DNA from: Leptolyngbyaceae cyanobacterium
GTDB lineage: Bacteria; Cyanobacteriota; Cyanobacteriia; Phormidesmidales; Phormidesmidaceae
Length of the DNA: 64,000 nucleotides
Assembly: GCA_965263355.1 (NCBI GenBank)
Contig: CBDHHL010000014.1
Span: 1 to 64,000, forward strand
Direction of reading: 5' to 3'
Shown here: positions 1 to 64,000 of the stretch, piece by piece
How positions within the stretch are numbered: the stretch's first letter is position 1
Layout of the letters: every line of letters begins with the position of its first letter
Made by a program: the position numbers and the translations under genes
Notes under the pieces: generated by a model
Told to the model about the DNA's origin: nothing
Databases searched by the model: none
The model's input: the letters and a program-made list of their open reading frames with translations, nothing else

Positions 1-372
1 GCACCTGACGATGTGACCATTTACCAGAGTGCGATCGTGTTTTTAATTAGCCCATATTCAACTAGCTCGGTTGCGGGCGCTACGATGGTTCCCCTGACTG
101 GCTATGTCACAATGCTATTAACAGCAACGGCCAACGCTAGAGAGTTTACTGGGACTGCGACATTATCACAGGCAGAAACGTCTAAGTTGCTGGCCGTTAC
201 TAATGAGCCATTGTCTGGGCTAAAAGAAACTGAAGTTGAAATGATAGCGATCGTTTACCAGGGGACAGTTTCACCAGTGCCAGGGACAGACCAGGGCGAG
301 ACGATGAAGACTGATACAATAACCCCGTTTATTGCCCCTGGGATGAGTACGACGTTACAGCAAGCGGTTTAA
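1..372 (+). CDS. hypothetical protein, 5'-truncated by window edge (Thr-rich, possibly structural)
   Basis: Frame is open from base 1 to the stop at 372; composition looks beta-strand rich. Confidence 0.4.
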   Translation, partial: APDDVTIYQSAIVFLISPYSTSSVAGATMVPLTGYVTMLLTATANAREFTGTATLSQAETSKLLAVTNEPLSGLKETEVEMIAIVYQGTVSPVPGTDQGETMKTDTITPFIAPGMSTTLQQAV

Positions 373-566
373 GCGTTAAAAACGCTTTCTAGACTATAAG
401 CAAAATCACGGATAGCTTCGTCGATATCGCTCGCGATCACTTCTCGGCTCAGCAATGTAACATCTAAGAATGAATTATCAAGCATCAGCGAAACAGTATA
501 TTTGCCATCTTCTCGCTTAACGGCGTAAATATTCAAATTTACGTTTACTTCTTTTGTTTTACTCAT
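369..566 (-). CDS. small hypothetical phage protein
   Basis: ATG-started 65-aa ORF in a run of co-oriented small genes. Confidence 0.5.
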   Translation of the reverse strand: MSKTKEVNVNLNIYAVKREDGKYTVSLMLDNSFLDVTLLSREVIASDIDEAIRDFAYSLESVFNA

Positions 567-678
567 TTAACGATTTGTCTTAATATCAGCACCAATGCGA
601 GCCATTTTTTCATCCAATTTTTGCAGGGTAATTCGCGCTTCTTCGGTCATCTTCGCCCTGCCATTGGCAATGTAACAT

Positions 679-906
679 TTAAGGTTGATTCATGAAACTC
701 AAGTAAAAATCAATCCCTTCTAATTCCACATAATAAATTTGCACTTTTCCTACTTTCTCTTTGCCTGGGATAATTCGTGGATCAATGTTGAGTTCCACCG
801 CATCTAAAATAGCGTCCTTCAAAACGTCATCAGTAACACCATCTGCCACTGATGCAAAGACCTTGATATGCCCGTAGATAGGGATTGTTAATAGTTTTTC
901 TTTCAT
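679..906 (-). CDS. small hypothetical phage protein
   Basis: ATG-started 75-aa ORF, co-oriented with neighbours. Confidence 0.5.
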   Translation of the reverse strand: MKEKLLTIPIYGHIKVFASVADGVTDDVLKDAILDAVELNIDPRIIPGKEKVGKVQIYYVELEGIDFYLSFMNQP

Positions 907-1025
907 TTTTTATCAAAAACTCGGCCTACTAAATTACTTTGACTTGCTGCTGCAACCGCAACTAATCAACTACGCTACAACCCTTGTTATTCAATACTTC
1001 TATTGAAAGCGTTTTTTGTTCTGGA

Positions 1026-1325
1026 CTACTTTTGGACTAGATCTGAAAGGGCTTTTACAACCTCTCTCAGCCTCCACAGTTTAACACCATGGTATGAACT
1101 TTTTTCGTATCTAGAAATCGTAGTGCTGGCCGAAGACTTTGTTAAGCCTAGCTTTAAGCCTAAGTCTTCTTGAGTCAAGCCATGGGTTTCTACTTTAAGT
1201 AGTTCAGGCAAGGTGTCAAGAACTTTTTCGGCTAGCTCCAGCGTAATCTCTATGTTTACGTCTGGCATCAATTCAATATTTATGTTGACGCTCAAAAGCG
1301 TAGCGTGTAAATTAGGAGATGTCAA
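1026..1325 (-). CDS. XRE-family helix-turn-helix protein
   Basis: GLTQEDLGLKLG...TISRYEKSSY...LWRLREVVKAL matches the XRE HTH pattern. Confidence 0.7.
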   Translation of the reverse strand: MTSPNLHATLLSVNINIELMPDVNIEITLELAEKVLDTLPELLKVETHGLTQEDLGLKLGLTKSSASTTISRYEKSSYHGVKLWRLREVVKALSDLVQK

Positions 1326-1341
1326 TAAATATTAGAAAATA

Positions 1342-1893
1342 ATGAAGCGTCTAATCCTACTCGATAAAGATTTAACACTTGTCAAGCCAACTGGTGGCAA
1401 TAAATATGTCCAAACGCCCACAGGTCAAGAGCTATTGCCAGGTGTTAAGGACGTTATCTCCCGACATGAGCGTCAGGGCGACATTTGCTGTATGGTTACC
1501 AACCAGGGCGGGGTAGCCGCTGGTTACAAAACGCTTGATAGTGCAATAGAAGAAGTCCAATATGCAATGGACCTTCTTCCCTATATCTCTATGGCTTGGT
1601 TGTGCCCTGACTTTGAAGGTCAGGAATGTTATGTAGTTTGGCGCAACGCTGGTCGATCAAGTAACCCATCTGGCGACGATATTTGGCGAGTAATCAAGAA
1701 CTACCCAACCGCCCCTGAATTCGTAGGATTGTATCGAAAGCCTGACTCAGGAATGCTGCTCGCAGCATGTGATGTTCATGGGTTTATTCCGTCTCCAGAA
1801 ACGTGTCTGATGGTTGGAGACATGGAGAGTGACCGATTAGCTGCCAAAAATGCTAATGTGTCATTTCAATGGGCATCTGAATGGGCGCAATGA
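1342..1893 (+). CDS. HAD-IIIA family phosphatase (GmhB/HisB-N/polynucleotide 3'-phosphatase-like)
   Basis: Motifs LLDKDLTL, VTNQGG, RKPDSGM, MVGDMESD. Confidence 0.85.
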   Translation: MKRLILLDKDLTLVKPTGGNKYVQTPTGQELLPGVKDVISRHERQGDICCMVTNQGGVAAGYKTLDSAIEEVQYAMDLLPYISMAWLCPDFEGQECYVVWRNAGRSSNPSGDDIWRVIKNYPTAPEFVGLYRKPDSGMLLAACDVHGFIPSPETCLMVGDMESDRLAAKNANVSFQWASEWAQ

Positions 1894-1923
1894 AACATTA
1901 AAAAACGCTCAAATTTTTAATGT

Positions 1924-2340
1924 TTAAGGGATAAAGTTGACTTCCATGCCGTAAAGTGTCGCCTTAAGACAGCCCGTATCTCCAGCTGACGACGGCAATT
2001 GAAAGCCCATATGGGCATAACCAGTGTCACCAACACCACCAGGGGGATCGATACTCACGGGTTCTACTGGGCTGCTGAATGTCGGTGGCGTAGGTTCAGG
2101 TGTGGGAACTATGGGCTCAGGATCAGGGATGTCTTTTTCATCTTTCTTTTTCCCTCCACCTTGCGCTAAACCCGCAGCGCCACTTAACCCAGTTGTAGCT
2201 ACGGCATAGCCCCCAGTCGTCTCAGCAGCGCCCATTTTGTCAGATACAGCTGATGCAACAATTGTGATCGCGCCTAAGGCTAGAGAGCCCGCAGCAATCA
2301 TCAAAGCTACATAATCATCGCTATCAGTTACGTTCATCAC
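1924..2340 (-). CDS. membrane protein with Pro-rich linker
   Basis: N-terminal hydrophobic segments followed by a PDPEPIVPTPEPTPP tract. Confidence 0.5.
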   Translation of the reverse strand: MMNVTDSDDYVALMIAAGSLALGAITIVASAVSDKMGAAETTGGYAVATTGLSGAAGLAQGGGKKKDEKDIPDPEPIVPTPEPTPPTFSSPVEPVSIDPPGGVGDTGYAHMGFQLPSSAGDTGCLKATLYGMEVNFIP

Positions 2341-2461
2341 CGCTCTACCCCATCAACGGAAGATCTAGACAATGCCAACTGGCTTTTAACCTTTTCAATT
2401 AACCGAAATTTCCGGCATATCCAAAGTTGACAGCTTAGCTCTATTTTAGCATTTTCAGGGG

Positions 2462-3808
2462 GTGACACTCCCCGCCCTAGAAGGTCGAGGCTTCTTAAAG
2501 AAGTTACGCAGCAGTAGACGCTATACTGAAGCCGCCACGGTTCAGCATTGTTAGCGTTACTCTACGAGGGGAGGTCACCGCCCCTCGATTGACATTGGCT
2601 AGGTCTAAGCCTAGTTCTGTCGCTCCTTTTCGTAGGATATTCGCAGCACCGTTACAGTCTGCATTAATCAACCAACCTTTAGCGGTTCGATAGAGCTTGG
2701 TTGTGATTCGCTTACCTGAAGCTTTCCAGCCAATGGGTTTTTCACCAAAAGTAGGTAGGCTGTCGTTATCTAAGAACGATGCTTTCGAGGTGTAGCTTTC
2801 TTCGGTTTCAATGAATTGAATGCCGATTTCTTCAAGAACAGTCTTGAGCCGTTCTTTTAATTTGGCTGTGGGTAGTTGAACAAAGTTTTGATTGTTCCGC
2901 TTGCCCATACCTGACTCAGACTTAACGCCAGCATTCCAACCGAAAATGACGGTCCCAATATCGCTAGTAATGCAGTAATCAGCGATTTTACGACACACCT
3001 TATTGATGTAGTCGCGCATCCGTCGATTACGTTTCTCATGAGTTAGTGCGCAGTTACGGGACCAGAAATTGGCCTGATATCGGCCCATTTCACGATTGAC
3101 CTTATTGTTCCAGAAATTAGCCTGCTTACCGTCAATGATGAAGCTATCACCCAGCGTAGAGACGCACGTTAACCAGTTCTTGACACCGGGATCAATACCT
3201 AACGCATTGTCGAAATTTAAGGTCACAGGTTCACGCTCAGACCGATAGATGTATTCCACATAGAACGTATGGTTTCTAGGGAATATGCGGATCTCACGGA
3301 TCTTTTCTGGGTGAATGTTCATTGGAGCTGGGATATAGATAGCGTCTATCCCTTCCCACTGCTTAAACGACATCCCCAACGGCAACCGGATTAACCCGGT
3401 CTCTATGGCCTCATTCAGCCGTAGGTGTTGCGCTGGGTATGTGATGCCCGCTAAGCCACCACGTTTACGGTAGTGAGGCGGTTTAGGGCGATCTTTAAGC
3501 TCACCCTTAAACCACATAGATAGCAGCTCATCATAGGACTTGAACGACTCACAGACGACCATCAGCGTTTGTTGGGCAACTTGAGAAAACAATTGCCGAT
3601 AGTGACAATTATCTTTCAGATGTTTGTCTAACGGCTCATATTGGCTTTCTATGTGAGTCTTACTGACCATACGACCAGCACGCTTTAAGGCATAGATAGC
3701 GCAGTTGGTCAGGCTGTTGGCCTGACGACACAGGTACTCAATGATTGCCTGCTCAAAATCGGGCAGTTGCAATACATCTTGTTGACACGAAAAACTCATA
3801 TTTATCAC
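2462..3808 (-). mobile_element. IS200/IS605-family tnpB-only element (right end intact, no tnpA, no recognisable left end)
   Basis: Minus-strand right end GAAGCCTCGACCTTCTAGGGCGGGGAGTGTCAC ends at 2462; an HNH gene directly abuts the tnpB start. Confidence 0.7.
2504..3799 (-). CDS. tnpB: RNA-guided endonuclease TnpB (rearranged RuvC-II type, no Cys4 zinc ribbon)
   Basis: GIDPG (RuvC-I), VIFGWN with the Glu apparently relocated to TEESYTS, NADCNGAANI (RuvC-III). Confidence 0.92.
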   Translation of the reverse strand: MSFSCQQDVLQLPDFEQAIIEYLCRQANSLTNCAIYALKRAGRMVSKTHIESQYEPLDKHLKDNCHYRQLFSQVAQQTLMVVCESFKSYDELLSMWFKGELKDRPKPPHYRKRGGLAGITYPAQHLRLNEAIETGLIRLPLGMSFKQWEGIDAIYIPAPMNIHPEKIREIRIFPRNHTFYVEYIYRSEREPVTLNFDNALGIDPGVKNWLTCVSTLGDSFIIDGKQANFWNNKVNREMGRYQANFWSRNCALTHEKRNRRMRDYINKVCRKIADYCITSDIGTVIFGWNAGVKSESGMGKRNNQNFVQLPTAKLKERLKTVLEEIGIQFIETEESYTSKASFLDNDSLPTFGEKPIGWKASGKRITTKLYRTAKGWLINADCNGAANILRKGATELGLDLANVNRGAVTSPRRVTLTMLNRGGFSIASTAA

Positions 3809-4329
3809 TGAGAAATGTTTTTAACAATGAGACTCAAAAGCTCAGAAAATTCTTTATGCGCCATACCGTGTTTCATCCTATTGATACCTTTGAGTACCCA
3901 TTGCAAATTATTGATTTCGCTTGAACCACCTTTTGACTTAGGGATTATATGATCAACCTCTGCGTCTTTCCCTACAACCAAAGAGACCCCACTGTAAGGG
4001 CAGAGTCCGTTTTGCTTATTAAATAGATTGGCCAAATCTTCCCATCTACTGGAGTCTCGCCATAGCTTTACCGAAGCTCTTTTTAAGACACAAGTTGTGC
4101 ATCTAGTGTTGCCATTGACAGGGACGCCGGACTTGCATTCTGTGCATACTCCACTAGCACGCTTTTTGGCCCGATATTTTTTAGCTTGTTCGGCTTTCTT
4201 TTTGTTACAAACATCACACCTTCGCTTGCCATGGATTTCTACAGGCTGTCTGCACATCAAACATGAGCCTTGCTCTAAAAGCCTTGCTTGGTACTTTAGT
4301 ACATTCTTGTTGTTAGACTTAGCCATCAT
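3805..4329 (-). CDS. HNH endonuclease with N-terminal CxxC zinc-finger repeats
   Basis: CPYSG...EVDHIIPKSKGG...NNLQWV...NRMK HNH signature; four CxxC pairs upstream. Confidence 0.88.
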   Translation of the reverse strand: MMAKSNNKNVLKYQARLLEQGSCLMCRQPVEIHGKRRCDVCNKKKAEQAKKYRAKKRASGVCTECKSGVPVNGNTRCTTCVLKRASVKLWRDSSRWEDLANLFNKQNGLCPYSGVSLVVGKDAEVDHIIPKSKGGSSEINNLQWVLKGINRMKHGMAHKEFSELLSLIVKNISQ

Positions 4330-4417
4330 GTATCCACAAAACTATCTAATTATAGCGTGGATACATAAAAGAAGGAAGGGGTTTTATCCGGTTCCCGTGC
4401 CCTCTATTTTCTATAAA

Positions 4418-5260
4418 TCAGGGGATAAGTGTCTTGACCACATCGACGATATCTAAATAATCTACCAACCACGTTAAACCAATAACGACGAGGGCAGAAA
4501 GTGTAACCAAGCCTAAGTATTTAACTAGCAGCCAAAATACAGAATCATACGATTCTTTCGCGTGGGCTGCATCTTCTACGACATCAGTTATTCGTCTAGC
4601 TTTCTTTGCAAATGGCCAGCTAATCAACGAAATGTCATCAGGTTTTTTGGCTTCAAGCTTTGCGCCTTGGGGTATATGCGATATCGGAGTTCTTGACGTA
4701 ACTGTTTGTTCCTCTTCAGTGCCGTCAAATGTTGGATGTTCGATCACTCGCTCACCACCGGCAGTATCAAGCTGTAAAGATGCCCTTACTTCGTAGTCTT
4801 GAGTTTGAACAAAAGCGATCACATCCCCATCAATTAAATTTGCATCACTGGCGATCTCCGTTCCATTGAGGATCGGTTTACTGACTGCCCTAGCCCAATA
4901 AAATACTTGCCCCCTCCATTTGTGCTTCCCGATAACTCGCTTATCTTTAGTGCGCCCTCGCCTATCCTTAGACACAGGCCCGCCATTGATAAGCACCCAA
5001 CCTCTAGCTGGATCATACCCAATGCAAGCATGAACGCGAGACGCAATGCTTATGCTTACCTCTTTGGGTAAATCTGTCATATCAAATTGAACACCCCCAT
5101 TCAGAAAGGAGTGTTCTGGATTTATGTCAAAATGAGCCCGCCCAAACAACGAAAGTTTAGACGGACTTAAGGAAAACACTTTTGACTCGCGCCATTCGCG
5201 ACCGTACCGGGTGCTAATCAGCAAGGTTGCAAAACGGCTCTGCTTCGCAGGCGTAAACAT
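4418..5260 (-). CDS. FHA-domain protein with C-terminal transmembrane helix
   Basis: FGR, SRVHA, WVLING and LNG...LIDGDVI FHA motifs; hydrophobic LGLVTLSALVVIGLTWLV near the C-terminus. Confidence 0.7.
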   Translation of the reverse strand: MFTPAKQSRFATLLISTRYGREWRESKVFSLSPSKLSLFGRAHFDINPEHSFLNGGVQFDMTDLPKEVSISIASRVHACIGYDPARGWVLINGGPVSKDRRGRTKDKRVIGKHKWRGQVFYWARAVSKPILNGTEIASDANLIDGDVIAFVQTQDYEVRASLQLDTAGGERVIEHPTFDGTEEEQTVTSRTPISHIPQGAKLEAKKPDDISLISWPFAKKARRITDVVEDAAHAKESYDSVFWLLVKYLGLVTLSALVVIGLTWLVDYLDIVDVVKTLIP

Positions 5261-5385
5261 GCATAGTTATAAATAGGCAGCAATTGGGTAGATGCCCCTA
5301 GGTAGCCGTAAAATAGGCTATGAACCGTTATACAGCCTACGTTAGCACGATTTGATTTGTGTTGATACGGCAAATTGATATCACC

Positions 5386-5586
5386 ATGCCCCCAACTGAC
5401 CACCAAGGCGACTCTAAAACGACCGTGATTTTTACTCAAGCGATCGAATCGTTAATAGCTGAATATTGCACTGCAACAGGAATAACGAAAGCTGATTTTG
5501 TCAGAACAGCAGCCGTACGCTATTTGCAGGATGTCATGGGAATTGATTATGTGTGGGAGAAATTGCGCGGGCATCCCAAAAAATAA
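5386..5586 (+). CDS. ribbon-helix-helix (CopG-like) DNA-binding protein
   Basis: KTTVIFT...IAEYCTATGITKADFVRTAAVRYL matches the RHH pattern. Confidence 0.6.
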   Translation: MPPTDHQGDSKTTVIFTQAIESLIAEYCTATGITKADFVRTAAVRYLQDVMGIDYVWEKLRGHPKK

Positions 5587-5711
5587 AACCCCCGTGCTCA
5601 AGCAGACACAGGGGATCTTGATTGTAACTATTGAACCACTTCATCATTGGATATTATATCCAATTTTGGTAGCTGCAGTTAAAATTGGCATAATGCTTCT
5701 GTGAGAAAACT

Positions 5712-6143
5712 ATGAACATCGATTTTGACACATTGAACCCTATCCTTGCAGGGGCATTGGCCCCTGCATTGTCCAGCGTACTACTAGTGATCAACCCACG
5801 GTTAGCACGGGCACTGAAAAACCTGATCCCTGGGATTAATAAATATTCGGAGATCGCTAAAACGATTCTCCCCATGATTGATGCAAAACTGGCTCAACAT
5901 ATTGATCTAGTTGATGGGACTGCTGACATATTGCGGACGGTGGCCGCTGGTGAGGTGACTGTATTGGGTATGACATCCCGGATGCGCCAAGTCGCCGGAA
6001 AGATTGGTGAGAACCCACGAGAGCTAAAAATTCTTCTGGATGCAATCGACGATGAATTTAAGCCCAGTGAGTTCAATAAGCTGAACAAGGGCGGCCCTGT
6101 GCAAACATCTGAGTTCGTTTCTGTTGACGCGCCTGGTCATTGA
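5712..6143 (+). CDS. hypothetical membrane-anchored protein; stop codon supplied by the IS right end
   Basis: ATG ORF with N-terminal hydrophobic segment; TGA at 6141-6143 lies within the IS end TTGA. Confidence 0.65.
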   Translation: MNIDFDTLNPILAGALAPALSSVLLVINPRLARALKNLIPGINKYSEIAKTILPMIDAKLAQHIDLVDGTADILRTVAAGEVTVLGMTSRMRQVAGKIGENPRELKILLDAIDDEFKPSEFNKLNKGGPVQTSEFVSVDAPGH

Positions 6144-6179
6144 CATGCTCCCCGTGCTGAAGCAGCGGGGATTCTATAG

Positions 6180-7394
6180 CTAAAGGTTCAGCCTAAGCTG
6201 CTCCCCTACTAAACGGCTAGACGGTTCAACACACCCTGCCGGAAACCCGGTCTTACAAGTGCTCCCCTGTCCATTTTTATGCTGTCGTGGGCTATCTCCA
6301 GCCCCGACAAAGTTTATATTCTTGGCTGCATTGCGGTCTCTATCGTGTAGAGCGCCGCAACTAAGACAGCGTATTTCCCGTACAGAAAGGTCTAACTTCC
6401 CCCAATGAGAGCCACAGTCAGAGCAATACTGACTGGTAGGCTCCCATCGGTCAATGACCCTCACTTCACGGCCATACATGGCTGCTTTCGCTTCCAGCAT
6501 CGTCCTGAACTCTCTCCAGCCTTGCTGGGATATTGCACGGGATAACTTACGGTTTTTCACCATACCCGATACATTCAGGTCCTCTAAGCAGATCACCTGG
6601 TTTTCTTTCACCAGCTGCGTACTGAGCTTGTGGAGGAAATCTTTACGGATATTTCGCGCCTTGGCTTTGAGCTTGGCAACACGTAACCGTGCTCGTTCTC
6701 TCCGCTTAGACCCCTTCTGCCTGCGAGACAAGACCCGTTGCGCTTTCCTAAGCTTGCGGTCTAGCTTGCTATAGTCTGGCCCTTCTATCGGCTCTCCATA
6801 GCTAGGAAAGGCAAACACCTTTATACCTAGATCGATACCGATAGAAGGATTTGTTACTGATTCCATGCTGGGCTCAGCTTCTACAACAAAGCTCAGGTAA
6901 TAATGGTTCTGCCTATCTTTGATGACGGTTACAGAACTTGGCTCACTGGGTAAAGGTCGAGACCATTTGGTTTTCACAGTCCCTATCTTTGCCAGGTAAA
7001 CCTTATTTCCTTTGAGGGAAAAAGCGGTCTTTGCAAACCTAGCCGTTTGCTTGTTGTCTCTTTTTTTGAACCTAGGAAACTGGATGGGTTTCCCCTTTCG
7101 CTTACCCTTGCGGCTATCGAAAAAGTTCTTAAATGCCGTCCCTAGATCAATCAATGATTGCTGTAGGGGTACAGCAGAAACATCAGACAACCAGCTACGC
7201 TCAACAGTCTTTTTGGCTTGGGTGATACATTGCTTCGATAGCTCTGTACTCGTCGGCCATTTCTCACCCCTAGGAATGGCCTTGATGGTTGCCAGTGCAT
7301 CATTCCAAACGACACGGATGCAACCGAACAACTTTGCTAAGTTGGCCTGTTGCTCCTTATTTGGATAGATTCTATACTGGTACCTGAGTTTCAT
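6180..7394 (-). CDS. tnpB: RNA-guided endonuclease TnpB
   Basis: YRIYP HTH start, GIDLG, LEDL, CSDCG/CLSCG zinc ribbon, DRDRNAA. Confidence 0.95.
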   Translation of the reverse strand: MKLRYQYRIYPNKEQQANLAKLFGCIRVVWNDALATIKAIPRGEKWPTSTELSKQCITQAKKTVERSWLSDVSAVPLQQSLIDLGTAFKNFFDSRKGKRKGKPIQFPRFKKRDNKQTARFAKTAFSLKGNKVYLAKIGTVKTKWSRPLPSEPSSVTVIKDRQNHYYLSFVVEAEPSMESVTNPSIGIDLGIKVFAFPSYGEPIEGPDYSKLDRKLRKAQRVLSRRQKGSKRRERARLRVAKLKAKARNIRKDFLHKLSTQLVKENQVICLEDLNVSGMVKNRKLSRAISQQGWREFRTMLEAKAAMYGREVRVIDRWEPTSQYCSDCGSHWGKLDLSVREIRCLSCGALHDRDRNAAKNINFVGAGDSPRQHKNGQGSTCKTGFPAGCVEPSSRLVGEQLRLNL

Positions 7395-7422
7395 TATTTA
7401 AGTATACTTGGTCTGAAGCAAA

Positions 7423-7824
7423 ATGGGTGCAGATTTAAGGCGGGAAAGGCATAGCGTCACTAACCTGTTAATTCATTTGGTCTGTGTCACTAAATATCGT
7501 AGAAAAGTCCTAACTCCCGAAGGGCTTGATACCATAGAAGCCGCGTTTAACTCGGTCGCTAAAAGCCTTAACTTTCAGGTGACAGAGTTTAATGGTGAAT
7601 CCGACCATGTACACGCCCTGATTGAGTACCCACCAAAACTGTCGGTGTCTCAACTGGTCAACTCGTTAAAAGGCGTCTCTAGTAGGCGGTATGGGCAAGC
7701 TGGGCACCTTAAGCCCTACGGTAGAAAAGCTTTGTGGAGCCCTAGTTATTTTGTTAGCTCAGTAGGCGGGGCACCTCTGGATGTACTCAAAAAGTACATC
7801 CAGGAGCAAGAAAAGCCGTCCTAG
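7423..7824 (+). CDS. tnpA: IS200/IS605 Y1 (HUH) transposase
   Basis: HLVCVTKYRR, DHVH, LWSPSY, YIQEQ. Confidence 0.95.
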   Translation: MGADLRRERHSVTNLLIHLVCVTKYRRKVLTPEGLDTIEAAFNSVAKSLNFQVTEFNGESDHVHALIEYPPKLSVSQLVNSLKGVSSRRYGQAGHLKPYGRKALWSPSYFVSSVGGAPLDVLKKYIQEQEKPS

Positions 7825-7973
7825 AAGGACGGGGTTTTAGACCCAAAATTTTGATAAATAGGGCAAAAAAAATGGGGCCGTTTCCGTGGCCCCATAATGT
7901 TCCCGTATTGAATTCGATTTCATCCAAATATATCTACAGTCTGAATCCTAAAAATCCAGAAAAAACAGATCAA

Positions 7974-8174
7974 TCAAATTTTTTCTTTCAGCTTTTCAGC
8001 TAAAACACTCACTGCAGGCGCAGAAAGTTCTATTCGGTTTGTCTCAACGCCGTCTGTTGTTTCTATTAGTCTCCCTTGCTCCGTTTCAGGATCTATGTAT
8101 AACGTAACTATTTGCTCTTGCGCCTCAGAATCTAAGGACGCTTGATAGGTGTGCCGAGATATAATTTCTATCAT
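7974..8174 (-). CDS. small hypothetical phage protein
   Basis: ATG ORF overlapping the upstream stop (ATGA coupling). Confidence 0.55.
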   Translation of the reverse strand: MIEIISRHTYQASLDSEAQEQIVTLYIDPETEQGRLIETTDGVETNRIELSAPAVSVLAEKLKEKI

Positions 8175-8536
8175 TTTGGAAGGATGGGCTCATTTACACA
8201 ACTGGCATCCCAAGCAGCTTGGGAATAAAATCTAGAGTCCATATCGTCTCTATACTCTTCTAGTCGAGGAATCGTTGGTTCCCCCTTCCATGCCATATAA
8301 ATCAGGTCATTTTCTATGGCATCCAGAAAATCTAAAATCAGCCCTGGATCAAACTCAGCTTTTGTCGCTTCAACTATAAAACTTTGTTGCTTTAAGGCTT
8401 TCTCTATTCCTACAGCCATGACTCCATTACCTAATTTAGAAGCTATTTCCCTTGCTTTCCCAGACATAACAACCGTGGTTCTCTTGCCGCCTTCTTTTTT
8501 ATTTTTGCCAGCAATCAAATTTTTTTCGTTCGCCAT
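8171..8536 (-). CDS. hypothetical protein with RHH-like N-terminus
   Basis: KRTTVVMSGKAREIASKLGNG...GIEKAL; coupled to neighbours. Confidence 0.55.
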   Translation of the reverse strand: MANEKNLIAGKNKKEGGKRTTVVMSGKAREIASKLGNGVMAVGIEKALKQQSFIVEATKAEFDPGLILDFLDAIENDLIYMAWKGEPTIPRLEEYRDDMDSRFYSQAAWDASCVNEPILPK

Positions 8537-9009
8537 TAGAAAGAATCCCAATCGATTTCAGGTTCTGGCCTTTCTAGATTGAACAATTCAATCACGGATT
8601 CAGCCGCTGCCTTTATTTTGTAAGCGGTCTCATCAGTCTCTTCCGAAAACCGCTCGGTGGCATTATCGAGGCACAGAAAAACATGCTCAACTGAGCATGC
8701 CAAAGCGTAAGCAGCCTTGCCCTTCAAAACCCAGCCAACATCATCCCATTTGGCCGAGTCCTTAACGCACTGTGCAGCGCAACGTGCGTCGGTTGGATCT
8801 TCAGGCAACAGCCCACGCACTGCGAACGTGCCAACCTTGATGCCGACTAGACCGGCTTTATCCATTCTTTTTCTCTGCAACTCAACTAAATTCATGGCCT
8901 TTTTCTTAGCTACCTTTCTACTATATGCATAGCAGAGGGAGATGCCAACCCAAAAAAATACCCCGCAATCCATGAGTTGCGAGGCAGTAGCCGAATAAGG
9001 AGAAAACAA
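8536..9009 (-). CDS. hypothetical phage protein
   Basis: ORF coupled to the downstream gene; start codon uncertain. Confidence 0.5.
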   Translation of the reverse strand: MFSPYSATASQLMDCGVFFWVGISLCYAYSRKVAKKKAMNLVELQRKRMDKAGLVGIKVGTFAVRGLLPEDPTDARCAAQCVKDSAKWDDVGWVLKGKAAYALACSVEHVFLCLDNATERFSEETDETAYKIKAAAESVIELFNLERPEPEIDWDSF

Positions 9010-9085
9010 GCTAATAAAAACCCCGCTTTCGATACAATAGTAGCATCAGGGGCCAAATTTGGAAATTGTAGAACAGGAGAGGGCC

Positions 9086-9922
9086 ATGCCTAAAACCTTG
9101 ACCGCTAAACAGGACACTTGGCTACTGAGAATAATCACCCAATCTAGCAAGTTACCTGAAGACCAAAAGATCAAACTGCATGAAGGCGATGTCCTTGAAC
9201 TGAATTGGGCCGAAGCTCAACAGGACGATGCAGGCACACCGATTGATGAGGGCAACTATGCTCAAGTTTCACTAAAAAGAAAAAAGCAAAAATTTCATAA
9301 CTGGTTTTGTTTCCTAAAACACGTCGTCATCGGCGGCACTGATGCGCAGAAGAAGCAAAAGGCAGTCGGGAATACAATCACAACCCTTGACGGCGGGATA
9401 GAGAGCCAACCCAAGCCAATTGTAAACGCCTACGACTTCAAATTTTCGTTGCCTGGTAGCTCTGGCACCTTTAACATGAGCGCCCCCATCCGCTATGGCA
9501 AGGGGAAAAACAAGTGGTATGAGGCGCTACATTTTGACCCAAAAACAAAATCATGGCGCAAGCCCGCTGATGCTGGCGTTGTAAGTCGAATTGTTGCCCA
9601 CGATGTAACTATTGAAAAGTTCAGAGCTGTTATTGCAGATGCGTATCAAACAACACCTGAGAAAGTCAGTATTTCATTCAACAGCTGGTATCGCGACCCT
9701 GAAACCAACCGTCGTGTAGGCGGCGCGAGTCGTTCTCGCCATTGCTATGGTGACGGGACGGATTTTCTTGTGTTTATTAACAAAAAACAAATTCCATGCC
9801 ACAAGATCAACGCGATTTTGCGGCCATGGTGCATCAGAAACGGCGTGGCCCTAGCGTCTGCCAGTGTATTCACGCATGGTGACAGTAGGGGTTATTTTGC
9901 AGAGTGGAACTACGGATTTTAA
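9086..9922 (+). CDS. endolysin, peptidase M15 (Zn D-Ala-D-Ala peptidase) family
   Basis: SWYRDPETNRRVGGASRSRHCYGDGTD and FTHGDSR M15A motifs; AGGAG upstream of the ATG. Confidence 0.85.
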   Translation: MPKTLTAKQDTWLLRIITQSSKLPEDQKIKLHEGDVLELNWAEAQQDDAGTPIDEGNYAQVSLKRKKQKFHNWFCFLKHVVIGGTDAQKKQKAVGNTITTLDGGIESQPKPIVNAYDFKFSLPGSSGTFNMSAPIRYGKGKNKWYEALHFDPKTKSWRKPADAGVVSRIVAHDVTIEKFRAVIADAYQTTPEKVSISFNSWYRDPETNRRVGGASRSRHCYGDGTDFLVFINKKQIPCHKINAILRPWCIRNGVALASASVFTHGDSRGYFAEWNYGF

Positions 9923-9926
9923 TAAT

Positions 9927-10664
9927 ATGAAAGTAACATTTTTACAGGATTCATTCCTGAAACATAGGCCGGTCCCCCCTGACCAACTAGGGGACTACGA
10001 AAAAGAGCCAGTCAGAGCGGGCGAATGGATTAATATAATTGCAGCAAGACCCGAGCTGGAACGTGACAATTTATATATCACGCTATCTCAAGACCCTGGT
10101 GAAAAATTTAAGACTGTTGACGGGCGAAACTCTGTTTATCTCGTACCCAGCCACACCGACTACGAAGTTGCAGATACTACAGATCCTAATGTGCGTGCTG
10201 CAGCAGCGACATACAATCGAATTAGTGATCAAGGTCTAGAGTTACTAAAGGCTTTCGAAGGCTGCAAGCTTACTGCTTACTATTGCGCTGCAAATGTCCT
10301 AACAATCGGTTACGGCAGCACTGGCAAGCATATTCAAGAAGGCATGACGATCACTCAGGATGAAGCCGACGATCTGCTTCACAAAGACCTGAAACGCTTT
10401 ATGCATGGGGTTCAAGAGCTGGTGACCGTGCCCTTAACCCATGATCAGTTTTCGGCGTTAGTCAGCTTTGCTTTTAACTGCGGGCTTGGCGCATTGGAGG
10501 ATTCCACGCTATTAAAACGAGTTAACAACGAAGAATTTGAAGGCGTAGCCGATGCCTTCAATATGTGGGTTAAAGGCGGCAACAAAGTATTGCAAGGCTT
10601 AGTACGTCGTCGCAAGTCTGAAGCCCATCTATTTAATGAAGGAGTCTATAAATCGTTCGAATAA
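9927..10664 (+). CDS. phage lysozyme (GH24/RrrD family endolysin) with N-terminal accessory domain
   Basis: LKAFEGCKLTAYYCAANVLTIGYG, QFSALVSFAFNCG, GLVRRRKSE. Confidence 0.93.
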   Translation: MKVTFLQDSFLKHRPVPPDQLGDYEKEPVRAGEWINIIAARPELERDNLYITLSQDPGEKFKTVDGRNSVYLVPSHTDYEVADTTDPNVRAAAATYNRISDQGLELLKAFEGCKLTAYYCAANVLTIGYGSTGKHIQEGMTITQDEADDLLHKDLKRFMHGVQELVTVPLTHDQFSALVSFAFNCGLGALEDSTLLKRVNNEEFEGVADAFNMWVKGGNKVLQGLVRRRKSEAHLFNEGVYKSFE

Positions 10665-10676
10665 TATTCAGTGAAA

Positions 10677-10715
10677 ATTGCCACTGGCATTAACAGTAAC
10701 AACGCCAGTGGCAAT
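10677..10715. terminator. 12-bp-stem hairpin after the lysozyme gene
   Basis: ATTGCCACTGGC ... GCCAGTGGCAAT inverted repeat. Confidence 0.55.
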
Positions 10716-10812
10716 GCAACGTAAAATACAAAATCCATTTTCTGTTTGCCATTAACGACGAGCCTACCGTAACTGATCCCCATCAAGAAAACCGCAATTA
10801 TAGGTAAATCTG

Positions 10813-11031
10813 ATGTCTCAAAAGCAGAAAGAACTATTTACTTCTAGCGTGGCTCTGATTGGCGCGATCTCTTTGTGGTTCGTTAAATTCTCAGTGCTGC
10901 AAGCGATCGCCATTATATGGATGTTTGCAACTATCGTAATCGCTATTATTAACGCGGGGTTCGACTTACATGAAGAAAGGATATTCAAAGAATGGGAAGG
11001 CGACTACCAAAAAGAAGAAAAAGAAAGCTAA
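10813..11031 (+). CDS. small two-TM membrane protein (holin candidate)
   Basis: Two hydrophobic helices and a charged C-tail, downstream of the endolysins. Confidence 0.5.
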   Translation: MSQKQKELFTSSVALIGAISLWFVKFSVLQAIAIIWMFATIVIAIINAGFDLHEERIFKEWEGDYQKEEKES

Positions 11032-11040
11032 AAAGAAAAA

Positions 11041-11238
11041 ATGATCAAGATATTTAATAGGTCCTGGAAACCTATCCTGATAGGTTTTTTGCTAATGCAT
11101 ATCCTAAAAATTATCCCACTGTCTTTCCTGCTGCAAGCATTTGGTCTATTACTAGCCCTCGCGTTCACCTTAACCGTTCTGCTATTTTTTGCAGGCGTAT
11201 TAAGCATTGAAATTGCCAATTGTTTTCCGCGAAAATGA
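11041..11238 (+). CDS. small two-TM membrane protein
   Basis: Almost wholly hydrophobic 65-aa ORF coupled to the lipase gene. Confidence 0.45.
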   Translation: MIKIFNRSWKPILIGFLLMHILKIIPLSFLLQAFGLLLALAFTLTVLLFFAGVLSIEIANCFPRK

Positions 11239-12026
11239 GACAAACTAAACTTATCTACCAAGCTCAACTGGCACACGCTTCTTATCTGCAAAAACCAGCT
11301 GGCTTTCTTGAGCACTATAAAAAAATAACGATAGAAAATAATGTTGCTTGGTATTTCAAAAGCAAAGACAAAACAACCATTATTTTCAGGGGCACCGATA
11401 CCCTATGGTCTGATTGGAAACGGTCTAATTTAATCTTTTGGCCCCATAAAGAATGTAAAGATTTCAAGGCTCATACTGGGTTCTATGATGGTGCTTTGAA
11501 ATTTATGCAGCATTGCCAGAAAGAAAATTTATTAGATAGCCCATTAGAACTGATTGGTCATAGCCTTGGAGGTGCGATCGCTTTGATGTTCGGCATGATT
11601 GCAGCTGACAATGGTTGTCCTATTGAAAGTATTATCACCTTTGGAGCACCCAGGGGCATGGATGAAGCCGGGGCCGATAAACACCAGGCGCTAGGCTTAG
11701 AAGATAAAACTTGGCAGGTGCGTAATGGGTCAGACCCTGTGTGTCGAATAATGCTGAGTTTCGATACAACCAAAAAAGTATTAGACCTGATCGGCTTAGA
11801 TGTCAGGGTAGGCGCATCTCATCCATGGTGCCACGAAATAATTACGAACCATCAGACGGGGAAAATCATAGAAAGCCCTGACGAATGGCAGAATGTCAGG
11901 GCCAAAGAACCCGATACCATTAGCCGCATCGAAAAGTTTGCCTCAGCAATCAAGGGGCAGATTGCTGAGGCTTTCATAGTTGACGATCACATGATTTGGA
12001 ACTATATCAAAGGCTTAGGAGGTTGA
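11235..12026 (+). CDS. class-3 lipase (alpha/beta hydrolase)
   Basis: IFRGT, HTGF, GHSLGG nucleophile elbow, TFGAPR, NGSDPV, C-terminal His (DDHM). Confidence 0.9.
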   Translation: MRQTKLIYQAQLAHASYLQKPAGFLEHYKKITIENNVAWYFKSKDKTTIIFRGTDTLWSDWKRSNLIFWPHKECKDFKAHTGFYDGALKFMQHCQKENLLDSPLELIGHSLGGAIALMFGMIAADNGCPIESIITFGAPRGMDEAGADKHQALGLEDKTWQVRNGSDPVCRIMLSFDTTKKVLDLIGLDVRVGASHPWCHEIITNHQTGKIIESPDEWQNVRAKEPDTISRIEKFASAIKGQIAEAFIVDDHMIWNYIKGLGG

Positions 12027-12209
12027 TTTTGAAGGCAAATATTACAATTCCAGTGGACTCAGCTGTACTTGAAAAGGCTAGACAGCTGGGGATTCCAGTG
12101 CAAGATTTACTGAAAGAAGAAATATTAACGGCAGCCGATAGAGTGCTACTGCCATTAATTGGAGAATATGCGGCTAATTGTGATCGTACTGATTATGTTC
12201 CAAGTTGGA

Positions 12210-12455
12210 TTAAGCGGCGCTAAGTTGCTTCATATGTTTGCCACGGTCATCACTGGAAACGACCCCTCTTTGCCCTATCCAGTACATTAGTTGTCCAGTC
12301 GTCACAGCTCCATTTTTATCACGGGCAAGCTTAAGATGATTGTGGACGACACGAACAGCAATACCAAGCTCTTTGGCTATTTTCTTATTATGCCAGCCTT
12401 TACTAATAAGCATAATGATCTCATACTGCCTAGGCGTTAATACTACTGGTTCCAC
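12210..12455 (-). CDS. LuxR-type helix-turn-helix regulator
   Basis: LTPRQYEII...GWHNKKIAKELGIAVRVVHNHL. Confidence 0.85.
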   Translation of the reverse strand: MEPVVLTPRQYEIIMLISKGWHNKKIAKELGIAVRVVHNHLKLARDKNGAVTTGQLMYWIGQRGVVSSDDRGKHMKQLSAA

Positions 12456-12623
12456 AAATTTCCCCTACGGCAAAACATTTAAACAATACGGCACATGCGA
12501 GATTCGCGATGTCATCGTCTTTTTTCCTCAGCAAACATCCATGCCCATACAAGACGGAATAAAGCTTTATCGGCTGCATACACTCGCCACTTTTCATTGA
12601 TTTTATTTTGGCGAGCAATTATT

Positions 12624-13289
12624 TTAATTTCTTCTGGACAGTTCACGCTTGTTCCCTCTCAAATATAATTTCGCTTTAGCAATTTCCCCGTCACGCAGCA
12701 GCGCAAAAACATGATCTTTTTGGCTTTCCCTTAAAACTTGATATTCCAACATATCTTTATATTCCAAGCCAGCAAACGGGGAAACTTCACGGATTGGGTC
12801 TTGTCTAAAAATTCTTGGTCTAGAATATATCTCTGTTTGAATTGTCCGTTGCCTATTGCTTTTGAACCATAGCTTTCTGACCAGCTCAGTCGCATGAAAA
12901 TCATAACGACCTGGGCCAGACTCTATTAACTTTAACCTTATAAGTGCATCACGGACCCGCTGATTCATAGGAGTGTGCATAGTCAAGAAACTCTCGAATT
13001 CTCTAGCCTGAATATCAGTTAATAACTCAAACGCTGCTTCAATTAATTCAACCTCAGTAAATGGTTGAAGTTTTTTATACTTCATCCATATTTCACGGAC
13101 TCCAGGGGCAAGCTCATAGGAGGCAATGAGCAGTCCAGCCCGACGGAATGCGCTTAAAACAGCACCTGATCGAGACGGTGGCAGAACATGGCCCCCACCC
13201 TGGCAAATCATATTTAAGATCTTGGTTCTAATCTTTCTGGACTGTTCGTATTTTTCAACTTCGTTCTTAATTTGTTCTAATGTCCACAT
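12624..13289 (-). CDS. hypothetical phage protein
   Basis: 221-aa ATG ORF within a minus-strand operon. Confidence 0.6.
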   Translation of the reverse strand: MWTLEQIKNEVEKYEQSRKIRTKILNMICQGGGHVLPPSRSGAVLSAFRRAGLLIASYELAPGVREIWMKYKKLQPFTEVELIEAAFELLTDIQAREFESFLTMHTPMNQRVRDALIRLKLIESGPGRYDFHATELVRKLWFKSNRQRTIQTEIYSRPRIFRQDPIREVSPFAGLEYKDMLEYQVLRESQKDHVFALLRDGEIAKAKLYLRGNKRELSRRN

Positions 13290-13335
13290 AATAATTCCTG
13301 TATAATTTCAGCTTGATTGGGCTTCATGCGTGTCA

Positions 13336-14370
13336 TCAACCCACCAACTCCAATAAACTTTTTTGCTCATATTTGCCCAACGTAAACTCGCCCCCGAATT
13401 CCCAAAAACCCTCGACAAACTGATCATCTCGACTATTGCCGTTAATCCCGTTGTTGCCCCCAGTCAAAACGCTAAGAGATGTTAACCGCCAATCACGGCC
13501 AAGCTTATCCATCCGTTCAATCGCGTCACACAATGGATCTGAAATATAATTAGTCATAACAATCCGTTCAATTCGAGGGTTAGCCAACAGCCTTTCTAGC
13601 GTGCTAACAATCAAATCAAACAACTCACTCCCTTGCGGATCACCATGACAGATATACGACGGTGTTAACGCCCCTGTCCCCCGTCGTCCTGATCTAGAAC
13701 CTTTCGGTACCCAATAAGGCGCATCATGCAAAGCGATCGCCTTGCCAGTAAAAGAAAGTTCAAAACTATCAATACAAGCATGGGCGTCATTAAAAAAGTG
13801 AAGCCTCCAATCAGGGCTAAACCAGGGCATCTTATAGCCCCAACCATCATTCAAGGATTCAAGTAACTCTGGCGACAATTGAGGCTCATTTTTCACAAAC
13901 CCAGACTTTTTCTTGAGACTAGCTACCTTATCGCGACTCTCTTTTACGTTTAATCGCCCCTTAGTATTCGCCCTGAGACAGCTCATAAACGTGAACTCGC
14001 GAATCAATAAAGACGCAGCAGCAAGTGTTACACAGTCACTTGCATCCTTGGTATCAACAATAGCTTTGAGGTTTTCGTAAACAAATTTTGGCCCCTTCGA
14101 GAGCACTTCTTTAGACCAATTATTAATAGTCTTCTCTACTTGCTGCCTTAGACTATCATCTTGCCAACATTGATAAATCACCTGGACAACAGGATCTATA
14201 TCAGCCAAGAAAGCCCGCTTAACAATTCCGTTGCCGAGCATCCAATGGCTGAAATGGCCAGCACAGGCAAAAGGTTCAATGCTGGCATCATAAACATAGC
14301 GCCTATCCCATACAGGATACTTAACGCGATCTTTTTTGCTACCAGGGGTGGGGAATAAACCTGTTTTCAT
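13336..14370 (-). CDS. Dam/D12-class DNA adenine methyltransferase-like protein (variant motifs)
   Basis: FPTPGSK, EPFACAG (motif I), ADID, HDAPY (DPPY-like motif IV), VMTN. Confidence 0.75.
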   Translation of the reverse strand: MKTGLFPTPGSKKDRVKYPVWDRRYVYDASIEPFACAGHFSHWMLGNGIVKRAFLADIDPVVQVIYQCWQDDSLRQQVEKTINNWSKEVLSKGPKFVYENLKAIVDTKDASDCVTLAAASLLIREFTFMSCLRANTKGRLNVKESRDKVASLKKKSGFVKNEPQLSPELLESLNDGWGYKMPWFSPDWRLHFFNDAHACIDSFELSFTGKAIALHDAPYWVPKGSRSGRRGTGALTPSYICHGDPQGSELFDLIVSTLERLLANPRIERIVMTNYISDPLCDAIERMDKLGRDWRLTSLSVLTGGNNGINGNSRDDQFVEGFWEFGGEFTLGKYEQKSLLELVG

Positions 14371-14373
14371 TTT

Positions 14374-15018
14374 TTACTTGACCGCCCCCACCCTAATAAG
14401 TTCTTTACCAATCCATTCAGTGTAGGCAGGGGGGATAGCTTGAGCTAGCTCTTTCTGAGTCATCCATGAGATGCGCATAGCTTTCTTAGCTTCAGCAACT
14501 CTAAAGTTATGCCCTGCAACAGTAATATATCCCCCTTCAGCTAATCGGCTCATTCCCCGATGGCTACCTGTACTGCCTTCAACTGGCACAATTGGCGGGC
14601 TCATCAACCAAGGGTTTATTTCGAAATAACGATCTCGAATCACTTGTAAGCCAAACATATTGCCACGCAAAACAATGGCATTGATTAAATGTCTTTTTGC
14701 ACCTGGCACATTTTCAATTACGTATGGCCTTCCAATAGCTCTTAATTTATCTCTAACCGAGTCAATAAGCTTAGGAGCATTTGATTTGCTGAGACTTTTT
14801 GTAACACTATAACCCTGGCATGGTGGGCTTGCGTGGATTACGTCAAACTCAAACGGGTTCAACGACTTTAATGCTTCTAAATAATCCATTTGATGGAATT
14901 CAAATGGATACCTTGGTTGTGGCTTATAATCAACTCCAACAACCTGAAAGCCTGCTCTGTGATAGCCCATTGCTGCGCCTCCAGCACAGCAAAAAAGATC
15001 TAAAAGTTTATAACTCAT
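14374..15018 (-). CDS. DNA (cytosine-5) methyltransferase, short phage type
   Basis: LDLFCCAGG, ASPPCQ, IENV, RDRYFE, AIPPAY. Confidence 0.9.
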   Translation of the reverse strand: MSYKLLDLFCCAGGAAMGYHRAGFQVVGVDYKPQPRYPFEFHQMDYLEALKSLNPFEFDVIHASPPCQGYSVTKSLSKSNAPKLIDSVRDKLRAIGRPYVIENVPGAKRHLINAIVLRGNMFGLQVIRDRYFEINPWLMSPPIVPVEGSTGSHRGMSRLAEGGYITVAGHNFRVAEAKKAMRISWMTQKELAQAIPPAYTEWIGKELIRVGAVK

Positions 15019-15151
15019 AGCAATAGTATTCAGTCTTGAAAAGTGTTCAATCTTGAAAGACCTCAATTATGCTTACCGGTTCGTGGCCTAATAAAAAAGC
15101 CAGTGTGATGAAAATTGCAGAGGCCAAATGACCCCTGCATCAAACTAACTA

Positions 15152-16330
15152 TTAAATAGCGGCTGGCTGAGGAGCCTTAGAATTCTCAGCAAGACGAGCC
15201 TTGATGCCCGCAACAAAAGAACTTTGAGAAGATTCAGGCAAACGTAAACGACAAATAACTCGCTTGTTTTTGTTCTTCATCTCTTCAATCCTATCAATAG
15301 AAAGGATCGCAGGGGCATCAATGCTTAATTGAGTAGTAGAGCCCAAAAGCACCCGTTTAATATAAGTATTGCCATTGATCGTCTTCTCAGAGCCATCAAC
15401 AATGGCATAAATTTCAACCCCATCACCAAACTTGCCCTGAGTCTTTTTGTAACCAACTATCTTATATTCAACCTCAGGGCTAAGCTCGGAAAGCTTCATG
15501 TAATTGCCTCCCGTCAGCTCAAACTCATGCCCATTGACACTAAGTTTTTTGCCTTCCTTGGAAACGGTTAATTCTTCAGCGAACCAACCATTTTCATCAA
15601 TAGAAAACTTTGCCCAATCTTCTTTATTGCCTGGTGCGTAAAAAAGCACTGGTTTTTCACCGATAGCACCTAAGATAGATCCGTAAAATTCACCTTCTTT
15701 GTCTCTCTTGGGAACCCATTTAATATGGGCAAACTCAATATCTGAACCGTCTTCTACATCCCCCCACTTGATTCTTTCCTCACCTCGCAACAAAAACTCA
15801 GTAAGTTTTTCAGGCGTATTTGCCATAGATAAACGGGCGCTCACAAGTTTGCGCCCATCTTCAGAGCGATGCTCATACTGTAAGCGAACAGGGCAAACCA
15901 ACGCATATCCAGATGGATCTAAAATCAGCGTATCATCGCCTAAATTAAGCGCGTACAAATCGCTAGGAAACGCAGTTTCATTAGGGATGACAAATCGCTG
16001 CTGTCCCCACCTGACGCAAATCCCGTCTTCATAGGCATAAATAGCAGGTGTAGCTAAATAACCGCCATTATCATTGTTTACAAAAACGCAAGTACAACCG
16101 TCCGGATTGTACTCGGTAAAACCAAGTTTCACAGCAAGCTGGTTAAACGCCTCACGAATATCTTCCGGCAAACTCTGATCCGGAATGTCAATCTTGTCTT
16201 CGCTAATCCCAGCACTCAATAATTCTGTCTCAAGGTCCATTAACTTTTGAGTAAGGTTAATGCTTGGAACAGCAGCAGTTGCAGTAGTTTGAGCTTGAGT
16301 GCTAGAGCCTTTCTTTTGAAATCGGGCCAT
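15152..16330 (-). CDS. hypothetical protein divergent from primase (possible ssDNA-binding/recombination protein)
   Basis: Long ORF; function inferred only from position and beta-rich composition. Confidence 0.6.
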   Translation of the reverse strand: MARFQKKGSSTQAQTTATAAVPSINLTQKLMDLETELLSAGISEDKIDIPDQSLPEDIREAFNQLAVKLGFTEYNPDGCTCVFVNNDNGGYLATPAIYAYEDGICVRWGQQRFVIPNETAFPSDLYALNLGDDTLILDPSGYALVCPVRLQYEHRSEDGRKLVSARLSMANTPEKLTEFLLRGEERIKWGDVEDGSDIEFAHIKWVPKRDKEGEFYGSILGAIGEKPVLFYAPGNKEDWAKFSIDENGWFAEELTVSKEGKKLSVNGHEFELTGGNYMKLSELSPEVEYKIVGYKKTQGKFGDGVEIYAIVDGSEKTINGNTYIKRVLLGSTTQLSIDAPAILSIDRIEEMKNKNKRVICRLRLPESSQSSFVAGIKARLAENSKAPQPAAI

Positions 16331-16427
16331 AATAATAAATTCCAATTTTTGAACATCGAGTTAGAGCAAACGTGGCATCGAACCGCTCTAAACGCTTATA
16401 AGTACAACCCTAAAAAATACAATCAAG

Positions 16428-16448
16428 TTTGTCAAGGGGCTTGACAAA
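16428..16448. promoter_or_regulatory. palindrome with back-to-back TTGACA boxes in the divergent promoter region
   Basis: TTTGTCAAG-GGG-CTTGACAAA between two divergent genes. Confidence 0.5.
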
Positions 16449-16533
16449 AAAGAAAAAATGCAGCCATGCTTGTAAAGCAATGCCATTATATAAAACGCAG
16501 CAAATATAATGGGCTTCCTGGAATTTAATAAAT

Positions 16534-18783
16534 ATGAGTGGATTAGGAGCTGATTTTGGATGGAAATCAATACGCAAGTTTATTCCCGAGCTGCCCGAGC
16601 AGCACTATCTAGAAGCCCATCACGCCAATCATTTAGCGGAAAGCGGTATAAGTCCCAGTGCTGCCCTAGTAGCTGGCATATTTAGCGCTGATGCTGCCTT
16701 AGCTAGAGCGCTCACAGGCCACGGTAGAGCCGGTCTGATATTCACTTATTTCACAATTGACGGCAAGGACGTATATCGATGGGGGGATGATAGCAGGCCA
16801 TTTTTTAGACTCAGGCCAGACAACCCGCCAACCCCAAAATGTAAATATCTATCCCCAAAAGGAGCGCCCCCACGGATTTATTTTCCGAGAGTGGCTAACA
16901 AAGTAGATTTTACTAAGCTTTCAGGACTCAACCTAGCCTTAGCAGAGGGCGAGAAAAAAAGCCTATTAGCAACACTCTGCAATATCCCATGTATAGGGAT
17001 TGGAGGAGTTAACAGTTACAAGACTGGCGATAAGGACGAATGGGGCAACCGTGCTTTAGGATGCCTGGTTGATGAGATTGATATTAGAGCCGCGCAAAAC
17101 TTAACCATAGTTTTTGATAGCGATATCACTCACAAATATCAAGTTGCTAGTGCCATCAAAGCATTAGCTGGAAATTTAATAGAGGCTTATCATCAGCTCG
17201 AAATAGACGAGACAGGCTCTGGCGAACGAGTGCCTACCCGAACACTAGTATTAGCTAAAAAATTAAAATATGCGCTGCTTCCAACACGATTGAAGCTTGG
17301 TAATGAAAAAAAGACCAAAAAACTAGGCTTAGATGACGCAATTATGCTATTGGGCGAATCGCCAGTAAAGGAATTGTTAAGACATGCATTGCCATTAGTA
17401 AAATGCAAGTGGGAAGATAAGTCATTAGATACTGAGTGCCTATTTGCGTCTGAACCACTGGGAGACGATGCCCACAAAGATACTCCTATTAATAAACAGC
17501 ATCATGTTAGGGGGTTAATCAGTTGGTTATCCTTACATGGCATCTATGCGAATATCCCTGATTATTCAAAACGTCAATATTACCCAGAGGGTATCTGGAA
17601 AGACGTAGGCGAGGAAGCCTGGAAATTACTTTCCGAACAAATAGCTGACACTCAGTGTTGGCTAAATAGGAAGCGTGCGATCGCGGCGCAAGAACTTAGA
17701 TTTGTAGAGAACAAGACCCGATTAAGTAAAGACCAATTTGACCAACCGCATCTACTAGGATTTATTAATGGAGTGCTGGAGCTTAATAAAAAAGAGCTTA
17801 TTCCACATTCTCCTCAAAATTATATTACTCAGACATTAGGATTTTCATATGACCCTGAAGCCCAATGTATCCAATGGCTAACCTGGCTAAATTGGATATT
17901 CGAAGATGATGAAAAGTGGCCAGAGATTATTCAAGCCCTTATTCGTTGGACGATCACGCCTAAAGAAAAAGGTCCCTATCCCATTCATATATGGCCTGTT
18001 CTAATTGGCCCAGCTGGCATCGGTAAAGGAACATTTTTAAGTGTGTTAACGCAGCTAGTAGGCGAAGGCAGTTATGCCGCCTGGAATTATCACAACGTGA
18101 ATGACGCTCGCGGCATGAACAGTATGTCCGGCAAACGAGCTTGTTTTGCAATGGACCTTAAAGGCGAATTGGGCAGTCAGGCAGTTGGAAATATCAACTC
18201 AATCTGTGTCAACGAGCCTCTAGACGTAGAAGCTAAATATAAAGACAAACGAACCGAAGAGTTCAAAACTGTCTTATGGGCAGCCATGAACCAGCCGATC
18301 AAGTCCAGGGCAGCTGACCAAGAAGGACTTAGTAGGCGAGTACTATATATCCCATTTAGCCGCAAACCCGCCGAGATCGATACTGAGCTGGCCAACAAAT
18401 TAAAAACTGAGCTACCAGGAATATTTAATTGGGCTTGGGCTATCTCCCTAGATGAAGCAGTGGAAACACTAAAAACCCACCTCAAGTCTGAGGAGAACAT
18501 AGCATTACAGCAACGTCACTTGGCAGAGTCAAATACTGTCTACGAATGGATGGAACATCTAGAACTATCCGTTGCTCAAACTCAAATAATTAGTGTCTGG
18601 TACAACCGTTATAAAGAATGGGTACTTAACACAGGCTGCAAACCATTAAAAATGAGAAATTGGAAAAAATACATCCTTGCCGCCGGGGCCGAAACTCAGA
18701 GGAAGACAGGAGAAGGCATCCCGCTAACACTACCTCCCCTAAAAGACGTTGACATTAGAAAAATGCTAGGACTATTCAAGTGA
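16534..18783 (+). CDS. DUF3854 (TOPRIM-like) primase fused to P4/D5-type SF3 helicase with C-terminal winged helix
   Basis: KYLSPKG, AEGEKK, GIGGV, IVFDSD, GLDD; D5_N-like GFINGVL..PHSPQNYIT; Walker A GPAGIGKGT; RRVLYIPF. Confidence 0.9.
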   Translation: MSGLGADFGWKSIRKFIPELPEQHYLEAHHANHLAESGISPSAALVAGIFSADAALARALTGHGRAGLIFTYFTIDGKDVYRWGDDSRPFFRLRPDNPPTPKCKYLSPKGAPPRIYFPRVANKVDFTKLSGLNLALAEGEKKSLLATLCNIPCIGIGGVNSYKTGDKDEWGNRALGCLVDEIDIRAAQNLTIVFDSDITHKYQVASAIKALAGNLIEAYHQLEIDETGSGERVPTRTLVLAKKLKYALLPTRLKLGNEKKTKKLGLDDAIMLLGESPVKELLRHALPLVKCKWEDKSLDTECLFASEPLGDDAHKDTPINKQHHVRGLISWLSLHGIYANIPDYSKRQYYPEGIWKDVGEEAWKLLSEQIADTQCWLNRKRAIAAQELRFVENKTRLSKDQFDQPHLLGFINGVLELNKKELIPHSPQNYITQTLGFSYDPEAQCIQWLTWLNWIFEDDEKWPEIIQALIRWTITPKEKGPYPIHIWPVLIGPAGIGKGTFLSVLTQLVGEGSYAAWNYHNVNDARGMNSMSGKRACFAMDLKGELGSQAVGNINSICVNEPLDVEAKYKDKRTEEFKTVLWAAMNQPIKSRAADQEGLSRRVLYIPFSRKPAEIDTELANKLKTELPGIFNWAWAISLDEAVETLKTHLKSEENIALQQRHLAESNTVYEWMEHLELSVAQTQIISVWYNRYKEWVLNTGCKPLKMRNWKKYILAAGAETQRKTGEGIPLTLPPLKDVDIRKMLGLFK

Positions 18784-18800
18784 TACCTCCCGACGCTGAG

Positions 18801-20225
18801 CTACGCTACAGCGCAGGCTTCCCTTGACGAGAAGTTCTGCTTCGTTATTAACGCCTCATTAGAAACGCAAGTTAACGCCGTTTTAAGTGAGGCGCTATCC
18901 ATCCCCACTGTTAGCAAACCGATTCGCTTGATCAGTTTTCCAGAATTAACGTCTCTGGGAAGTGATTCACCGCAGCTATCGCAATCGTGCCATCGATCTT
19001 TTAGAGACTTTGGAACGCGGTTTAAGCAGTTCCAGCAGTGTTGCGATGTTCCACGCGGATCAATCTCGATTACTCGTTTACCAAGCTTGAAAGCAACCCA
19101 TTTTAAGACTTTGACAAACTGACCCAATGCAGCATCAGTCATCGATTTATTCAGCCCAGACTTAGCAGCTTGACCGTTAGGGATGAATTTCCCCTCTTCA
19201 GTTTTAGGTTTATTTCGTCTTATTAGATTCTTAAGCGATAAATCTTCGACGAATATCACTTCGCAATCGGAGAACAGTTTGTAAGCTGTTTTGTATTGCC
19301 AGTCAAGACGAGATCTAGCGATGTGAGTCTGGAGCTTAGCGATACGTTTTGCAAGAACCTTACGCGCCATAGAACCGTGAGGCTTCGATGCTTTTCTAGC
19401 TTGAAGTTTAGCGATCCGCTTCTCAAGTTTTCGATACCACCATGGGTTTTCTACTTGGATTCCGTCAGAACAAGACGCGAAAAATTCAACGCCTAGATCA
19501 ACACCTTTAGAGTTTATTTCAGTGGGATGAATCTCTACATCCACTACAGGCACTGATTTATCTTCGAGACTGAATGAAATAAAATAATCGTCAGTATCGC
19601 GCTTAATCGTAGCTGTCTTAACTGTGAAACCTTCAGGGATTTCTCTATGTTCGATGAAATCGAGAATACCGATTTTAGGTAACTCAACTTGACCTGAACC
19701 GATCAATTTAATTCCTTGAGGAAAACATATTGAACTGTAGTAAGGCTTACCTTTGAACTTAGGTTTACCTGATCTTTTACCGTTTTTATCGCCAAATACA
19801 AACCGATCAAACGCTTTTTTAAGGCGTTCAATACAATTTTGTAAGACTTGAGACGGCATTTCTTTGTATTCAGGAAATAGTTTTTTAGTATTTTTTAGAT
19901 CGTCTTTTTGAACGGTATACCAATCAACATATCCTTGTTGAATCAAAGAATACTCAGAACCTTTGTTTTTACCCTTAGATAAAATTTTCGATTCGGGAAT
20001 ATCACGATAAATCTCGTCAACAGGAACTATGAAGCTTGCTAGTGGACAAGCGTTAACAGGTGTTCGGGTGGCTTCATACCAGTTAAGGCGCTGCCCAAGC
20101 CTAAAATTCCATTGTCTACGACACAGTTCGATCCATTCGTCTATGGTTTTTTGTTGCCAAGACTCAAGACGTAATCTGTATTTTCTAGCAATTCTCATAA
20201 TTCTGTTGACTCGACCCATCGACAT
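18801..20225 (-). CDS. tnpB: RNA-guided endonuclease TnpB
   Basis: GVDLG, VEDL, CWNC/CDSC zinc ribbon, PRDVNS. Confidence 0.95.
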   Translation of the reverse strand: MSMGRVNRIMRIARKYRLRLESWQQKTIDEWIELCRRQWNFRLGQRLNWYEATRTPVNACPLASFIVPVDEIYRDIPESKILSKGKNKGSEYSLIQQGYVDWYTVQKDDLKNTKKLFPEYKEMPSQVLQNCIERLKKAFDRFVFGDKNGKRSGKPKFKGKPYYSSICFPQGIKLIGSGQVELPKIGILDFIEHREIPEGFTVKTATIKRDTDDYFISFSLEDKSVPVVDVEIHPTEINSKGVDLGVEFFASCSDGIQVENPWWYRKLEKRIAKLQARKASKPHGSMARKVLAKRIAKLQTHIARSRLDWQYKTAYKLFSDCEVIFVEDLSLKNLIRRNKPKTEEGKFIPNGQAAKSGLNKSMTDAALGQFVKVLKWVAFKLGKRVIEIDPRGTSQHCWNCLNRVPKSLKDRWHDCDSCGESLPRDVNSGKLIKRIGLLTVGMDSASLKTALTCVSNEALITKQNFSSREACAVA

Positions 20226-20261
20226 CTACTATGGTATACACGGTGATTAAAAAAGTCAAGC

Positions 20262-20708
20262 ATGAAACGTAAATATGTAGCAAGGTCTAGGGGTGTAAGT
20301 AATTTACACGGTCATTTGATAATTACGACAAAATATCGGTATAAGATCCTTACGGAACCTATGCTCAAGAGGTTGATAGAAATCCTCAAAGACTTATGTG
20401 AAAAATGGCAGTGTGAATTTATCGAGGCAAACGGTGAGCCAGATCACGTTCATTTGTTGTTCCGATACTTTCCGCAAATTGAGTTGTCAAAATTTATTGG
20501 AAACGTCAAAAGCGTTAGCAGCCGTAGATTACGGTCTGAGTTTCCAGAAATCGTTGAGCCCCGATATTGGAAAAAAGTTCTATGGAATGAAAGTTACGCT
20601 ATCGATGCTGTAACAAATGTTAAACTTGAAACTCTGATTAAATATGTTCAGACACAACCAACCGAAACGCTTCGCGAGGTTACAGAACGTTTCGGTTACG
20701 AGTTCTAA
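20262..20708 (+). CDS. tnpA: IS200/IS605 Y1 (HUH) transposase
   Basis: HLIITTKYR, DHVH, LWNESY, YVQTQ. Confidence 0.95.
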   Translation: MKRKYVARSRGVSNLHGHLIITTKYRYKILTEPMLKRLIEILKDLCEKWQCEFIEANGEPDHVHLLFRYFPQIELSKFIGNVKSVSSRRLRSEFPEIVEPRYWKKVLWNESYAIDAVTNVKLETLIKYVQTQPTETLREVTERFGYEF

Positions 20709-20825
20709 GAAGTCGGAGAATTCTACATCCAAACGTTAAGGCTATCGCTTATAACGCTGGGCTTACATCCCCCAAACCCCCTACCCTGCGAACTAAACTA
20801 CAAACATCGAAACAGACAACTACAC

Positions 20826-20860
20826 AAGCGCTTCAGGCCACCAAACCTGAAGCGCTTTTA
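20826..20860 (+). terminator. intrinsic terminator (probably the original primase terminator)
   Basis: AAGCGCTTCAGG...CCTGAAGCGCTT 12-bp stem followed by a T-rich tail. Confidence 0.7.
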
Positions 20861-20869
20861 CTTTGGCCA

Positions 20870-21670
20870 ATATCGACCGCTGCAACCAGTTCTAGAGCCA
20901 GCAAAACAAAACTGCCGCCGCTTTCCCCTCCCCCTTTCCTAGAACGAGGGGACCTAAGAAAAGCTTAGCGATGTATCAAATAGCACTAAATAGGCTGTCT
21001 TCATAAAACTCTGGTTGAGTGTGCCAGTTGATAGTGATTTATGGGTCTGATGGTAGTTAAGCCCAAAAAGCGATCAGTTTTTTCACAAAAATCATTAGTA
21101 AATTCCTAGGAATTTCACTAAAACTTGAATTTTGAAATCCTTTTATATCAATGGTTTCAGCGATTTTTTTATCGAAACGGCCATTTTTTGGCTCAAACTT
21201 TCTGTTTTCTATGGGAGTGCTCCTTATCTATGCCCTATTAGTCTCTATCTATTTCTAAAACAGAAAGTTTGAAATTGAAATATATAAAATATTAGAGTAT
21301 AGAAATAGCTGAAATGCATATACAGCAAGGGATACAGCCGATAAAAAGCGCTTGAAATAACTATGAAATAACTACTGAAAAGCAGTGGATTAATAGGTGA
21401 AACCCAGTGATTTTTTGAATGCTTTTTTGCAGAATCCAGGGGGTTAATGTCTGTTAAATAGAATCTAAGTTTTGCCCAAAAACTATAGTACTGATGCACT
21501 AAAGCTAAAAAGCGCTGAAACCCGCATTCTGTCGTTAAATTTGCTTTTTAGTGTGCCAGTTGTTCTAATTTTTGCTTTTAAAGGACCTCTTGCTGGCCTG
21601 TCAGTGGCGTTTATTTTTTGTCAAGTGTCTTTACAGGTGTGGTTGTGGTTGCTACTATTGTGGTTGTAGA
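20870..21670. other. putative replication origin (AT-rich non-coding region between primase and helicase)
   Basis: About 800 bp without a credible ORF; palindrome AAATTCCTAGGAATTT 21100-21115; AGTGTGCCAGTTG at 21018 and 21550; tandem TGAAATAACTA at 21353-21374. Confidence 0.5.
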
Positions 21671-21678
21671 GATTTTGG

Positions 21679-23490
21679 ATGATTTGTATGGGTAGCGAGT
21701 TGGTCGTTAGTCCTGTGAGAGCGACTAGTTCGCTTTCTTCTTTGCGTGTTGCTGATGAGAAAAAGGCTAAGACTGCCTTTGAGCGTTACTTTTCCGATCT
21801 AAAGCCTCAACAAGCTGTGATGGTTAGAGAGGTACTTGAATTTATTATTGACGGTCATCAATATATGGGACGTATTGATGGGCGTGCAGGAGTAGGCAAA
21901 AGCTATTGTGTGGGCCGTATCGTCCAAGCTTTGATCGATATGAGCGTTGTGCAAAACATAGTTGTTTGCGCCCCTACCCATCAGGCAGTAGCAGTAGCAG
22001 GGGGCTATCTAGGAGGTTTGAAGATACCGAAGGGTACGCTTCACCGGATGATGGGGCTTCGAGCGAAGCGGGTTAATTTTTTGCTTGCAGACCAACGTAA
22101 GCTTGATCTTTTAGTTTCCCAGGCTGATGACCTTAGTGAAGAAGAGGAAAAAGAGCTTAGAGACTTGCGTAGTAAGCAAATGGCTGCAAGTCAGCGGATG
22201 AAGCGGTTTGAACCTAGCGGCAAGATTCCAACTGAAATAGTTAACGCCGAGTTACTTATTGTGAGTGAATGCGGCATGGTTAGCCAACAGCTATGGGATT
22301 TGTTAGGCCGATTGCGTGACTTGCCAGGGATGCAAAAAAGAGATCCTAAGATTGGCCCCTTACAAATCTTATTTGAGGGTGACTTGGCACAGTTAGCCCC
22401 AGTTGGTGAGATAGAAAGCTTGACGGGCAAGGTTAAATCATTCTCCCCGCTTACAGAGCCTGTCAGATACGACGGGAAAATCCTTGAATATGCTCATATG
22501 GTCTTAAATTCTGACGACTATATGATGGCTCATTATCGCATCCCAGAAGATGATACGTTTTTGCGGATGTCTGAGCCAGAAGTATTGGATTCTGTTGGAG
22601 ATTTGCTTAAAGATGGTACTGATATTAGGTTCCTGGCATCCAGCAATAAACGAGTTGATGAGCTAAATGCCAAGGTTCGGTTTGCATTAAATGGAGAGGA
22701 GGGCTTGAAACGGTTCTACCCAGGGGATCGAATGCTAACCCGTACAGCAATTGAGCGTGGGAATTCTCCCCATTATTTAATTGCTAGTGGTGGCATGAAC
22801 TCGGTCATCCAGATAGGCACTAGTACATTGCTCAATTTGAAAGACCAGATTAAGCCTGGTGATTGGGCTTGCTTAGGGTGGAAGTTTGGTGAGCCTTTAT
22901 CTTTTGAACAAGCCATCAAAGGGACTGATAAAGAGGTACCTGTGGTTGAAAACTTGTTCCAATACACGTCAGTCCTAGGCACAACATATCATCGGCAATT
23001 GTTTACATATTCTATGGCTGGTGAAAGTAACGCAGCTGTAGGCGTTGTAATGCTGCTAGATCCTATCCAAAAAACTCAATACGATGAAGAGGTTGCCTTA
23101 CTTTATAAACTGGCTCAATCATCGCATTCAAGTAGTAATAAAACCACTAGAGGCAGTAACGGCAAATACTCACAGCAAGTATTTGACCGTCTAAGGATGA
23201 AAAATTGGTTCAAGTGGGTTGATGGGTCTGACATTTCGGAATTTCAGTTCAAAGAGATCCGAAAGCAACTATGGAAAGATTATTTTGCCATTTATGATTT
23301 TGTAGACGACATCACCCTGGCTTTCGCTAGTACAGTTCATAAAATCCAGGGCGGATCAGCTGAGTGCATTGTGATTGACGGTAAGACGATACTGCAAAAC
23401 CGTCGTTATAAAGATGACACTTGGGATTCTAAAAAAGTTTTGTATACAGCAGCTACCAGGGCAAGAGAGCAACTGGTTTTCATGCTGTAG
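21679..23490 (+). CDS. Dda/RecD-like superfamily 1B helicase
   Basis: GRAGVGKS, APTHQA, GDLAQLAPV, STVHKIQG, YTAATRA; Walker B reads IVSE. Confidence 0.88.
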   Translation: MICMGSELVVSPVRATSSLSSLRVADEKKAKTAFERYFSDLKPQQAVMVREVLEFIIDGHQYMGRIDGRAGVGKSYCVGRIVQALIDMSVVQNIVVCAPTHQAVAVAGGYLGGLKIPKGTLHRMMGLRAKRVNFLLADQRKLDLLVSQADDLSEEEEKELRDLRSKQMAASQRMKRFEPSGKIPTEIVNAELLIVSECGMVSQQLWDLLGRLRDLPGMQKRDPKIGPLQILFEGDLAQLAPVGEIESLTGKVKSFSPLTEPVRYDGKILEYAHMVLNSDDYMMAHYRIPEDDTFLRMSEPEVLDSVGDLLKDGTDIRFLASSNKRVDELNAKVRFALNGEEGLKRFYPGDRMLTRTAIERGNSPHYLIASGGMNSVIQIGTSTLLNLKDQIKPGDWACLGWKFGEPLSFEQAIKGTDKEVPVVENLFQYTSVLGTTYHRQLFTYSMAGESNAAVGVVMLLDPIQKTQYDEEVALLYKLAQSSHSSSNKTTRGSNGKYSQQVFDRLRMKNWFKWVDGSDISEFQFKEIRKQLWKDYFAIYDFVDDITLAFASTVHKIQGGSAECIVIDGKTILQNRRYKDDTWDSKKVLYTAATRAREQLVFML

Positions 23491-23549
23491 CAAAAATCAC
23501 GGTGCATCAATTTAAGTAATTCAAATCAAACAAGAAAAGGCTAAAAGCT

Positions 23550-24374
23550 ATGACCATAAACACTTCCAACGACAATAACAATTCCAATATCGTTCGCAGC
23601 TTCAACCAGATTGATATCTGGCAAAAGCGACAAGATGGTTATATCAATCTCAATCAGATGGCTAATGCTACCGGCAAGCGGATTGATCATTGGCTAGAAA
23701 ATAAATCAACTAATGAACTTTTTCAAGCCTTTAATGACAAGCAAGAACGTACGTACTTAAATACCCGGGATATTACATCCACTGAGGCGCAAGAGATTAA
23801 GCCACCTATTAGAACCATCCAAGGCCGTAATGGCTCTACATGGGCACACCCTGATATCGCCATCCAATTTGCCATGTGGTGCAGCCCAGAATTCGCACTG
23901 CAAGTTAGTGAATGGGTTCGTACTTATATGACTGAAGGCCGATTGGAGGCTGAAGAGTCGATCCCAGCTCATGAACTTAAGTTCATCAAGATGATTGAGC
24001 AAATCGAAGATGTGTTTCCAAAGGACTGCGCTCAATCTCGAGATCTTAAGCACCGAGCTGCACTAATTTGTTATCCAGAGTATGCCTGCGCTCAATTGAT
24101 TGCAGAAGATAATCGCAAAAAGTACCTTATCAAACGGAAGCGTGAATTACAGGCGCGTAGTGTTGAGAACTGGCTGGCTAGCTTAGCTTTGATTAGAAAC
24201 CAACAAAAACCAATTTCTAAATGGTATCAAAGCTATAAAGAATGGTGCCTAAAAGAGTTCGACATGGTTCCGTTGGCCATGTACAAGTGGAAAGCTTATT
24301 TGATTGATAATGAATTCGCTCAAGTTCTGAAAAAGACAGGTGCAGGCGTCCCACTAGAAATCTTTCCTGTGTAA
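23550..24374 (+). CDS. KilA-N domain protein with C-terminal winged helix paralogous to the primase C-terminus
   Basis: DGYINLNQMANATGKRIDHWL...TWAHPDIAIQFAMWCSPEFALQVSEW is KilA-N; C-terminus aligns with the primase tail. Confidence 0.9.
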   Translation: MTINTSNDNNNSNIVRSFNQIDIWQKRQDGYINLNQMANATGKRIDHWLENKSTNELFQAFNDKQERTYLNTRDITSTEAQEIKPPIRTIQGRNGSTWAHPDIAIQFAMWCSPEFALQVSEWVRTYMTEGRLEAEESIPAHELKFIKMIEQIEDVFPKDCAQSRDLKHRAALICYPEYACAQLIAEDNRKKYLIKRKRELQARSVENWLASLALIRNQQKPISKWYQSYKEWCLKEFDMVPLAMYKWKAYLIDNEFAQVLKKTGAGVPLEIFPV

Positions 24375-24398
24375 AAAGTAAGGTTAGGAACTAAAACT

Positions 24399-24803
24399 AT
24401 GTCACTAAGAAAAGGTCTTTACGATGTTTACGATCTTCATGAACAAAAAGATTACGAGCATGAAGGCTATTGCATTTTATTCCATCCCGATAATAGAGTT
24501 TTGCTGCTAAGTGTCCATGATGAGATTAAAGCTAGTTTTACTTTGCCAGTCAAAAGCAAAGATATTTCTTACTTGATTGAAAGCTTTAGTGAGCATTGCC
24601 CGCCCGATTCTAAAGGTGATTCCTATTTCTGTGTAGCTGAAGCTATTGCAGATATAGCAGGAAATAAGACTCAAAAGTTTGGCAATTGCGAATGTTGTGG
24701 GACTCGGCTGTTTAGGTATGGCGGATATTACGGCAGTGGGATGTGTGGCGTTTGTCATCAAGGTGATGCGGAGCTTTTAGAGGAAGTGGGGGCAACTTGG
24801 TAA
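24399..24803 (+). CDS. hypothetical protein with C-terminal CxxC zinc ribbon
   Basis: CECCG...CGVC; AGGA upstream. Confidence 0.6.
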   Translation: MSLRKGLYDVYDLHEQKDYEHEGYCILFHPDNRVLLLSVHDEIKASFTLPVKSKDISYLIESFSEHCPPDSKGDSYFCVAEAIADIAGNKTQKFGNCECCGTRLFRYGGYYGSGMCGVCHQGDAELLEEVGATW

Positions 24804-25198
24804 TGAAAATTTCAAAAAAAATACTTCAGTCTTCAATACTTAAAATCCCTAACCTGCGGGGGGTGAATGTAACCATTGGCGCTGATGCTGGGGTCGGTGG
24901 TGCTCCACCAATTGCGATATGGATTTATTGTGGAATAAATGGTTATTCGGGAAGCCCTGTCAAGGTCAGATTAAAGCTAGCAACGGGGGAGATCTTCTAT
25001 TACCAGCATTTGTACAGGAAAGATGATTCACCGCATACTCAAGAATCAATGATGAATTATGCAGCTGCTTGTCTTTTTTGTGGTGGATTAGAACCTGAAG
25101 ATATTTTGAACCTTGCTGAACAAGCTGGTCACGAAGTGCGTTTGCCCATAGATGAGATCATCTTTCCAGACTATCAAAAGCCATGCCTCACCAATTAG
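24803..25198 (+). CDS. hypothetical phage protein
   Basis: Coupled ORF in the replication operon. Confidence 0.55.
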   Translation: MKISKKILQSSILKIPNLRGVNVTIGADAGVGGAPPIAIWIYCGINGYSGSPVKVRLKLATGEIFYYQHLYRKDDSPHTQESMMNYAAACLFCGGLEPEDILNLAEQAGHEVRLPIDEIIFPDYQKPCLTN

Positions 25199-25542
25199 AA
25201 CTATCGTTAACTCGTCGTTCTAAAACCAAATGCACTGCCCCATCGGATGCCATCATCCCAGGCTTAGACGCTAGCTTATGCCGCTGTAATTATTGCCTAA
25301 CTCGTTCTGATGGCATTTGGTGGGTAGATGTCGACCAACGGCTTGACTGCCTCAATAAGAAAAAGCATAAAATCCCTTACTTAATTGAGGTATATCGTCG
25401 TCAAACCGTTAGTGTGGGCCACGACGACGATACAAAAGAAACAGAAGCTCAAAATGCGAAACGTAAACACGCACAATGGGCCGGTCAAAAATTCAAACAA
25501 ACTAATAAACCATGTCAACAACAACAATTACTAGACCAATAA
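25183..25542 (+). CDS. hypothetical basic protein
   Basis: Overlapping ORF in the replication operon. Confidence 0.5.
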   Translation: MPHQLELSLTRRSKTKCTAPSDAIIPGLDASLCRCNYCLTRSDGIWWVDVDQRLDCLNKKKHKIPYLIEVYRRQTVSVGHDDDTKETEAQNAKRKHAQWAGQKFKQTNKPCQQQQLLDQ

Positions 25543-27050
25543 CAGAACCAAAGTTCAGCTCTTATCCATATCCTAAGGAGGGGGCCACAAGTGCCGAATG
25601 GCGAGCTTGGCTAGAAGGAATGGTGGGGGATCTTTGGTATGACATCGCAGTTGAATTAACCCCCCTATTAAATAATGTGCAAGTTGAGCGATTCCCAGTT
25701 GAATTTATCCCGACATTTGACCAGGTGGGCGGCAGTGGTTGGGCTCGTCTTGATGGGGGTAGCTGGCAATGCATTTCCCCTGATGACCTGCCTGCAACCA
25801 TGGTTCTCGATGTTGAATCCATTGAATTGCAAGCATTCACGGCAAACGCTGATATAGATGCTTGGTTGCCCTGCCTATGCATTTGCTATGGGGCCGACGG
25901 TTACTGGTATGCGTGGCAAGAGCAAAATCCAATGTATCGCTGGACGGAAACTAAGCAGCGTACTATTCCGTTCCCAACTGGTTGCATCATAATCACTCAG
26001 AACGGCGCTGCCCATGACTCCCAATTTCTTAGTAGCTCTTATGCCGAGTATGGACCAGAGCGTTGTCTATTTATAGATGTGATGGCCCTGGCAATGCTTG
26101 TCAGAGGAGTTCACAAAGAACAGCGATCGCAGTATGAGAAGCACAAGGTTGCGATCGCTAATGGCAAGCCTGCGCCTGATTGGATAACCCAGGCATCCGA
26201 TATGGACTTGGCCAGTTTAGCTAGTGACGTGCTGGGAATTGAGATTTTGAAAATAGTTGGGGGGGAAGGGCCACAGACATTGTTTGAGTATTGCGCTCAA
26301 GATGTTTGGGTAACCCTTCGATTGTTTCAAGAACTATGGCCACTGGTTTCTAACATCTATTGCCCCAGTCCAGTGATTTTGTATGGCATGGCGGCAACGA
26401 CTGGGCTTAGATATCCGGTTGGCGATTGGCAAGAACTTGTTTCGTATATAGAAACTGAATATGAAAAAGCCAAAAAAATCAAGCCTAGCAAACGAGATTC
26501 TAATGATATTGCTCTAGTTAATTGGGGCAAATCACATTTGCGTACATTTCGCGATGGATATAGCGTTAACGGCATGACCAATATGGGCTTTAACCCTGCT
26601 CACGATGTATCAGGGATGCCAAAAAGCACTATTTGGAGTCATCACTGGATGATTCGGCAATTTTTAATTACTGGAGTTAGTGATCAGCCGACCACTAGTT
26701 ATATGCTGTTTGAGGCTAGGGTTCCGATGCCGACTATTCCAGGGAATGCATTAGCTAAGACATTAGCCAGCCAGCCGAACATTAAAACGCATTTTGCTAA
26801 GCCCCCTGAGCCAGTGAAAGCCAACAAAAAAGCTAAGGCTGATTGGCTGCAATTAAGGCCGTTAACCGATGCTATGCACGTCATGATCTGCCTGATTGAC
26901 TGCTTTTGTGAAGAGTACGAGATCGACGGATTTCTTGCAATCCCAGGACTAGAAACATTGTGGTACGCCGTCGACTCTGCTCAGGAAAAAGAGTTTCAAG
27001 AATGCATCGCTAAAGCTCAAAGTTTAATTTACAAATTAATGAGGGATTGA
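25512..27050 (+). CDS. DNA polymerase gamma-like (family A) protein: 3'-5' exonuclease motifs intact, polymerase domain degenerate
   Basis: VLDVE (ExoI), QNGAAHD (ExoII), FIDVMAL, YCAQDVW (ExoIII), CPSPVILYGM; C-terminal DAMHVMI...IDG without HDE. Confidence 0.8.
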   Translation: MSTTTITRPITEPKFSSYPYPKEGATSAEWRAWLEGMVGDLWYDIAVELTPLLNNVQVERFPVEFIPTFDQVGGSGWARLDGGSWQCISPDDLPATMVLDVESIELQAFTANADIDAWLPCLCICYGADGYWYAWQEQNPMYRWTETKQRTIPFPTGCIIITQNGAAHDSQFLSSSYAEYGPERCLFIDVMALAMLVRGVHKEQRSQYEKHKVAIANGKPAPDWITQASDMDLASLASDVLGIEILKIVGGEGPQTLFEYCAQDVWVTLRLFQELWPLVSNIYCPSPVILYGMAATTGLRYPVGDWQELVSYIETEYEKAKKIKPSKRDSNDIALVNWGKSHLRTFRDGYSVNGMTNMGFNPAHDVSGMPKSTIWSHHWMIRQFLITGVSDQPTTSYMLFEARVPMPTIPGNALAKTLASQPNIKTHFAKPPEPVKANKKAKADWLQLRPLTDAMHVMICLIDCFCEEYEIDGFLAIPGLETLWYAVDSAQEKEFQECIAKAQSLIYKLMRD

Positions 27051-27158
27051 TCGTGAAAACAAAAATAGGTCAGGCCATGTATTACGACGATGGCAAATAT
27101 TGGATTGATGATTATGGTCGAAAACGTCAAGCTACACCAGAAGAAATAGAGGAAACTT

Positions 27159-27437
27159 TTGCTCAAAATGAAATTCAATCTACACGGCAATATTGGTGAT
27201 TACGTCAATATTCTCGGTCACTACTACCTTGTATTTTCTCGCGCTGATGGGTTTATCTGGGCCGTATTTCCTGGTTATAGACCGTCAGCTTTGATGCAGG
27301 GGAACCCGTTAAGTAATAGTTGCAAAGCTTCTGAGTGCTCCTTTCCTGTCATCCCTGTCGGTTGGAGCGATGGCGGCCCTGCATTAATCCCAAGTACTTG
27401 GAAGCTGGATCAAAATAGTCCAAAAATATTTTTTTAA
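27159..27437 (+). CDS. hypothetical protein
   Basis: ORF coupled to the downstream exonuclease; start uncertain. Confidence 0.45.
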   Translation: MLKMKFNLHGNIGDYVNILGHYYLVFSRADGFIWAVFPGYRPSALMQGNPLSNSCKASECSFPVIPVGWSDGGPALIPSTWKLDQNSPKIFF

Positions 27438-28288
27438 TGATGAATAACCTAATTGTTGTTGATACGTCTGTGATCGCCTTCCAAATGTCGGCACAGATTG
27501 ACAAGGCAGGCCTAACCGAAACTAACGCTAAAGTTTACGCCTACATGGCGGCAGAATGGGTTAATTCACTAGGCTGGATTCCTGCATTGCAATCAACTGC
27601 TAAATGCGTTTGGGCAATTGACTCTAAGCCCTACTGGCGTAATCAGTTATTCCCCAATTACAAAGCAGACCGCAAACCTAAGCCCCCATCATTTCATACT
27701 GCGATGGAGGGCATGTTAAGCAGTAGTGCTTCTTTAATTGACATAAAATCACAAGAAGCCGACGACGTAGCCGCTGCTATTGTTCGGCTATGGCTAAATA
27801 GCAGCTCAGGATTAATCGATCAGATTTATCTGGCTACCGTTGATAGTGACTGGCTTGGGTTAGTCCAAGACCCTGATATTTTTTGGCTAAATACTCGCAA
27901 CCACCCTCCACGCGTTCGAAGCCGAGAAGAGATATTTAATTGGTTATGCAGCAAATGGAACCAGCAATCTAAGAAACGTCAGAAATGGTGGGCATTGCCT
28001 AGCTATCAATCATTTAGATGTGATGATGTTTGGCGATGGAAAATAGCAGTCGGCGATAAAGCCGATAACTTAAGCGATGGTTCAGCAAAATACTTAATTG
28101 ATTTACTGCGACCTCCTAAACAATTTGATATCCTAGAATCAAAGGAATCTGTAAATACTATTTACAGAGGAGTAAATTTAGCAAGTAAGCCTGATTTGAG
28201 CCTTGCTCATGAATGTAAGCAGGGCATGCTGTCACTAGGGGCACTTCCCCCTATCGAAATAATTAGTCTGAAAGTTTTAGTTTCATAG
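27437..28288 (+). CDS. 5'-3' flap exonuclease (T5 D15 / T4 RNase H / PolI N-terminal family)
   Basis: VVDTS, WRNQLFPNYKADR, QEADD, TVDSD, GDKADN. Confidence 0.9.
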   Translation: MMNNLIVVDTSVIAFQMSAQIDKAGLTETNAKVYAYMAAEWVNSLGWIPALQSTAKCVWAIDSKPYWRNQLFPNYKADRKPKPPSFHTAMEGMLSSSASLIDIKSQEADDVAAAIVRLWLNSSSGLIDQIYLATVDSDWLGLVQDPDIFWLNTRNHPPRVRSREEIFNWLCSKWNQQSKKRQKWWALPSYQSFRCDDVWRWKIAVGDKADNLSDGSAKYLIDLLRPPKQFDILESKESVNTIYRGVNLASKPDLSLAHECKQGMLSLGALPPIEIISLKVLVS

Positions 28289-28298
28289 TTTAACGGCC

Positions 28299-28652
28299 AT
28301 GAGAGCATCAACGCAATATAAACAAAGATTATCAGAGCTGCTATCGAAAAAGATACTTAAAGCAGCTGGAATTGATGCAACGGTTCGAGACCTAAGCGAT
28401 CGCTGCGATGGACTAGCAAGTCATCAAACAATTGCGGCTTGGCGTTCTGGCAATTATGTTAAGCAACTAGACGACTTTTCTTTTCAGGCATTAGAAAAGA
28501 TTTTGGCCCATAGAGGGCTAAAGGCTCATGAAATTAGCTACTATCTTGAGCATGGTGTTTGGCTAGAGAAAAAACAGTCCAAAAGGCTAGGCAGCCTTTG
28601 GCAGAAGCGAGAGCAGATTAATCAATCAATTCAACAGTTTGCGGCAATTTAG
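28299..28652 (+). CDS. putative helix-turn-helix DNA-binding protein
   Basis: TVRDLSDRCDGLASHQTIAAWRSG is HTH-like. Confidence 0.55.
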   Translation: MRASTQYKQRLSELLSKKILKAAGIDATVRDLSDRCDGLASHQTIAAWRSGNYVKQLDDFSFQALEKILAHRGLKAHEISYYLEHGVWLEKKQSKRLGSLWQKREQINQSIQQFAAI

Positions 28653-28654
28653 TA

Positions 28655-28683
28655 TTGACAGATTTGGAAATAACATCCATAAT
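28655..28683 (+). promoter_or_regulatory. sigma70-type promoter with flanking operator-like inverted repeat
   Basis: TTGACA-17 nt-CATAAT; TTTGGAAA (28663) / TTTCCAAA (28697) inverted repeat. Confidence 0.65.
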
Positions 28684-28712
28684 TGGAATTGAACACTTTC
28701 CAAAAATGGAAA

Positions 28713-28835
28713 ATGACTTTCACTAAGATAGGCATCGACTCCTGGTCTATTTATCTGCCAGGTGAAGTTTACCAGGGCTGCATAGAACTTAACTGGACCG
28801 TTACTAAAAACCTAGACAAATCCGTACAGATGTAG
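28713..28835 (+). pseudogene. small phage gene apparently truncated by the omega-RNA element
   Basis: MTFTKIGIDSWSIYLPGEVYQGCIELNWT then runs into the element end; resembles the N-terminus of the 29108 ORF. Confidence 0.4.
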
Positions 28836-29095
28836 TCAAACCTGCTTAGCAGGGAAGTAACGTGCAGAATCTTCAGAAATGACTGAAGTTGCGAAAGCAA
28901 GGGTTTAAGTATCCACGTTGAGAAAGTGACGCTTTAATGCGACTCACCTGCGAATGACCGCCAGTTTGTAGCTCTGAGGACTTGAGATTAAACAGTATAG
29001 ACGAACGGTTTATAAGCCTGTGTCTCTTGTCTATCAACCTTTCCCAACAGTTTCGAGGCAAACTTTACAGCAATGCTTGGGAGAAGATCCCACAA
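28798..29095 (+). ncRNA. HEARO / IscB-type omega-RNA, orphan
   Basis: HEARO-like landmarks in order: CCACGTT, CACCTGCGAATG, CCAGTTTGTAGCTCTG, TTAAACAG, TGTGT, AACAGTTTCGAGGCAAACTTTAC. Confidence 0.78.
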
Positions 29096-29107
29096 TTATT
29101 TAGCCTT

Positions 29108-29449
29108 ATGACCACCATAACATTTCGCCAAACTCACAGCACTCAATGGATTGTCCTGAACGAGGCAGAGAAACTGGGCCACATCGGATTCAATCTCACA
29201 GCTATGCGCTGGGAGTATTCGCCATATGGCCAGCCAGTTGCAGCAACAGGCTCCCTGGAGGATTGCAAAGCTGCAGCCATTGCCGAGAATAAACAGCATC
29301 CAAACTATCCGCTAAGACCTATTAACGGTTATCAGTCTGGGGATATCGCTGAAGTCTTTATCGAGCCGTCAAAGCGTCGAAAACACAGCGGTTTATATGT
29401 TGGGAAACTCTCTGTTACTTGCCTAAAAACGGAAAATGAGCGTACATGA
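29108..29449 (+). CDS. chimeric small protein ending in an IscB C-terminal (TAM-interacting domain) relic
   Basis: NGYQSGDIAEV...KHSGLYVGKLSV resembles the IscB GFQTGDIV...GxYVGRVAV motif; no PLMP, RuvC or HNH motifs. Confidence 0.55.
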   Translation: MTTITFRQTHSTQWIVLNEAEKLGHIGFNLTAMRWEYSPYGQPVAATGSLEDCKAAAIAENKQHPNYPLRPINGYQSGDIAEVFIEPSKRRKHSGLYVGKLSVTCLKTENERT

Positions 29450-29696
29450 TTGTCTTTCAGCGCTTGCTAACCCTGGCCGACTGGAGGTTATGCAAGTGCT
29501 GAAAAGAGAAAGCGTGCTCACTAGCGGCGAGGTTGCGATCGCGTTAGGGGTGCATCATCCTACGGCTTCTAGGCATTTGAGGCAGTTAGAAGCTGCGGGT
29601 CTTGTGACTGGTGTAAGACGGGCAAGTTTCGTCGATTACACCAGGAATGAGCAGGGTGTTAGGGAATTTATTAAACAACTAGCAGAGGAATTGTGA
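29436..29696 (+). CDS. ArsR/SmtB-family transcriptional regulator
   Basis: ALANPGRLEVM...GEVAIALGVHHPTASRHLRQLEAAGLV. Confidence 0.9.
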   Translation: MSVHDCLSALANPGRLEVMQVLKRESVLTSGEVAIALGVHHPTASRHLRQLEAAGLVTGVRRASFVDYTRNEQGVREFIKQLAEEL

Positions 29697-30019
29697 TGAA
29701 AAACGAATGCATTGATCTAGCTGATAACTTGCGTCAGATTAGGTTAGATATATTAGCGGCATCTATTCTAATTGCTGGCATTAATAAAGCGATGTCACTA
29801 AAGCTTACTGAATTAAGCCAGGAAGTTAATAGTGATAAAACGTTAAAAAATGCAGACGCTCGCAAAGCTGCATTAAGCCATCTAACAAGCACAAACGAAG
29901 AGTATATCAATCTCGACGTTGAATTGTGTCAAAAAAATAACGAAAAAGCTCTTCTAGAAATTGAAAAACAACATCTTTCAGATTTACTGAAAATACATTT
30001 AGCTTTTTCTGATCAGTAA
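29693..30019 (+). CDS. coiled-coil hypothetical phage protein
   Basis: Heptad-rich, LKNADARKA motif, coupled to the ArsR gene. Confidence 0.6.
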   Translation: MMKNECIDLADNLRQIRLDILAASILIAGINKAMSLKLTELSQEVNSDKTLKNADARKAALSHLTSTNEEYINLDVELCQKNNEKALLEIEKQHLSDLLKIHLAFSDQ

Positions 30020-30300
30020 AACGAATAGGAGTTGTAGTAGTGGATCAAGTTACATATTTTCAGTCTGAAGACGGTTTTTGGACATGGAAAACAAATATTC
30101 TAGTATCTGACCGATGCTTCGCGACTCACGAAGAAGCTATCGAAGATTATAAACAACAAAAGGCGTTGTGTACGCAGGCTTCAGTAAAATGGTAAGTCTT
30201 TTCTTACGGGTAGGGATCGTAATTTTGGCGGCATCCCTTGTATTAACTGCTTTGTATTTTGTTCTTTGGCCAAGAGTAGACGTTTATTGCGAGGAAGATT

Positions 30301-30501
30301 GTGACGATTCAGGCATGGCAACCAAAAGAAAGAAGGCCAATTAACAAAAAGCTTTTGACGGCTACTAGGCCGACCCTGCCGACAGGATTAAGCAAGCAAG
30401 AAAAAATTGATTTGTTGATGCCTGATTTGGTTGATCGACTTCAAGGTGTTGATGATGAGACGAAACAGAAAATTTTGCAAGCATTAACTAATCATGGCTA
30501 A
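30301..30501 (+). CDS. small hypothetical protein
   Basis: GAGGA upstream of GTG; overlaps the next gene. Confidence 0.5.
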   Translation: MTIQAWQPKERRPINKKLLTATRPTLPTGLSKQEKIDLLMPDLVDRLQGVDDETKQKILQALTNHG

Positions 30502-30685
30502 AGTCCTTAGTTCTAAAGAGTGGCGACAATTTGTAGCTAAAACGATCTCTACAGCCACAGAACCAACGGCGCTAAACCTGGCAATCCGTCAGTATGCAGC
30601 CATAACAGGTATGCCGGTCAAAACTCAAAAACAACGTGAAATCGTTATTTCAAAAGCAATGGGGGAATATCTTGGAACGCTGTAA
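30494..30685 (+). CDS. small hypothetical protein
   Basis: ATG ORF in an operon of small genes. Confidence 0.5.
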   Translation: MAKVLSSKEWRQFVAKTISTATEPTALNLAIRQYAAITGMPVKTQKQREIVISKAMGEYLGTL

Positions 30686-30976
30686 ACGAAGGAATTCATG
30701 GAAATATTAAGCAGTCTAATTGCAGATAGAAGCATAGATTTAGCGCTTGCGGAAGCGGCTAAAAAAGCTCAAAAACAATCAGGTGTATCACGAGAAAAAT
30801 TGCTATTAGAAATGTTCGGCAAGAGTAGTCAAGATTATGAAGCAGAAGCTACAGACGTTCAAGTTCAAGATAAATAATGGTCCAACGGTTGAATACGTTT
30901 ACCAAGATTATGCTCAAGCCTTGAGAGAGGCAAGGGCCGATAATCCAGGGGCAACAGTGACTAAGGTTTAATGCTA

Positions 30977-31010
30977 AAAGGCTCAGGATTTTATTAAGTC
31001 CTGAGCCTTT
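30977..31010. terminator. bidirectional intrinsic terminator
   Basis: AAAGGCTCAGGA...TCCTGAGCCTTT. Confidence 0.7.
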
Positions 31011-31081
31011 ATAATATTCATGCCCGCTGCTTTTGCAATATAAGATGCCTAAGGCTGGCAGCGGGCTTATCGAGACTTTTC

Positions 31082-31342
31082 ATGAAACTTATATTTTGTC
31101 CAAAATGCGAAGATATCAGAGCTTTGGCCTATGGACTTCGTTATTGCTCCTGTGCTAGCTCTTGGGGTCATTATCGACGCGATGGACTAAGCGCTGTTAT
31201 TGGTGGTGACGCTATCCCGTTGGGGTTAAATAATCAAAGCTTCGTTAAGGCACTCAAAAATAGGCCAGCGCAAGGTCTAGGTCAACGGTTTGAAGCATTC
31301 GTTATTCCTGAAAATTGTCCTACAGTGATGGATGAAGGTTGA
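31082..31342 (+). CDS. small Cys-containing phage protein
   Basis: CPKC...CSC pattern; ATG ORF. Confidence 0.6.
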   Translation: MKLIFCPKCEDIRALAYGLRYCSCASSWGHYRRDGLSAVIGGDAIPLGLNNQSFVKALKNRPAQGLGQRFEAFVIPENCPTVMDEG

Positions 31343-31374
31343 ATTAAAACCTCAAACAAATAGCAGTGAAGTAA

Positions 31375-31791
31375 CTAGTCAGCTGTGCTCGCGAACCATC
31401 CAACAGGTATAAATTCATTCAGTACCCATAAATAGCGCATATTCGCGTCGTTCACAATGTTGCAGTCAGCTGGATATATTTCTACGGCCATCAAATCCCC
31501 ATAACCGCACCAACGCTTAATCTCCTGCAATTCATCCCAAGAAATCCCATCAGCAAACTTGCGGCACATGCCTAGCTCAGCCTTGGTAACGCTAATTCTA
31601 ACAACGCCATTGGGCTCCAGGTAAAGCTGGACAAAGAACTTGCGACCTCTTAGCACTCTAAAGGGTGGTTTGCCCTTGGTTGTTGGCCACTTTTCTTTAG
31701 GGATTTCAACCAGCCCGTTTTTGGGGTATTCTGCCGACTCGCTTTTTAAGTGCTCGCGAGCCATTTTTCTAAATGCTTTGGTTTTACTCAT
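31375..31791 (-). CDS. conserved phage hypothetical protein
   Basis: DGISWDELQEIKRWCGYGD..AVEIYP...VNDANMRYLW, a motif typical of a widespread phage family. Confidence 0.7.
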   Translation of the reverse strand: MSKTKAFRKMAREHLKSESAEYPKNGLVEIPKEKWPTTKGKPPFRVLRGRKFFVQLYLEPNGVVRISVTKAELGMCRKFADGISWDELQEIKRWCGYGDLMAVEIYPADCNIVNDANMRYLWVLNEFIPVGWFASTAD

Positions 31792-31947
31792 TTCTTATTT
31801 TTTCTTTCAACCACGCCCGCACACTGGCCTTATGCTGCGGATAGGCTCGACTGATGCATAAAGCCCGCTGCTTAGGCTCACAGTATGGATTGAGGCAAGG
31901 GCAGATGTGCTGCCCCCATTGTTCGTATTCAGCGTCAGATAGTTTGG

Positions 31948-32211
31948 TCATTCGACCAACTCCTGCATGGAGGCTTCCTCAGTCAGTCGCTCGATCGCGC
32001 GATTCGCAGCCTCTTTGTCTGACGCACGGTTGCCAAGCTTCCTAAGCGTTTGCTGCAGCTTCGTTCCCTGGATGATGGGGAATTGCTCAGATAAATGCTT
32101 TCTGCATTCAGCATCATCATTTTTAGCCAGCGCTTCAAGTCGGCAACTATACTGCCGCATAGTCACATTGCAAAGATGGTAAATGAGCTGTTTCAGGTCG
32201 TCTTCATTCAT
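31948..32211 (-). CDS. hypothetical protein
   Basis: ATGA-coupled within a minus-strand operon. Confidence 0.5.
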   Translation of the reverse strand: MNEDDLKQLIYHLCNVTMRQYSCRLEALAKNDDAECRKHLSEQFPIIQGTKLQQTLRKLGNRASDKEAANRAIERLTEEASMQELVE

Positions 32212-32705
32212 GAGATGAGTTTCATTACTTCCAATACATCTTTTTTAAGATTTTTTCGGGCAACTACACTAGGGCTTTCATCGCCGCATCTATCTTTTTT
32301 GGCCCAATCACAGGTCGGAAATTTTAGGCTTGATTGTTTTCGTGTTTTGTAAAACTCACACTTGCGACATTCAGTTTGCCTGATCCAATAGCCTTGAATC
32401 ACTGGGACGCCTTGCCGTCTGTCAGACATTTTTGGCACTTTACCGGACCACTTTTCTAGATTTGGGCAAATAACGCCCCTAACCTCGATCCACTTAAAAA
32501 TCTTTCCTTCGTTATCCTGCTCATACCAAGAGATATGACTTTCTGTACTTTTGGCATGAGTCTTGCCGCTGTTTAGCTTGACAAGGATTTCATGAGAAAC
32601 TTCACTTCGATTAATATACTCCTTGGTAAATGACCATGAAGTGATTTTGCCTTGCGCGTAGTCGATTCGTTCCCTTATAGCTTCAGCTAGGCTCATCTTC
32701 CCCAT
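32208..32705 (-). CDS. hypothetical protein
   Basis: Coupled ORF; CxxC near the C-terminus. Confidence 0.55.
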   Translation of the reverse strand: MGKMSLAEAIRERIDYAQGKITSWSFTKEYINRSEVSHEILVKLNSGKTHAKSTESHISWYEQDNEGKIFKWIEVRGVICPNLEKWSGKVPKMSDRRQGVPVIQGYWIRQTECRKCEFYKTRKQSSLKFPTCDWAKKDRCGDESPSVVARKNLKKDVLEVMKLIS

Positions 32706-32851
32706 ACCTCACGCCACAATATTTACACTTTGCGCAGTCTGGCGGTGGCCCATCCAGATCTATATAACCGACTTCAGACAGCAGCCAAGTCCATTTATGC
32801 CAGCCAATGGCGCACAATATTTTTTTAATCATTCCCTCTCGATATTTCGTG

Positions 32852-33223
32852 TTAGCTAAGCTCATCTTTATCTTCCCAAAAATTAGTGCAAGTACTACTG
32901 ATCAACGATAACGCAGCAGTTGTTGCCGAGGCATGACCGTCAGAAACTGCGCTTAAAATTTTTGGTTCTTCTGATGAGTCTATTTGTGGTAACGGCTGCT
33001 CAAGTATGCATCTAACTACATACGGTTCGTCTTCTTCAGTGCTAGGAGAATATTCAAACAAAATAGACCAGCCCCTAGCTGTGCAATAGCGAATAATGCC
33101 ATCAAATAAAGCCCAGTGCTCTAATGGTTCGTCTACACCTGGAATATCAGCAGCTGAGATTAACTGCAGATCGTCGTTGACCTGATTCAATATTTCACTA
33201 CGTGTTGCGGTTTGTCTCGTCAT
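32852..33223 (-). CDS. hypothetical protein
   Basis: GGAG upstream; ATGA overlap with the upstream micro-ORF. Confidence 0.55.
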
Positions 33224-33342
33224 AGCTCTCCATGCTGTGGGCCTTCGTCCTCATAACGCTCCGGTTCATCCTCTGGCGATCCCATGAGAAAGACGCCCCC
33301 AGGAATACTCACTAGTTGTAGTATTAAGCTGTCATTTTTCAT
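33220..33342 (-). pseudogene. 40-aa fragment of a formylglycine-generating-enzyme (FGE-sulfatase/SUMF1) domain
   Basis: Hand translation [40 protein letters not shown]; IPGGxFxMGS...EGPQH is the FGE domain N-terminus. Confidence 0.65.
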
Positions 33343-33548
33343 TTTCTCGTGGATGTGACGCGACATTATCTAAATACTTTTGATACTCGGAACTATACAG
33401 ATAATTCCTGAGCAACGTGATCGCTGCTGATGTTGGCGAGTCGACCCCAGCCAACGTCATATAGGAACGAATAGCGGCGGCCATCCCTGGATCGATTATT
33501 CCCTGGATGCGAAGTGTCTTGTCAGGTTCATTGCTAACCCTTTGACAA

Positions 33549-34940
33549 ATGAAGCTCCCCCACCTTAAAGAGGATGGGGGTGTCTTATGCTAACTTGAGG
33601 TTATCCCTAACCCACAGGTCACATAAGCAAGCCCAGCTTCCGGGCTTCCGTCTAGAACTTTTGCTAGAGCGGAACTCACGATCCTTTCGGTCAGTGAGCT
33701 TAAGAATTCCTCTAGCTGCGATGTTTTGACTCCCATTGAGGTCGCAGTTATACCGCTTGCCAGAAGAAAATTTTGCTAAAGCGTAGTTTTTAGAGTCACG
33801 CTTCACGACTCCAGAGCCATCATAAGCAAGCTTCGAAGTGTAGGCGGCAACGATATCTATGACTTTGCCACCAAGTTCCTTCCACTTCATTTCGGTATAA
33901 TCGCGAATCTTGCTTTTGAGCCATCCGTGGAACCGCTGACGGAGGTTAGAGCGCTTTTTGCCGCCCTTAGGTTTCCATCCTTTTAAGTTCTCAAAGACAA
34001 TAGCTTCAGAGTTGTGGTCTTTGGCTATGTTAACTATTCGCCTAGAAACGATGTGGCCAATCTGGGTGTTGATGTTCCGACATTTACGATAGGTGTTAGA
34101 GCAAAATCCTTTATGGAGTTTGCCGCCTTTCCCCATCGTCTTGTTGGCTCTCATTGATACAGACTTTAGGCGTTTGTCACGACGGTCTATGTCTCTTCCA
34201 GGGTGAATAAATTCACGATAGATTACAGTACCGCAATGGGTTACGACTGAAACTGTAGCTGTAGTATTTATTCCAAGGTCTACAGCAACCACATTTTTGT
34301 CAGGGTTCCGCTTTACTGGCTTGCAATGAAACGGAACCGATAAATGACATGACTTAGCATTGAGAATGAGTGACGGTGACAGCATTTTGTTACCTGCTAT
34401 CTCATGGCAATCCCTAAGCCCTGTGATTTGAACCATCGTCCAAACCCAATCAGACCCGGTGAACACCTTGATCTCAACCTTGTCTAAGCCATGCAGCTTG
34501 TAGCACTGCCCTTTGTACAGCGCTGGATAGCACCCAGCATCAGGGTTTAGCAATGGGGGTTTAGCATCTCGACGTTTGCGAGATTGCCCGCACTGCCAGT
34601 CACGATACCGGGTCATGTAGCTACTAACCTGGCCAATCGCAAAAGTGATAGCAGCCCTACGGTAGTAGCTGGGGAACTTATGAAACACCCGGTTGATTTG
34701 CGGGTATTTCACGTCTGGGCGGTTGCTGGTTGCGTGCATTAGACGCTCAACCGCTGGTGTTCTCTCATCTGCCGTGAGCGGTGCTAGCTCTGGCCAGTGC
34801 GTAAAGACAATACCCACTAAATACCGACACACACGACGATAGATCTTAATCGTTTCACCAAACAGCAGGCGCTGTTCAGTGGTTGGATTAAGCGTCCATT
34901 TGTCGGTACGGATGATTTTTGTGGGTTTTTTCATCTTCAT
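33549..34940 (-). mobile_element. IS200/IS605-family tnpB-only element (right end intact)
   Basis: Right end CCCCCATCCTCTTTAAGGTGGGGGAGCTTCAT ends at about 33549; no tnpA; left end not resolved. Confidence 0.7.
33585..34940 (-). CDS. tnpB: RNA-guided endonuclease TnpB
   Basis: AVDLG, VFENL, AYTSK, NCDLNGSQNIA. Confidence 0.93.
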   Translation of the reverse strand: MKMKKPTKIIRTDKWTLNPTTEQRLLFGETIKIYRRVCRYLVGIVFTHWPELAPLTADERTPAVERLMHATSNRPDVKYPQINRVFHKFPSYYRRAAITFAIGQVSSYMTRYRDWQCGQSRKRRDAKPPLLNPDAGCYPALYKGQCYKLHGLDKVEIKVFTGSDWVWTMVQITGLRDCHEIAGNKMLSPSLILNAKSCHLSVPFHCKPVKRNPDKNVVAVDLGINTTATVSVVTHCGTVIYREFIHPGRDIDRRDKRLKSVSMRANKTMGKGGKLHKGFCSNTYRKCRNINTQIGHIVSRRIVNIAKDHNSEAIVFENLKGWKPKGGKKRSNLRQRFHGWLKSKIRDYTEMKWKELGGKVIDIVAAYTSKLAYDGSGVVKRDSKNYALAKFSSGKRYNCDLNGSQNIAARGILKLTDRKDREFRSSKSSRRKPGSWACLCDLWVRDNLKLA

Positions 34941-34975
34941 GGCATTGTTATGGCTATACTCTCCATCCTAAAAAA

Positions 34976-35287
34976 TTAATCACGCAACCCTTTTTCTATT
35001 GCGGCGATCGCTTGAGAGATTTCAGCATTATCACCAACCTTTTCCTTTATCACTTCTAGTGCTTCAGCCATCGCCCCTTGACGTTGAATAAGCTTTTGCT
35101 GAACTAATTGTTTGTTTTTTAGCTCTAATCCCTTCGCAATTTCAGATTTATAGATTCTTAACCCCCTAAGAATTATTTGTCTAATTAATTCAGCTGGCGA
35201 TATTTCGTCGTTAGCGTCAGCCAAGTCATCTATTTCTTTCCAGGTAGATGCCATAAGAGTGACGGAACGCTTTGCTGTATCTGCCAT
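34976..35287 (-). CDS. ribbon-helix-helix regulator with coiled-coil tail
   Basis: KRSVTLMASTWKEIDDLA...SPAELIRQII; divergent from the membrane/ATPase operon. Confidence 0.6.
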   Translation of the reverse strand: MADTAKRSVTLMASTWKEIDDLADANDEISPAELIRQIILRGLRIYKSEIAKGLELKNKQLVQQKLIQRQGAMAEALEVIKEKVGDNAEISQAIAAIEKGLRD

Positions 35288-35458
35288 CGCTAAACCAATA
35301 AGTTACAGCTTTAGAGTAGCAAATTATTCAAAGGATACCACAGGGTTGATGAAGGGGGGCCAACGTATCCCCATGGGGTTGTCATAGGGGCGTACAATGA
35401 TTATACTTTAGTTGCACTTGTTCAGAACTTGTGCAGGGGTTGTGCAAGGTTTGTGGTT

Positions 35459-35761
35459 ATGTCGGTTCAAGCATGTGACGCAGAGGTTTTGGATGAGCCA
35501 GGGTTGTATAGCCAAGAACGCTATACGCCTAGGCAATTCAGAGTAACTGTGTCTGAAGTGGTTGGCCGTCGTGTATGCCGTGACACGTTCAACTCTTGGC
35601 GTTATCGCCTCGGCATTGAGGTTGATGACGATGGATGTTATGGACGCGAAGAAGTGTTGCACCTGTTGGGATACCTGGATTTCAGGGCTAAGACGGGATG
35701 CACTCTGAAGCAATATTTACTTTGGAAAAAGGGCAAATTCACGCCCGCAATGGTTAGTTAG
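35459..35761 (+). CDS. small HTH (MerR/excisionase-like) DNA-binding protein
   Basis: YTPRQFR...RRVCRDTFNSWRYRLGI...YGREEV. Confidence 0.55.
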   Translation: MSVQACDAEVLDEPGLYSQERYTPRQFRVTVSEVVGRRVCRDTFNSWRYRLGIEVDDDGCYGREEVLHLLGYLDFRAKTGCTLKQYLLWKKGKFTPAMVS

Positions 35762-35784
35762 TTACCTAAAAGGAGACTCTACAG

Positions 35785-36243
35785 ATGGCTATCAAGGATA
35801 AAACCACAGAAGACAATCAGGGCAAGGGTTTTAGCGGCTCTGACTCTGCCAAGGCGCCCACAGGAGACCAGCCTGTAGACACGGGTCAAATGGTCAAGGT
35901 TATTCAGAATAGTGCAGTACAAAAAGTTGTCAACCTGGTTCAACAGGCCGATGCCACCTTTCAGGAGTTAGAGGCAGCTGGGGCAGACGCTATTCTTGCC
36001 CGTGAATCACAGGTAGCTGTGAGGGTTTTAGACAGAGTGACCGCTGGGGTTATAGCTCAAGCTCAAGAAGATGTAATCCCTAATGCACAAGGGCTTCAGC
36101 GTCAGTTAACACAAGCGCTGTTTGAGGTTAACCGTACTGAGGCTTGGCGGACTTGTACGCCGTCTGAGATGGCATCTAGCCAGCTTTTATTTGGCAGCCC
36201 ATCCGATGCAATGAAAAGCGCAAAGGCATTGCCAGGAGCTTAG
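35785..36243 (+). CDS. hypothetical helical protein
   Basis: Strong AGGAG RBS and ATG. Confidence 0.65.
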   Translation: MAIKDKTTEDNQGKGFSGSDSAKAPTGDQPVDTGQMVKVIQNSAVQKVVNLVQQADATFQELEAAGADAILARESQVAVRVLDRVTAGVIAQAQEDVIPNAQGLQRQLTQALFEVNRTEAWRTCTPSEMASSQLLFGSPSDAMKSAKALPGA

Positions 36244-36248
36244 ACAAT

Positions 36249-36381
36249 ATCCAAGATATCCAAGATGCCTTAGACAGCTAGACACCTTTATTTCCAGTAT
36301 GTCTAGCTGTCTAAGAGAAATCCAAGATATCTAAGACAGCTTATTTTTGGTAAAAAAAATGGTCATAAAAACATCTTGGAT
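36249..36381. repeat. cluster of 9-bp ATCCAAGAT repeats around a 16-bp perfect inverted repeat
   Basis: ATCCAAGAT at 36249, 36258, 36320 (variant at 36329, inverted copy at 36373); CTTAGACAGCTAGACA 36269-36284 / TGTCTAGCTGTCTAAG 36300-36315. Confidence 0.85.
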
Positions 36382-36802
36382 ATTATTGCTAATCGGAGTG
36401 GGCCTACCTGCTGCGTTAAGTTCTCAAGATATTTCAGAGAACTGGAATAATGCGTCTGAAATTAGAGAGCAGCGAAAAATTCAGGCTAGGCAAGACAGAC
36501 AGGCCACAATGCACGCTACTCAAGCTAGGCAAGACTCAGAAATTGCATTAACTAGGGTGAAGGCTGGCTGCGTGCCAGTGGTGGCCAAGTCAACTTTTAA
36601 GCAAACTCATCTAGCTGAAGGGGTTGAAGTAATTGCCTCACGCGATAGCACGATCCCACTAGGGGACGGTTCGCTGATTTGCACAAGATTAGGGGATACA
36701 GCAGAAATCTGGGATGGTCGCGTATCGCAAGTAAAGCGGATTGCACCAGATGACGTTGATTCATATCTCGATTATTTTTCTAAACAACCTGGAGCGCATT
36801 GA
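36359..36802 (+). CDS. membrane-anchored/exported protein
   Basis: N-terminal hydrophobic segment, Gln/Arg-rich helix, two Cys. Confidence 0.6.
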   Translation: MVIKTSWILLLIGVGLPAALSSQDISENWNNASEIREQRKIQARQDRQATMHATQARQDSEIALTRVKAGCVPVVAKSTFKQTHLAEGVEVIASRDSTIPLGDGSLICTRLGDTAEIWDGRVSQVKRIAPDDVDSYLDYFSKQPGAH

Positions 36803-36804
36803 TT

Positions 36805-37491
36805 ATGAAAAAAACCTCACAACAAGCGAGCGACATTGTAACTATTATTTTTTGGGTGCTGGCAACGGCTGTTTTGTTAGTCGTTCTATGGATGAATTTA
36901 CAGCCATGGTTCGCCTTAGGCGCTGACTATACGGCAATGATTGATAAAACTCTTTTAATCAGGATTGCTGACTGGCTGGTTGGGGGGAAAGTAGCAAAAG
37001 TAATTGCAGGCATTTTGTTTATTGTGGCAGCTCAGCAATTTAAGAAAAACCCTTGGCTAGCTGCCTGGACTGCAATGTGTGGCATGGTTCTGTTGCTGAA
37101 CCCAAACACTTTAATTTCTGCAATTGGCGAACTTGTCGGCTTCATTTTTTGGAGCTGGATTCAAATTATTCAAGTAGCCCCGATGATTTGCAAGCACAGT
37201 ATTGCAGGATCAAATCGTGAGTGGCTGCGGACTCTTAGAAACTATCGCAATGCTGCATATTGCATTGAAGCGATCGCGTGTTTCATTAAGTATCCTCCAT
37301 ACGCTGGCGGTGATGTTAGTCGGCTATTAAGCGATTTAACGAATGGGTTTTTCCTAGACCCTGACCTTTGGAGCTGGCCTAATTTCTTTTGGGCGATCGC
37401 AACAATGGCCGCTGTCGAACTAACTATTCACTTCTTACTTAAGGCTGCTGTAGCTGTACGGGTTACACGGGTTATGGGGGCAGTAGCATGA
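36805..37491 (+). CDS. multi-pass membrane protein
   Basis: Five or more hydrophobic helices; ATGA-coupled to the ATPase gene. Confidence 0.7.
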   Translation: MKKTSQQASDIVTIIFWVLATAVLLVVLWMNLQPWFALGADYTAMIDKTLLIRIADWLVGGKVAKVIAGILFIVAAQQFKKNPWLAAWTAMCGMVLLLNPNTLISAIGELVGFIFWSWIQIIQVAPMICKHSIAGSNREWLRTLRNYRNAAYCIEAIACFIKYPPYAGGDVSRLLSDLTNGFFLDPDLWSWPNFFWAIATMAAVELTIHFLLKAAVAVRVTRVMGAVA

Positions 37492-39143
37492 GCGAGATCG
37501 TGAAGTTTAGGGACTCTATTCAGTTTGAAGATGACTTAAACTCCCCAACCTTGGGGAATGTAATCAAAGACGACACGATATTGATGGGCACATGGGCATC
37601 TTTAGCTATTGGCTCATTCCTATATCTGCAACCTTTTGGGCTTATATCGTTGATTGCGTTGGCCTATTTAGGCTATCGAGATGTCAGGGCAACATCTAAA
37701 AAGCAAGCCGATAATGATGCCAAGGAAGAAAAGCATGAGTTAGCTCAGGCGATCATTGAGCAAGAAGAGGAAACTCTGATAAGTAAATTTGAGAAATTGC
37801 AGACAGAACTGCAATATGCCGATAAGCCCGTAATAGAAATAGAACCGCAATTTGTTGATAACCCATGGGTTAAAAAAAACTTAGGGAAGTATGAAGGGGA
37901 TGTATACGCTTCCCCTGAGGACAAAGCAAACGACCAGGTAGCCCAGGCTAGGTTTAGAGCCCCTAATGTTAGTGAGCTATTGCAGCTCCCTATAGCTGAA
38001 AGGGCTGAAAGCTTATTAGAATCACTAGCATTGTCTGGATGCGACCTGAGAGACTTATTGCATGATTCAATTGTGGCGGTCACTGGCGAACAGCAATCTG
38101 GGAAGTCAACACTATTAGTTATCTTGTCAATTTTTGAGACTGCGTTGCTGGACAAGAAAGTCCATTACGCGACTACGGATAGCGATGTTTATCCGTTTAA
38201 GTTCGCATCTGTTGTAGATTCGGTTGAAGGTTACCGGGATGAAGTGAAAACGGTTTCACAGTTGACCAAGGGCAAGGCATCTGATCAGTCTTGGCTGTTT
38301 GATGAGTTGACTAGGCAAGACCGTGAGACGATTTCACAACCTTTATGGAACCAATTATTGACCGGATTTGTTAAGACCAGAGCACATGCCCGGTTAGTTA
38401 TTCACGGCAAAACTCTGCCAGCCATGGGCGTTCCTAACGGTTTCAATGAGCAAGCCAAGCAGGAGGCGACTATTTTAAGAGCTAAGCGTATGTCTGAAAC
38501 TGTAGCCGTTAGCGAACGGCGTAAATTAGCCCATGGAGGTCGCTACCCCAGCGGGCAATATACATACTTAGAAATGGACTCAGATAATAAACTTAGCGAT
38601 TCAAAAGACACCTTAACTTTGCCTGACTGGTTGCAATTCGAACTTAATGATGAAGGTTTGCCGTGTTATGTGAGATCGGTGCTGGCATATTTCCCTGAAT
38701 TACAGGGGCAAGTCGAACCACGGTCTTGTCAAGCAGTTGCAGCGGTTCCCGTCGCTGATAACTCTATTGATTCGGCTAGACAGCAGTTAACCGCTCTTTG
38801 GGAAGGGGCCACAACCATTGCGCATCCCAGCAAAGACGAGATTGACTTAGAAGAAAAAGAAATTTGTGAAAATACTGAACGATTCGCCTATGTGGTCGTA
38901 AAGTATTTAAGCGATAGGCAGCTTAATAAAACAACGTTGGCCCAGCTCCTAGCTAATTGTTATGAGCTGAAAAAGCATCTAAAGCTGAACAGCCATGATG
39001 AAAACATCAGGGCCAAAGGTCGTGAGACTGCGAAGATCCTAACTAAAAAAGCTGGCAAACTTAATCTATTAAAGATTGAAGAACGCGGCCAAAGCATTAA
39101 TATTTGGCCGCCAGATGAACCGCTGTTTGGAGTCGCCAGATGA
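37488..39143 (+). CDS. membrane-anchored P-loop ATPase (FtsK/HerA/coupling-protein-like) with possible C-terminal winged helix
   Basis: Two N-terminal TM helices, Walker A GEQQSGKST, Walker B WLFDE. Confidence 0.75.
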   Translation: MSEIVKFRDSIQFEDDLNSPTLGNVIKDDTILMGTWASLAIGSFLYLQPFGLISLIALAYLGYRDVRATSKKQADNDAKEEKHELAQAIIEQEEETLISKFEKLQTELQYADKPVIEIEPQFVDNPWVKKNLGKYEGDVYASPEDKANDQVAQARFRAPNVSELLQLPIAERAESLLESLALSGCDLRDLLHDSIVAVTGEQQSGKSTLLVILSIFETALLDKKVHYATTDSDVYPFKFASVVDSVEGYRDEVKTVSQLTKGKASDQSWLFDELTRQDRETISQPLWNQLLTGFVKTRAHARLVIHGKTLPAMGVPNGFNEQAKQEATILRAKRMSETVAVSERRKLAHGGRYPSGQYTYLEMDSDNKLSDSKDTLTLPDWLQFELNDEGLPCYVRSVLAYFPELQGQVEPRSCQAVAAVPVADNSIDSARQQLTALWEGATTIAHPSKDEIDLEEKEICENTERFAYVVVKYLSDRQLNKTTLAQLLANCYELKKHLKLNSHDENIRAKGRETAKILTKKAGKLNLLKIEERGQSINIWPPDEPLFGVAR

Positions 39144-39177
39144 GGCCAAACAAAAATGATGAAACGCATGCGAGGCG

Positions 39178-39396
39178 ATGATTAAAATGGATATTTTCTT
39201 AGTTGGCTTAATAGCCATGGCTATCATGGCGATAGAAAATATCGTTACTTCTGGCGTTAGTAGAAGGCAAAATAAAAAAATTGCTTTCTTAAAAGAAGAA
39301 GTTGACGAACTAAACAAACAAGTAAACATTCTCAAAAATCAAGCCAAACGATTGGAGATTTTAGAGGAGATTGTAGTCAATCGTGAAAATATTTAA
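39178..39396 (+). CDS. small membrane-anchored coiled-coil protein
   Basis: TM segment plus heptad repeat. Confidence 0.5.
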   Translation: MIKMDIFLVGLIAMAIMAIENIVTSGVSRRQNKKIAFLKEEVDELNKQVNILKNQAKRLEILEEIVVNRENI

Positions 39397-39823
39397 CTCT
39401 AATCGCACTGGCCATGTTACAGCCGCGATCGCTGTCGGTTGCGGCTTGGCTGGAGGTGCAATCGTTCTAAACTTGCCTTGGCAATTTTTCGTTACTGCCG
39501 CAACTATCCCACTGTGGGAACTATGGGGAACATGCGACAATGATGTAAACTCTAGAAGTCTTAAAAAAGGCCGTTGGTATCGTCGTTTTTGGGTGTGGTG
39601 GTGGAAGAACTACGCCCTAACCGTTGCGCATCGTTCAAGGTTTAGTCATTCAATTATTCCTGGAACAATCATCAGATTGATTGTTAGTGGCTGGGTTTTC
39701 TTTTTAGTGTGCAAACCTGGCCTATTAATTGCATTGTCTGTCTTGGCTGGATGCGTGATAGCGGATTGTGTTCATATGCTTAAAGATGGATACTGGCCTC
39801 AAGAAATTTTATTCGGGAGATGA
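39383..39823 (+). CDS. DUF2227-like putative metal-binding membrane protein
   Basis: GH, CDND, AHRSRFSHS..PGT..R and DCVH..KD motifs. Confidence 0.7.
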   Translation: MKIFNSNRTGHVTAAIAVGCGLAGGAIVLNLPWQFFVTAATIPLWELWGTCDNDVNSRSLKKGRWYRRFWVWWWKNYALTVAHRSRFSHSIIPGTIIRLIVSGWVFFLVCKPGLLIALSVLAGCVIADCVHMLKDGYWPQEILFGR

Positions 39824-40666
39824 AATAATGAAAGATTTTTTGCTTGGTTTTTGGATGATTCAATTTAGTTTTTATAACTGGCGTACTCTTTATTTTAAGA
39901 ATCAGTTTAATCAGCCATTTTGGAATAATTTGAACGGGGAAGGATAATGACACCTATTTTCTTGAATTCGAATTCAATTAAGCTCATGGCTGAATGCCGT
40001 GATGCTGCTGAAAGAATCGTCTACAGACTGGATGAATGCGACATCGCAAATCGCACCAAAGAAAAAGATCAACAGGTGCATGAAGTGATGTTGGCTTTAT
40101 TCAACGCGCAAATCAACAAAAACAAATAATTCACAGCAACCGCCCACGATCGCACCGTCTGACCGAATACAAAGCCAGTCGCCACCACTGCCGACAAACC
40201 AGAATAAGTCTTTTTTAAGAAACCTGCATTGCCTGATTATCCTGTGGCGATGCAGGTTACTTTTTGCGATTACCTGTGGCATTTGAAAATTTCGCTTTCT
40301 TGCCAGTGGAGTGATTGACCCAAAAATAACGGCTGAACAAGTCCCAGCCCCCGATAATAAAACCATCCTGTAAAATTCCATCATCTGAATAAGCAGGCTT
40401 GCCTAGTTCAGCCAAAGCCCATGTGTTGATAGATTTTTGAGCTGGAATACTGATACGCCGATCCCGGCGAAGAACTTCGTTGGCCTTATTCAATGCGATC
40501 GCTTTTGCTAATTGATTAAACATCAGTAGTAGTTAATGCACGACTGTTAAAGCATTCACAATTTTGACCGCAACATCCGGATTTGTATTTTGCATGACAA
40601 TCATTACCAGTGCCAAAATTAAAAAACTAGGCTAATATCCAAGCAAAGCCGTCAATTACTATTTGG

Positions 40667-41926
40667 ATGCAATCAGTAGTTTTCTGGAATGGTTTTATGA
40701 AGGGTGCGAGTGAGATCGTGCCCCATCTCCCACCCGGCAAAGATATTTACGCTTTTGCCGAAGTCCAAGCAGGCGAAGATATAAGTTGGCTCGAAGAACT
40801 TCATAAGCTTTCCGGCAGGCACTATGAAGCATTTACCCAGCCATATCGCAACCAAGCACTGGCGATATATGTTGCCGACACAGTTAAAGTTTTAGAGCAT
40901 AGAGAACTCAATAACGTTAACTGCGACGGTAAAGGCAGAGCCAGTATTGCACTGCACTTAAAGCCTGAAGTTGGAGACGATTTCTGGATTGTTGTTGTTC
41001 ACTTGCGTCGCCGCAATCGAATGGCAAGGGCTTGTGAGGCGGTCAGACTTAGAAATTGGATGCTGACTAAGCCGCGAGTGGTTGCAATTGGCGACTTTAA
41101 TTTAGATATTGAGAGCAGGGAAGGCGGCAGTCGTGACCCTGCTTTTTACAAGCTTGTTGGAGGGGATATTGATTGGATTCGTCCCCAAAATAGAGAGCAG
41201 CCCACGCATTGTTCCCGGCATAGATCGTTATTGGATCTAGTTTTTGTGCGTGGGTTGCAGGGGACTGCACAAACCAGCGATATCCCGTGTAACAAGGCCA
41301 AAAATCCATCAGATCATCGGTGGATCGAGTTTAACCTAGAAGGTAAGAACATGGGCAAAACTAAAAATTATGGTGGTGGTTATTCTACTCACCAGCGTAT
41401 TGGCAACCTTGAAAATATGTTCGGTGAGCTTCGAGATATTCTTGAAGACTTTAAGCAAAAACCAAGTGAACAAAAGAGTGAACCAGGGTTCGACTGGAAA
41501 GAACTTCCCTTGTTAGCTTGGCTATATGTTCAAGCTGCTTTTGGCGCAGCGATTAAAATTATCCAGTCTATCGCCGTTGCAGCGCTTGAACTAGGCCGCA
41601 CAGTTGCCAGCATTTTAGGTTTCACGGTTTTCTTATTGGCTGGATTGTTCGTTCTAATCACAGGAAGCAAGTACGTTCAATATGGCCTAGGACGTTTAGG
41701 GATTATTAACCATGCAGACTCAGACCAACCAGACCCGCCAAACTATGCAGCCGAAACCGCAGGAGATGCGACTGCTGCTGTTGTTGAATGGACTACTGGG
41801 CTTGGTGTTTATGGCAGTGACCGCGATCGTAGTCGAACAGCTGGGAACGATGAAAACGCAAGCTCAGGAATGGCTGAGGAACCGCGTAATGTCGAAATCT
41901 CAGGACTAAAAGAAGATCTTTCCTAA
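40667..41926 (+). CDS. endonuclease/exonuclease/phosphatase (EEP) domain fused to a membrane-anchored C-terminal region
   Basis: WN, AEV, VVHL, IGDFN, LDLVF, SDH; TM helix ILGFTVFLLAGLFVLI. Confidence 0.8.
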   Translation: MQSVVFWNGFMKGASEIVPHLPPGKDIYAFAEVQAGEDISWLEELHKLSGRHYEAFTQPYRNQALAIYVADTVKVLEHRELNNVNCDGKGRASIALHLKPEVGDDFWIVVVHLRRRNRMARACEAVRLRNWMLTKPRVVAIGDFNLDIESREGGSRDPAFYKLVGGDIDWIRPQNREQPTHCSRHRSLLDLVFVRGLQGTAQTSDIPCNKAKNPSDHRWIEFNLEGKNMGKTKNYGGGYSTHQRIGNLENMFGELRDILEDFKQKPSEQKSEPGFDWKELPLLAWLYVQAAFGAAIKIIQSIAVAALELGRTVASILGFTVFLLAGLFVLITGSKYVQYGLGRLGIINHADSDQPDPPNYAAETAGDATAAVVEWTTGLGVYGSDRDRSRTAGNDENASSGMAEEPRNVEISGLKEDLS

Positions 41927-41989
41927 GTTTTACCAGGGAGTCTAGATCATGGCTTGCTATTCTTATGAGTAGCAAGCTTTTTTTTTGCC

Positions 41990-42280
41990 ATGAAATACCG
42001 AATAATACAAAAAGGAAATAGAGAATACAGAATTCAAATAAGATCTACCTGGATAGTTTTCATTAAACTTTTCTTTACAATTTTTACTGGTGGGTTTGCT
42101 TGGATTGCTTGGTGCTTAGCAAGCGATACAGGGTTTTTAGAGTTTTGGGAACCCTACGAAGACTTAGAAACCGCTGAAGATTACGAGCAAGCATATGAGA
42201 GGTTGCTCTATATTCGTGAGTTTCAAAACAACGAGATGCGGGTTAGACAAGCAAGGTATTTTGATTCCAATGAGCCATAA
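41990..42280 (+). CDS. small membrane protein
   Basis: ATG ORF with one TM segment. Confidence 0.5.
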   Translation: MKYRIIQKGNREYRIQIRSTWIVFIKLFFTIFTGGFAWIAWCLASDTGFLEFWEPYEDLETAEDYEQAYERLLYIREFQNNEMRVRQARYFDSNEP

Positions 42281-42325
42281 TTGTATTGGTTCGCTACTCC
42301 TGAATGTTGTCTCTCTTTTAAGAGC

Positions 42326-42820
42326 ATGAAGAAATTTCTTTCACTTATTCCGTTAGCTTGTTTAGGCATTGCGTATGCCGCATCAAATGCCAGAGCTGCA
42401 GTAATAACACAAGCGACGGCTACCTTCGATTGCTATTACGTTGGATTTGACACTGTTGGGTCTTTAGAGATCAGAACCGACTATCCACTGGGCCACATCG
42501 CCCGCGCAGAAGCAATTGTTAATTTCAAATTCTTTGATGATCCGCCTGTCAATATTTCAATCGGAGACGAAAGTTCAACTGTCTTTTTCCGTCGAAACTA
42601 TGTCAGTTTAGATATCCCCCTCGAAGGTGACGAGCCACTAGATAGAGCACAGGAAGCAGAGCTTGTTTATTCTCGTATATCTGGCATTGGCCGTGATGAT
42701 CTTGGATTCCCAACAGTCTATCAAGATATCCCTCTAACTCCATTTGGCTATGTCGGTGGTGTTGTCGAAAAATGCCATGAATTAGGCCAATTACCCAAAG
42801 CAAAAAATAAGTGTTCGTAG
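42326..42820 (+). CDS. exported protein
   Basis: Signal peptide MKKFLSLIPLACLGIAYAASNARA. Confidence 0.6.
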   Translation: MKKFLSLIPLACLGIAYAASNARAAVITQATATFDCYYVGFDTVGSLEIRTDYPLGHIARAEAIVNFKFFDDPPVNISIGDESSTVFFRRNYVSLDIPLEGDEPLDRAQEAELVYSRISGIGRDDLGFPTVYQDIPLTPFGYVGGVVEKCHELGQLPKAKNKCS

Positions 42821-42828
42821 GTGGAATC

Positions 42829-44019
42829 ATGAAGAAGAGATATTTTTTAAGCGCGATCGCTTTATTAGGCTTAGGTGCTCCGGTTGCAGTGAGTCAGGTT
42901 TGCGACCAATTTACATTGACTGGGCCAAACTCAGGGGTTCAAGTGTTGGGTGACCTATGCCCTGATGGGTCCATCCAAAATGGACAAGTATTGAAGCCAG
43001 ACGGCTCTAACATGGCAGCTGGTGAGACCATTACTTACACCGGCCCTGGTGGAGTGGCTAGTACATCAACTCATGATACGACGCCCAGCCTGCCAAGGCA
43101 TTGGGAAGAGCTTGCAGGCTTCCCGCCCCCGTCAGTATCTGAGCTTTCGTTTGGAACGCCAACTCATGATCAGATTATTGGCCATGGGGATCTGAATGAA
43201 TCCGTTTTCGGTGAGACCATCTTTTTTAGAAAAGACAATGTTCTTTTCGCTCAAATCCTTGAAGATGTAGTTCTTCCTCAGCCCACTGGGGGTCTTACTG
43301 ACGGCGTTTACGTTGTCAACGATATCGGCCATGGCAGTATCGCGGCTTTTTTCAATGGCGCGCTATCCTCAGATACCCAGATTAAGGGTTTTGGAGGTGA
43401 GTTCAGTGACCTGATCTCAACCTGGACCCCTAGTTCTGGTAGCCTGACGTATCACGAATTAGGAGTTACCAGCAATAAGTGGATTGCAAATTCAGATACT
43501 ACGCAATCACTAGGAACTGTCCTTCGAAAGAATGGCAGAGAAGTAAACTCAATTGACCTTGATGCAATCGGATTTGTCGGCTCAGACTTTTATCTTTTTT
43601 CTGAGTCTGATAAATACTTGGTTGTAGTTGATGACAACTACAATGTTGAGCGCATCTCGACGATTCCAGGCAAGTACTTTAATGGCCCTGGTACATTCAC
43701 GGCCATCATTCAAGGTGACTTTGATTCTGACGGTCAAGCAAACGATTTTGCATCTGTGTTCAGAATCACCACTAGTGGCAACTCAAAGTACAGGTTTGAG
43801 ATGTTCGAATATGATTTATCCTCTAATTCGTATTCGAATATTGCAGACATCACAACTGACCTACTGTCAGGTGCCCCCCATCCTGAAGATTCACTGTCGG
43901 GCTATGGCAATAGCATTGCTTTGTCCCGTCGCCGCAATGACGGTAACCAGCGGATGTACTACTGGAAAGTGGATGCCGTTGGTGGTAGCGTCTACTCAAG
44001 AAACTATCCAACGAACTAA
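42829..44019 (+). CDS. exported beta-rich protein
   Basis: Signal peptide MKKRYFLSAIALLGLGAPVAVS; GDFDSDG FG-GAP-like motif. Confidence 0.7.
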   Translation: MKKRYFLSAIALLGLGAPVAVSQVCDQFTLTGPNSGVQVLGDLCPDGSIQNGQVLKPDGSNMAAGETITYTGPGGVASTSTHDTTPSLPRHWEELAGFPPPSVSELSFGTPTHDQIIGHGDLNESVFGETIFFRKDNVLFAQILEDVVLPQPTGGLTDGVYVVNDIGHGSIAAFFNGALSSDTQIKGFGGEFSDLISTWTPSSGSLTYHELGVTSNKWIANSDTTQSLGTVLRKNGREVNSIDLDAIGFVGSDFYLFSESDKYLVVVDDNYNVERISTIPGKYFNGPGTFTAIIQGDFDSDGQANDFASVFRITTSGNSKYRFEMFEYDLSSNSYSNIADITTDLLSGAPHPEDSLSGYGNSIALSRRRNDGNQRMYYWKVDAVGGSVYSRNYPTN

Positions 44020-44022
44020 ATA

Positions 44023-45216
44023 ATGATTTTCAAAGCCTACATCGGGCTTTTTGCTTTGTTGTCTACACTCTGCAATCCGTGGGGCACAGACGACGAAGCA
44101 ATTTTTTTATGGCCCAAACTTGTAATTCTGTTCTTGATTGCTGCATTAAATCAGTATTCAATCACTAAAGCTAACTCTCGAATTATCTGGCACTGGATAA
44201 TCGGCTGGTTCCCCTGGTTGGCATGTGCATCAATTTCAACTTGGTTCGCGATAGTGCCTCATTACAGTGTCCTTGGTTACTACGGAAAAGCTTGCGGGCT
44301 TCTTTGGTGGATAACCGTGGCTGTGTTTTTTTTGTTTAACAGACTAATCCTTAAAGAACGACCCGAACTATTCCAAGCTCAACTAACGGGTTTCCATATT
44401 GGAGGGGTAATTAATGCAGCCGCTGGCCTCACTCAATGGGTACTTCACTTTTTTGGCATCGGGTTTGAACAGTATCCCATGCATGGGCTGTTCGGAAACT
44501 TTGGCGCATATGCCGGGTTTATGCTGATGTGCTGCGCCGTTGCTGCTCAGTACAAAGCCAATAAATGGCTATTGGTTCTTTATACGATTGCCACACTGAA
44601 TACTGGCGTGAGAATAGCCATGCTGGGGGCCGTTATTTGCAACTTGGTAGCTATTGGCTGGAAGCGAAGTATCCCCATAGTGCTATCGGCACTGGTCTTT
44701 ATTGGACTTGTTACAAACAATAAGCAAGTTGGGGAGACAGCATCGCCCCATACTCCAGTGATGGCGCAGATCAGACGGATCAGTTCAAATCGAACCTACT
44801 ATTGGGCTAGGGCATTCAGATATGCTCAGCGATCGCCTTTGATTGGCTACGGGTTCAATGGCTTGAATCTTCAAAAAGCGTTTCGTCAATGCCGCGAAGT
44901 GGGCATACTTCAATATTCGCGGTGGTCGTATCAATGCTCGGACGGCGCTTTCCCTGATGAAGATACTAAGCATTCGTATAATATTTGGCTCGACAGGCTA
45001 ATAGAAACAGGCTTCCTAGGCTTGCTAGCTTATGGCTGGCTATGGGCTTGGTTGCTCTGGACTATTCGCGGTAGGGTGCTTTTGGTGTGGTCTATTTTTT
45101 TGCTGTGGTCTATTTTTTGGTACGACGCAGCCGCATTTAGTTGGATAATATTTTGGATTTTTAGCAATGGCGAATCTTTCAGACGTTCCAAACGAACGGC
45201 AAGAACTAGCCCTTAA
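44023..45216 (+). CDS. O-antigen ligase family (Wzy_C/WaaL-like) membrane protein
   Basis: About 10 TM helices, GLFGN, R..YW..A....PLIGYG, HSYN..LD.L.ETG..G. Confidence 0.8.
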   Translation: MIFKAYIGLFALLSTLCNPWGTDDEAIFLWPKLVILFLIAALNQYSITKANSRIIWHWIIGWFPWLACASISTWFAIVPHYSVLGYYGKACGLLWWITVAVFFLFNRLILKERPELFQAQLTGFHIGGVINAAAGLTQWVLHFFGIGFEQYPMHGLFGNFGAYAGFMLMCCAVAAQYKANKWLLVLYTIATLNTGVRIAMLGAVICNLVAIGWKRSIPIVLSALVFIGLVTNNKQVGETASPHTPVMAQIRRISSNRTYYWARAFRYAQRSPLIGYGFNGLNLQKAFRQCREVGILQYSRWSYQCSDGAFPDEDTKHSYNIWLDRLIETGFLGLLAYGWLWAWLLWTIRGRVLLVWSIFLLWSIFWYDAAAFSWIIFWIFSNGESFRRSKRTARTSP

Positions 45217-45373
45217 GCTGGGCTATCGGTTTGATCTTAAAACGGGAGAATATCTCGGCAGATATCGAAAAGGCGTATTTCAGCCCCCTGATGAAATGCC
45301 GCTGCCAGAATTCCCTGAGGCAGCACTGAAAAGCGGAAAGCCAACGGGAAGGCATCTTAAGGTTTTAACTTGA
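45167..45373 (+). CDS. small hypothetical protein
   Basis: ATG ORF followed by a terminator. Confidence 0.45.
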   Translation: MANLSDVPNERQELALKLGYRFDLKTGEYLGRYRKGVFQPPDEMPLPEFPEAALKSGKPTGRHLKVLT

Positions 45374-45390
45374 TTGACAATACAAACCAT

Positions 45391-45423
45391 GAAACCGCTG
45401 CTTTTACGAGTAGCGGTTTTTTG
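45391..45423 (+). terminator. intrinsic terminator
   Basis: AAACCGCTGC...GTAGCGGTTTTTT. Confidence 0.65.
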
Positions 45424-45496
45424 TTGGAAGACCCCTCTTCCAACCGCAAGTTAAACTGTGCTAGGGTGGGGTCTAACCTTTAGAAGATAAAGACCA

Positions 45497-45700
45497 ATGC
45501 CAAGAAAAAGAATAGGCGTCGCCCAGTGGGGGTGTTCGCTGCCAGAAGAAGCCAGAGAAAGTCTCAAGGAAGTACTCAGAAACCTTGGCTGCCTATACAA
45601 TGGGCAGCCAAGCTTAGGGGTTTTCCTAACAAGGATATGGAAAGGCGAACTAGTCATCTCAAAAAAAATTGAGATCCCCCTTGACGGGAATAACCTTTAG
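45497..45700 (+). CDS. small putative DNA-binding protein flanked by 13-bp direct repeats
   Basis: Basic N-terminus; TAACCTTTAGAAG at 45474 and 45691. Confidence 0.55.
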   Translation: MPRKRIGVAQWGCSLPEEARESLKEVLRNLGCLYNGQPSLGVFLTRIWKGELVISKKIEIPLDGNNL

Positions 45701-45741
45701 AAGTTATAACTGAACCAGTTAAAGGCAAGGAGCCGAAAGAA

Positions 45742-46011
45742 ATGACTACTCAATCATTAGTTTTGGAAGCAAGACAATATTTTTCAGAAAGCCATATCGA
45801 TATCGAGTCCTTGATTTCCAGTATTGAACGGCTTGTGGCCGATAAAGACTGGGAAAATGTACCTGATACAGACGGCGAATATGGATATGAATCCTGGGTT
45901 GAACTGTCCTATGGACAGCCAGGGGATTTAGAGCCTGAGCCGGTCGTTGTTTTTTGCACTTGCAGTAATGAACCAGGGGCCATTACTGCAAAAACCTATA
46001 GGTACCTGTAA
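45742..46011 (+). CDS. small acidic hypothetical protein
   Basis: TTGACG-18-TATAAC promoter and AGGAG RBS upstream. Confidence 0.6.
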   Translation: MTTQSLVLEARQYFSESHIDIESLISSIERLVADKDWENVPDTDGEYGYESWVELSYGQPGDLEPEPVVVFCTCSNEPGAITAKTYRYL

Positions 46012-46013
46012 GG

Positions 46014-46238
46014 ATGATTATGGATAATACACCTGAATTACGAAAGCGCATCACCCGTGCAGCTGCCACTTGCTTCCATTGTCAATCTTGGCAGATTGAC
46101 GCTATCTATAGTGATGGCGAATGGTATTTGTACGTTGCTGACGTGGCCGCAGGCACAACGGGAGAGCCCGAGCTAATCAAGTATAGGGTAGTCGAGAGTG
46201 ATGAGCGTATCGCGTTTGAACTTACTGAAACTACCTGA
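46014..46238 (+). CDS. small hypothetical protein
   Basis: Coupled to the upstream gene. Confidence 0.5.
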   Translation: MIMDNTPELRKRITRAAATCFHCQSWQIDAIYSDGEWYLYVADVAAGTTGEPELIKYRVVESDERIAFELTETT

Positions 46239-46256
46239 GGACATAATTACTATGCA

Positions 46257-47156
46257 TTAAATACTCAGTCTCATGTTCCCAGCCTCGTCCCAGACCCCAG
46301 AGAAACTATGGTTGCCCTGATGATCTCGGGAACTTTGCTCGCAAGCATTCCAAAGCCACAAATCAGCGCCATGATGTTCGCATCTGGCGCTGATTTCTTT
46401 ATATATCTGGGTTTGTGCTTTTCTGACAATTGGCAAGTCAACTGTAGACAGCGCTGACGTTTCAAGCGCAACCTTAAGCCCAGCGCTTTGCAGTTCTCGC
46501 CAGAATGGGGGGAGATAGTTTAGTCGCATTAGCGAAACTGTTCCCATGGCTGAAATTTTCATCCATTGCACAGGGCCAACCTGCTCAGGGATTTCAGATT
46601 TTGCCTGATACAGGCTAATATAATCAGCTCCGATAAATCCTGAGGCAATACCTTGCAAATCTTCGAGCCGGGTTACGATCCCATCGCGATCGCTTTGCTG
46701 ACGGATTCTATGCGATGAAATCCAAAGTTCAAGCTCTGGATAGTCAGCATGGATGGCCTTGTAAAAGGCAATTATCTCTGCCCAAAGATCGGTGTCACCA
46801 CATAGGGTTAGCTCGCCTGCCAAGGTTATTTTTTTAGCGCCTCGACTGACACAGTGATCAACAATTGGTCTGGCTAGATTGTTAACATGTCCTTTTAATG
46901 TTAACGAGTCGCGGCCTTTTAGCTCAGGATAGCGACAGACAATTGGGTGAATATGAATGTCTAAGCCCGCAGCCTGATCAAGTTGTTTGTCCAACTCACT
47001 GAAGTCTGGGTTAGTGCCAAAAACGCCAACATCAGCAACGATTGAAAGGCCATAGATCTTTCTGAAATCAGCCGAGATCACAGGCTTGATGCCATTGTTT
47101 CTGATTACTTGTTGAGTAGTCAGTTTGTCAGGAGGAAATTGAGAATAAAGTTGCAT
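46257..47156 (-). CDS. glycoside-hydrolase-like (GH10/clan A TIM barrel) protein at the end of the tail operon
   Basis: PDFSELDKQLDQAAGLDIHIHPIV, LAGEL, ELWIS and ALETS resemble GH10 strands; divergent. Confidence 0.5.
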   Translation of the reverse strand: MQLYSQFPPDKLTTQQVIRNNGIKPVISADFRKIYGLSIVADVGVFGTNPDFSELDKQLDQAAGLDIHIHPIVCRYPELKGRDSLTLKGHVNNLARPIVDHCVSRGAKKITLAGELTLCGDTDLWAEIIAFYKAIHADYPELELWISSHRIRQQSDRDGIVTRLEDLQGIASGFIGADYISLYQAKSEIPEQVGPVQWMKISAMGTVSLMRLNYLPPFWRELQSAGLKVALETSALSTVDLPIVRKAQTQIYKEISARCEHHGADLWLWNACEQSSRDHQGNHSFSGVWDEAGNMRLSI

Positions 47157-47159
47157 AAT

Positions 47160-48143
47160 TTAGGGCGGCAGTGGAGAACAAAGATTTCCGTTAAACCCTT
47201 CGTCATCGTCGCATTGACTATTAAAGAAGTCATCAGCGCAGCCAGGACAACAGGTCGCCAATAGCCAATCACTTAATTGATCCGACCAAATATAAACGCA
47301 AGGCGTCCCATCCTCCTGATATATGGTAACCATGTCTCCCCTGATAAACGAGTTCGGGTCAGACGACGGAACCCCTTGGAAAAAGTTTTTTGAACCGGAA
47401 GTCCGCCAGGTCGTATTAGCTAGATCATAAGTCCACAAGCGATCAACCACAGTATCGTGATGCCCTTCCCCATTAACAGTACCTGGTGGAGCTGGCGTAG
47501 TTGGCGGCCCTGCGACATAGTTAATAGTTGCGCCGCCCCCACCACCAACAGGCCGCCATACGTCAGCAGCTTGGTCATAAATAGATAAAGAATTATCAAT
47601 CGTGTTGTAGTGCAGCTGGCCATTGACTGTTCCTGACGAGATCGGGCCATTGGGTTCAAACGCGACAACTACTCCGCCGGAAGCCAGCTTTACAAACTGG
47701 CCAATTTTTTGTATCCAAACATAAGCATTAGCTTCGTTATAGTTGCCTTGAATGCCAGTTTGTTCAAGCCACAAATCACCGTTGGCCCCAAAATCACTGC
47801 CCTGAGTAGGCGGCCTAAGAGGATATCTAACTTGTGGTTGAGTTTGACTAACAGGCTGGTTAACCGTTTCCGTACTGCTTCCTAATAGCTCTAGCTGCCC
47901 CCCGGTCGATAACTGCCGAGACTGCCCGATCGCTGGTTGCCGTGAAAGTTTTTGAACAGTAGATCTAGGAACTGTGAGAGAACCACCTGATTCTGTTCTA
48001 AGTGTGATTCCTTCAGCGCTGCTACCCGACACCGTGCCAGTAATAGTTGCAGCACCGATTCTTGCTTCAACCATTTGAGATTGAATGCGTTGAGTCGTGC
48101 GTTGCTTATTCCGGCTGGCTAATCTTTGGGTTAGGGCGGTCAT
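47160..48143 (-). CDS. tail tip/fibre protein
   Basis: Repeated G..H..T...L..YD....WR modules; position in the tail operon. Confidence 0.65.
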   Translation of the reverse strand: MTALTQRLASRNKQRTTQRIQSQMVEARIGAATITGTVSGSSAEGITLRTESGGSLTVPRSTVQKLSRQPAIGQSRQLSTGGQLELLGSSTETVNQPVSQTQPQVRYPLRPPTQGSDFGANGDLWLEQTGIQGNYNEANAYVWIQKIGQFVKLASGGVVVAFEPNGPISSGTVNGQLHYNTIDNSLSIYDQAADVWRPVGGGGGATINYVAGPPTTPAPPGTVNGEGHHDTVVDRLWTYDLANTTWRTSGSKNFFQGVPSSDPNSFIRGDMVTIYQEDGTPCVYIWSDQLSDWLLATCCPGCADDFFNSQCDDDEGFNGNLCSPLPP

Positions 48144-48145
48144 GG

Positions 48146-48517
48146 CTAACTAGCTGGCATTACAGACGTAGCAGAAAGGAGATAATTAATCCCACTAGTA
48201 ATTGATTGGGTAGCGTCTAAAGTGCCTGATCTTCTTACGGTTCCATCTTTATCTTTAATTCTATACTCAGCAGCTGTCCCAGTAGCTGATGCTATCGCAC
48301 TAATCGGCTGTCCTGTTAATTCGGCTGTTCCGGCTGTTGTGCTGCCAGCTGTAGTAAATGGGTTCGTTCCATCCAGATTCCAAACTACAAGCACAGTGCC
48401 AAAGCCAGTGGTCCCGTATTCATAGGTAGCATTGGCCCCAGCCCCATCATTTAATTCAATATTCACCGCTTGCAATGCAGCGTTTCGAGTATCTGTATCA
48501 ATTGTTGAAGTTGGCAT
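48146..48517 (-). CDS. virion structural protein
   Basis: ATGTAAEYRIKDKDG motif, Thr/Gly-rich; tail operon. Confidence 0.65.
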   Translation of the reverse strand: MPTSTIDTDTRNAALQAVNIELNDGAGANATYEYGTTGFGTVLVVWNLDGTNPFTTAGSTTAGTAELTGQPISAIASATGTAAEYRIKDKDGTVRRSGTLDATQSITSGINYLLSATSVMPAS

Positions 48518-48520
48518 GAC

Positions 48521-48850
48521 TTAACCTAAAACTATACAACTAACTTTTTGAACGTTCGGGTTTGCTCCCGCACCCCCGCTAGACTCTCGCCAAACTCGAA
48601 ATGTTGTTGAGCTTATCGATTGAGCGCCATGAGCATAGTTTAACGAAGCTCCTGACGATGGATCGGCATTAGCAAAGCACGGATAATCAGCCGAGGCTTG
48701 AGCCGAATCTAGGGTGATTAACCATTGACCTGTTGCTTCCCTCACGATACCCCCTGGGCTGATGCCATCTAAAAACAACTCAGTGATGGTCGTTCCATCG
48801 TCAGTAAATACGCATGATGCCACTGCTGTTGTCGCCACAATTACCCCCAA
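48521..48850 (-). CDS. stand-alone paralog of the C-terminal domain of the upstream tail protein
   Basis: VFTDDGTTITELFLDG...GAGANPN shared with the 882-aa protein. Confidence 0.7.
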   Translation of the reverse strand: MGVIVATTAVASCVFTDDGTTITELFLDGISPGGIVREATGQWLITLDSAQASADYPCFANADPSSGASLNYAHGAQSISSTTFRVWRESSGGAGANPNVQKVSCIVLG

Positions 48851-51489
48851 ACTGCAAAACTAACTTTTTGGATATTTGGATTTGCCCCAGCTCCTGACCT
48901 TGACTCTCGCCAAACCCTCAATGTTGTTGTACTAACTGATTGAGCGCCATGAGAATAATTAATAGAAGCCCCTGACGATGGATCAGCGCTCGCGATCGCG
49001 ATAAAGTCAGCTGATGACATTGCCGATGCCAACGTAACTAACCATCGACCCGTTGCCTCCCTAGTAATGCCACCAGCGTTAACCCCGTCTAGGAATAACT
49101 CAGTGATGGTCGTTCCATCGTCAGTAAATACGCCTGATGCAATAGCCGTTAAGCCTGTAGCGTTTGCATCGACAGCAACTGGGTTATCTTGAATTGCTGG
49201 TAAGTTTTCAGTGTTGGTTGCGGCTTCGGCAACTGACGGGTTGTCTTGAATTGCTGGTAAGTTTTCAGTGTCGCTAACCGGGATAGGCGAATTATCAACA
49301 GCGACTGGATTGTCTTGAATTGCTGGTAAGTCTTCAGCATTACTAACCGGTGTTGGTGCCGTACTTGTAGCGACCGGATTATCTTGAATTGCTGGCAATT
49401 CTTCTGCATTGCTAGCAACGCCACTATCTGCAGCCGCTACCGGGTTATCTTGAATCGCTGGCAAGTCTTCAATGATATTAATCGGGACTGATATTTCTAT
49501 TGGAGGGGTTATTACATCCGGAGTAACCCCAACCTGACCAATCAACCCAAAATTACAACCAAATAAAGTCTCAGTTAAATTTGACGAGATGCTAAAACCG
49601 TTCAAAAAATAAGCTTCAATATTTCCATCGACAGTCACATCAACCCTCGATACCGGGTCAAACGCAGTAAATAATTCTGTCGGGATTGCTCCAATAAATG
49701 AACGGCCCAGGCTCAATCCGTGTTGCCATTTCGCGGCCCATTCTGCTAGATCATTGCATTGAATATCGCTCACAATTACGTCAGCATTAACCCGGATTGC
49801 TCCCTCTTTCCATTTGTGGGCATTCCCAGAGATTGGCTGGACCGTAACTGACCCCGTAAATTCTTGGTGTTCCTCTGTGTAAATGCTTTCCTGATATTCA
49901 ATATCTGGTGGCCTCGTTGAACCGTCACTGGCCTGCAAGGTGAAGGTCAGATCAGGATCTGGATTGTTCACCAGGGTCTCAGGATTGGCCCCCGTATAAT
50001 TTTTGAAGATTACGCCCCTAGGCTGCTGAGTAACTTGCTCAACACGCCACGCCTCAATGGCAGGATCTCCACTAACGTCCAGTACTCTAGTCCAGGTAGT
50101 CGTTTGAATTGAATAATCACGCTCTAAAAAGCGATTTAATTCATAGTTGGTAGGTGTTTTTTCGCCCCATTCCCAGAGGCACCATGGCCGACGTTCTGTG
50201 ATAGTTCTCGAGCTGACTACGCCTAAAATATTGTCGTAAGTGTAGGTCGTGGTCGTTCGACTGTTGTCAAGTAGTGTCAGTGCCGAGCTATTTTCTTCCT
50301 CACTAAACGCATCGCCACCACTAAGCCCCCGTGCTTTGCGAATTAGCTCAACTGTTTCAGTCAGTCGTTTAGTAATTCCGTTATATCGATGGGTAATCGA
50401 GCTGTCTTCAGAATCCTGCAGACCATTGTTCGTATTGTCAGTATCTGTCAATAGAGTCGGCACAACGCCAGAGTTATCCGTAGTGATAACCCTAGGCTGT
50501 ATCTGTAATTCAGCTTGGCGTTCTACATACGTAATTACTGTCTGAGGTGCGCCCCCAACTGGCGTTATCGTTTTAGTCTCAGTGCTAGTCAGAGACGTAT
50601 AGCCTGGACCGGGCACAGTACGAACGATTACGCTAGGATTTTCAATCTCTTGAGCAAGGTCGGAACCGCCCGTTACTGTTAATTCCCCCGGCGGTCGTTC
50701 TTCAAGATTGACGGGTTCCCATCCGTTCTCGCCAACTTCGTCTCCTCCAATGCCGATAGTTAGGCTAAAATCTGGTGCTGTTTTGAGTGTAAAGTCAGCT
50801 GAAGTAAGTTTTAATTCTTCAGCAGCATCAAGCCAAACAACATACTTTTGAGCTGCTGCTATTTCCCCAATCTCACGCACTGTTGACCGGGTAGATTTTT
50901 TCTGGACAGCTGTATTGACTGAATAACCGCCCGCGATCGTATCTGACGATGTTGGGATGCCTATCTGAGTCGCGATATTACGAATTAACGTTGTGGGCGT
51001 TGTGGTTGTTCCCTGGGTAATTCCTGAATAATTATTCTCTGGGGTAAATAAGTCTAGTGATTTCCCAAGATCCCCTAAGTCAATCGTAATCTGGGCTTGG
51101 GATTCACTTGTGGGAATTTCTATCCTAGGGGATGCTTCCCTCAAGATATAAAACGGTGGCCAAAATCTTTCAAAAGCTGCCCCCGTCCACATGCTCAGTG
51201 TAATCCGGTTTCCCATGGCCAACACTTCAGCCCCCGACGGGTTAGAGGCAGTATCGCGGTTATCAAGACTAACTGTTGTGGACAATTCTGGACTTAATAC
51301 AATGCTGCCTTCCCATGCCAGCCAACCGTTTAGCCTATTTCCCGATCTCAGTTCGGAAAAATCGATATCGACGCTAATCAAAGCGTCAGAAATATCATGC
51401 GGGCCACTGATTACAGCCCGATTAGCGTCTAAAATTTCGAGGCTTGCTGTCCAGTCCCTATCTTGAGCGTCAATAGTGAAAGAGGTCAT
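48841..51489 (-). CDS. tail/baseplate hub-like protein with LPAIQDNP repeats
   Basis: 882 aa, two genes downstream of the tape measure; five ExLPAIQDNP repeats. Confidence 0.75.
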   Translation of the reverse strand: MTSFTIDAQDRDWTASLEILDANRAVISGPHDISDALISVDIDFSELRSGNRLNGWLAWEGSIVLSPELSTTVSLDNRDTASNPSGAEVLAMGNRITLSMWTGAAFERFWPPFYILREASPRIEIPTSESQAQITIDLGDLGKSLDLFTPENNYSGITQGTTTTPTTLIRNIATQIGIPTSSDTIAGGYSVNTAVQKKSTRSTVREIGEIAAAQKYVVWLDAAEELKLTSADFTLKTAPDFSLTIGIGGDEVGENGWEPVNLEERPPGELTVTGGSDLAQEIENPSVIVRTVPGPGYTSLTSTETKTITPVGGAPQTVITYVERQAELQIQPRVITTDNSGVVPTLLTDTDNTNNGLQDSEDSSITHRYNGITKRLTETVELIRKARGLSGGDAFSEEENSSALTLLDNSRTTTTYTYDNILGVVSSRTITERRPWCLWEWGEKTPTNYELNRFLERDYSIQTTTWTRVLDVSGDPAIEAWRVEQVTQQPRGVIFKNYTGANPETLVNNPDPDLTFTLQASDGSTRPPDIEYQESIYTEEHQEFTGSVTVQPISGNAHKWKEGAIRVNADVIVSDIQCNDLAEWAAKWQHGLSLGRSFIGAIPTELFTAFDPVSRVDVTVDGNIEAYFLNGFSISSNLTETLFGCNFGLIGQVGVTPDVITPPIEISVPINIIEDLPAIQDNPVAAADSGVASNAEELPAIQDNPVATSTAPTPVSNAEDLPAIQDNPVAVDNSPIPVSDTENLPAIQDNPSVAEAATNTENLPAIQDNPVAVDANATGLTAIASGVFTDDGTTITELFLDGVNAGGITREATGRWLVTLASAMSSADFIAIASADPSSGASINYSHGAQSVSTTTLRVWRESRSGAGANPNIQKVSFAVWG
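49170..49470 (-). repeat. five intragenic ExLPAIQDNP repeats
   Basis: Plus-strand TCTTGAATTGCTGG-type units spaced about 57-69 nt apart. Confidence 0.85.
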
Positions 51490-51977
51490 GCCACGATAAC
51501 CCCCGATTCTGTAAACTGAAACTGAGCTACACGAACTCCATCAGCTTTCTCACTGTATTCAAACCCTCGTTGGTTTGTTGGCTCGGCTTGCCATTGGGGA
51601 TAGTAGCAAATTGTATTAGCGTCAGCTGCTACTGTGCTATTGGGCGCGATCGCTCTGGTGTTCGTCGTCCCATTCTCAGCCCAGTAATTTGTATAGTCAT
51701 AGATGACCCATGGGCTAGGGTTGCCCCAATAAGCAGCTTCCATTCGAATTAAAATTTCTTGCTGGTCAAGGGTTAGGCAACCAACAAAATTCCAAATAGC
51801 AAATCTAGTTAAAGCCCCCGTCCTAGCTGCTGCCCCCCGTTTACTACGAACAATCCCTTTATAACGACCATCAACCCGTGGGAACTGACCAGGGTAACGG
51901 CCAAACAAAGTGATAGCTAGGCTGTAATCGGCATGATTTAGAACGATTCCCCGTTCTGTAGTGGTAGGCAGGGCCAT
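51486..51977 (-). CDS. distal tail protein-like
   Basis: Immediately downstream of the tape measure; ends in QFQFTE; typical size. Confidence 0.6.
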   Translation of the reverse strand: MALPTTTERGIVLNHADYSLAITLFGRYPGQFPRVDGRYKGIVRSKRGAAARTGALTRFAIWNFVGCLTLDQQEILIRMEAAYWGNPSPWVIYDYTNYWAENGTTNTRAIAPNSTVAADANTICYYPQWQAEPTNQRGFEYSEKADGVRVAQFQFTESGVIVA

Positions 51978-54900
51978 TAGATAACTCCCTCCGCAATCTG
52001 TTGTTGCCGGGTTAGATCGGCTGTAATTTGGGCGGCATCAGCGATCGGGTCAGGAGTCGATACGGTTAGATTTTCTATGCCAGTGGGCAAGGTCTCTGGC
52101 AAAGCAGTAACAGCGTCTCTAACTTCCTCTAACTTGGTTGTCAGCTGTTCTATCTGAGTATCGGCTAATAAAATTTCTTGCTGAGCTTCAGCAAATGCAT
52201 TAACTCCACCAAGCCCTAAACTATCCAAAATGCTTTGAGCAAATGGATTTTGGCTATCTGAAAAATTAAAAGCTTCCTCTACTGTAAATCCGTCGCCGGA
52301 ACGTGCTAGCCGCTGGGCCTGATTAATTCCTGACTGCAACTGTGACGCAGTTTCACTATCAATTGCGCCTGCTCGTCTGGCTGAACGTAAATTATCTTCA
52401 AGCTGGTTCAAGTCTTCTAATGCCTGCTCAGCGCCGACATCTTCTAGGCCGCTTAATGACGAAACAATCGAATCAATAGCACTCTGCCGTCGTTCCGTCT
52501 CATCGGCAATATCACTTTCTAAGTCTTTTTGCTCGTCTAGTAAATCAGTTTGGCGTTCAATTAATGATTCAATGCCCTCCAATCTCCGCTCTCTGATTGC
52601 CTCAGCTTCAGCGGTTTCAGCTAAGATGCTTTGTTCTTCTTCTTGAGCGTCTAAAATACTCAGTTGAACATCTAAATTTGCCCTAGCAGATTCAATTCCT
52701 TGCGCCCTAAGTTCAACAATCGACTGAAGCCCATTAAGTTCCTCTGTCGATATTCCCTGGCTCGAACGGGCTCTATCTACTGCAATCTGGGCTTCATCAC
52801 GGGCAATCTGAGCTAACGTTATTTGTCTCTGACCATCAAGCGTTACTATTTGCCGTTGGATAGCAATCTGTTGCTGTTGGGCTTGGGTGCCTGCTCGGAT
52901 TGATTGCAACTGATTAAGCAATAGCCGATCTCTGGCTTCCTCAATTGCTGCAAAGTTTTCAGTTGCCTCTGCTTGAGCCAATTGAGCACTAATTAATTGA
53001 GCCGCTGAATCAATTCTTGCAGCATCAACATTAGCTAAAGCCTGGGATATTGATAATTGATTTTCTAAACCAGAATTATCAACCTCAAACTGCAAATTTG
53101 TTTGTTCGGATGCCAGGGCATTTAACCGCTCTCTGGCTGATAGCTCTTCTTCAATCCGTTCTCTAACAGCATCAGCAGCGGCTTGTTCAGCTGCGATCTG
53201 CTGCTCAATCGCCTGCACTGACAATTCAGCAGACTCCTGTTTAGCAGTGACCAACCGTTGCTCAGCTTCCTCAGCTGTAATAATGCCATCGGCTCTTAGT
53301 TGATTGATTTGATCGATTTCATCTTGAGCAATCTGGATTCGCTGCTGAGCAAAGTCAGCTTGAATATCACGAATAGCCGAATCTGCATTGCTTTCGGCTG
53401 TTGGATCTTCAGGGCCAGCTGCCAATTGAGCCTGACGAATATCATTAATCTGTTCAGCTTCTTGAGCTGCTAATCTTGCCAGGGCAGCAGACTGAGTATC
53501 CTCCAATGCCTGCAACGATTCTTCCCTGATCTGTTCTTTTCTCCGTTCAGATAATTCAACGCCATTGGCTTCAATATCTCCCAACTGGCCAGCTAATGCC
53601 TGGGCTGCTGCCAACTGTTCCTCTCTGCTATTTTGGCCAGCATCAGAAGATAATCTACTTCCGGCATTCACTAACGCCTGAACGCCCTCAGCACCAGCAT
53701 CAGTGATTACAGCTGGTTGGACTGCCTCAGCTGTTAAAAATCCTAACTGTTCCCGCAATAATTGAACTGTATTAGTGACCCCGGTAAAGGCTAGGCCTAT
53801 CGCGCCAATAGCTGGGCCTAAGGTGCCAAACTGATTTATTAAATCGCCAACCAAGGAAAAGCGATCTAAAAATTCAGTGACCGGATTTACTAAACCGGAT
53901 ATTGAATCTCTAACCTGAATTGCAACCGGGACAATCCCTTCAAGAATTAATGAAAATTGCCCAATTGCCTCAGCTGGGCCATCGCCTATCGTGTCAGAAT
54001 ATGCGGCTGATAGTACAGTAAACGCCTCAGCAGCAACGCCCGCAATTCTTAAAGTTCCACCCAGGACAGTTCCAAGATTTTCAATTGATTGGCCAAATCT
54101 ATCAAGATTTTCAGGATCACTCAATATATTAGATAGCGAATCAATCAGGCTAGCTGCCCCCGCATCAACTGAATCAAATAAGCTACGAAGGCTAGCTGAT
54201 AAAACGTCGACAACTTCAGACCCGTCAACAGCCTCCAATAGTGCCTCGACTGAAGCCGCTGTGTCCCCAAAAGCATCACCGTCTTCAATGGCAGCATTAA
54301 TTGACGCGGTTAATGTTCTAACGCCCGCCTCTATACCTGGTGTCAGTGCCAAACCAAGATCGGTTCCGGCAGTGGTCAGGGTTCCTTGCAGTCGATTAAC
54401 CGCCGCAGCAACGCCCTGATTTAGATTGTCTGCAGCTTCACCGGATGCGCCGAAACCCTGTTCAAGTTCATCAGTTTTTGCGATTACATCGTCTAAACCT
54501 TGCAATAACAACCCTATCTGTGAAGCACTTCTGCCACCAAAAATATCTTGTAAAGCTGTAAATCGATCTTCTTCACTTAGCGGCTCAAGTGCATCTCTAA
54601 GATCCACTAATGTGTCTGTAAATGCGGTCGGGCCTTGATTATCAAAGAATGAAACGTTTAGCTTATCTAAGGCATCCCGTGCTGTATCAGTCCTGCCTCT
54701 TAAACCATCCAGGGCATTCCTGGTTGCAGTCGCGGCAACTTCAGGAGTGGCTGTCTCGGAGAATTTAGCAAATGTTGCCAATAATGTTGACGCGCTAACA
54801 TCAGCATCGACAAACGAACCGCCCGCTTTACCAAATGCCTGCAAAATGCCTTCAGCCGATGTAACTGCTGTTGTATTGGCAAGTAGCGTGATTTTATCGG

Positions 54901-56449
54901 CCAAAGCATCGGCAGACTCGTTAAAAATATTTGTTCCTGCCTGAATAGCTTTAGCAGTCGCATCAATATTAGTAAAACCAGTTCCTTCTAGTGCAGCTAC
55001 AACGCCTGCAACATTATCACCAACCTCAGTGACTTCACCACCTAATTCGACCATTCGAGTAGCGATGCGCGCCACTTCTTCAGGCGTTTTACTGGTTTCA
55101 ATTCCTAATCGTCTAGACTCTTCAGTAACTGCGGCGATCGCTTCCTCAGCTCCACCCGCACGAGCGCTAAACGTAACTAATGCCTGCTCAAAGCCAACTG
55201 CATTTTGAACAGTTGAAAGCCCTGCTCTGATGCCCCCTCCAATAGCGTTAGCTAGAGTATCAAAAACTCTTTGGCCAATCCCCTGGAAAATTCCTTGAAC
55301 AATTCCGCTACTATTCCGGATGCCACTAAGATCTAGATTGGGCGATATTGTGGGAGAACTTAATTGTCTTAGTTCCCTGTTAATTTGCCGTAATGCCTGC
55401 CTAGCGTTCCCGCCCCCTAATGCCTCTAACCGTCTATCGAGAGTACGGATCTGTTCAGTTGCGTTGTCGGCATCGACATTTAATCGAACTCGTTTATCGT
55501 CAAGCGTACCGAGCTGAGTCTGAATCTGCCTAATGCGTGGTTCAGCTTGGCGTGTATCAGCCTCTAGCCGAAGTCGTCGTGATTGAATTCTGCCGATCCT
55601 ATCTTCTATCTGCAGAATTTGATTCTGTAACGTGCTATCGGTTTCTAGCTTAATTCGCTCATTGCTTAATTGCTGGATTCGCTGATCCAGCAAATTAAGT
55701 GCTTGGTTACTGGTGGATGGGTTTAGCTCTAAATTTATTCGAGTATTTCTAAGCCGTTCTATCGTTTGCTCGATAGTATTTATTTCTTCAGTGCGAGCAT
55801 CAATCTTTAGCTGGATATCAGAACGATTACGCTGAAGTTCAGTAACTTGAGCGTCTAAATTCCGAATTGTTGCTTCAGCTGCTCTAGAATTTGCTCGAAT
55901 CTGAATCTCTTTGTCACGCAGTTGTTGAATTCTGGCATCAACCGCCGCAATCTGATTTTGAATATTTCGAGCATTAACTTCTAGGTTAATCCTCTCACGA
56001 CTCAATCCATCAACAGCCTGTTGAACCGTTGCAAACCCACGCCTTAACTCCTGAACATTACGCTGGGCAGCATTCGTATTGACAGTTACTGGAATATTTG
56101 ATTGGGCTCTTAGCTGAGTCAGTGACTGAGCGATCGCGTCAGCTTGAGCAGCACTACGCCCAAAGTCAACACTTGCCTGAGTTCTGTTGATAGCTTCTAA
56201 CTGTTGTCTAAGCTGGGTTATCTCTCTAGTAATTGAATCGTCAAGATTAACATCCAGCCGAACATTATCAGCATTACTAAGCTGCTGTCTAATATCACTG
56301 ATGCCACGAATAACAGTCTCATCATTCAGCCTGACATCAATAGCAAGGTCATCAACCCGGTTGAACCGTGTCCGCAAGTCAGCGATCGCAGCCGTAATAC
56401 TCGACTCCGAAAATTCAACTGCGAATTCAACCGAACCAGCTTGAACCAC
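51977..56449 (-). CDS. phage tail tape measure protein (TP901-like)
   Basis: 1490-aa Ala/Gln-rich helical protein; FEQAL...LGIETSKTPEEVA...ATATRNAL...DIFG TMP core. Confidence 0.92.
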   Translation of the reverse strand: MVQAGSVEFAVEFSESSITAAIADLRTRFNRVDDLAIDVRLNDETVIRGISDIRQQLSNADNVRLDVNLDDSITREITQLRQQLEAINRTQASVDFGRSAAQADAIAQSLTQLRAQSNIPVTVNTNAAQRNVQELRRGFATVQQAVDGLSRERINLEVNARNIQNQIAAVDARIQQLRDKEIQIRANSRAAEATIRNLDAQVTELQRNRSDIQLKIDARTEEINTIEQTIERLRNTRINLELNPSTSNQALNLLDQRIQQLSNERIKLETDSTLQNQILQIEDRIGRIQSRRLRLEADTRQAEPRIRQIQTQLGTLDDKRVRLNVDADNATEQIRTLDRRLEALGGGNARQALRQINRELRQLSSPTISPNLDLSGIRNSSGIVQGIFQGIGQRVFDTLANAIGGGIRAGLSTVQNAVGFEQALVTFSARAGGAEEAIAAVTEESRRLGIETSKTPEEVARIATRMVELGGEVTEVGDNVAGVVAALEGTGFTNIDATAKAIQAGTNIFNESADALADKITLLANTTAVTSAEGILQAFGKAGGSFVDADVSASTLLATFAKFSETATPEVAATATRNALDGLRGRTDTARDALDKLNVSFFDNQGPTAFTDTLVDLRDALEPLSEEDRFTALQDIFGGRSASQIGLLLQGLDDVIAKTDELEQGFGASGEAADNLNQGVAAAVNRLQGTLTTAGTDLGLALTPGIEAGVRTLTASINAAIEDGDAFGDTAASVEALLEAVDGSEVVDVLSASLRSLFDSVDAGAASLIDSLSNILSDPENLDRFGQSIENLGTVLGGTLRIAGVAAEAFTVLSAAYSDTIGDGPAEAIGQFSLILEGIVPVAIQVRDSISGLVNPVTEFLDRFSLVGDLINQFGTLGPAIGAIGLAFTGVTNTVQLLREQLGFLTAEAVQPAVITDAGAEGVQALVNAGSRLSSDAGQNSREEQLAAAQALAGQLGDIEANGVELSERRKEQIREESLQALEDTQSAALARLAAQEAEQINDIRQAQLAAGPEDPTAESNADSAIRDIQADFAQQRIQIAQDEIDQINQLRADGIITAEEAEQRLVTAKQESAELSVQAIEQQIAAEQAAADAVRERIEEELSARERLNALASEQTNLQFEVDNSGLENQLSISQALANVDAARIDSAAQLISAQLAQAEATENFAAIEEARDRLLLNQLQSIRAGTQAQQQQIAIQRQIVTLDGQRQITLAQIARDEAQIAVDRARSSQGISTEELNGLQSIVELRAQGIESARANLDVQLSILDAQEEEQSILAETAEAEAIRERRLEGIESLIERQTDLLDEQKDLESDIADETERRQSAIDSIVSSLSGLEDVGAEQALEDLNQLEDNLRSARRAGAIDSETASQLQSGINQAQRLARSGDGFTVEEAFNFSDSQNPFAQSILDSLGLGGVNAFAEAQQEILLADTQIEQLTTKLEEVRDAVTALPETLPTGIENLTVSTPDPIADAAQITADLTRQQQIAEGVI

Positions 56450-56871
56450 TATTCAACTTTTCCTGCTAATAACGTCATATCGCGTTCAGACATAATCGCC
56501 CTGACCCAATCCGGCACTCGGCTTTTCCTCAGCAACTTCACATAGATTTTTGCGCCCTCAGGGGGGATAGTCTTAGCAAGCTCATTCCTGCGTTGGGTTA
56601 ATCCCCAACGATTAAAATCAGTCGCGCTGGCGTCTTCAGCGTTCTTAAAATTCGCCCGTGCGATTAATGCCGCAACCTCACTAGTCGCGGTGGCTTCCTC
56701 AGCTAGCTCGGCTATGCGGTCATCGCGCCAGACTCTGGCGGCATCCAAGGCGAGTTTTGACGGACAGTTTCTAAACTGGGTAGGCCTGAAATATTCGCAG
56801 CCTGGATACCATCGCTGTAGTTGCCAGCAGAGTTTTCCCCAATCGATTGGCTCTGAGTTTCGTCGTTTCCC
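56449..56871 (-). CDS. tail assembly chaperone, -1 frameshift extension (gpGT-like)
   Basis: -1 frame is open from slippery GGGAAAC (56871-56865) through IDWGKLCWQLQRWYP to the stop at 56449. Confidence 0.75.
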   Translation of the reverse strand, partial: GKRRNSEPIDWGKLCWQLQRWYPGCEYFRPTQFRNCPSKLALDAARVWRDDRIAELAEEATATSEVAALIARANFKNAEDASATDFNRWGLTQRRNELAKTIPPEGAKIYVKLLRKSRVPDWVRAIMSERDMTLLAGKVE

Positions 56872-57224
56872 AACTCAGTTTCAGGATCGTAAATATACTC
56901 AGTTGGATTTATTCGCTTCCCTGGTAAGCCATAGATAAATAAGCTAAACAAAGCTTCAGCCAATGGCCTGGGAGTATTTGCAATAATCTTTTCAGTAGGG
57001 ACATCATCGCCAAGTACGCCACGATGTTTAAGGCAAAACGCAACTAACAGGTCCATCAATCGCTTATCGCTAATCTCTTCGTTATCCCTAAGACTCTGGA
57101 AATATTCTTCCTCTGCCACTAATAAGGACGGATAAACCGGAACAGTAACCGGGGGCATCCCAGGCACCCGAACCACGCGATCGACTGATTTAATTTCCCA
57201 TAAGGTCTGAGTCACAACGAACAA
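56712..57224 (-). CDS. tail assembly chaperone (gpG-like)
   Basis: Between tail tube and tape measure; contains an in-frame G GGA AAC slippery heptamer. Confidence 0.75.
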   Translation of the reverse strand: MFVVTQTLWEIKSVDRVVRVPGMPPVTVPVYPSLLVAEEEYFQSLRDNEEISDKRLMDLLVAFCLKHRGVLGDDVPTEKIIANTPRPLAEALFSLFIYGLPGKRINPTEYIYDPETELGNDETQSQSIGENSAGNYSDGIQAANISGLPSLETVRQNSPWMPPESGAMTA

Positions 57225-57447
57225 CCTCCAAGTCTAAGTATGTATAAATTGCTTCTAGGTCACTCGGCATTACAACAACAATTTCAGTATTGTTCTGCCG
57301 ATACGGTTCGACCAGTAACGCCTCTTGCCCTGCGAAACCAGCACACATTTTAGGTTTAGTAAAGCTAAGTAATGCCCTTAGCCTTGACCCTTCAACTGTG
57401 CAGCCAAGCATGAAAATATGCTGGTTTTGCAAGGCTTGAATCTTCAC
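57190..57447 (-). CDS. small tail-operon protein
   Basis: Coupled ORF between tail tube and chaperone. Confidence 0.55.
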   Translation of the reverse strand: MKIQALQNQHIFMLGCTVEGSRLRALLSFTKPKMCAGFAGQEALLVEPYRQNNTEIVVVMPSDLEAIYTYLDLEVVRCDSDLMGN

Positions 57448-58157
57448 TAAGCAGCAGCCTCAAGTTCAGTCACAGCGCCGGAGAACGTGCCATTAAGAGA
57501 CAGTGCCAACTTGTTGCCGTTCTGACCGTCCTTAGAACCATCCGACATTCGAGCAACACCAAACGATAACGGTGGAGTGCTAAACGTGACGGCATCAGGG
57601 TTCGGGTCTTGAACTTCGAGATAAACGTCATTCTCAGCATTCACGGCATAGCGTAAAATCCGTTGCCCGCTGGAATACTCAGATAAGTTAGCCGCGATCG
57701 TGAAAGTTCTAGTCGTATCCTGACGGGAAGATTCACCAGAACCAATGTGCTGATATGTCGAAACATTGTTCAGCGTGGTCTGGACCCCCAGGTTGTGAGA
57801 CGTAATCAAATCAACCTCACCGGGCCAATTGGCAACCGCGCTGTTAGGAATATTTTCATTAGCAGTCAGTTCAATATTGCTCCCATCGTTACTATCAGCC
57901 GTGACAATGGCCATATAAGATCCAGCTGCATCGACGAACCGCAATACTGTTCCCGCGATAATCGGCACTGTAGGAGCAGCGCTCGCAGTCATCGTTGATG
58001 CGGTTCCCGTAGTTGTAGCCGTAAAAGCAGCGCCCAGTGTTAAAGTGATCGGCGCAATCCGACCGGGCACGCTTGTATTATTTGTTACTAAAGCTGCAAA
58101 GATTTTTGTCTCCCGTGAGTCGGGCATTAACAGCGGATTATTACCAGCACCTGGCAT
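57447..58157 (-). CDS. major tail (tube) protein
   Basis: Position upstream of chaperone and tape measure; Thr/Ala-rich; beta-hairpin C-terminus LSLNGTFSG. Confidence 0.7.
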   Translation of the reverse strand: MPGAGNNPLLMPDSRETKIFAALVTNNTSVPGRIAPITLTLGAAFTATTTGTASTMTASAAPTVPIIAGTVLRFVDAAGSYMAIVTADSNDGSNIELTANENIPNSAVANWPGEVDLITSHNLGVQTTLNNVSTYQHIGSGESSRQDTTRTFTIAANLSEYSSGQRILRYAVNAENDVYLEVQDPNPDAVTFSTPPLSFGVARMSDGSKDGQNGNKLALSLNGTFSGAVTELEAAA

Positions 58158-58162
58158 AGTGA

Positions 58163-58606
58163 TTAACTCCTGATTTGATGAACAATTCGAAAACTCTCAG
58201 ATTCAATCGTGTCGAGTCTTGAATCCCTTGGCGTTTTAACCGACACTCCAGCTTGAAACAGATAGCCCATGCCACTAATCAACGCAGCAGCAGCAGCCGC
58301 TACCGTGCCCGCTTCGTCCCACTGTTTGAGCGTGATAGTCGTCGTATATTCCAAGCCAAGCTGTTGAGAATAAAACTGTGTAAGCGTCGCTTGCTGCTGA
58401 GGCGTAATAACAACCTCCAAGCCTTCTAAACTCTTAGGCTGTCTCTGCCATTGAATGCCGCCAACGTCTTGAGTTTTGCCATAGTCCAACACCAACGACG
58501 GCAATGTCTGAGTACCCGTAGCTGTAACATACGTACGAGTTCCCAGATAGGGAGTCATTAGGGTCTGAACTTGGTCTCTAATCTGGGCAATGCTAATTAC
58601 AGGCAT
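58163..58606 (-). CDS. tail terminator-like protein
   Basis: Size and position directly upstream of the tail tube. Confidence 0.6.
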   Translation of the reverse strand: MPVISIAQIRDQVQTLMTPYLGTRTYVTATGTQTLPSLVLDYGKTQDVGGIQWQRQPKSLEGLEVVITPQQQATLTQFYSQQLGLEYTTTITLKQWDEAGTVAAAAAALISGMGYLFQAGVSVKTPRDSRLDTIESESFRIVHQIRS

Positions 58607-58998
58607 CAGAACACCTCCCGTAATTGCTGAGCCAGGACAGCAGCCAAGTCATATTGTTCTACTGTCTGTAATACTGGATTACGAGCGGGATACGTTGAGC
58701 CGCTACGAGTCGTGAACCCGTTAAATACAAATACTGAATGTTGAGCAGTCCATTCAAATAAAATAGTCAATTGGGAAGGGAAACTATATTGCTGCGAGTC
58801 CCTAAATTCCCCCAAGTCCACAATATTTCTAGGGCTAAAAACTTCCTCACCAGACTTCCGTTTAGTGAACCCTGGCCATGGATACAACGGTTGCTCAATT
58901 GATTCAGTTAGCAACCTATCCATATCTACAGCAAAACCTCGTAGCCCCCTATCAAGGCCACGATTAAACGCTGTTCTGTCAAAATTTAGGACTGCCAT
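58606..58998 (-). CDS. neck/tail-completion protein (HK97 gp10-like)
   Basis: PRNIVDLGEFRDS...VFNG...YPARNP motif. Confidence 0.7.
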   Translation of the reverse strand: MAVLNFDRTAFNRGLDRGLRGFAVDMDRLLTESIEQPLYPWPGFTKRKSGEEVFSPRNIVDLGEFRDSQQYSFPSQLTILFEWTAQHSVFVFNGFTTRSGSTYPARNPVLQTVEQYDLAAVLAQQLREVF

Positions 58999-59062
58999 AA
59001 CTGCAGCCTACAGTCATTTTTGGCAATATGTTAAAATTTCCAAGATACTTGGAAAACGTTGC

Positions 59063-59395
59063 ATGCCTGGAGAAATAAGAGCTGGCGGTTTATCTGAAGA
59101 AACTTTGAAGCGGTTTTCAGAGTTAAAAGATTACTTTGGGGTCAATACTCAGACCGGGACCATGGATCTTATGGTCAATATCTTGCATCTTCATTTATTA
59201 GGCAGCAGTCGTGTAGCGTTGTTTAGAAAAGCTGCCAAGTTAGTCAGTGCCAATGAGCGATTAAACCGGGAATTGCAGCCTAGTGAAGTGCAACGGGTTT
59301 CTATTCAAAAAGGCTTAGTGCTTGTTTGGGCTAGGCATCAAGGCGAGCCGTATAAAATCTCTGAAGAAGTTTGGGAGCAGGGAATAAATGAATGA
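59063..59395 (+). CDS. small putative DNA-binding protein; stop supplied by the IS right end
   Basis: ATG at 59063; IRAGGLSEETLKRFSELKDYFG is RHH-like. Confidence 0.55.
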   Translation: MPGEIRAGGLSEETLKRFSELKDYFGVNTQTGTMDLMVNILHLHLLGSSRVALFRKAAKLVSANERLNRELQPSEVQRVSIQKGLVLVWARHQGEPYKISEEVWEQGINE

Positions 59396-59396
59396 A

Positions 59397-60743
59397 CTAC
59401 CCCACCGTGTAGACGGATGGGGTTTCAACACTCCCCATCTTGCGGTGAGATTTCTGTCTCTTCGCCTGTCCCAGTTGCTTCATTCCTCCCGTATGTTTAC
59501 GGTTTTCAGAAGTAGAGCTGAGACATCCAAGACTAACGAGGCTGAAATTTCCTAACCCCGGTTGATTGTTGGTCGCAACGTTGTACATCACCACAACTGA
59601 GCCACGGTCACGGGGGATCTCAAAGCCGCATCCATCGCAGATGTGATAGCGGTTACTGAGTTCTGCCCAGTGTTTATGCACCTTGCCGCAGTTGGGGCAG
59701 CGTTGCGAAGGTTTGACCTTTTTGGTCGGCAAAAACAGGACTAAGCCCCCTTTTTGCTCAATCTTGTACGTCACCATTTTGTTGATGGTGCCAAAGCCAA
59801 CAGATAGGATCTCGCGGTTGAGTCCAGCTTTCTGGCGTTTCCGCTTACTCCCCTTTTTGGCCTTTCGGGTCATCCCTTTAGTGTTGAGCTTTTCGGTAAC
59901 GCCGATGTCATAACGACTTGCAATGTCTGACGTTACCTTGTGCTGCCAGTCCTTACGCTGACGGGCAGCCTTAGCCTTCAACTTAGCCTCACGTCGATTC
60001 GCCTTCTTCCATCGACGTGAGGCTTTTTGACCCTTTACAGGGTTACGCTTTCGGCGTTTAGTCTTAGCGACTTTCCGAACTTTTTTATTTGTCTCTCTAC
60101 TAAACCTGGGATTCTCCAGCTCGGCAAACTCCGAACCGTCAAACAGGGTCAGGGCTGTTTCTGTTCCCAGATCATAGGCAACCATCGACTCATACGCCAA
60201 GTCAGACTCAGATCCAAATTGAACGACCGGATCTGCAACGTTGACCGTAATCGAGGCATACCAGGCTTTTTGACCAGGCTTGTAAATAATGGTGCATGTT
60301 GTCGGCACACCCCATTGCTTAGCCTTGCCGCGCATCTTGATCTTGATGCCCAACAGCTCTAAATACCCGTGTGTACCTTCAGTGTGGGCAATCCAGCCAG
60401 ACTTAGCCGGATAGGTCCACCCTGAGTACTTACGAATCGACTTGAACTTAGGCAAACCGCCTAAGCCTTTGAAAAACCGCTGATAAGCAAAATCAACACG
60501 CTTAAGTGTTGCCTGGATAGCTTGAGAGCCTAACGCCTTGAACTCTGGCCATTCAACCTTGAAGTCTGGCAAACAGTTCTGTTGAGCAAAGTAGTCAACA
60601 GAGATCCCCCATTGCTTCCACATTGTTTTTCGCTCAGACACGGCAGCATTGTACAGATAGCAATGCAATCGACGTGCATCAAACAAAGCCCGCTCTTGAG
60701 CCTTGTTTGGATACAGTCGAAATGTCTGCCGCCTTACTGCCAT
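59397..60743 (-). CDS. tnpB: RNA-guided endonuclease TnpB
   Basis: FRLYP, AYDLG, VTEKL, CPNC/CDGC, PRDRGS. Confidence 0.95.
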   Translation of the reverse strand: MAVRRQTFRLYPNKAQERALFDARRLHCYLYNAAVSERKTMWKQWGISVDYFAQQNCLPDFKVEWPEFKALGSQAIQATLKRVDFAYQRFFKGLGGLPKFKSIRKYSGWTYPAKSGWIAHTEGTHGYLELLGIKIKMRGKAKQWGVPTTCTIIYKPGQKAWYASITVNVADPVVQFGSESDLAYESMVAYDLGTETALTLFDGSEFAELENPRFSRETNKKVRKVAKTKRRKRNPVKGQKASRRWKKANRREAKLKAKAARQRKDWQHKVTSDIASRYDIGVTEKLNTKGMTRKAKKGSKRKRQKAGLNREILSVGFGTINKMVTYKIEQKGGLVLFLPTKKVKPSQRCPNCGKVHKHWAELSNRYHICDGCGFEIPRDRGSVVVMYNVATNNQPGLGNFSLVSLGCLSSTSENRKHTGGMKQLGQAKRQKSHRKMGSVETPSVYTVG

Positions 60744-60841
60744 AAATAAATAGAGCGCAAAAAACAAAATCAGTTGATAGTTGCTGATACAGCTAAGTTA
60801 ACATAGAATCAGGGGAATGAGTAGAAATCAGTAAAAGTGCT

Positions 60842-61261
60842 ATGAAATCTGGCTCACATGTCGTTTATGACATTCACCTGCATATTGTGTTTATCACTAA
60901 ATATCGTCGCCAAGTGCTTACACAGCCCATGCTTGAGAGGATGTCTGAGGTTGTTAAGCGTGTCTTGGAGTCTAACCGGTGTGAGCTATCAGAGCTGAAC
61001 GGGGAACCGGATCATGTCCATCTGCTGGTGGACATGCACCCGGATAACAACATTTCTAATCTGGTCTCATCCCTGAAATCGGCTACCAGCCGCATTCTTA
61101 GAAAGGATTTCAAGGATGAAATAGACAAAGTTTATTGGGGCAAGGCCAAGCTGTGGCACGATGCAAAATGCATTGTCAGCTGTGGCGGTGCCCCCCTAGA
61201 AAAAGTCAAACAGTACATTCAGGAACAAAGCGGCGGGAGAGTGCCTAGCTCTACTTCGTGA
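60842..61261 (+). CDS. tnpA: IS200/IS605 Y1 (HUH) transposase
   Basis: HIVFITKYRR, DHVH, YIQEQ. Confidence 0.95.
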   Translation: MKSGSHVVYDIHLHIVFITKYRRQVLTQPMLERMSEVVKRVLESNRCELSELNGEPDHVHLLVDMHPDNNISNLVSSLKSATSRILRKDFKDEIDKVYWGKAKLWHDAKCIVSCGGAPLEKVKQYIQEQSGGRVPSSTS

Positions 61262-61374
61262 CGCTAGACGCGCTATCCATCCCCACCGTGTAGACGGATA
61301 GGGAATTCCGCTTATTTGTTAATGAGGTTAGACTTCCTTTCTTAACAGGGTGGGGGCTTTATTCGACATACCAA

Positions 61375-61626
61375 ATGCGCCGATATATAACCGCACTATT
61401 CCATGGAGGCGCTGATCACTGTGAGCTGGACACCGATCCAAGCATTTTACTACCGAGCTATGAAATTCGACTGGCTTTTGACTATGGTCCTTCTGGAGTG
61501 ATGAAGGATCTTGGGCGATGCGAGGGAGATCATTTAGTGATGACCTTTGACTATGTAATCTTTTCTAGCCAATTTGCTAGCGCCCCACTACATGAACTAG
61601 GTCAAAAAATTTGTATGCTCAGCTAG
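61375..61626 (+). CDS. small hypothetical protein
   Basis: ATG ORF convergent on the head-closure gene. Confidence 0.4.
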   Translation: MRRYITALFHGGADHCELDTDPSILLPSYEIRLAFDYGPSGVMKDLGRCEGDHLVMTFDYVIFSSQFASAPLHELGQKICMLS

Positions 61627-62023
61627 CTGTCCATCTTGCAATAAACCGTTCGCCAATGCCAGGGGCCGCATCAGCGATCGCGAGCGGTTGAATGAGCACT
61701 TCAACTTTGCCGCTAATGCCGTTTAATTCCATCGTCCCAGTCGGTGGTTCAGGCCATCCCCTAAGATTATTAGGAAATAAATACTCAGTCGGTGCTGCTT
61801 CAGTGCCGCACCAACCAAGTAGCATCACACTATTATTATTGGGTCCTTCGAACGCGCTAGTGTTGAACTGGCTTGCTCTATTTTGAGTCGCTACTTTTAC
61901 CCGACATGGCACCGTGACAGCGGTTAGGCCATCAGCGGAGCCACCCTCAAAATCATCAGTTATACCAGTGGGTAGTTGGAAAATAATAGAAGTTGGGTAT
62001 AGGCCGAAGTTAGTGATTGCCAT
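61619..62023 (-). CDS. head-closure/head-tail connector-like protein
   Basis: Size, beta-rich composition and position upstream of the neck gene. Confidence 0.55.
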   Translation of the reverse strand: MAITNFGLYPTSIIFQLPTGITDDFEGGSADGLTAVTVPCRVKVATQNRASQFNTSAFEGPNNNSVMLLGWCGTEAAPTEYLFPNNLRGWPEPPTGTMELNGISGKVEVLIQPLAIADAAPGIGERFIARWTAS

Positions 62024-62529
62024 TATCGATTTTTAGCCAAAATATCAACCCCCCCAAACATGCCAGACTTAGCCACAGTTTGACCAGCTTGTGTTTTGAA
62101 AACTAACACCGATGTGCAATCGCAAGTTTTATCAGAAACATTTTTAAGATTCAGAATCATTTCTGACAACTGCAAGTCACTTTGGGCAAACAATGCAGCA
62201 GTGCCGGTAATCGAAACCACTGGGCGCACTGTATCTACTCGAATATCTTTGATGGCAAGACCGTTAGGATCAACAACTCCAACTATATCCTTAAATGACT
62301 TGATTTCAGCTGGGTCAAACCCTTTCTTGTCTTGATTAGCAGCTTCAACTACAGCATCTATCTCTGCTTGATATTTTTCAGGATTCGCCTGACGCTCTAA
62401 CCAAGCCTGATGGATTTTTTCTCGTCTAGCGTCTGCCTGGACTTTTTGTGTGACTACGGTGCCCACAGTCAAGCCAATGGCACCGACTGTGCAAGCGATC
62501 GCAATTAAAGCATTCTTGTTCATTGCCAT
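62023..62529 (-). CDS. exported/membrane-anchored moron protein
   Basis: AAGGAG RBS; N-terminal hydrophobic segment. Confidence 0.6.
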   Translation of the reverse strand: MAMNKNALIAIACTVGAIGLTVGTVVTQKVQADARREKIHQAWLERQANPEKYQAEIDAVVEAANQDKKGFDPAEIKSFKDIVGVVDPNGLAIKDIRVDTVRPVVSITGTAALFAQSDLQLSEMILNLKNVSDKTCDCTSVLVFKTQAGQTVAKSGMFGGVDILAKNR

Positions 62530-62554
62530 TATCTCCTTAAAAAAATAATCAAAA

Positions 62555-62995
62555 CTACCGTACTCCACCTTCTACCTCACTAGTGCTAGTGCCAGGAGTC
62601 ACATTAAACGTAATCTCCGTTCTACGGTTTCCACGCTCATATGTTACTGCGGGCAATGATGCTTCCCGCCCATCTTCATACTGTAAATACGGAACTACGC
62701 GATCACCTGGTTCAGCAGCCCTTGAAAAACTAACCGTCCCAGTAGCTGTCCAATTGGTTCTGTTAATGCGACGGACTTGGAAGGTGGCTTTAGGCGATTC
62801 TGTGGCAACTTCCACTGCGGGTAGTTCAGGTGATCGTCTGGCCGCGATCGTTACTGGCTGCTCAGATGCTGGACACATATGGGACAGGTCAGTAATGTCT
62901 CCGTCTTCAGTCATGCTGTAGCAGACGGGTAACGCGTTGGCCGTAGTGGCCATGGACAGGGTGAAAGCGATCGCTGCTGTGATTAGTTTTTTCAT
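62555..62995 (-). CDS. exported protein
   Basis: Signal peptide MKKLITAAIAFTLSMATTANA; CY....G...DLSHMC motif seen in cyanobacterial exported proteins. Confidence 0.65.
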   Translation of the reverse strand: MKKLITAAIAFTLSMATTANALPVCYSMTEDGDITDLSHMCPASEQPVTIAARRSPELPAVEVATESPKATFQVRRINRTNWTATGTVSFSRAAEPGDRVVPYLQYEDGREASLPAVTYERGNRRTEITFNVTPGTSTSEVEGGVR

Positions 62996-63045
62996 TTTTC
63001 TTTTCAGTGTAATGTAATTATTTTTACAGTTGAAATTGTTTGAAA

Positions 63046-63300
63046 TCAGGGGAGCCCGAACGTTTTCTCTGTTTTGATTAATTCGCCTGAATGATCAAAG
63101 GTTCTTTTGATGGTGTAATGACCATGATTCGTTTCGACGACTTGCAAACCACCTTTGATGTATTCAAAAGTATTTGAATCTTCATACCAATCCATTGCTA
63201 ACAGCCTCGCGGTTGTTTCCTCGACAACCTGCAATCCGTATTCACTCAGAACGACTTTAGCCCGCCAAAGTTGATCCGGCTCAGTCAGAAACCATAAGCC
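63046..63300 (-). pseudogene. 3' remnant of a gene interrupted by an IS607-like element
   Basis: First codons of the listed ORF (MYRFYEA) are IS-end sequence. Confidence 0.45.
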
Positions 63301-64000
63301 TGCTTCATAAAACCTATACAAACCTAGACATCTAGGATTAGTTGTTTACTAAACGCTTCAACTACAGGCGTCGGCGCTACTGTATCCACGTTTCTTAAAG
63401 AACTCAAGCCGAGTCCTATTTTCAGAATATTTAGAGCTGCATTAAAATCTCTGTCCAGCTTTGAACCGCAATTTTTACAGTCAAATATTCTATCCTTTAG
63501 AGTTAAATCTTCTTTTTTCCATCCGCATTGAGAACATGTTTTTGAACTTGGTTCCCAGCGCGAAATAAAGACCAATTCAGACTCATAAAGCTTGCATTTG
63601 TATTCAAGTTGGCGTCTGAATTCATGCCACCCCATCAAACTAATGGCACCTGCTAATTTATGATTTGCCATCATGCCTTTAATATTCAAATCTTCTAGGC
63701 ATATGACAGAAAAGTTTTTAGCTAAATAGGTTGTTGATTTATGCAAAAAATCAAGCCTTATGCACTTTGCTTTATAGTGCAATTTTTGAATTTTTTGCAT
63801 AGCTTTTTGCCATCGGGTGGAACCTTTTGTTTTGTTCCTGGCTACGTATTGAAGCTTAGCTATTTTTGCCTTGATCCTTTTGTATTCAGTTATTGGAGCT
63901 TCTAAGATTTCACCATTAGACAATGTTCCAAAAGTTTTTAGCCCTAAGTCGATCCCTACAGCAAGCTTGGTTTTTGCTTGTTGAATAGGTTCAACTTCTA
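63299..64000 (-). mobile_element. IS607-like element, right part (runs off the window)
   Basis: End lacks the IS605 hairpin/TCAN; shows short direct repeats CTAGATGT/CTAGGTTT/ATAGGTTT ending AGCAGG. Confidence 0.6.
63324..64000 (-). CDS. tnpB: RNA-guided endonuclease TnpB, 5'-truncated by window edge
   Basis: Frame open to the edge incl. VGIDLG; CLEDL, CSQC/CKNC, DRDFNAA. Confidence 0.93.
   Translation of the reverse strand, partial: EVEPIQQAKTKLAVGIDLGLKTFGTLSNGEILEAPITEYKRIKAKIAKLQYVARNKTKGSTRWQKAMQKIQKLHYKAKCIRLDFLHKSTTYLAKNFSVICLEDLNIKGMMANHKLAGAISLMGWHEFRRQLEYKCKLYESELVFISRWEPSSKTCSQCGWKKEDLTLKDRIFDCKNCGSKLDRDFNAALNILKIGLGLSSLRNVDTVAPTPVVEAFSKQLILDV

Follow-up and report, generated by a model that had tools for sequence, protein, structure and literature searches.

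In this cyanobacterial DNA a tnpB gene stands directly behind an HNH endonuclease gene, and the guide predicted for its product half-matches a site about 2 kb upstream. Do the two nucleases form a dedicated homing cassette, or did they come to lie together by accident? Our window, the whole stretch of 64,000 nt that was analysed, presumably represents a cyanobacterial phage or prophage-like genome, in which ORFs for primase, lysozyme and a tape-measure-like protein, and six or more resembling tnpB, were named from their translations except where a family scan is given. An earlier note had proposed a two-nuclease cassette aimed at sister phages that lack it. Our analysis points instead, with a probability of about 0.55, to a decayed IS605 element in which a sister allele served to rebuild the left junction and which an HNH gene later invaded. 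The locus is a chimera of two known kinds of selfish element, and an accidental nesting of two selfish genes seems to describe it better than a two-enzyme system built for a purpose.

Layout of the locus and its two nuclease genes

Read along the minus strand, the locus comprises an FHA-like gene, the HNH gene, tnpB, a transposon right end, the guide and a small membrane-protein-like gene (2340-1924) (Table 1). The HNH stop codon (3807-3805) lies 5 nt ahead of the tnpB ATG (3799) and overlaps an in-frame GTG, which bears out the tight spacing described earlier. P0026, encoded on a 90,077-nt contig, keeps the GTG extension and thus reveals the same HNH-tnpB junction in a second contig. By its relatives the gene at 4418-5260 is FHA-like: the name given to it in the earlier note suits the family, as two of the four distant relatives scanned match FHA above cut-off, but not its own protein, which has no Pfam match. 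Its last codons contain the TAM and guide bases 1-7. The earlier statement that the locus has no tnpA stands, none being found in cis among the locus ORFs; Y1 transposases occur elsewhere in the window (7423-7824), and the left end here is broken.

Table 1. Features of the locus, in order along the minus strand
Feature	Coordinates	Strand	Basis or remark
FHA-like gene	4418..5260	-	C-terminal membrane helix; ORF list; FHA matches in distant relatives P0045 and P0047
TTAT, predicted TAM and original insertion tetranucleotide	4425..4428	-	left end of L047 starts after TTAT; guide AAAA
Upstream target copy (7 matches, 7 mismatches, 9 matches)	4402..4424	-	probably the flank of a sister allele
IS605 left-end remnant	4370..4404	-	19-nt linker (start inferred), AAAA guide, 5' arm and loop; 3' arm missing
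HNH leader hairpin	4328..4366	-	folding; TATAAT box (4354-4349) inside
Cys-rich HNH endonuclease, 174 aa	3805..4329	-	family scan; alignment
tnpB, 431 aa	2504..3799	-	RuvC-I D206, shifted RuvC-II E336/E337, RuvC-III D384 (434-aa numbering)
Predicted omega-RNA scaffold and right end	2462..2590	-	GAAG 2494-2491, hairpin, TCAC 2465-2462; 5' limit approximate
Predicted guide (phage flank)	2439..2461	-	pattern match; 2417-2446 also in the X1 majority sister variant

The TnpB protein matched the family profile NF040570 with 130.9 bits (cut-off 100) and also PF01385. Residues D206, E336/E337 and D384 were invariant in eight aligned proteins, so that the rearranged D-E-D triad appears complete and the enzyme probably keeps an active catalytic site. 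The arrangement resembles that of rearranged-site TnpBs ('TnpB2', TvTnpB), in which, according to PMC10530073, the canonical RuvC-II glutamate is absent (GWN) and a conserved glutamate lies about 45 residues later. Unlike TvTnpB, our protein belongs to a cyanobacterial clade, its TAM is predicted to be TTAT, and it is known from sequence. The omega-RNA region 2588-2439 folds strongly (z = -4.59) and has no Rfam match. When the free RNA was folded, guide bases 1-5 paired with the scaffold (P ~0.9-1.0), and a fold that leaves the guide free cost 6.5-9.7 kcal/mol in this model, outside of which protein binding and pseudoknots lie. Because of this pairing in silico, the nuclease may be weak at this site.

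The HNH protein scored above cut-off with PF01844 and PF13395. It carries Cys-rich repeats and an intact active site, with D125-H126-N140-N149 (P0001 numbering) invariant in 18 aligned relatives. Its leader is predicted to fold into a hairpin that has a TATAAT box inside and, in RNA that reads through from upstream, masks the ribosome site and start codon, the start region being paired there with P ~1; the short transcript still forms a weak fold of -4.9 kcal/mol. The box was read by eye, and a promoter scan gave nothing above chance on the minus strand. Phage homing nucleases are reported to have leaders in which the promoter lies within a hairpin masking the ribosome site (PMC2988022, PMC2677866), and the HNH gene accordingly looks, on sequence grounds, like a phage homing endonuclease gene of the free-standing kind that brings a putative promoter-hairpin of its own. 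SegB, MobE and SegF would share with it such a hairpin, a variable block and, according to PMC2988022 and PMC13565253, the use of allele differences to tell self from non-self. Unlike theirs, its neighbour is an RNA-guided nuclease rather than an intron, and its N-terminus is Cys-rich.

A mismatched target copy at a broken left end

All hallmarks of an IS200/IS605 right end were present: the hairpin, the DNA guide and the matching tetranucleotide TCAC at 2465-2462. The rule by which DNA guide and tetranucleotide pair reportedly comes from work on IS608, and it agreed with the loci examined here. The 4-mer ahead of the right-end hairpin changes together with the end, as GAAT/TCAA in 71 related loci and as GAAG/TCAC in one, the closest relative L047, which is identical to the window in this respect. 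Because of this covariation we place the guide start at 2461, where the earlier note, which took the right end to be intact, had put it.

The pattern CCCCTGA-N7-AAAATAGAG occurs at two sites only, 2461-2439 and 4424-4402, both on the minus strand, and two such matches arose in 0 of 100 shuffles. TTAT stands directly ahead of the upstream copy (4428-4425). The half-match noticed earlier is thus confirmed: TTAT together with guide bases 1-7 and 15-23 recurs about 2 kb upstream. As controls we searched up to 3 kb upstream of 65 related tnpB loci whose right end could be read and whose upstream sequence reached 500 nt or more. Total identity was rejected as evidence in itself, since at least 16/23 guide identity arose by chance at four of the 65; a 7-nt seed match was found at seven, and both features together at none. 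The 7+9 match is real and non-random. Its 7-nt block, within which lies a second TTAT (4416-4413) followed by AGAA as in L047, is probably an allele difference between the two copies. Searches for the right-end pattern gave no match in 401 genomes or in viral contigs, and the 401 genomes held no TnpB closer than that of L047.

The TTAT motif had been taken from the neighbouring insertion sequence, whose empty allele, joining 6139 to 7854 in run X3, confirms TTAT as its TAM. That neighbour carries a TnpB of a different type, and borrowing its TAM was therefore rejected; so was a TTAT TAM for the whole clade of our TnpB, across which the tetranucleotide varies (TTAT, CTAT, TCAC, TGAC, TTAG, ACAC and TTAC). 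Support comes from L047, which encodes a TnpB 65% identical and a divergent tnpA, on a contig that begins at TTAT and has the guide AAAA. Because of L047 and of an AAAA in the element's own left-end remnant, TTAT would be the TAM of this tnpB as well.

The earlier note saw no left end. We find half of one: TAAAACCCCTTCCTTCT (4386-4370) equals the 5' arm of the neighbour's IS605 left-end hairpin at 16 of 17 bases, and the neighbour's end is its best match on both strands of the window. None of 20,000 spacer shuffles reached 15/17, and 1.5 Mb of order-3 Markov sequence held no site within three mismatches; these statistics are post hoc, the match having been noticed first and tested afterwards. 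The match stops at the hairpin loop, where the HNH leader comes next, and the DNA guide AAAA at 4385-4382 predicts TTAT. That relatives might show a left end which had simply been deleted was named earlier as a point against the cassette, and in spirit this is what the remnant at the locus itself amounts to. The stretch also folds a weak hairpin before a U run, and it might instead be what is left of a terminator.

Seven left-end types in the clade conform to the DNA-guide rule, with linkers of 12-20 nt as read by eye. At our locus no intact left-end hairpin stands 12-20 nt behind the TAM; the distance to a TTAT is 27 or 39 nt. Two consecutive contigs of run X1 cover 2316-4399 and 4375-5341. 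Under a 30-nt overlap rule, taken from the X1 contigs 5826-6139 and 6110-7862, these ends imply a 35-nt node, 4370-4404, common to another sequence. This node is bounded by the loop, the point at which an intact left end should part from our sequence, and by a base 19 nt before AAAA. From this run, one of three, we infer that the left end starts at 4404 with a 19-nt linker, within the 12-20 of relatives. Runs X2 and X3 gave unbroken contigs (2413-5341 and 2416-5316). The remnant pattern had no match in viral contigs, nor did we obtain this element with its left end intact.

An IS605 element inserts without target duplication, in contrast to the mismatched copy of TAM plus target at this left junction. 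If the left end starts at 4404, the copy consists of 20 flank bases plus a GAG that is shared with the left end and corresponds to guide positions 21-23. The copy thus ends at guide positions 20-23, where TnpB would cut by analogy: TvTnpB, which has the same rearranged site, is reported to cut at positions 21-22 (PMC10530073) and ISDra2 TnpB at 15-21 (PMC8612924). Because the end of the copy coincides with this cut position and GAG is shared, a TnpB break in a sister allele may have been joined to the left end by microhomology, and we regard such repair as the likeliest origin of the duplication. For ISDra2 TnpB, double mismatches within positions 1-12 abolish cleavage, according to PMC10097598, and the resident junction mismatches the guide at five of these 12 positions (8-12). 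By this analogy the mismatch at guide positions 8-14 should block self-cutting, which supports the earlier proposal that the 7-nt block protects the resident allele.

Sister phages and the neighbours of HNH genes

Three runs from two samples of one study provided sister sequences. Sister phages mostly replace the whole FHA-HNH-tnpB block. Depth was 13-39 in the bins of 2608-5291 and about 40-460 in flanking bins (summed depth, not copy number), with one exception of 34-92 in a bin to which a diverged gene end maps. A loose end at 5287 in X1 and X3 marks other genes occupying the place of the block. A cuttable empty allele is predicted to exist, but the joint 2461-4425 expected of it was not among the joints listed in the three runs, where the joint of the neighbouring insertion sequence does appear. 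In X2 a loose end at position 4416 begins like the left copy and continues like the right flank; because it mixes both copies, the spacer seems to be polymorphic among sisters. Right-flank bases 2417-2446 occur in the X1 majority variant (joint 2345-2417, shorter side 30).

Four proteins make up the FHA-like cluster. Two end in KTLIP and come from contigs of 102,311 and 90,077 nt, sizes that also carry the 434-aa TnpB, a linkage matched by size only. The other two (P0022 and P0044, on contigs of 99,029 and 22,494 nt, unlinked to this tnpB) end in KTLIR, so that their junction seed would differ. No GenBank phage spanned the locus (nine short tnpB matches). As single-protein queries the FHA-like, HNH and downstream genes found no loci in viral contigs, and the downstream gene had no match in metagenome contigs.

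Does the HNH gene keep company with tnpB elsewhere? Its close family yielded 74 loci, 55 of them with room downstream, and we called a gene coupled when the next one starts at -11 to +15. By this measure 23 of the 55 were coupled, to 20 neighbour gene families, with tnpB in a single case (L129). Because tight abutting is a habit of the HNH family, tnpB is one of many neighbours. Across 160 HNH loci, a tnpB match lay in the fetched flank of six and was next downstream on the same strand in two. One is L129 (IMGVR_UViG_3300033075_001926), with an IS607 transposase stub (NF033518, E 6e-8), the HNH gene, a 4-nt overlap and tnpB; the other, L171, is looser, a distant HNH gene beside tnpB. Conversely, with this HNH as sole query, 126 tnpB loci gave one weak HNH match, 3.6 kb away, and none of 134 tnpB loci (126 + 8) had an adjoining HNH gene. 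Placement was thus sporadic beside unrelated genes, rather than a recurring, co-varying coupling with TnpB. The search for other pairs that the earlier note had called for ended with one tight case in 160 HNH loci, in a different TnpB clade; the coupling survives in a weaker form, through the independent overlap in L129, but recurrence is otherwise absent.

Origin of the locus and competing readings

The history that we favour would run as follows. An IS605 element with a rearranged-site TnpB would have entered the FHA-like gene in its last codons, behind a TTAT, and the flank behind its right end would have become the guide, as the structure and the known rule suggest. Its left junction would then have been rebuilt from a sister allele, placing the TAM and some 20-23 target bases ahead of the left end; the two copies probably stem from different natural alleles, hence the mismatch at 8-14. 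An HNH gene with its own promoter-hairpin would have landed ahead of tnpB, its arrival removing the 3' arm of the left-end hairpin, as the remnant suggests, and any tnpA, presumably in this order. TnpA could then not mobilise the element any more. Sisters in which the original empty site is retained are probably still cut by TnpB, which would be copied into them by recombination or harm them; HNH would act likewise at its own putative site. The two would hitch-hike together, not having evolved as a pair.

Such a course has parallels in the IS200/IS605 family (ISDra2, ISGst), where, according to PMC8612924, 10.1101/2023.03.14.532601 and PMC13565253, a right-end hairpin with its tetranucleotide is followed by a guide from the flank, the TAM equals the insertion motif and non-restorative homing needs no TnpA. 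Homing of TnpB, also without TnpA, and intronless or collaborative homing are reported (PMC13565253; 10.1101/2023.11.20.567912; PMC10448857). That this TnpB could still home into sisters, or kill them, without TnpA is plausible by analogy with what PMC13565253 describes for IS605. Unlike IS605, the left-end hairpin here is halved and an HNH gene fills the tnpA slot. L129 has a gene of the same HNH family (38% identity), which there overlaps tnpB by 4 nt, and has lost its transposase, but differs in TnpB clade and transposase type; on its left side, searched without a mapped right end, no target copy was seen. Judged by titles and the start of abstracts, in mostly non-subscription papers, the literature held neither an HNH gene in the tnpA slot nor a guide-length duplication, and the main text of the TnpB census (PMC10691335) does not mention 'HNH'.

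A bolder and tentative reading, which we think rather improbable as a whole, holds that in phages the place of the IS605 or IS607 transposase is filled by HNH genes time and again, giving transposase-free modules with one protein-guided and one RNA-guided nuclease that home collaboratively between sister phages. On this view the guide-length duplication up to the cut site would be a product of imprecise TnpB homing and its allele mismatch would serve as self-immunity, so that a transposon would have become a free-standing homing element by a new path. One chimeric locus and one analogue are too few to demonstrate a new system. Should the proposed history hold, the locus would preserve a natural trace, of a rare sort, both of imprecise TnpB homing, as a duplication that stops at the cut position, and of the replacement of a transposase by a classical homing nuclease. 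It offers a small testable case of whether a TnpA-less TnpB spreads between phages, and bears on how the 89% of TnpB clusters that the census counts as immobile (PMC10691335) become so yet stay intact.

A co-evolved two-nuclease system we consider unlikely. In it, HNH and TnpB would be co-expressed, would cleave cassette-free sisters on both flanks of the block and would spread jointly, much as in collaborative homing. The operon-like unit behind the HNH promoter, the junction shared with the P0026 contig, the two intact active sites and the independent L129, where the same HNH family overlaps an unrelated tnpB by 4 nt, would suit it. Against these stand the single tight and single looser case among the HNH loci and the absence of adjacency in all 134 tnpB loci, the generic abutting of the HNH family, the rarity of the block in the population by depth, the lack of a cuttable empty allele among the joints listed, and the left-end remnant. 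On these grounds the dedicated cassette of the earlier note gives way, as the likelier reading, to a decayed and invaded IS605 element. The boundary of that element could also be drawn differently, though with little probability in our estimate: its true left end would follow the second TTAT (4416-4413), 12 nt would be duplicated, by recombination between two insertions or alternative TTAT use, and the 9-nt match would be coincidence. TTAT-AGAA does open the L047 left end, and the L113 linker starts GAAAATAG-CACGGGA, both pieces of which are present here. A 27-nt linker would then be needed, however, versus 12-20 in relatives, the chance of a 9-mer falling in exact register is about 1e-5 to 3e-5 per position, and the X1 node ends at 4404, not 4412.

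Two further readings concern what TnpB now does. It might bind its own left junction, TAM plus 7-nt seed, without cutting, and so damp transcription that enters the HNH-tnpB operon from upstream. The TATAAT box follows some 50 nt downstream of this site, and dead TnpB is reported to bind genomic sites with a TAM and little seed match (10.1101/2023.03.14.532601). We nonetheless hold this to be highly improbable, as the triad is intact, the arrangement is not conserved in the 65 related loci and binding would be a side effect of the duplication rather than a selected trait; our literature search found no paper on non-cutting TnpB regulators. Very unlikely, too, is an inert relic whose guide is misfolded or whose susceptible alleles are gone, carried as neutral cargo in a variable region. 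The pairing of the guide seed with the scaffold in silico, the mismatch to the guide at every sister junction glimpsed and the 89% of immobile clusters in the census (PMC10691335) would agree with it, but the folding model leaves out protein binding and pseudoknots, and the scaffold fold is intact, as are the two reading frames and the two active sites.

Guide, scaffold and downstream gene

Guide bases 1-5 of the main-locus tnpB are complementary to the 5' hairpin arm of its predicted omega-RNA scaffold (window 2575-2457, minus strand) and lengthen the predicted pseudoknot helix. Such pairing, as modelled, would be a site-specific misfold that could weaken the TnpB nuclease. Guide bases 10-18 read TGCTAAAAT (window 2452-2443, minus strand), which resembles an extended -10 promoter for the downstream, small membrane-protein-like gene; this extended -10-like element is absent from the mismatched upstream copy of the guide. 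The downstream gene, too, terminates in TTAT-CCC-T plus stop (...FIP-stop; window 1934-1911, minus strand). This makes a weak TAM site, where the guide matches at 3 seed positions and at 12 of 20 overall, a resemblance that probably reflects chance.

Variation among sister phages

In the majority of sisters, the 71 nt at window 2346-2416 are replaced by 5 other bases, and loose ends lie at 2416 and 5287. Together, the replaced stretch and the loose ends mark module borders of a variable region. On a 22,494-nt contig the FHA-like gene occurs as an allele that a frameshift has split into pieces of 238 aa and 51 aa (proteins P0024 and P0044). The neighbouring IS605 is present in most of the depth; because its empty allele in sequencing run X3 joins 6139 to 7854, both its ends and its TTAT TAM are fixed.

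Other tnpB genes and an HNH-tnpB analogue

The 64-kb window holds at least six tnpB-like genes, and tnpA-like neighbours lie beside two of the four further ones. In the viral locus L129, the HNH protein (294 aa) belongs to the family of the main-locus HNH and its gene overlaps tnpB by 4 nt; the same contig holds a second HNH of this family (L134).

Coordinates of tnpB-bearing features
Feature	Position	Content
Neighbouring complete IS605	window 6140-7853	tnpA, canonical tnpB
Further tnpB-like gene	window 18801-20708	
Further tnpB-like gene	window 33585-34940	
Further tnpB-like gene	window 59397-61261	
Further tnpB-like gene	window 63324-64000	
HNH-tnpB analogue	L129:2438-4595	in order: IS607 transposase C-terminal stub, HNH, tnpB

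Follow-up and report, generated by a model that had tools for sequence, protein, structure and literature searches.

The gene at positions 25512 to 27050 (plus strand, stop codon included) of the window, i.e., the whole 64-kb stretch of DNA that was analyzed, encodes a Pol-gamma-type family A polymerase homolog of 512 aa. As read from its sequence, the N-terminal DEDDy 3′-5′ exonuclease domain keeps every catalytic residue, and the protein has none of the catalytic features that define a polymerase: the thumb and fingers have been cleanly excised, and the palm that stays behind lacks the motif A Asp and the motif C His-Asp-Glu. This architecture of exonuclease plus dead palm is that of a conserved family under purifying selection and not that of a broken gene. 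In the replication module of a cyanobacterial siphophage/prophage, the gene occupies the place of the polymerase, and neither this module nor the whole prophage of a relative encodes a recognizable DNA polymerase. Taking the residues, the predicted model, and the gene context together, we consider it most probable (roughly 0.6) that the protein is a stand-alone 3′-5′ exonuclease, with a vestigial palm as a brace, which acts beside the polymerases of the host.

The ORF begins with ATG, contains no internal stops, and is directly preceded by an in-frame stop at 25509 to 25511. Its assignment is based on the 512-aa reading frame, a PF18136 match, the POLG fold, and codon variants. In Pfam, PF18136 (mitochondrial polymerase exonuclease domain) was matched with an E value of 3.5e-10 (39.9 bits versus a cut-off of 26.7), and no match to PF00476 (family A polymerase domain) was found on the protein at E ≤ 0.1. 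PF00476 is present in full-length relatives, for instance, in the 932-aa protein of L013 (E = 1.6e-14) and in Mic1_85 (E = 1e-8). The best PDB sequence match with phmmer was POLG (human and mouse, E of about 2e-9), and yeast Mip1 was also matched (E = 1.3e-3); one weak piece of these matches set residues 440 to 487 opposite the motif C region of POLG (1027 to 1074). A profile-profile comparison (hhalign) with full-length phage and cyanobacterial Pol-gamma-like proteins gave a probability of 100 and an E value of 9e-73. The AlphaFold (AF2) model is confident and compact (pLDDT 91.2, pTM 0.91), and in it the overall exo-plus-palm fold is as in POLG. Residues 11 to 512 of the model were superposed on residues 125 to 1168 of human POLG (9ggf_A) with a Z score of 33.6 and an rmsd of 3.4 Å over 454 aligned residues (VIA), compared to Z scores of 15 to 17 for the second-ranked fold family, the Pol I types. 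The best 34 Foldseek matches of the model were Pol gamma throughout. The protein gave no match in NCBIfam or PADLOC, the database copies that carry names are annotated only as "hypothetical protein," and a literature search returned no description of a polymerase-dead short Pol-gamma form.

An earlier note, made from the sequence of the window, had proposed a Pol-gamma homolog reduced to an exonuclease with a dead polymerase, on the grounds of a series of POLG-like motif strings in an ORF without stops that lies just upstream of a flap exonuclease gene. All of these strings occur in the translation and in the order given, namely, GWAR (residues 76 to 79), MVLDVE (97 to 102), WYAW (132 to 135), QNGAAHD (163 to 169), FIDVMAL..VRG (187 to 199), YCAQDVWVT (260 to 268), and CPSPVILYGM (284 to 293), followed in the C-terminal part by YMLFEARVP (397 to 405), DAMHVMI (453 to 459), and IDGFLAIPGLETLWY (471 to 485). 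The likeness to POLG on which the proposal depended proved strong in both sequence and predicted fold, the frame is continuous from its ATG, and a flap endonuclease gene does follow.

The exonuclease domain and the reduced palm

The first 70 residues (25512 to 25721; this and the following features lie on the plus strand unless noted) contain a long helix at residues 27 to 54 in the AF2 secondary structure and superpose on POLG from about residue 125. They are followed by the DEDDy-type 3′-5′ exonuclease domain (residues ~71 to 323; 25722 to 26480), assigned by PF18136 and by a match to positions 39 to 336 (E = 7e-69) of a search profile of 834 positions that was made from 48 Pol-gamma-like relatives of 720 to 1,120 aa. 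The D, E, D, and D residues and the Tyr of Y-x3-D were all found, as D100, E102, D189, D264, and Y260, and the acidic Exo residues are thus complete, as had been claimed. Exo I (D100-V-E102; 25809 to 25817) has its Asp in 13 of the 13 family rows that cover it and its Glu in 11 of 13. In the N164-G-A-A-H168-D169 segment (26001 to 26018), the equivalent of "GHNVSFD" in POLG, N and D are present in 14 of 14 rows and H in 13 of 14. The Exo II Asp, D189 (26076 to 26078), lies in FIDVM, which the HMMER alignment to POLG pairs with "FLDTM," and is found in 14 of 14 rows. Exo III (Y260-C-A-Q-D264; 26289 to 26303), aligned to YCAQD of POLG, has Tyr in 13 of 14 rows and Asp in all 14; a weak Pfam match to PF01612 in this region (E = 0.0049) was below the cut-off. 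The whole site is kept in 11 of the 13 covering rows across about 30% identity, the catalytic positions are invariant among 12 cluster members of 512 aa, and the domain is the best-conserved segment of the short family (37% mean pairwise identity).

Not all members of the short family retain the chemistry of an exonuclease, since the site is changed in some lineages. A good example of this is the P0010/P0105 sublineage (525 to 530 aa, on a contig of up to 125 kb), which reads DVSS at Exo I and further SESD and DMFQD; here, the Exo I Glu, His168, and Tyr260 have been replaced and the protein is still full-length. P0008 and its cluster have D-V-D in place of D-x-E. Given that P0010 and P0105 have lost both the Glu of Exo I and the catalytic Tyr, the label "exonuclease" may be incomplete for the short family.

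After the exonuclease domain, the model has only about 190 residues. These form a vestigial palm (residues 324 to 512; 26481 to 27047), as judged from hhalign, the profile matches, the secondary structure of the model, and the superposition on exo plus palm of POLG. The search profile was matched at positions 39 to 336 and at 712 to 769 only (the latter at E = 1.8e-7), so that about 375 profile positions (337 to 711), those of the thumb and of the fingers with motif B, are missing. In hhalign, likewise, palm pieces are retained, and gaps stand opposite the thumb, fingers, and motif B of full-length relatives. The "collapsed palm" that the earlier note had seen in the last ~200 aa was borne out in detail, in that the palm elements persist and thumb and fingers have been excised, and its reading that motif B is absent held.

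The remnant of motif A is the strand YMLFEAR (397 to 403)-V-P (26700 to 26726), which follows a helix at 379 to 387 in the model and has R403 at the position of the catalytic Asp of relatives, in a register that is our reading of the model and alignments and that hhalign places a few residues earlier. Of 15 family rows, 2 have an acid at that position. D391 (FLITGVSD) was considered as the motif A Asp and rejected, as the 379-387 helix matches the "IRxxF"-type helix that comes before motif A and D391 is unconserved in the wider family; around D391, hhalign gives a low-confidence register that is shifted by a few residues. The remnant of motif C is a beta hairpin (residues 473 to 488; 26928 to 26975), formed in the model by strands 473 to 477 and 482 to 488, in which L480-E481-T482 stands for H-D-E in the HMMER alignment to "sihdevry" of POLG. 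The claim that both catalytic Asps are gone thus stands for the residues named, with Arg in place of the first, and needs a qualification for the second: at motif C, the Asp is lost and a carboxylate, E481, remains where POLG has it. As a surviving catalytic carboxylate, E481 was rejected, being unconserved (D or E in 7 of 15 family rows). We infer that the 512-aa protein cannot polymerize, since fingers to bind dNTPs, a thumb to grip the duplex, and a pair of acids to bind metal are all absent from it. Between distant members of the family, the palm has evolved faster than the exonuclease domain (23% versus 37% mean pairwise identity), which suggests that its role is less constrained or more partner-specific.

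The short family and its longer relatives

A representative search yielded 75 matches, 13 of which, the window's protein included, are full-length short forms that align end to end. These at least 13 representatives form one clade (SH-aLRT 99) of about a dozen 50%-identity clusters with a common exo-plus-palm architecture, and thus the kind of ~500-aa homologs with conserved Exo and lost Pol motifs that the earlier note had suggested looking for. The close relatives are not full-length polymerases; whether 96%, about 50%, or as little as about 30% identical, all are 469 to 525 aa and have the same layout. P0001 belongs to a 90% cluster of 16 proteins; of the 15 listed, 13 are 512 or 513 aa, on contigs of up to 165 kb, and a protein identical to that of the window (P0090) comes from a contig of about 102 kb. 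A word-index search found no homolog among longer proteins, which is weak evidence, as the exhaustive representative search did find long relatives. No relative was detected when viral contigs were scanned with either the protein itself or alignment A3, and tblastn against 50,697 phage records found Mic1 only.

Selection was examined with the ~96% relative (runs X1 to X3). Among the variants listed, which cover 36 positions beside 97 further ones in the 3.1-kb stretch, 35 codons were changed, 27 of them synonymously and 8 nonsynonymously, which gives a pN/pS of about 0.08 (330 synonymous and 1,206 nonsynonymous sites). In the palm part, 7 synonymous codons were found among these variants versus 1 nonsynonymous codon. 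Consistent with this, 12 near-identical members have 8 variable positions in residues 324 to 512 compared to 24 in residues 1 to 323.

Three longer metagenomic proteins (P0021, P0030, and P0032; 726 to 769 aa) are intermediate in form. Like the short forms, they keep the exonuclease residues and have lost motifs A, B, and C, with no PF00476 match; unlike them, they still carry a thumb/linker region, with profile positions up to about 510 to 583. In the free tree, these three stood apart from the short clade, which hinted at two independent origins of the polymerase-dead forms. A tree constrained to join all 18 polymerase-dead rows scored 5.3 log-likelihood units above the free tree and had a p-AU of 0.61. 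A single polymerase-dead clade is thus compatible with the AU test, and independent origins are not claimed; the polymerase-dead forms may have arisen once, with stepwise reduction, or twice. In a stepwise course, a temperate cyanophage lineage would first have lost the fingers and the catalytic acids, giving the forms of 726 to 769 aa, and second the thumb, giving the ~500-aa family, whose exo-plus-palm protein would plug into a hijacked host replisome as an editing or 3′-end-processing module. That the replicative Pol-gamma-type polymerase of such a lineage was reduced stepwise to a nuclease subunit, a viral substitute for the epsilon-type proofreader of the host replisome, is a tentative proposal, which we hold to be possible rather than probable. 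If true, it would provide the first family A polymerase fossil kept for its exonuclease and a naturally occurring "exo + palm" core as the minimal Pol gamma fold.

The replication module and the role of the protein

The order of genes in the module is as follows: a probable SSB, a P4-type primase-helicase, a Dda/RecD-like helicase, three small ORFs, the exonuclease gene, and a flap endonuclease. The same order was found in the window, in the MAG prophage (that of the relative), and in L011. The first gene (15152 to 16345, minus strand) encodes a conserved protein of 397 aa that may bind ssDNA by tandem OB folds, with orthologs in the MAG prophage and L011; its model is of low confidence (pLDDT 60) and has weak Foldseek matches to LEF-3, HIN, Teb1, POT1, and RPA70 (best E = 1.4e-3). 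This protein was also considered as a hidden polymerase and rejected, as it had no PDB sequence match and atlas scores below 0.9, and its matches were to OB-fold ssDNA binders, weak and none at E ≤ 0.001. The P4-family primase-helicase (DUF3854/Toprim-like, D5_N, and SF3 helicase; 16534 to 18783) was assigned by Pfam, TIGR01613 (121 bits versus 108.7), and PHROG (DNA primase). The SF1B Dda/RecD-like helicase (21679 to 23490) was assigned by phrog_325 (Dda-like, E = 7.6e-49) and by the Pfam families AAA_19 and UvrD_C_2, and is syntenic in the MAG prophage and L011. A 119-aa ORF of no assigned family (25183 to 25542) shares its last 31 nt with the beginning of the exonuclease gene and has an ortholog of 54% identity in the MAG prophage; it had no match in PHROG, NCBIfam, or PADLOC, and in Pfam only PF03496 far below threshold (E = 0.084, 12.6 versus 23.4 bits). 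The flap endonuclease/5′-3′ exonuclease gene (27437 to 28288; PF02739, E = 2.6e-13; phrog_107 exonuclease) also follows the exonuclease gene in the MAG prophage, where its ortholog is 54% identical. In Mic1, a helicase and then small ORFs come before the Pol-gamma gene, and in L013 a DUF5906 protein is encoded upstream of the 932-aa Pol-gamma-like gene. The window further contains six TnpB-like ORFs, three of them with IS200-type TnpA beside them, which suggests an insertion-tolerant genome. The relative's prophage is integrated, has a serine recombinase at its edge, and is presumably temperate.

Neither a polymerase nor the complementary polymerase half considered in the earlier note was found in the window or in the relative's contig. 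A six-frame scan of the 64-kb window with the profile detected the focal ORF only (next best E = 0.14), and a scan of the relative's 121,982-bp contig, which holds the whole prophage, detected only the ortholog (next best E = 2.5). Pfam recognized no DNA polymerase of any family in 68 ORFs of the window or in 108 ORFs of that contig, where many ORFs are unannotated and the absence concerns the kinds that Pfam recognizes, and no PF00476 match above the cut-off was found in the whole MAG. The window covers 64 kb of its own genome, with about 38 kb lying outside, so the absence rests partly on the prophage of the 50%-identical relative.

DNA synthesis would be left to host polymerases, recruited via the phage primase-helicase. 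The 512-aa protein, a predicted stand-alone 3′-5′ DNA exonuclease, may trim 3′ ends such as mismatched primer ends, 3′ flaps, and recombination intermediates and so complement the neighboring 5′ flap endonuclease. The palm remnant, which in the predicted model takes the same position relative to the exonuclease domain as in POLG, would serve this domain as a structural brace and docking surface.

The main alternative is a pseudo-enzyme scaffold, that is, a noncatalytic replisome adaptor in the polymerase's old place for which exonuclease activity is secondary or dispensable; putative partners are the phage helicase(s), the SSB, the flap endonuclease, or a docked host polymerase or clamp. We regard it as unlikely, and it owes its standing to the one sublineage, P0010/P0105, that is full-length with a degenerate exonuclease site. 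It would also fit the retention of the dead palm in every member, under purifying selection at short range (7 versus 1 codons; 8 versus 24 variable positions), and of the polymerase's place in the module. In other polymerase families, inactivated homologs are known as structural subunits, as reported for the Pol epsilon C-terminal module (PMC2669801) and ImuB (PMC12926913). However, a scaffold with irrelevant chemistry is hard to reconcile with exonuclease residues kept in 11 of 13 covering rows and an exonuclease domain that is the best-conserved part of the protein.

An active 3′-5′ exonuclease could instead work outside replication fidelity, breaking down host DNA for nucleotides or attacking defense-related or competing DNA. 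Stand-alone DEDD exonucleases can serve host DNA breakdown, T4 DexA being an example, and both the intact DEDDy site and the lack of a detected phage polymerase in need of proofreading would agree with such a role. Against it, the gene is embedded in a replication module whose synteny with helicases and flap endonuclease is conserved, wholesale destruction of host DNA is less expected of a presumably temperate relative, and there was no PADLOC match (the library covers defense, not counter-defense, proteins). We consider this role improbable.

The remaining alternatives are weaker. First, a split polymerase, with thumb and fingers encoded in a second gene or beyond an intron and an active enzyme assembled from the parts, has precedents in Mic1, where Pol gamma lies in two ORFs with a 298-bp intron between them (PMC7156551), and in the T7-like S-SBP1 phages, which have separate exo and pol genes (PMC10201439); the ~38 kb of the window's genome beyond the sequence examined would offer room for it. 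It is nonetheless very improbable: a continuous ORF holds both polymerase ends, i.e., the exonuclease domain and the motif C region, which means that the loss is internal and not a split; the palm's own catalytic residues have been replaced; and no other profile match was obtained in the window or the relative's contig, nor PF00476 in the MAG. Second, the reduced palm may have gained a new activity, e.g., noncanonical nucleotidyl transfer by E481 and other acids, of which D391, D453, and D472 are invariant in the closest subfamily. This is more doubtful still, as E481, D391, and D472 are unconserved in the wider family, fingers and motif B for nucleotide binding are absent, and D453 corresponds to an Asp that the full-length alignment shows as conserved in the "..GVD.." helix, which belongs to neither motif A nor motif C. 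Finally, recent decay of a dying polymerase gene in a defective prophage, to which the TnpB-like and TnpA ORFs of the window might point, is the least credible, because at least 13 representatives of one clade, with identities between 96% and about 30%, share the architecture and the variants listed show a strong synonymous excess; moreover, the gene has no stops or frameshifts and gives a confident, compact model.

Comparison with known polymerases and exonucleases

The protein resembles POLG and Mip1 in its PF18136 exonuclease family, its Exo I to III residues, its YCAQD sequence, and its predicted exo-plus-palm fold. It differs from them in length (512 versus about 1,200 aa), in lacking the spacer/accessory-interacting region, thumb, fingers, and motif B, and in having Arg for the motif A Asp and LET for HDE at motif C.

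WRN exonuclease and RNase D are stand-alone DEDDy exonucleases of the PolA-exo superfamily, and DnaQ/epsilon is a trans-acting proofreader. The 512-aa protein would, like these, be a DEDD-type 3′-5′ exonuclease with no polymerase domain in cis. Unlike these, it has a palm remnant and belongs to the Pol gamma lineage.

Pol gamma replicates mitochondrial DNA, and outside the eukaryotes its known relatives are limited to cyanophage polymerases of unproven function (PMC10201439). Such Pol-gamma-like polymerases are described for A-HIS1/A-HIS2, S-TIM5, S-CBWM1, and Mic1 (PMC7156551, PMC10201439). Together with metagenomic relatives of 730 to 1,100 aa, they are the closest proteins outside the short family (32 to 36% identity over the exonuclease domain) and share with it the C-terminal palm segment "..W..Q....D...(F/I)..EY(E/D)(I/L)D..L"; the gene also takes the same position as in Mic1, after a helicase and small ORFs. 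The full-length cyanophage-type forms keep GADFDSQE (motif A), AKxxNFxxxYGGG (motif B), HD (motif C), and PF00476, whereas the short family has none of these. As with the S-SBP1 exo/pol genes (PMC10201439) and Mic1 (PMC7156551), a family A exonuclease domain is found here as a cyanophage ORF of its own; however, those phages keep an active pol gene next door, whereas none was found here and the focal ORF itself carries a dead palm.

What is new is a conserved branch of Pol gamma that abandoned polymerization and retained the exonuclease, and whose phages apparently lack any polymerase. Should the exonuclease be active, the protein would be a compact (512 aa) Pol-gamma-type editing module that can be studied free of pol-exo partitioning, and phages may contribute to fidelity or end processing in a replisome borrowed from the host. 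Taken with the intermediate forms, an active exonuclease could also offer a stepwise record of how a replicative polymerase turns into a nuclease or a scaffold. The persistence of a polymerase fold beyond its catalytic residues is shared with the Pol epsilon C-terminal module (PMC2669801) and ImuB (PMC12926913). These differ in belonging to families B and Y; in Pol epsilon, the exonuclease is dead as well, whereas in the short Pol-gamma family the exonuclease is the part that has been preserved.

A Pol gamma exonuclease domain joined to a remnant palm

The ORF at 25512..27050 (+ strand) begins with ATG and runs uninterrupted for 512 aa; its N terminus is well defined because an in-frame stop lies directly 5′ of the start in the window translation. 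All of the POLG-type motif strings quoted by the earlier note were found in this translation, in the same order. The match to Pol gamma clearly exceeds chance, and it was recovered both by sequence searches and by comparison of the predicted structure with POLG. First, Pfam detected the mitochondrial polymerase exonuclease domain PF18136 (39.9 bits, gathering score 26.7; E = 3.5e-10) and no family A polymerase domain (PF00476). Second, a phmmer search of all PDB chains gave 17 sequences at E ≤ 1, of which ranks 1 to 13 were human or mouse POLG (E about 2e-9) and rank 14 was yeast Mip1 (E = 1.3e-3). The strong piece paired residues 252-329 with POLG 320-398 (YCAQDVW...CPxPV..GM), and of two weak pieces, one lay in the Exo II region and the other matched residues 440-487 to POLG 1027-1074, a segment with motif C at its end. 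Third, the PHROGs match to phrog_22619, "DNA polymerase" (E = 7.2e-8), was confined to the exonuclease part. Finally, an AlphaFold2 model made from an alignment of 15 family members was confident (mean pLDDT 91.2, pTM 0.91), and its top 34 Foldseek rows against PDB were all Pol gamma (best E = 1.9e-17, TM(query) at most 0.74). VIA-align placed 454 of 512 residues on human POLG 9ggf_A (model 11..512 to POLG 125..1168; Z 33.6, rmsd 3.4 Å), compared to Z of only 15-17 for the next family (phage G20c, Taq, and Bst Pol I). On this alignment of the model, nearly the whole predicted protein maps onto POLG, and its exonuclease domain and palm sit relative to each other as they do there.

What has been lost is apparent from a profile of 48 Pol-gamma-like relatives of 720-1120 aa (834 positions; three reduced 726-769 aa intermediates included). 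The protein matched positions 39-336 (E = 7e-69) and 712-769 (E = 1.8e-7), and the ∼375 positions between 336 and 712 had no counterpart. In a profile-profile alignment of the short family (∼470-525 aa) with 19 full-length relatives (probability 100, E = 9e-73), the thumb/linker and the motif B-bearing fingers had no counterpart, and the segments kept after the exonuclease domain are palm elements. The alignment located a degenerate GTxSRR...W segment (about residues 354-376) and set ALAKTLASQPNIKT..P opposite the relatives' LAxxxxxRTxxLGVKxPxS; together with the model, it also placed a helix (379-387), the strand YMLFEAR (397-403), and a hairpin (473-488) followed by the C-terminal helix. A long helix (439-468) lies opposite NWxIQSxGVDxLH of the relatives. 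By our reading of the model and alignments, the motif A strand appears to terminate in R403-V404-P405 where relatives carry D-F-D, hhalign's own register being a few residues off. At motif C, L480-E481-T482 stands opposite H-D-E of POLG in the HMMER alignment. The "collapsed palm" of the earlier note is therefore correct, since palm elements are kept and thumb and fingers are gone; the claimed loss of both catalytic Asp residues needs the nuance that residue 481 is Glu, still an acid. Its exonuclease domain and fold place the protein in the Pol gamma lineage, and none of the features that define an active family A polymerase is present; therefore, it should not be filed as a polymerase.

A conserved short family

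A word-index search for proteins of similar length gave three relatives, of 512 aa (96% identity) and of 514 and 517 aa (50%). An exhaustive search of 1.84 billion representatives gave 75 proteins at E ≤ 1e-3, and ten of these database relatives (P0002, P0004-P0006, P0008-P0012, and P0014; 469-525 aa) aligned to the protein over its whole length. In a maximum-likelihood tree of 68 exonuclease domains, from which P0015 (domain split by an insert) and nine hits of <450 aa were omitted, all 13 short forms fell in one clade (SH-aLRT 99) with two proteins of unclear completeness, P0027 (536 aa) and P0036 (550 aa). These two have the exonuclease domain and ∼90-105 linker/thumb profile positions, with no palm match in the profile search, and may represent one more reduced type, or else initial halves of genes that are split or truncated. 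The close relatives are thus not full-length polymerases. The 90% cluster around P0001 has 16 members, and among the 15 listed, 13 are 512-513 aa, with contigs of up to 165 kb; P0090 is identical to the protein studied here.

Purifying selection, for which the earlier note had suggested a dN/dS test, was evident in a ∼96% relative of the gene present in three public runs of one study. Among the variants listed, 36 positions in the ORF affected 35 codons, 27 synonymous and 8 nonsynonymous, which over 330 synonymous and 1206 nonsynonymous sites gives a pN/pS of about 0.08; these counts are a sample, since the 3.1-kb stretch has another 97 variant positions. Listed variants in the palm part fell in 7 synonymous versus 1 nonsynonymous codons. 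At long distances, mean pairwise identity was 23% for the palm part compared to 37% for the exonuclease domain, which counts against uniformly strong constraint. The short architecture is a conserved family, not decay.

In three longer relatives of 726-769 aa (P0021, P0030, and P0032), every exonuclease residue is kept and the thumb region is present; motifs A, B, and C are missing, and PF00476 gives no match. The free tree places them apart from the short clade; a single clade of all 18 polymerase-dead rows was not rejected by the AU test (p 0.61), and the tree so constrained was 5.3 log-likelihood units better than the free one. A long form may have been reduced in steps, losing first the fingers and later the thumb, or polymerase parts may have been lost on two separate occasions.

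Gene neighborhood and the search for a polymerase

The window is a siphophage-type genome: it encodes a tape-measure protein (51977-56449), a tail fibre, and endolysins (9059-10664), and it contains many IS200/IS605 elements. A cyanobacterial MAG contig of 121,982 bp carries a relative prophage in which the window's replication module is conserved gene for gene. In order, this module comprises a 397-aa protein on the minus strand, the P4-family primase-helicase and the Dda/RecD-like helicase (48% and 37% identity between window and prophage), three small ORFs (62%, 38%, and 54%), the exonuclease gene itself (50%), and then a flap endonuclease (54%) and a 117-aa ORF. A 7.4-kb metagenome contig, whose exonuclease gene (508 aa) encodes a 31%-identical short-family member, keeps this order, with a 413-aa protein and a helicase ahead of two ORFs and that gene. 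Microcystis phage Mic1 has its polymerase gene in the corresponding place, after the helicase and small ORFs, and another locus (L013) has a DUF5906 protein upstream of a 932-aa Pol-gamma-like gene. Therefore, the short gene is the positional heir of a polymerase gene.

No complementary half or intact polymerase was recognisable in the sequences scanned. A six-frame profile scan of the window (1027 stop-to-stop segments of at least 30 aa) gave no second Pol-gamma piece (next best E = 0.14), and Pfam found no DNA polymerase of any family in its 68 ORFs. The relative's contig served as a stand-in for the rest of the phage; on it, host genes extend to about 18.9 kb, and a serine recombinase of the large type (18876-20267) precedes a ∼100-kb prophage that shares replication, tail, and lysis genes with the window; host genes resume near 118-120 kb. 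There, the sole six-frame match was the 514-aa orthologue, and none of all 108 ORFs of at least 110 aa was a DNA polymerase by Pfam. The whole MAG gave no PF00476 match above cut-off; it is probably incomplete, since host Pol I was likewise not recovered. A split or complemented polymerase is therefore unlikely, given scans of the 64-kb window, from a phage ∼38 kb longer, and of the relative's contig.

Several neighboring features were also observed. The 397-aa protein (15152-16345, minus strand) was tried as a polymerase-like candidate and rejected, its model being weak (pLDDT 60) and its sole matches weak tandem-OB ssDNA binders. It lies outside any known family, is conserved beside replication genes in all three loci (30-39% identity), and its low-confidence model, rich in beta barrels, weakly matched LEF-3, HIN, Teb1, POT1, and RPA70; it is possibly a phage SSB. 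The first of the three small ORFs (134 aa, 24399-24803, +; 62% identity in the relative prophage) has no family match and carries a C-terminal CxCC...CxxC cluster, a probable zinc ribbon. In the 119-aa upstream ORF (25183-25542), one contig form in runs X2 and X3 skipped 191 nt at 25298-25490, so some relatives may carry a shortened version. Between the exonuclease and flap endonuclease genes (27051-27440), summed contig depth was 5-10 times lower in all three runs, and loose ends at 27035-27041 and 27441 mean that the ∼96% relative has a different sequence here; one contig form lacked 27053-27169. This stretch resembles an insert that varies among strains and carries small ORFs (27047-27199 and 27159-27437).

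Elsewhere in the 64 kb, six TnpB/OrfB_IS605-like ORFs were seen, three alone (2504-3808, 33585-34940, and 63324-63998, all minus) and three paired with an IS200-type Y1 transposase (6180-7394(-)/7423-7824(+), 18801-20225(-)/20262-20708(+), and 59397-60767(-)/60842-61261(+)). The pair at 18801-20708 separates the primase-helicase and Dda-like helicase genes, which are ∼0.8 kb apart in the relative prophage. The lysis module (M15 peptidase, lysozyme, lipase) is joined directly to the methylase/primase side at 9059-16345, whereas the two lie at opposite ends of the integrated relative (about 110-114 kb versus about 21-25 kb; loci L004-L010). The window is therefore circularly permuted relative to the prophage and looks like an excised or free form, with a candidate attachment site expected at roughly 12.0-13.3 kb. 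At 44023-45216 (+), the gene for a membrane protein of the Wzy_C type (O-antigen ligase/polymerase-like; PF04932, E = 2.1e-13) could be a lysogenic-conversion gene. In the relative prophage, an 846-aa ORF follows the small terminase (81000-83537 of the contig; L008:1000-3537), has weak homing-endonuclease/LAGLIDADG matches around residues 278-346, and could be an intein-containing large terminase, a candidate likeness to the one reported for Mic1 (PMC7156551).

Proposed function and known systems

We infer that the protein cannot polymerise, because fingers/motif B, thumb, and the acid pair are all missing, and that it would act as a 3′-5′ exonuclease on DNA 3′ ends. The palm remnant may be a brace or docking surface, and DNA synthesis would fall to host polymerases recruited by the P4-type primase-helicase. 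We put the probability of this mechanism as a whole at roughly 60%. The main rival, a largely non-catalytic scaffold, is unlikely, and the residues kept bear on it. In the 15-row family alignment (13 full-length, one N-truncated, one C-terminal fragment), D100 and E102 of Exo I were kept in 13/13 and 11/13 rows, N164, D169, D189 (Exo II), and D264 (Exo III) in 14/14, and Y260 (Exo III) in 13/14, with an acid at the motif A column in 2/15 and D/E at motif C in 7/15; catalytic positions were invariant among 12 cluster members of 512 aa. On the scaffold side, P0010 and P0105 are full-length although their Exo I, His-Asp, and Tyr motifs have been replaced by DVSS, SESD, and DMFQD. P0008's cluster has D-V-D at Exo I. 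Still less probable readings are that the same nuclease serves in host DNA breakdown or counter-defence, or that the palm has a new chemistry.

No Pol-gamma-like protein reduced to its exonuclease and a vestigial palm was described in the literature searched, supplements aside, and named database copies of the family are all labelled "hypothetical protein." The family is a clean, conserved, and testable case, with a function still inferred. Among known systems, full-length Pol-gamma-like genes are described in cyanophages, the Mic1 gene being split by an intron (PMC7156551). Pol gamma forms cluster 2 of family A, cyanophages included, "whose functionality remains to be proven," and S-SBP1-like phages are reported to carry exo and pol as split genes (PMC10201439). 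Inactivated polymerase modules are described in other families (PMC2669801; PMC12926913).
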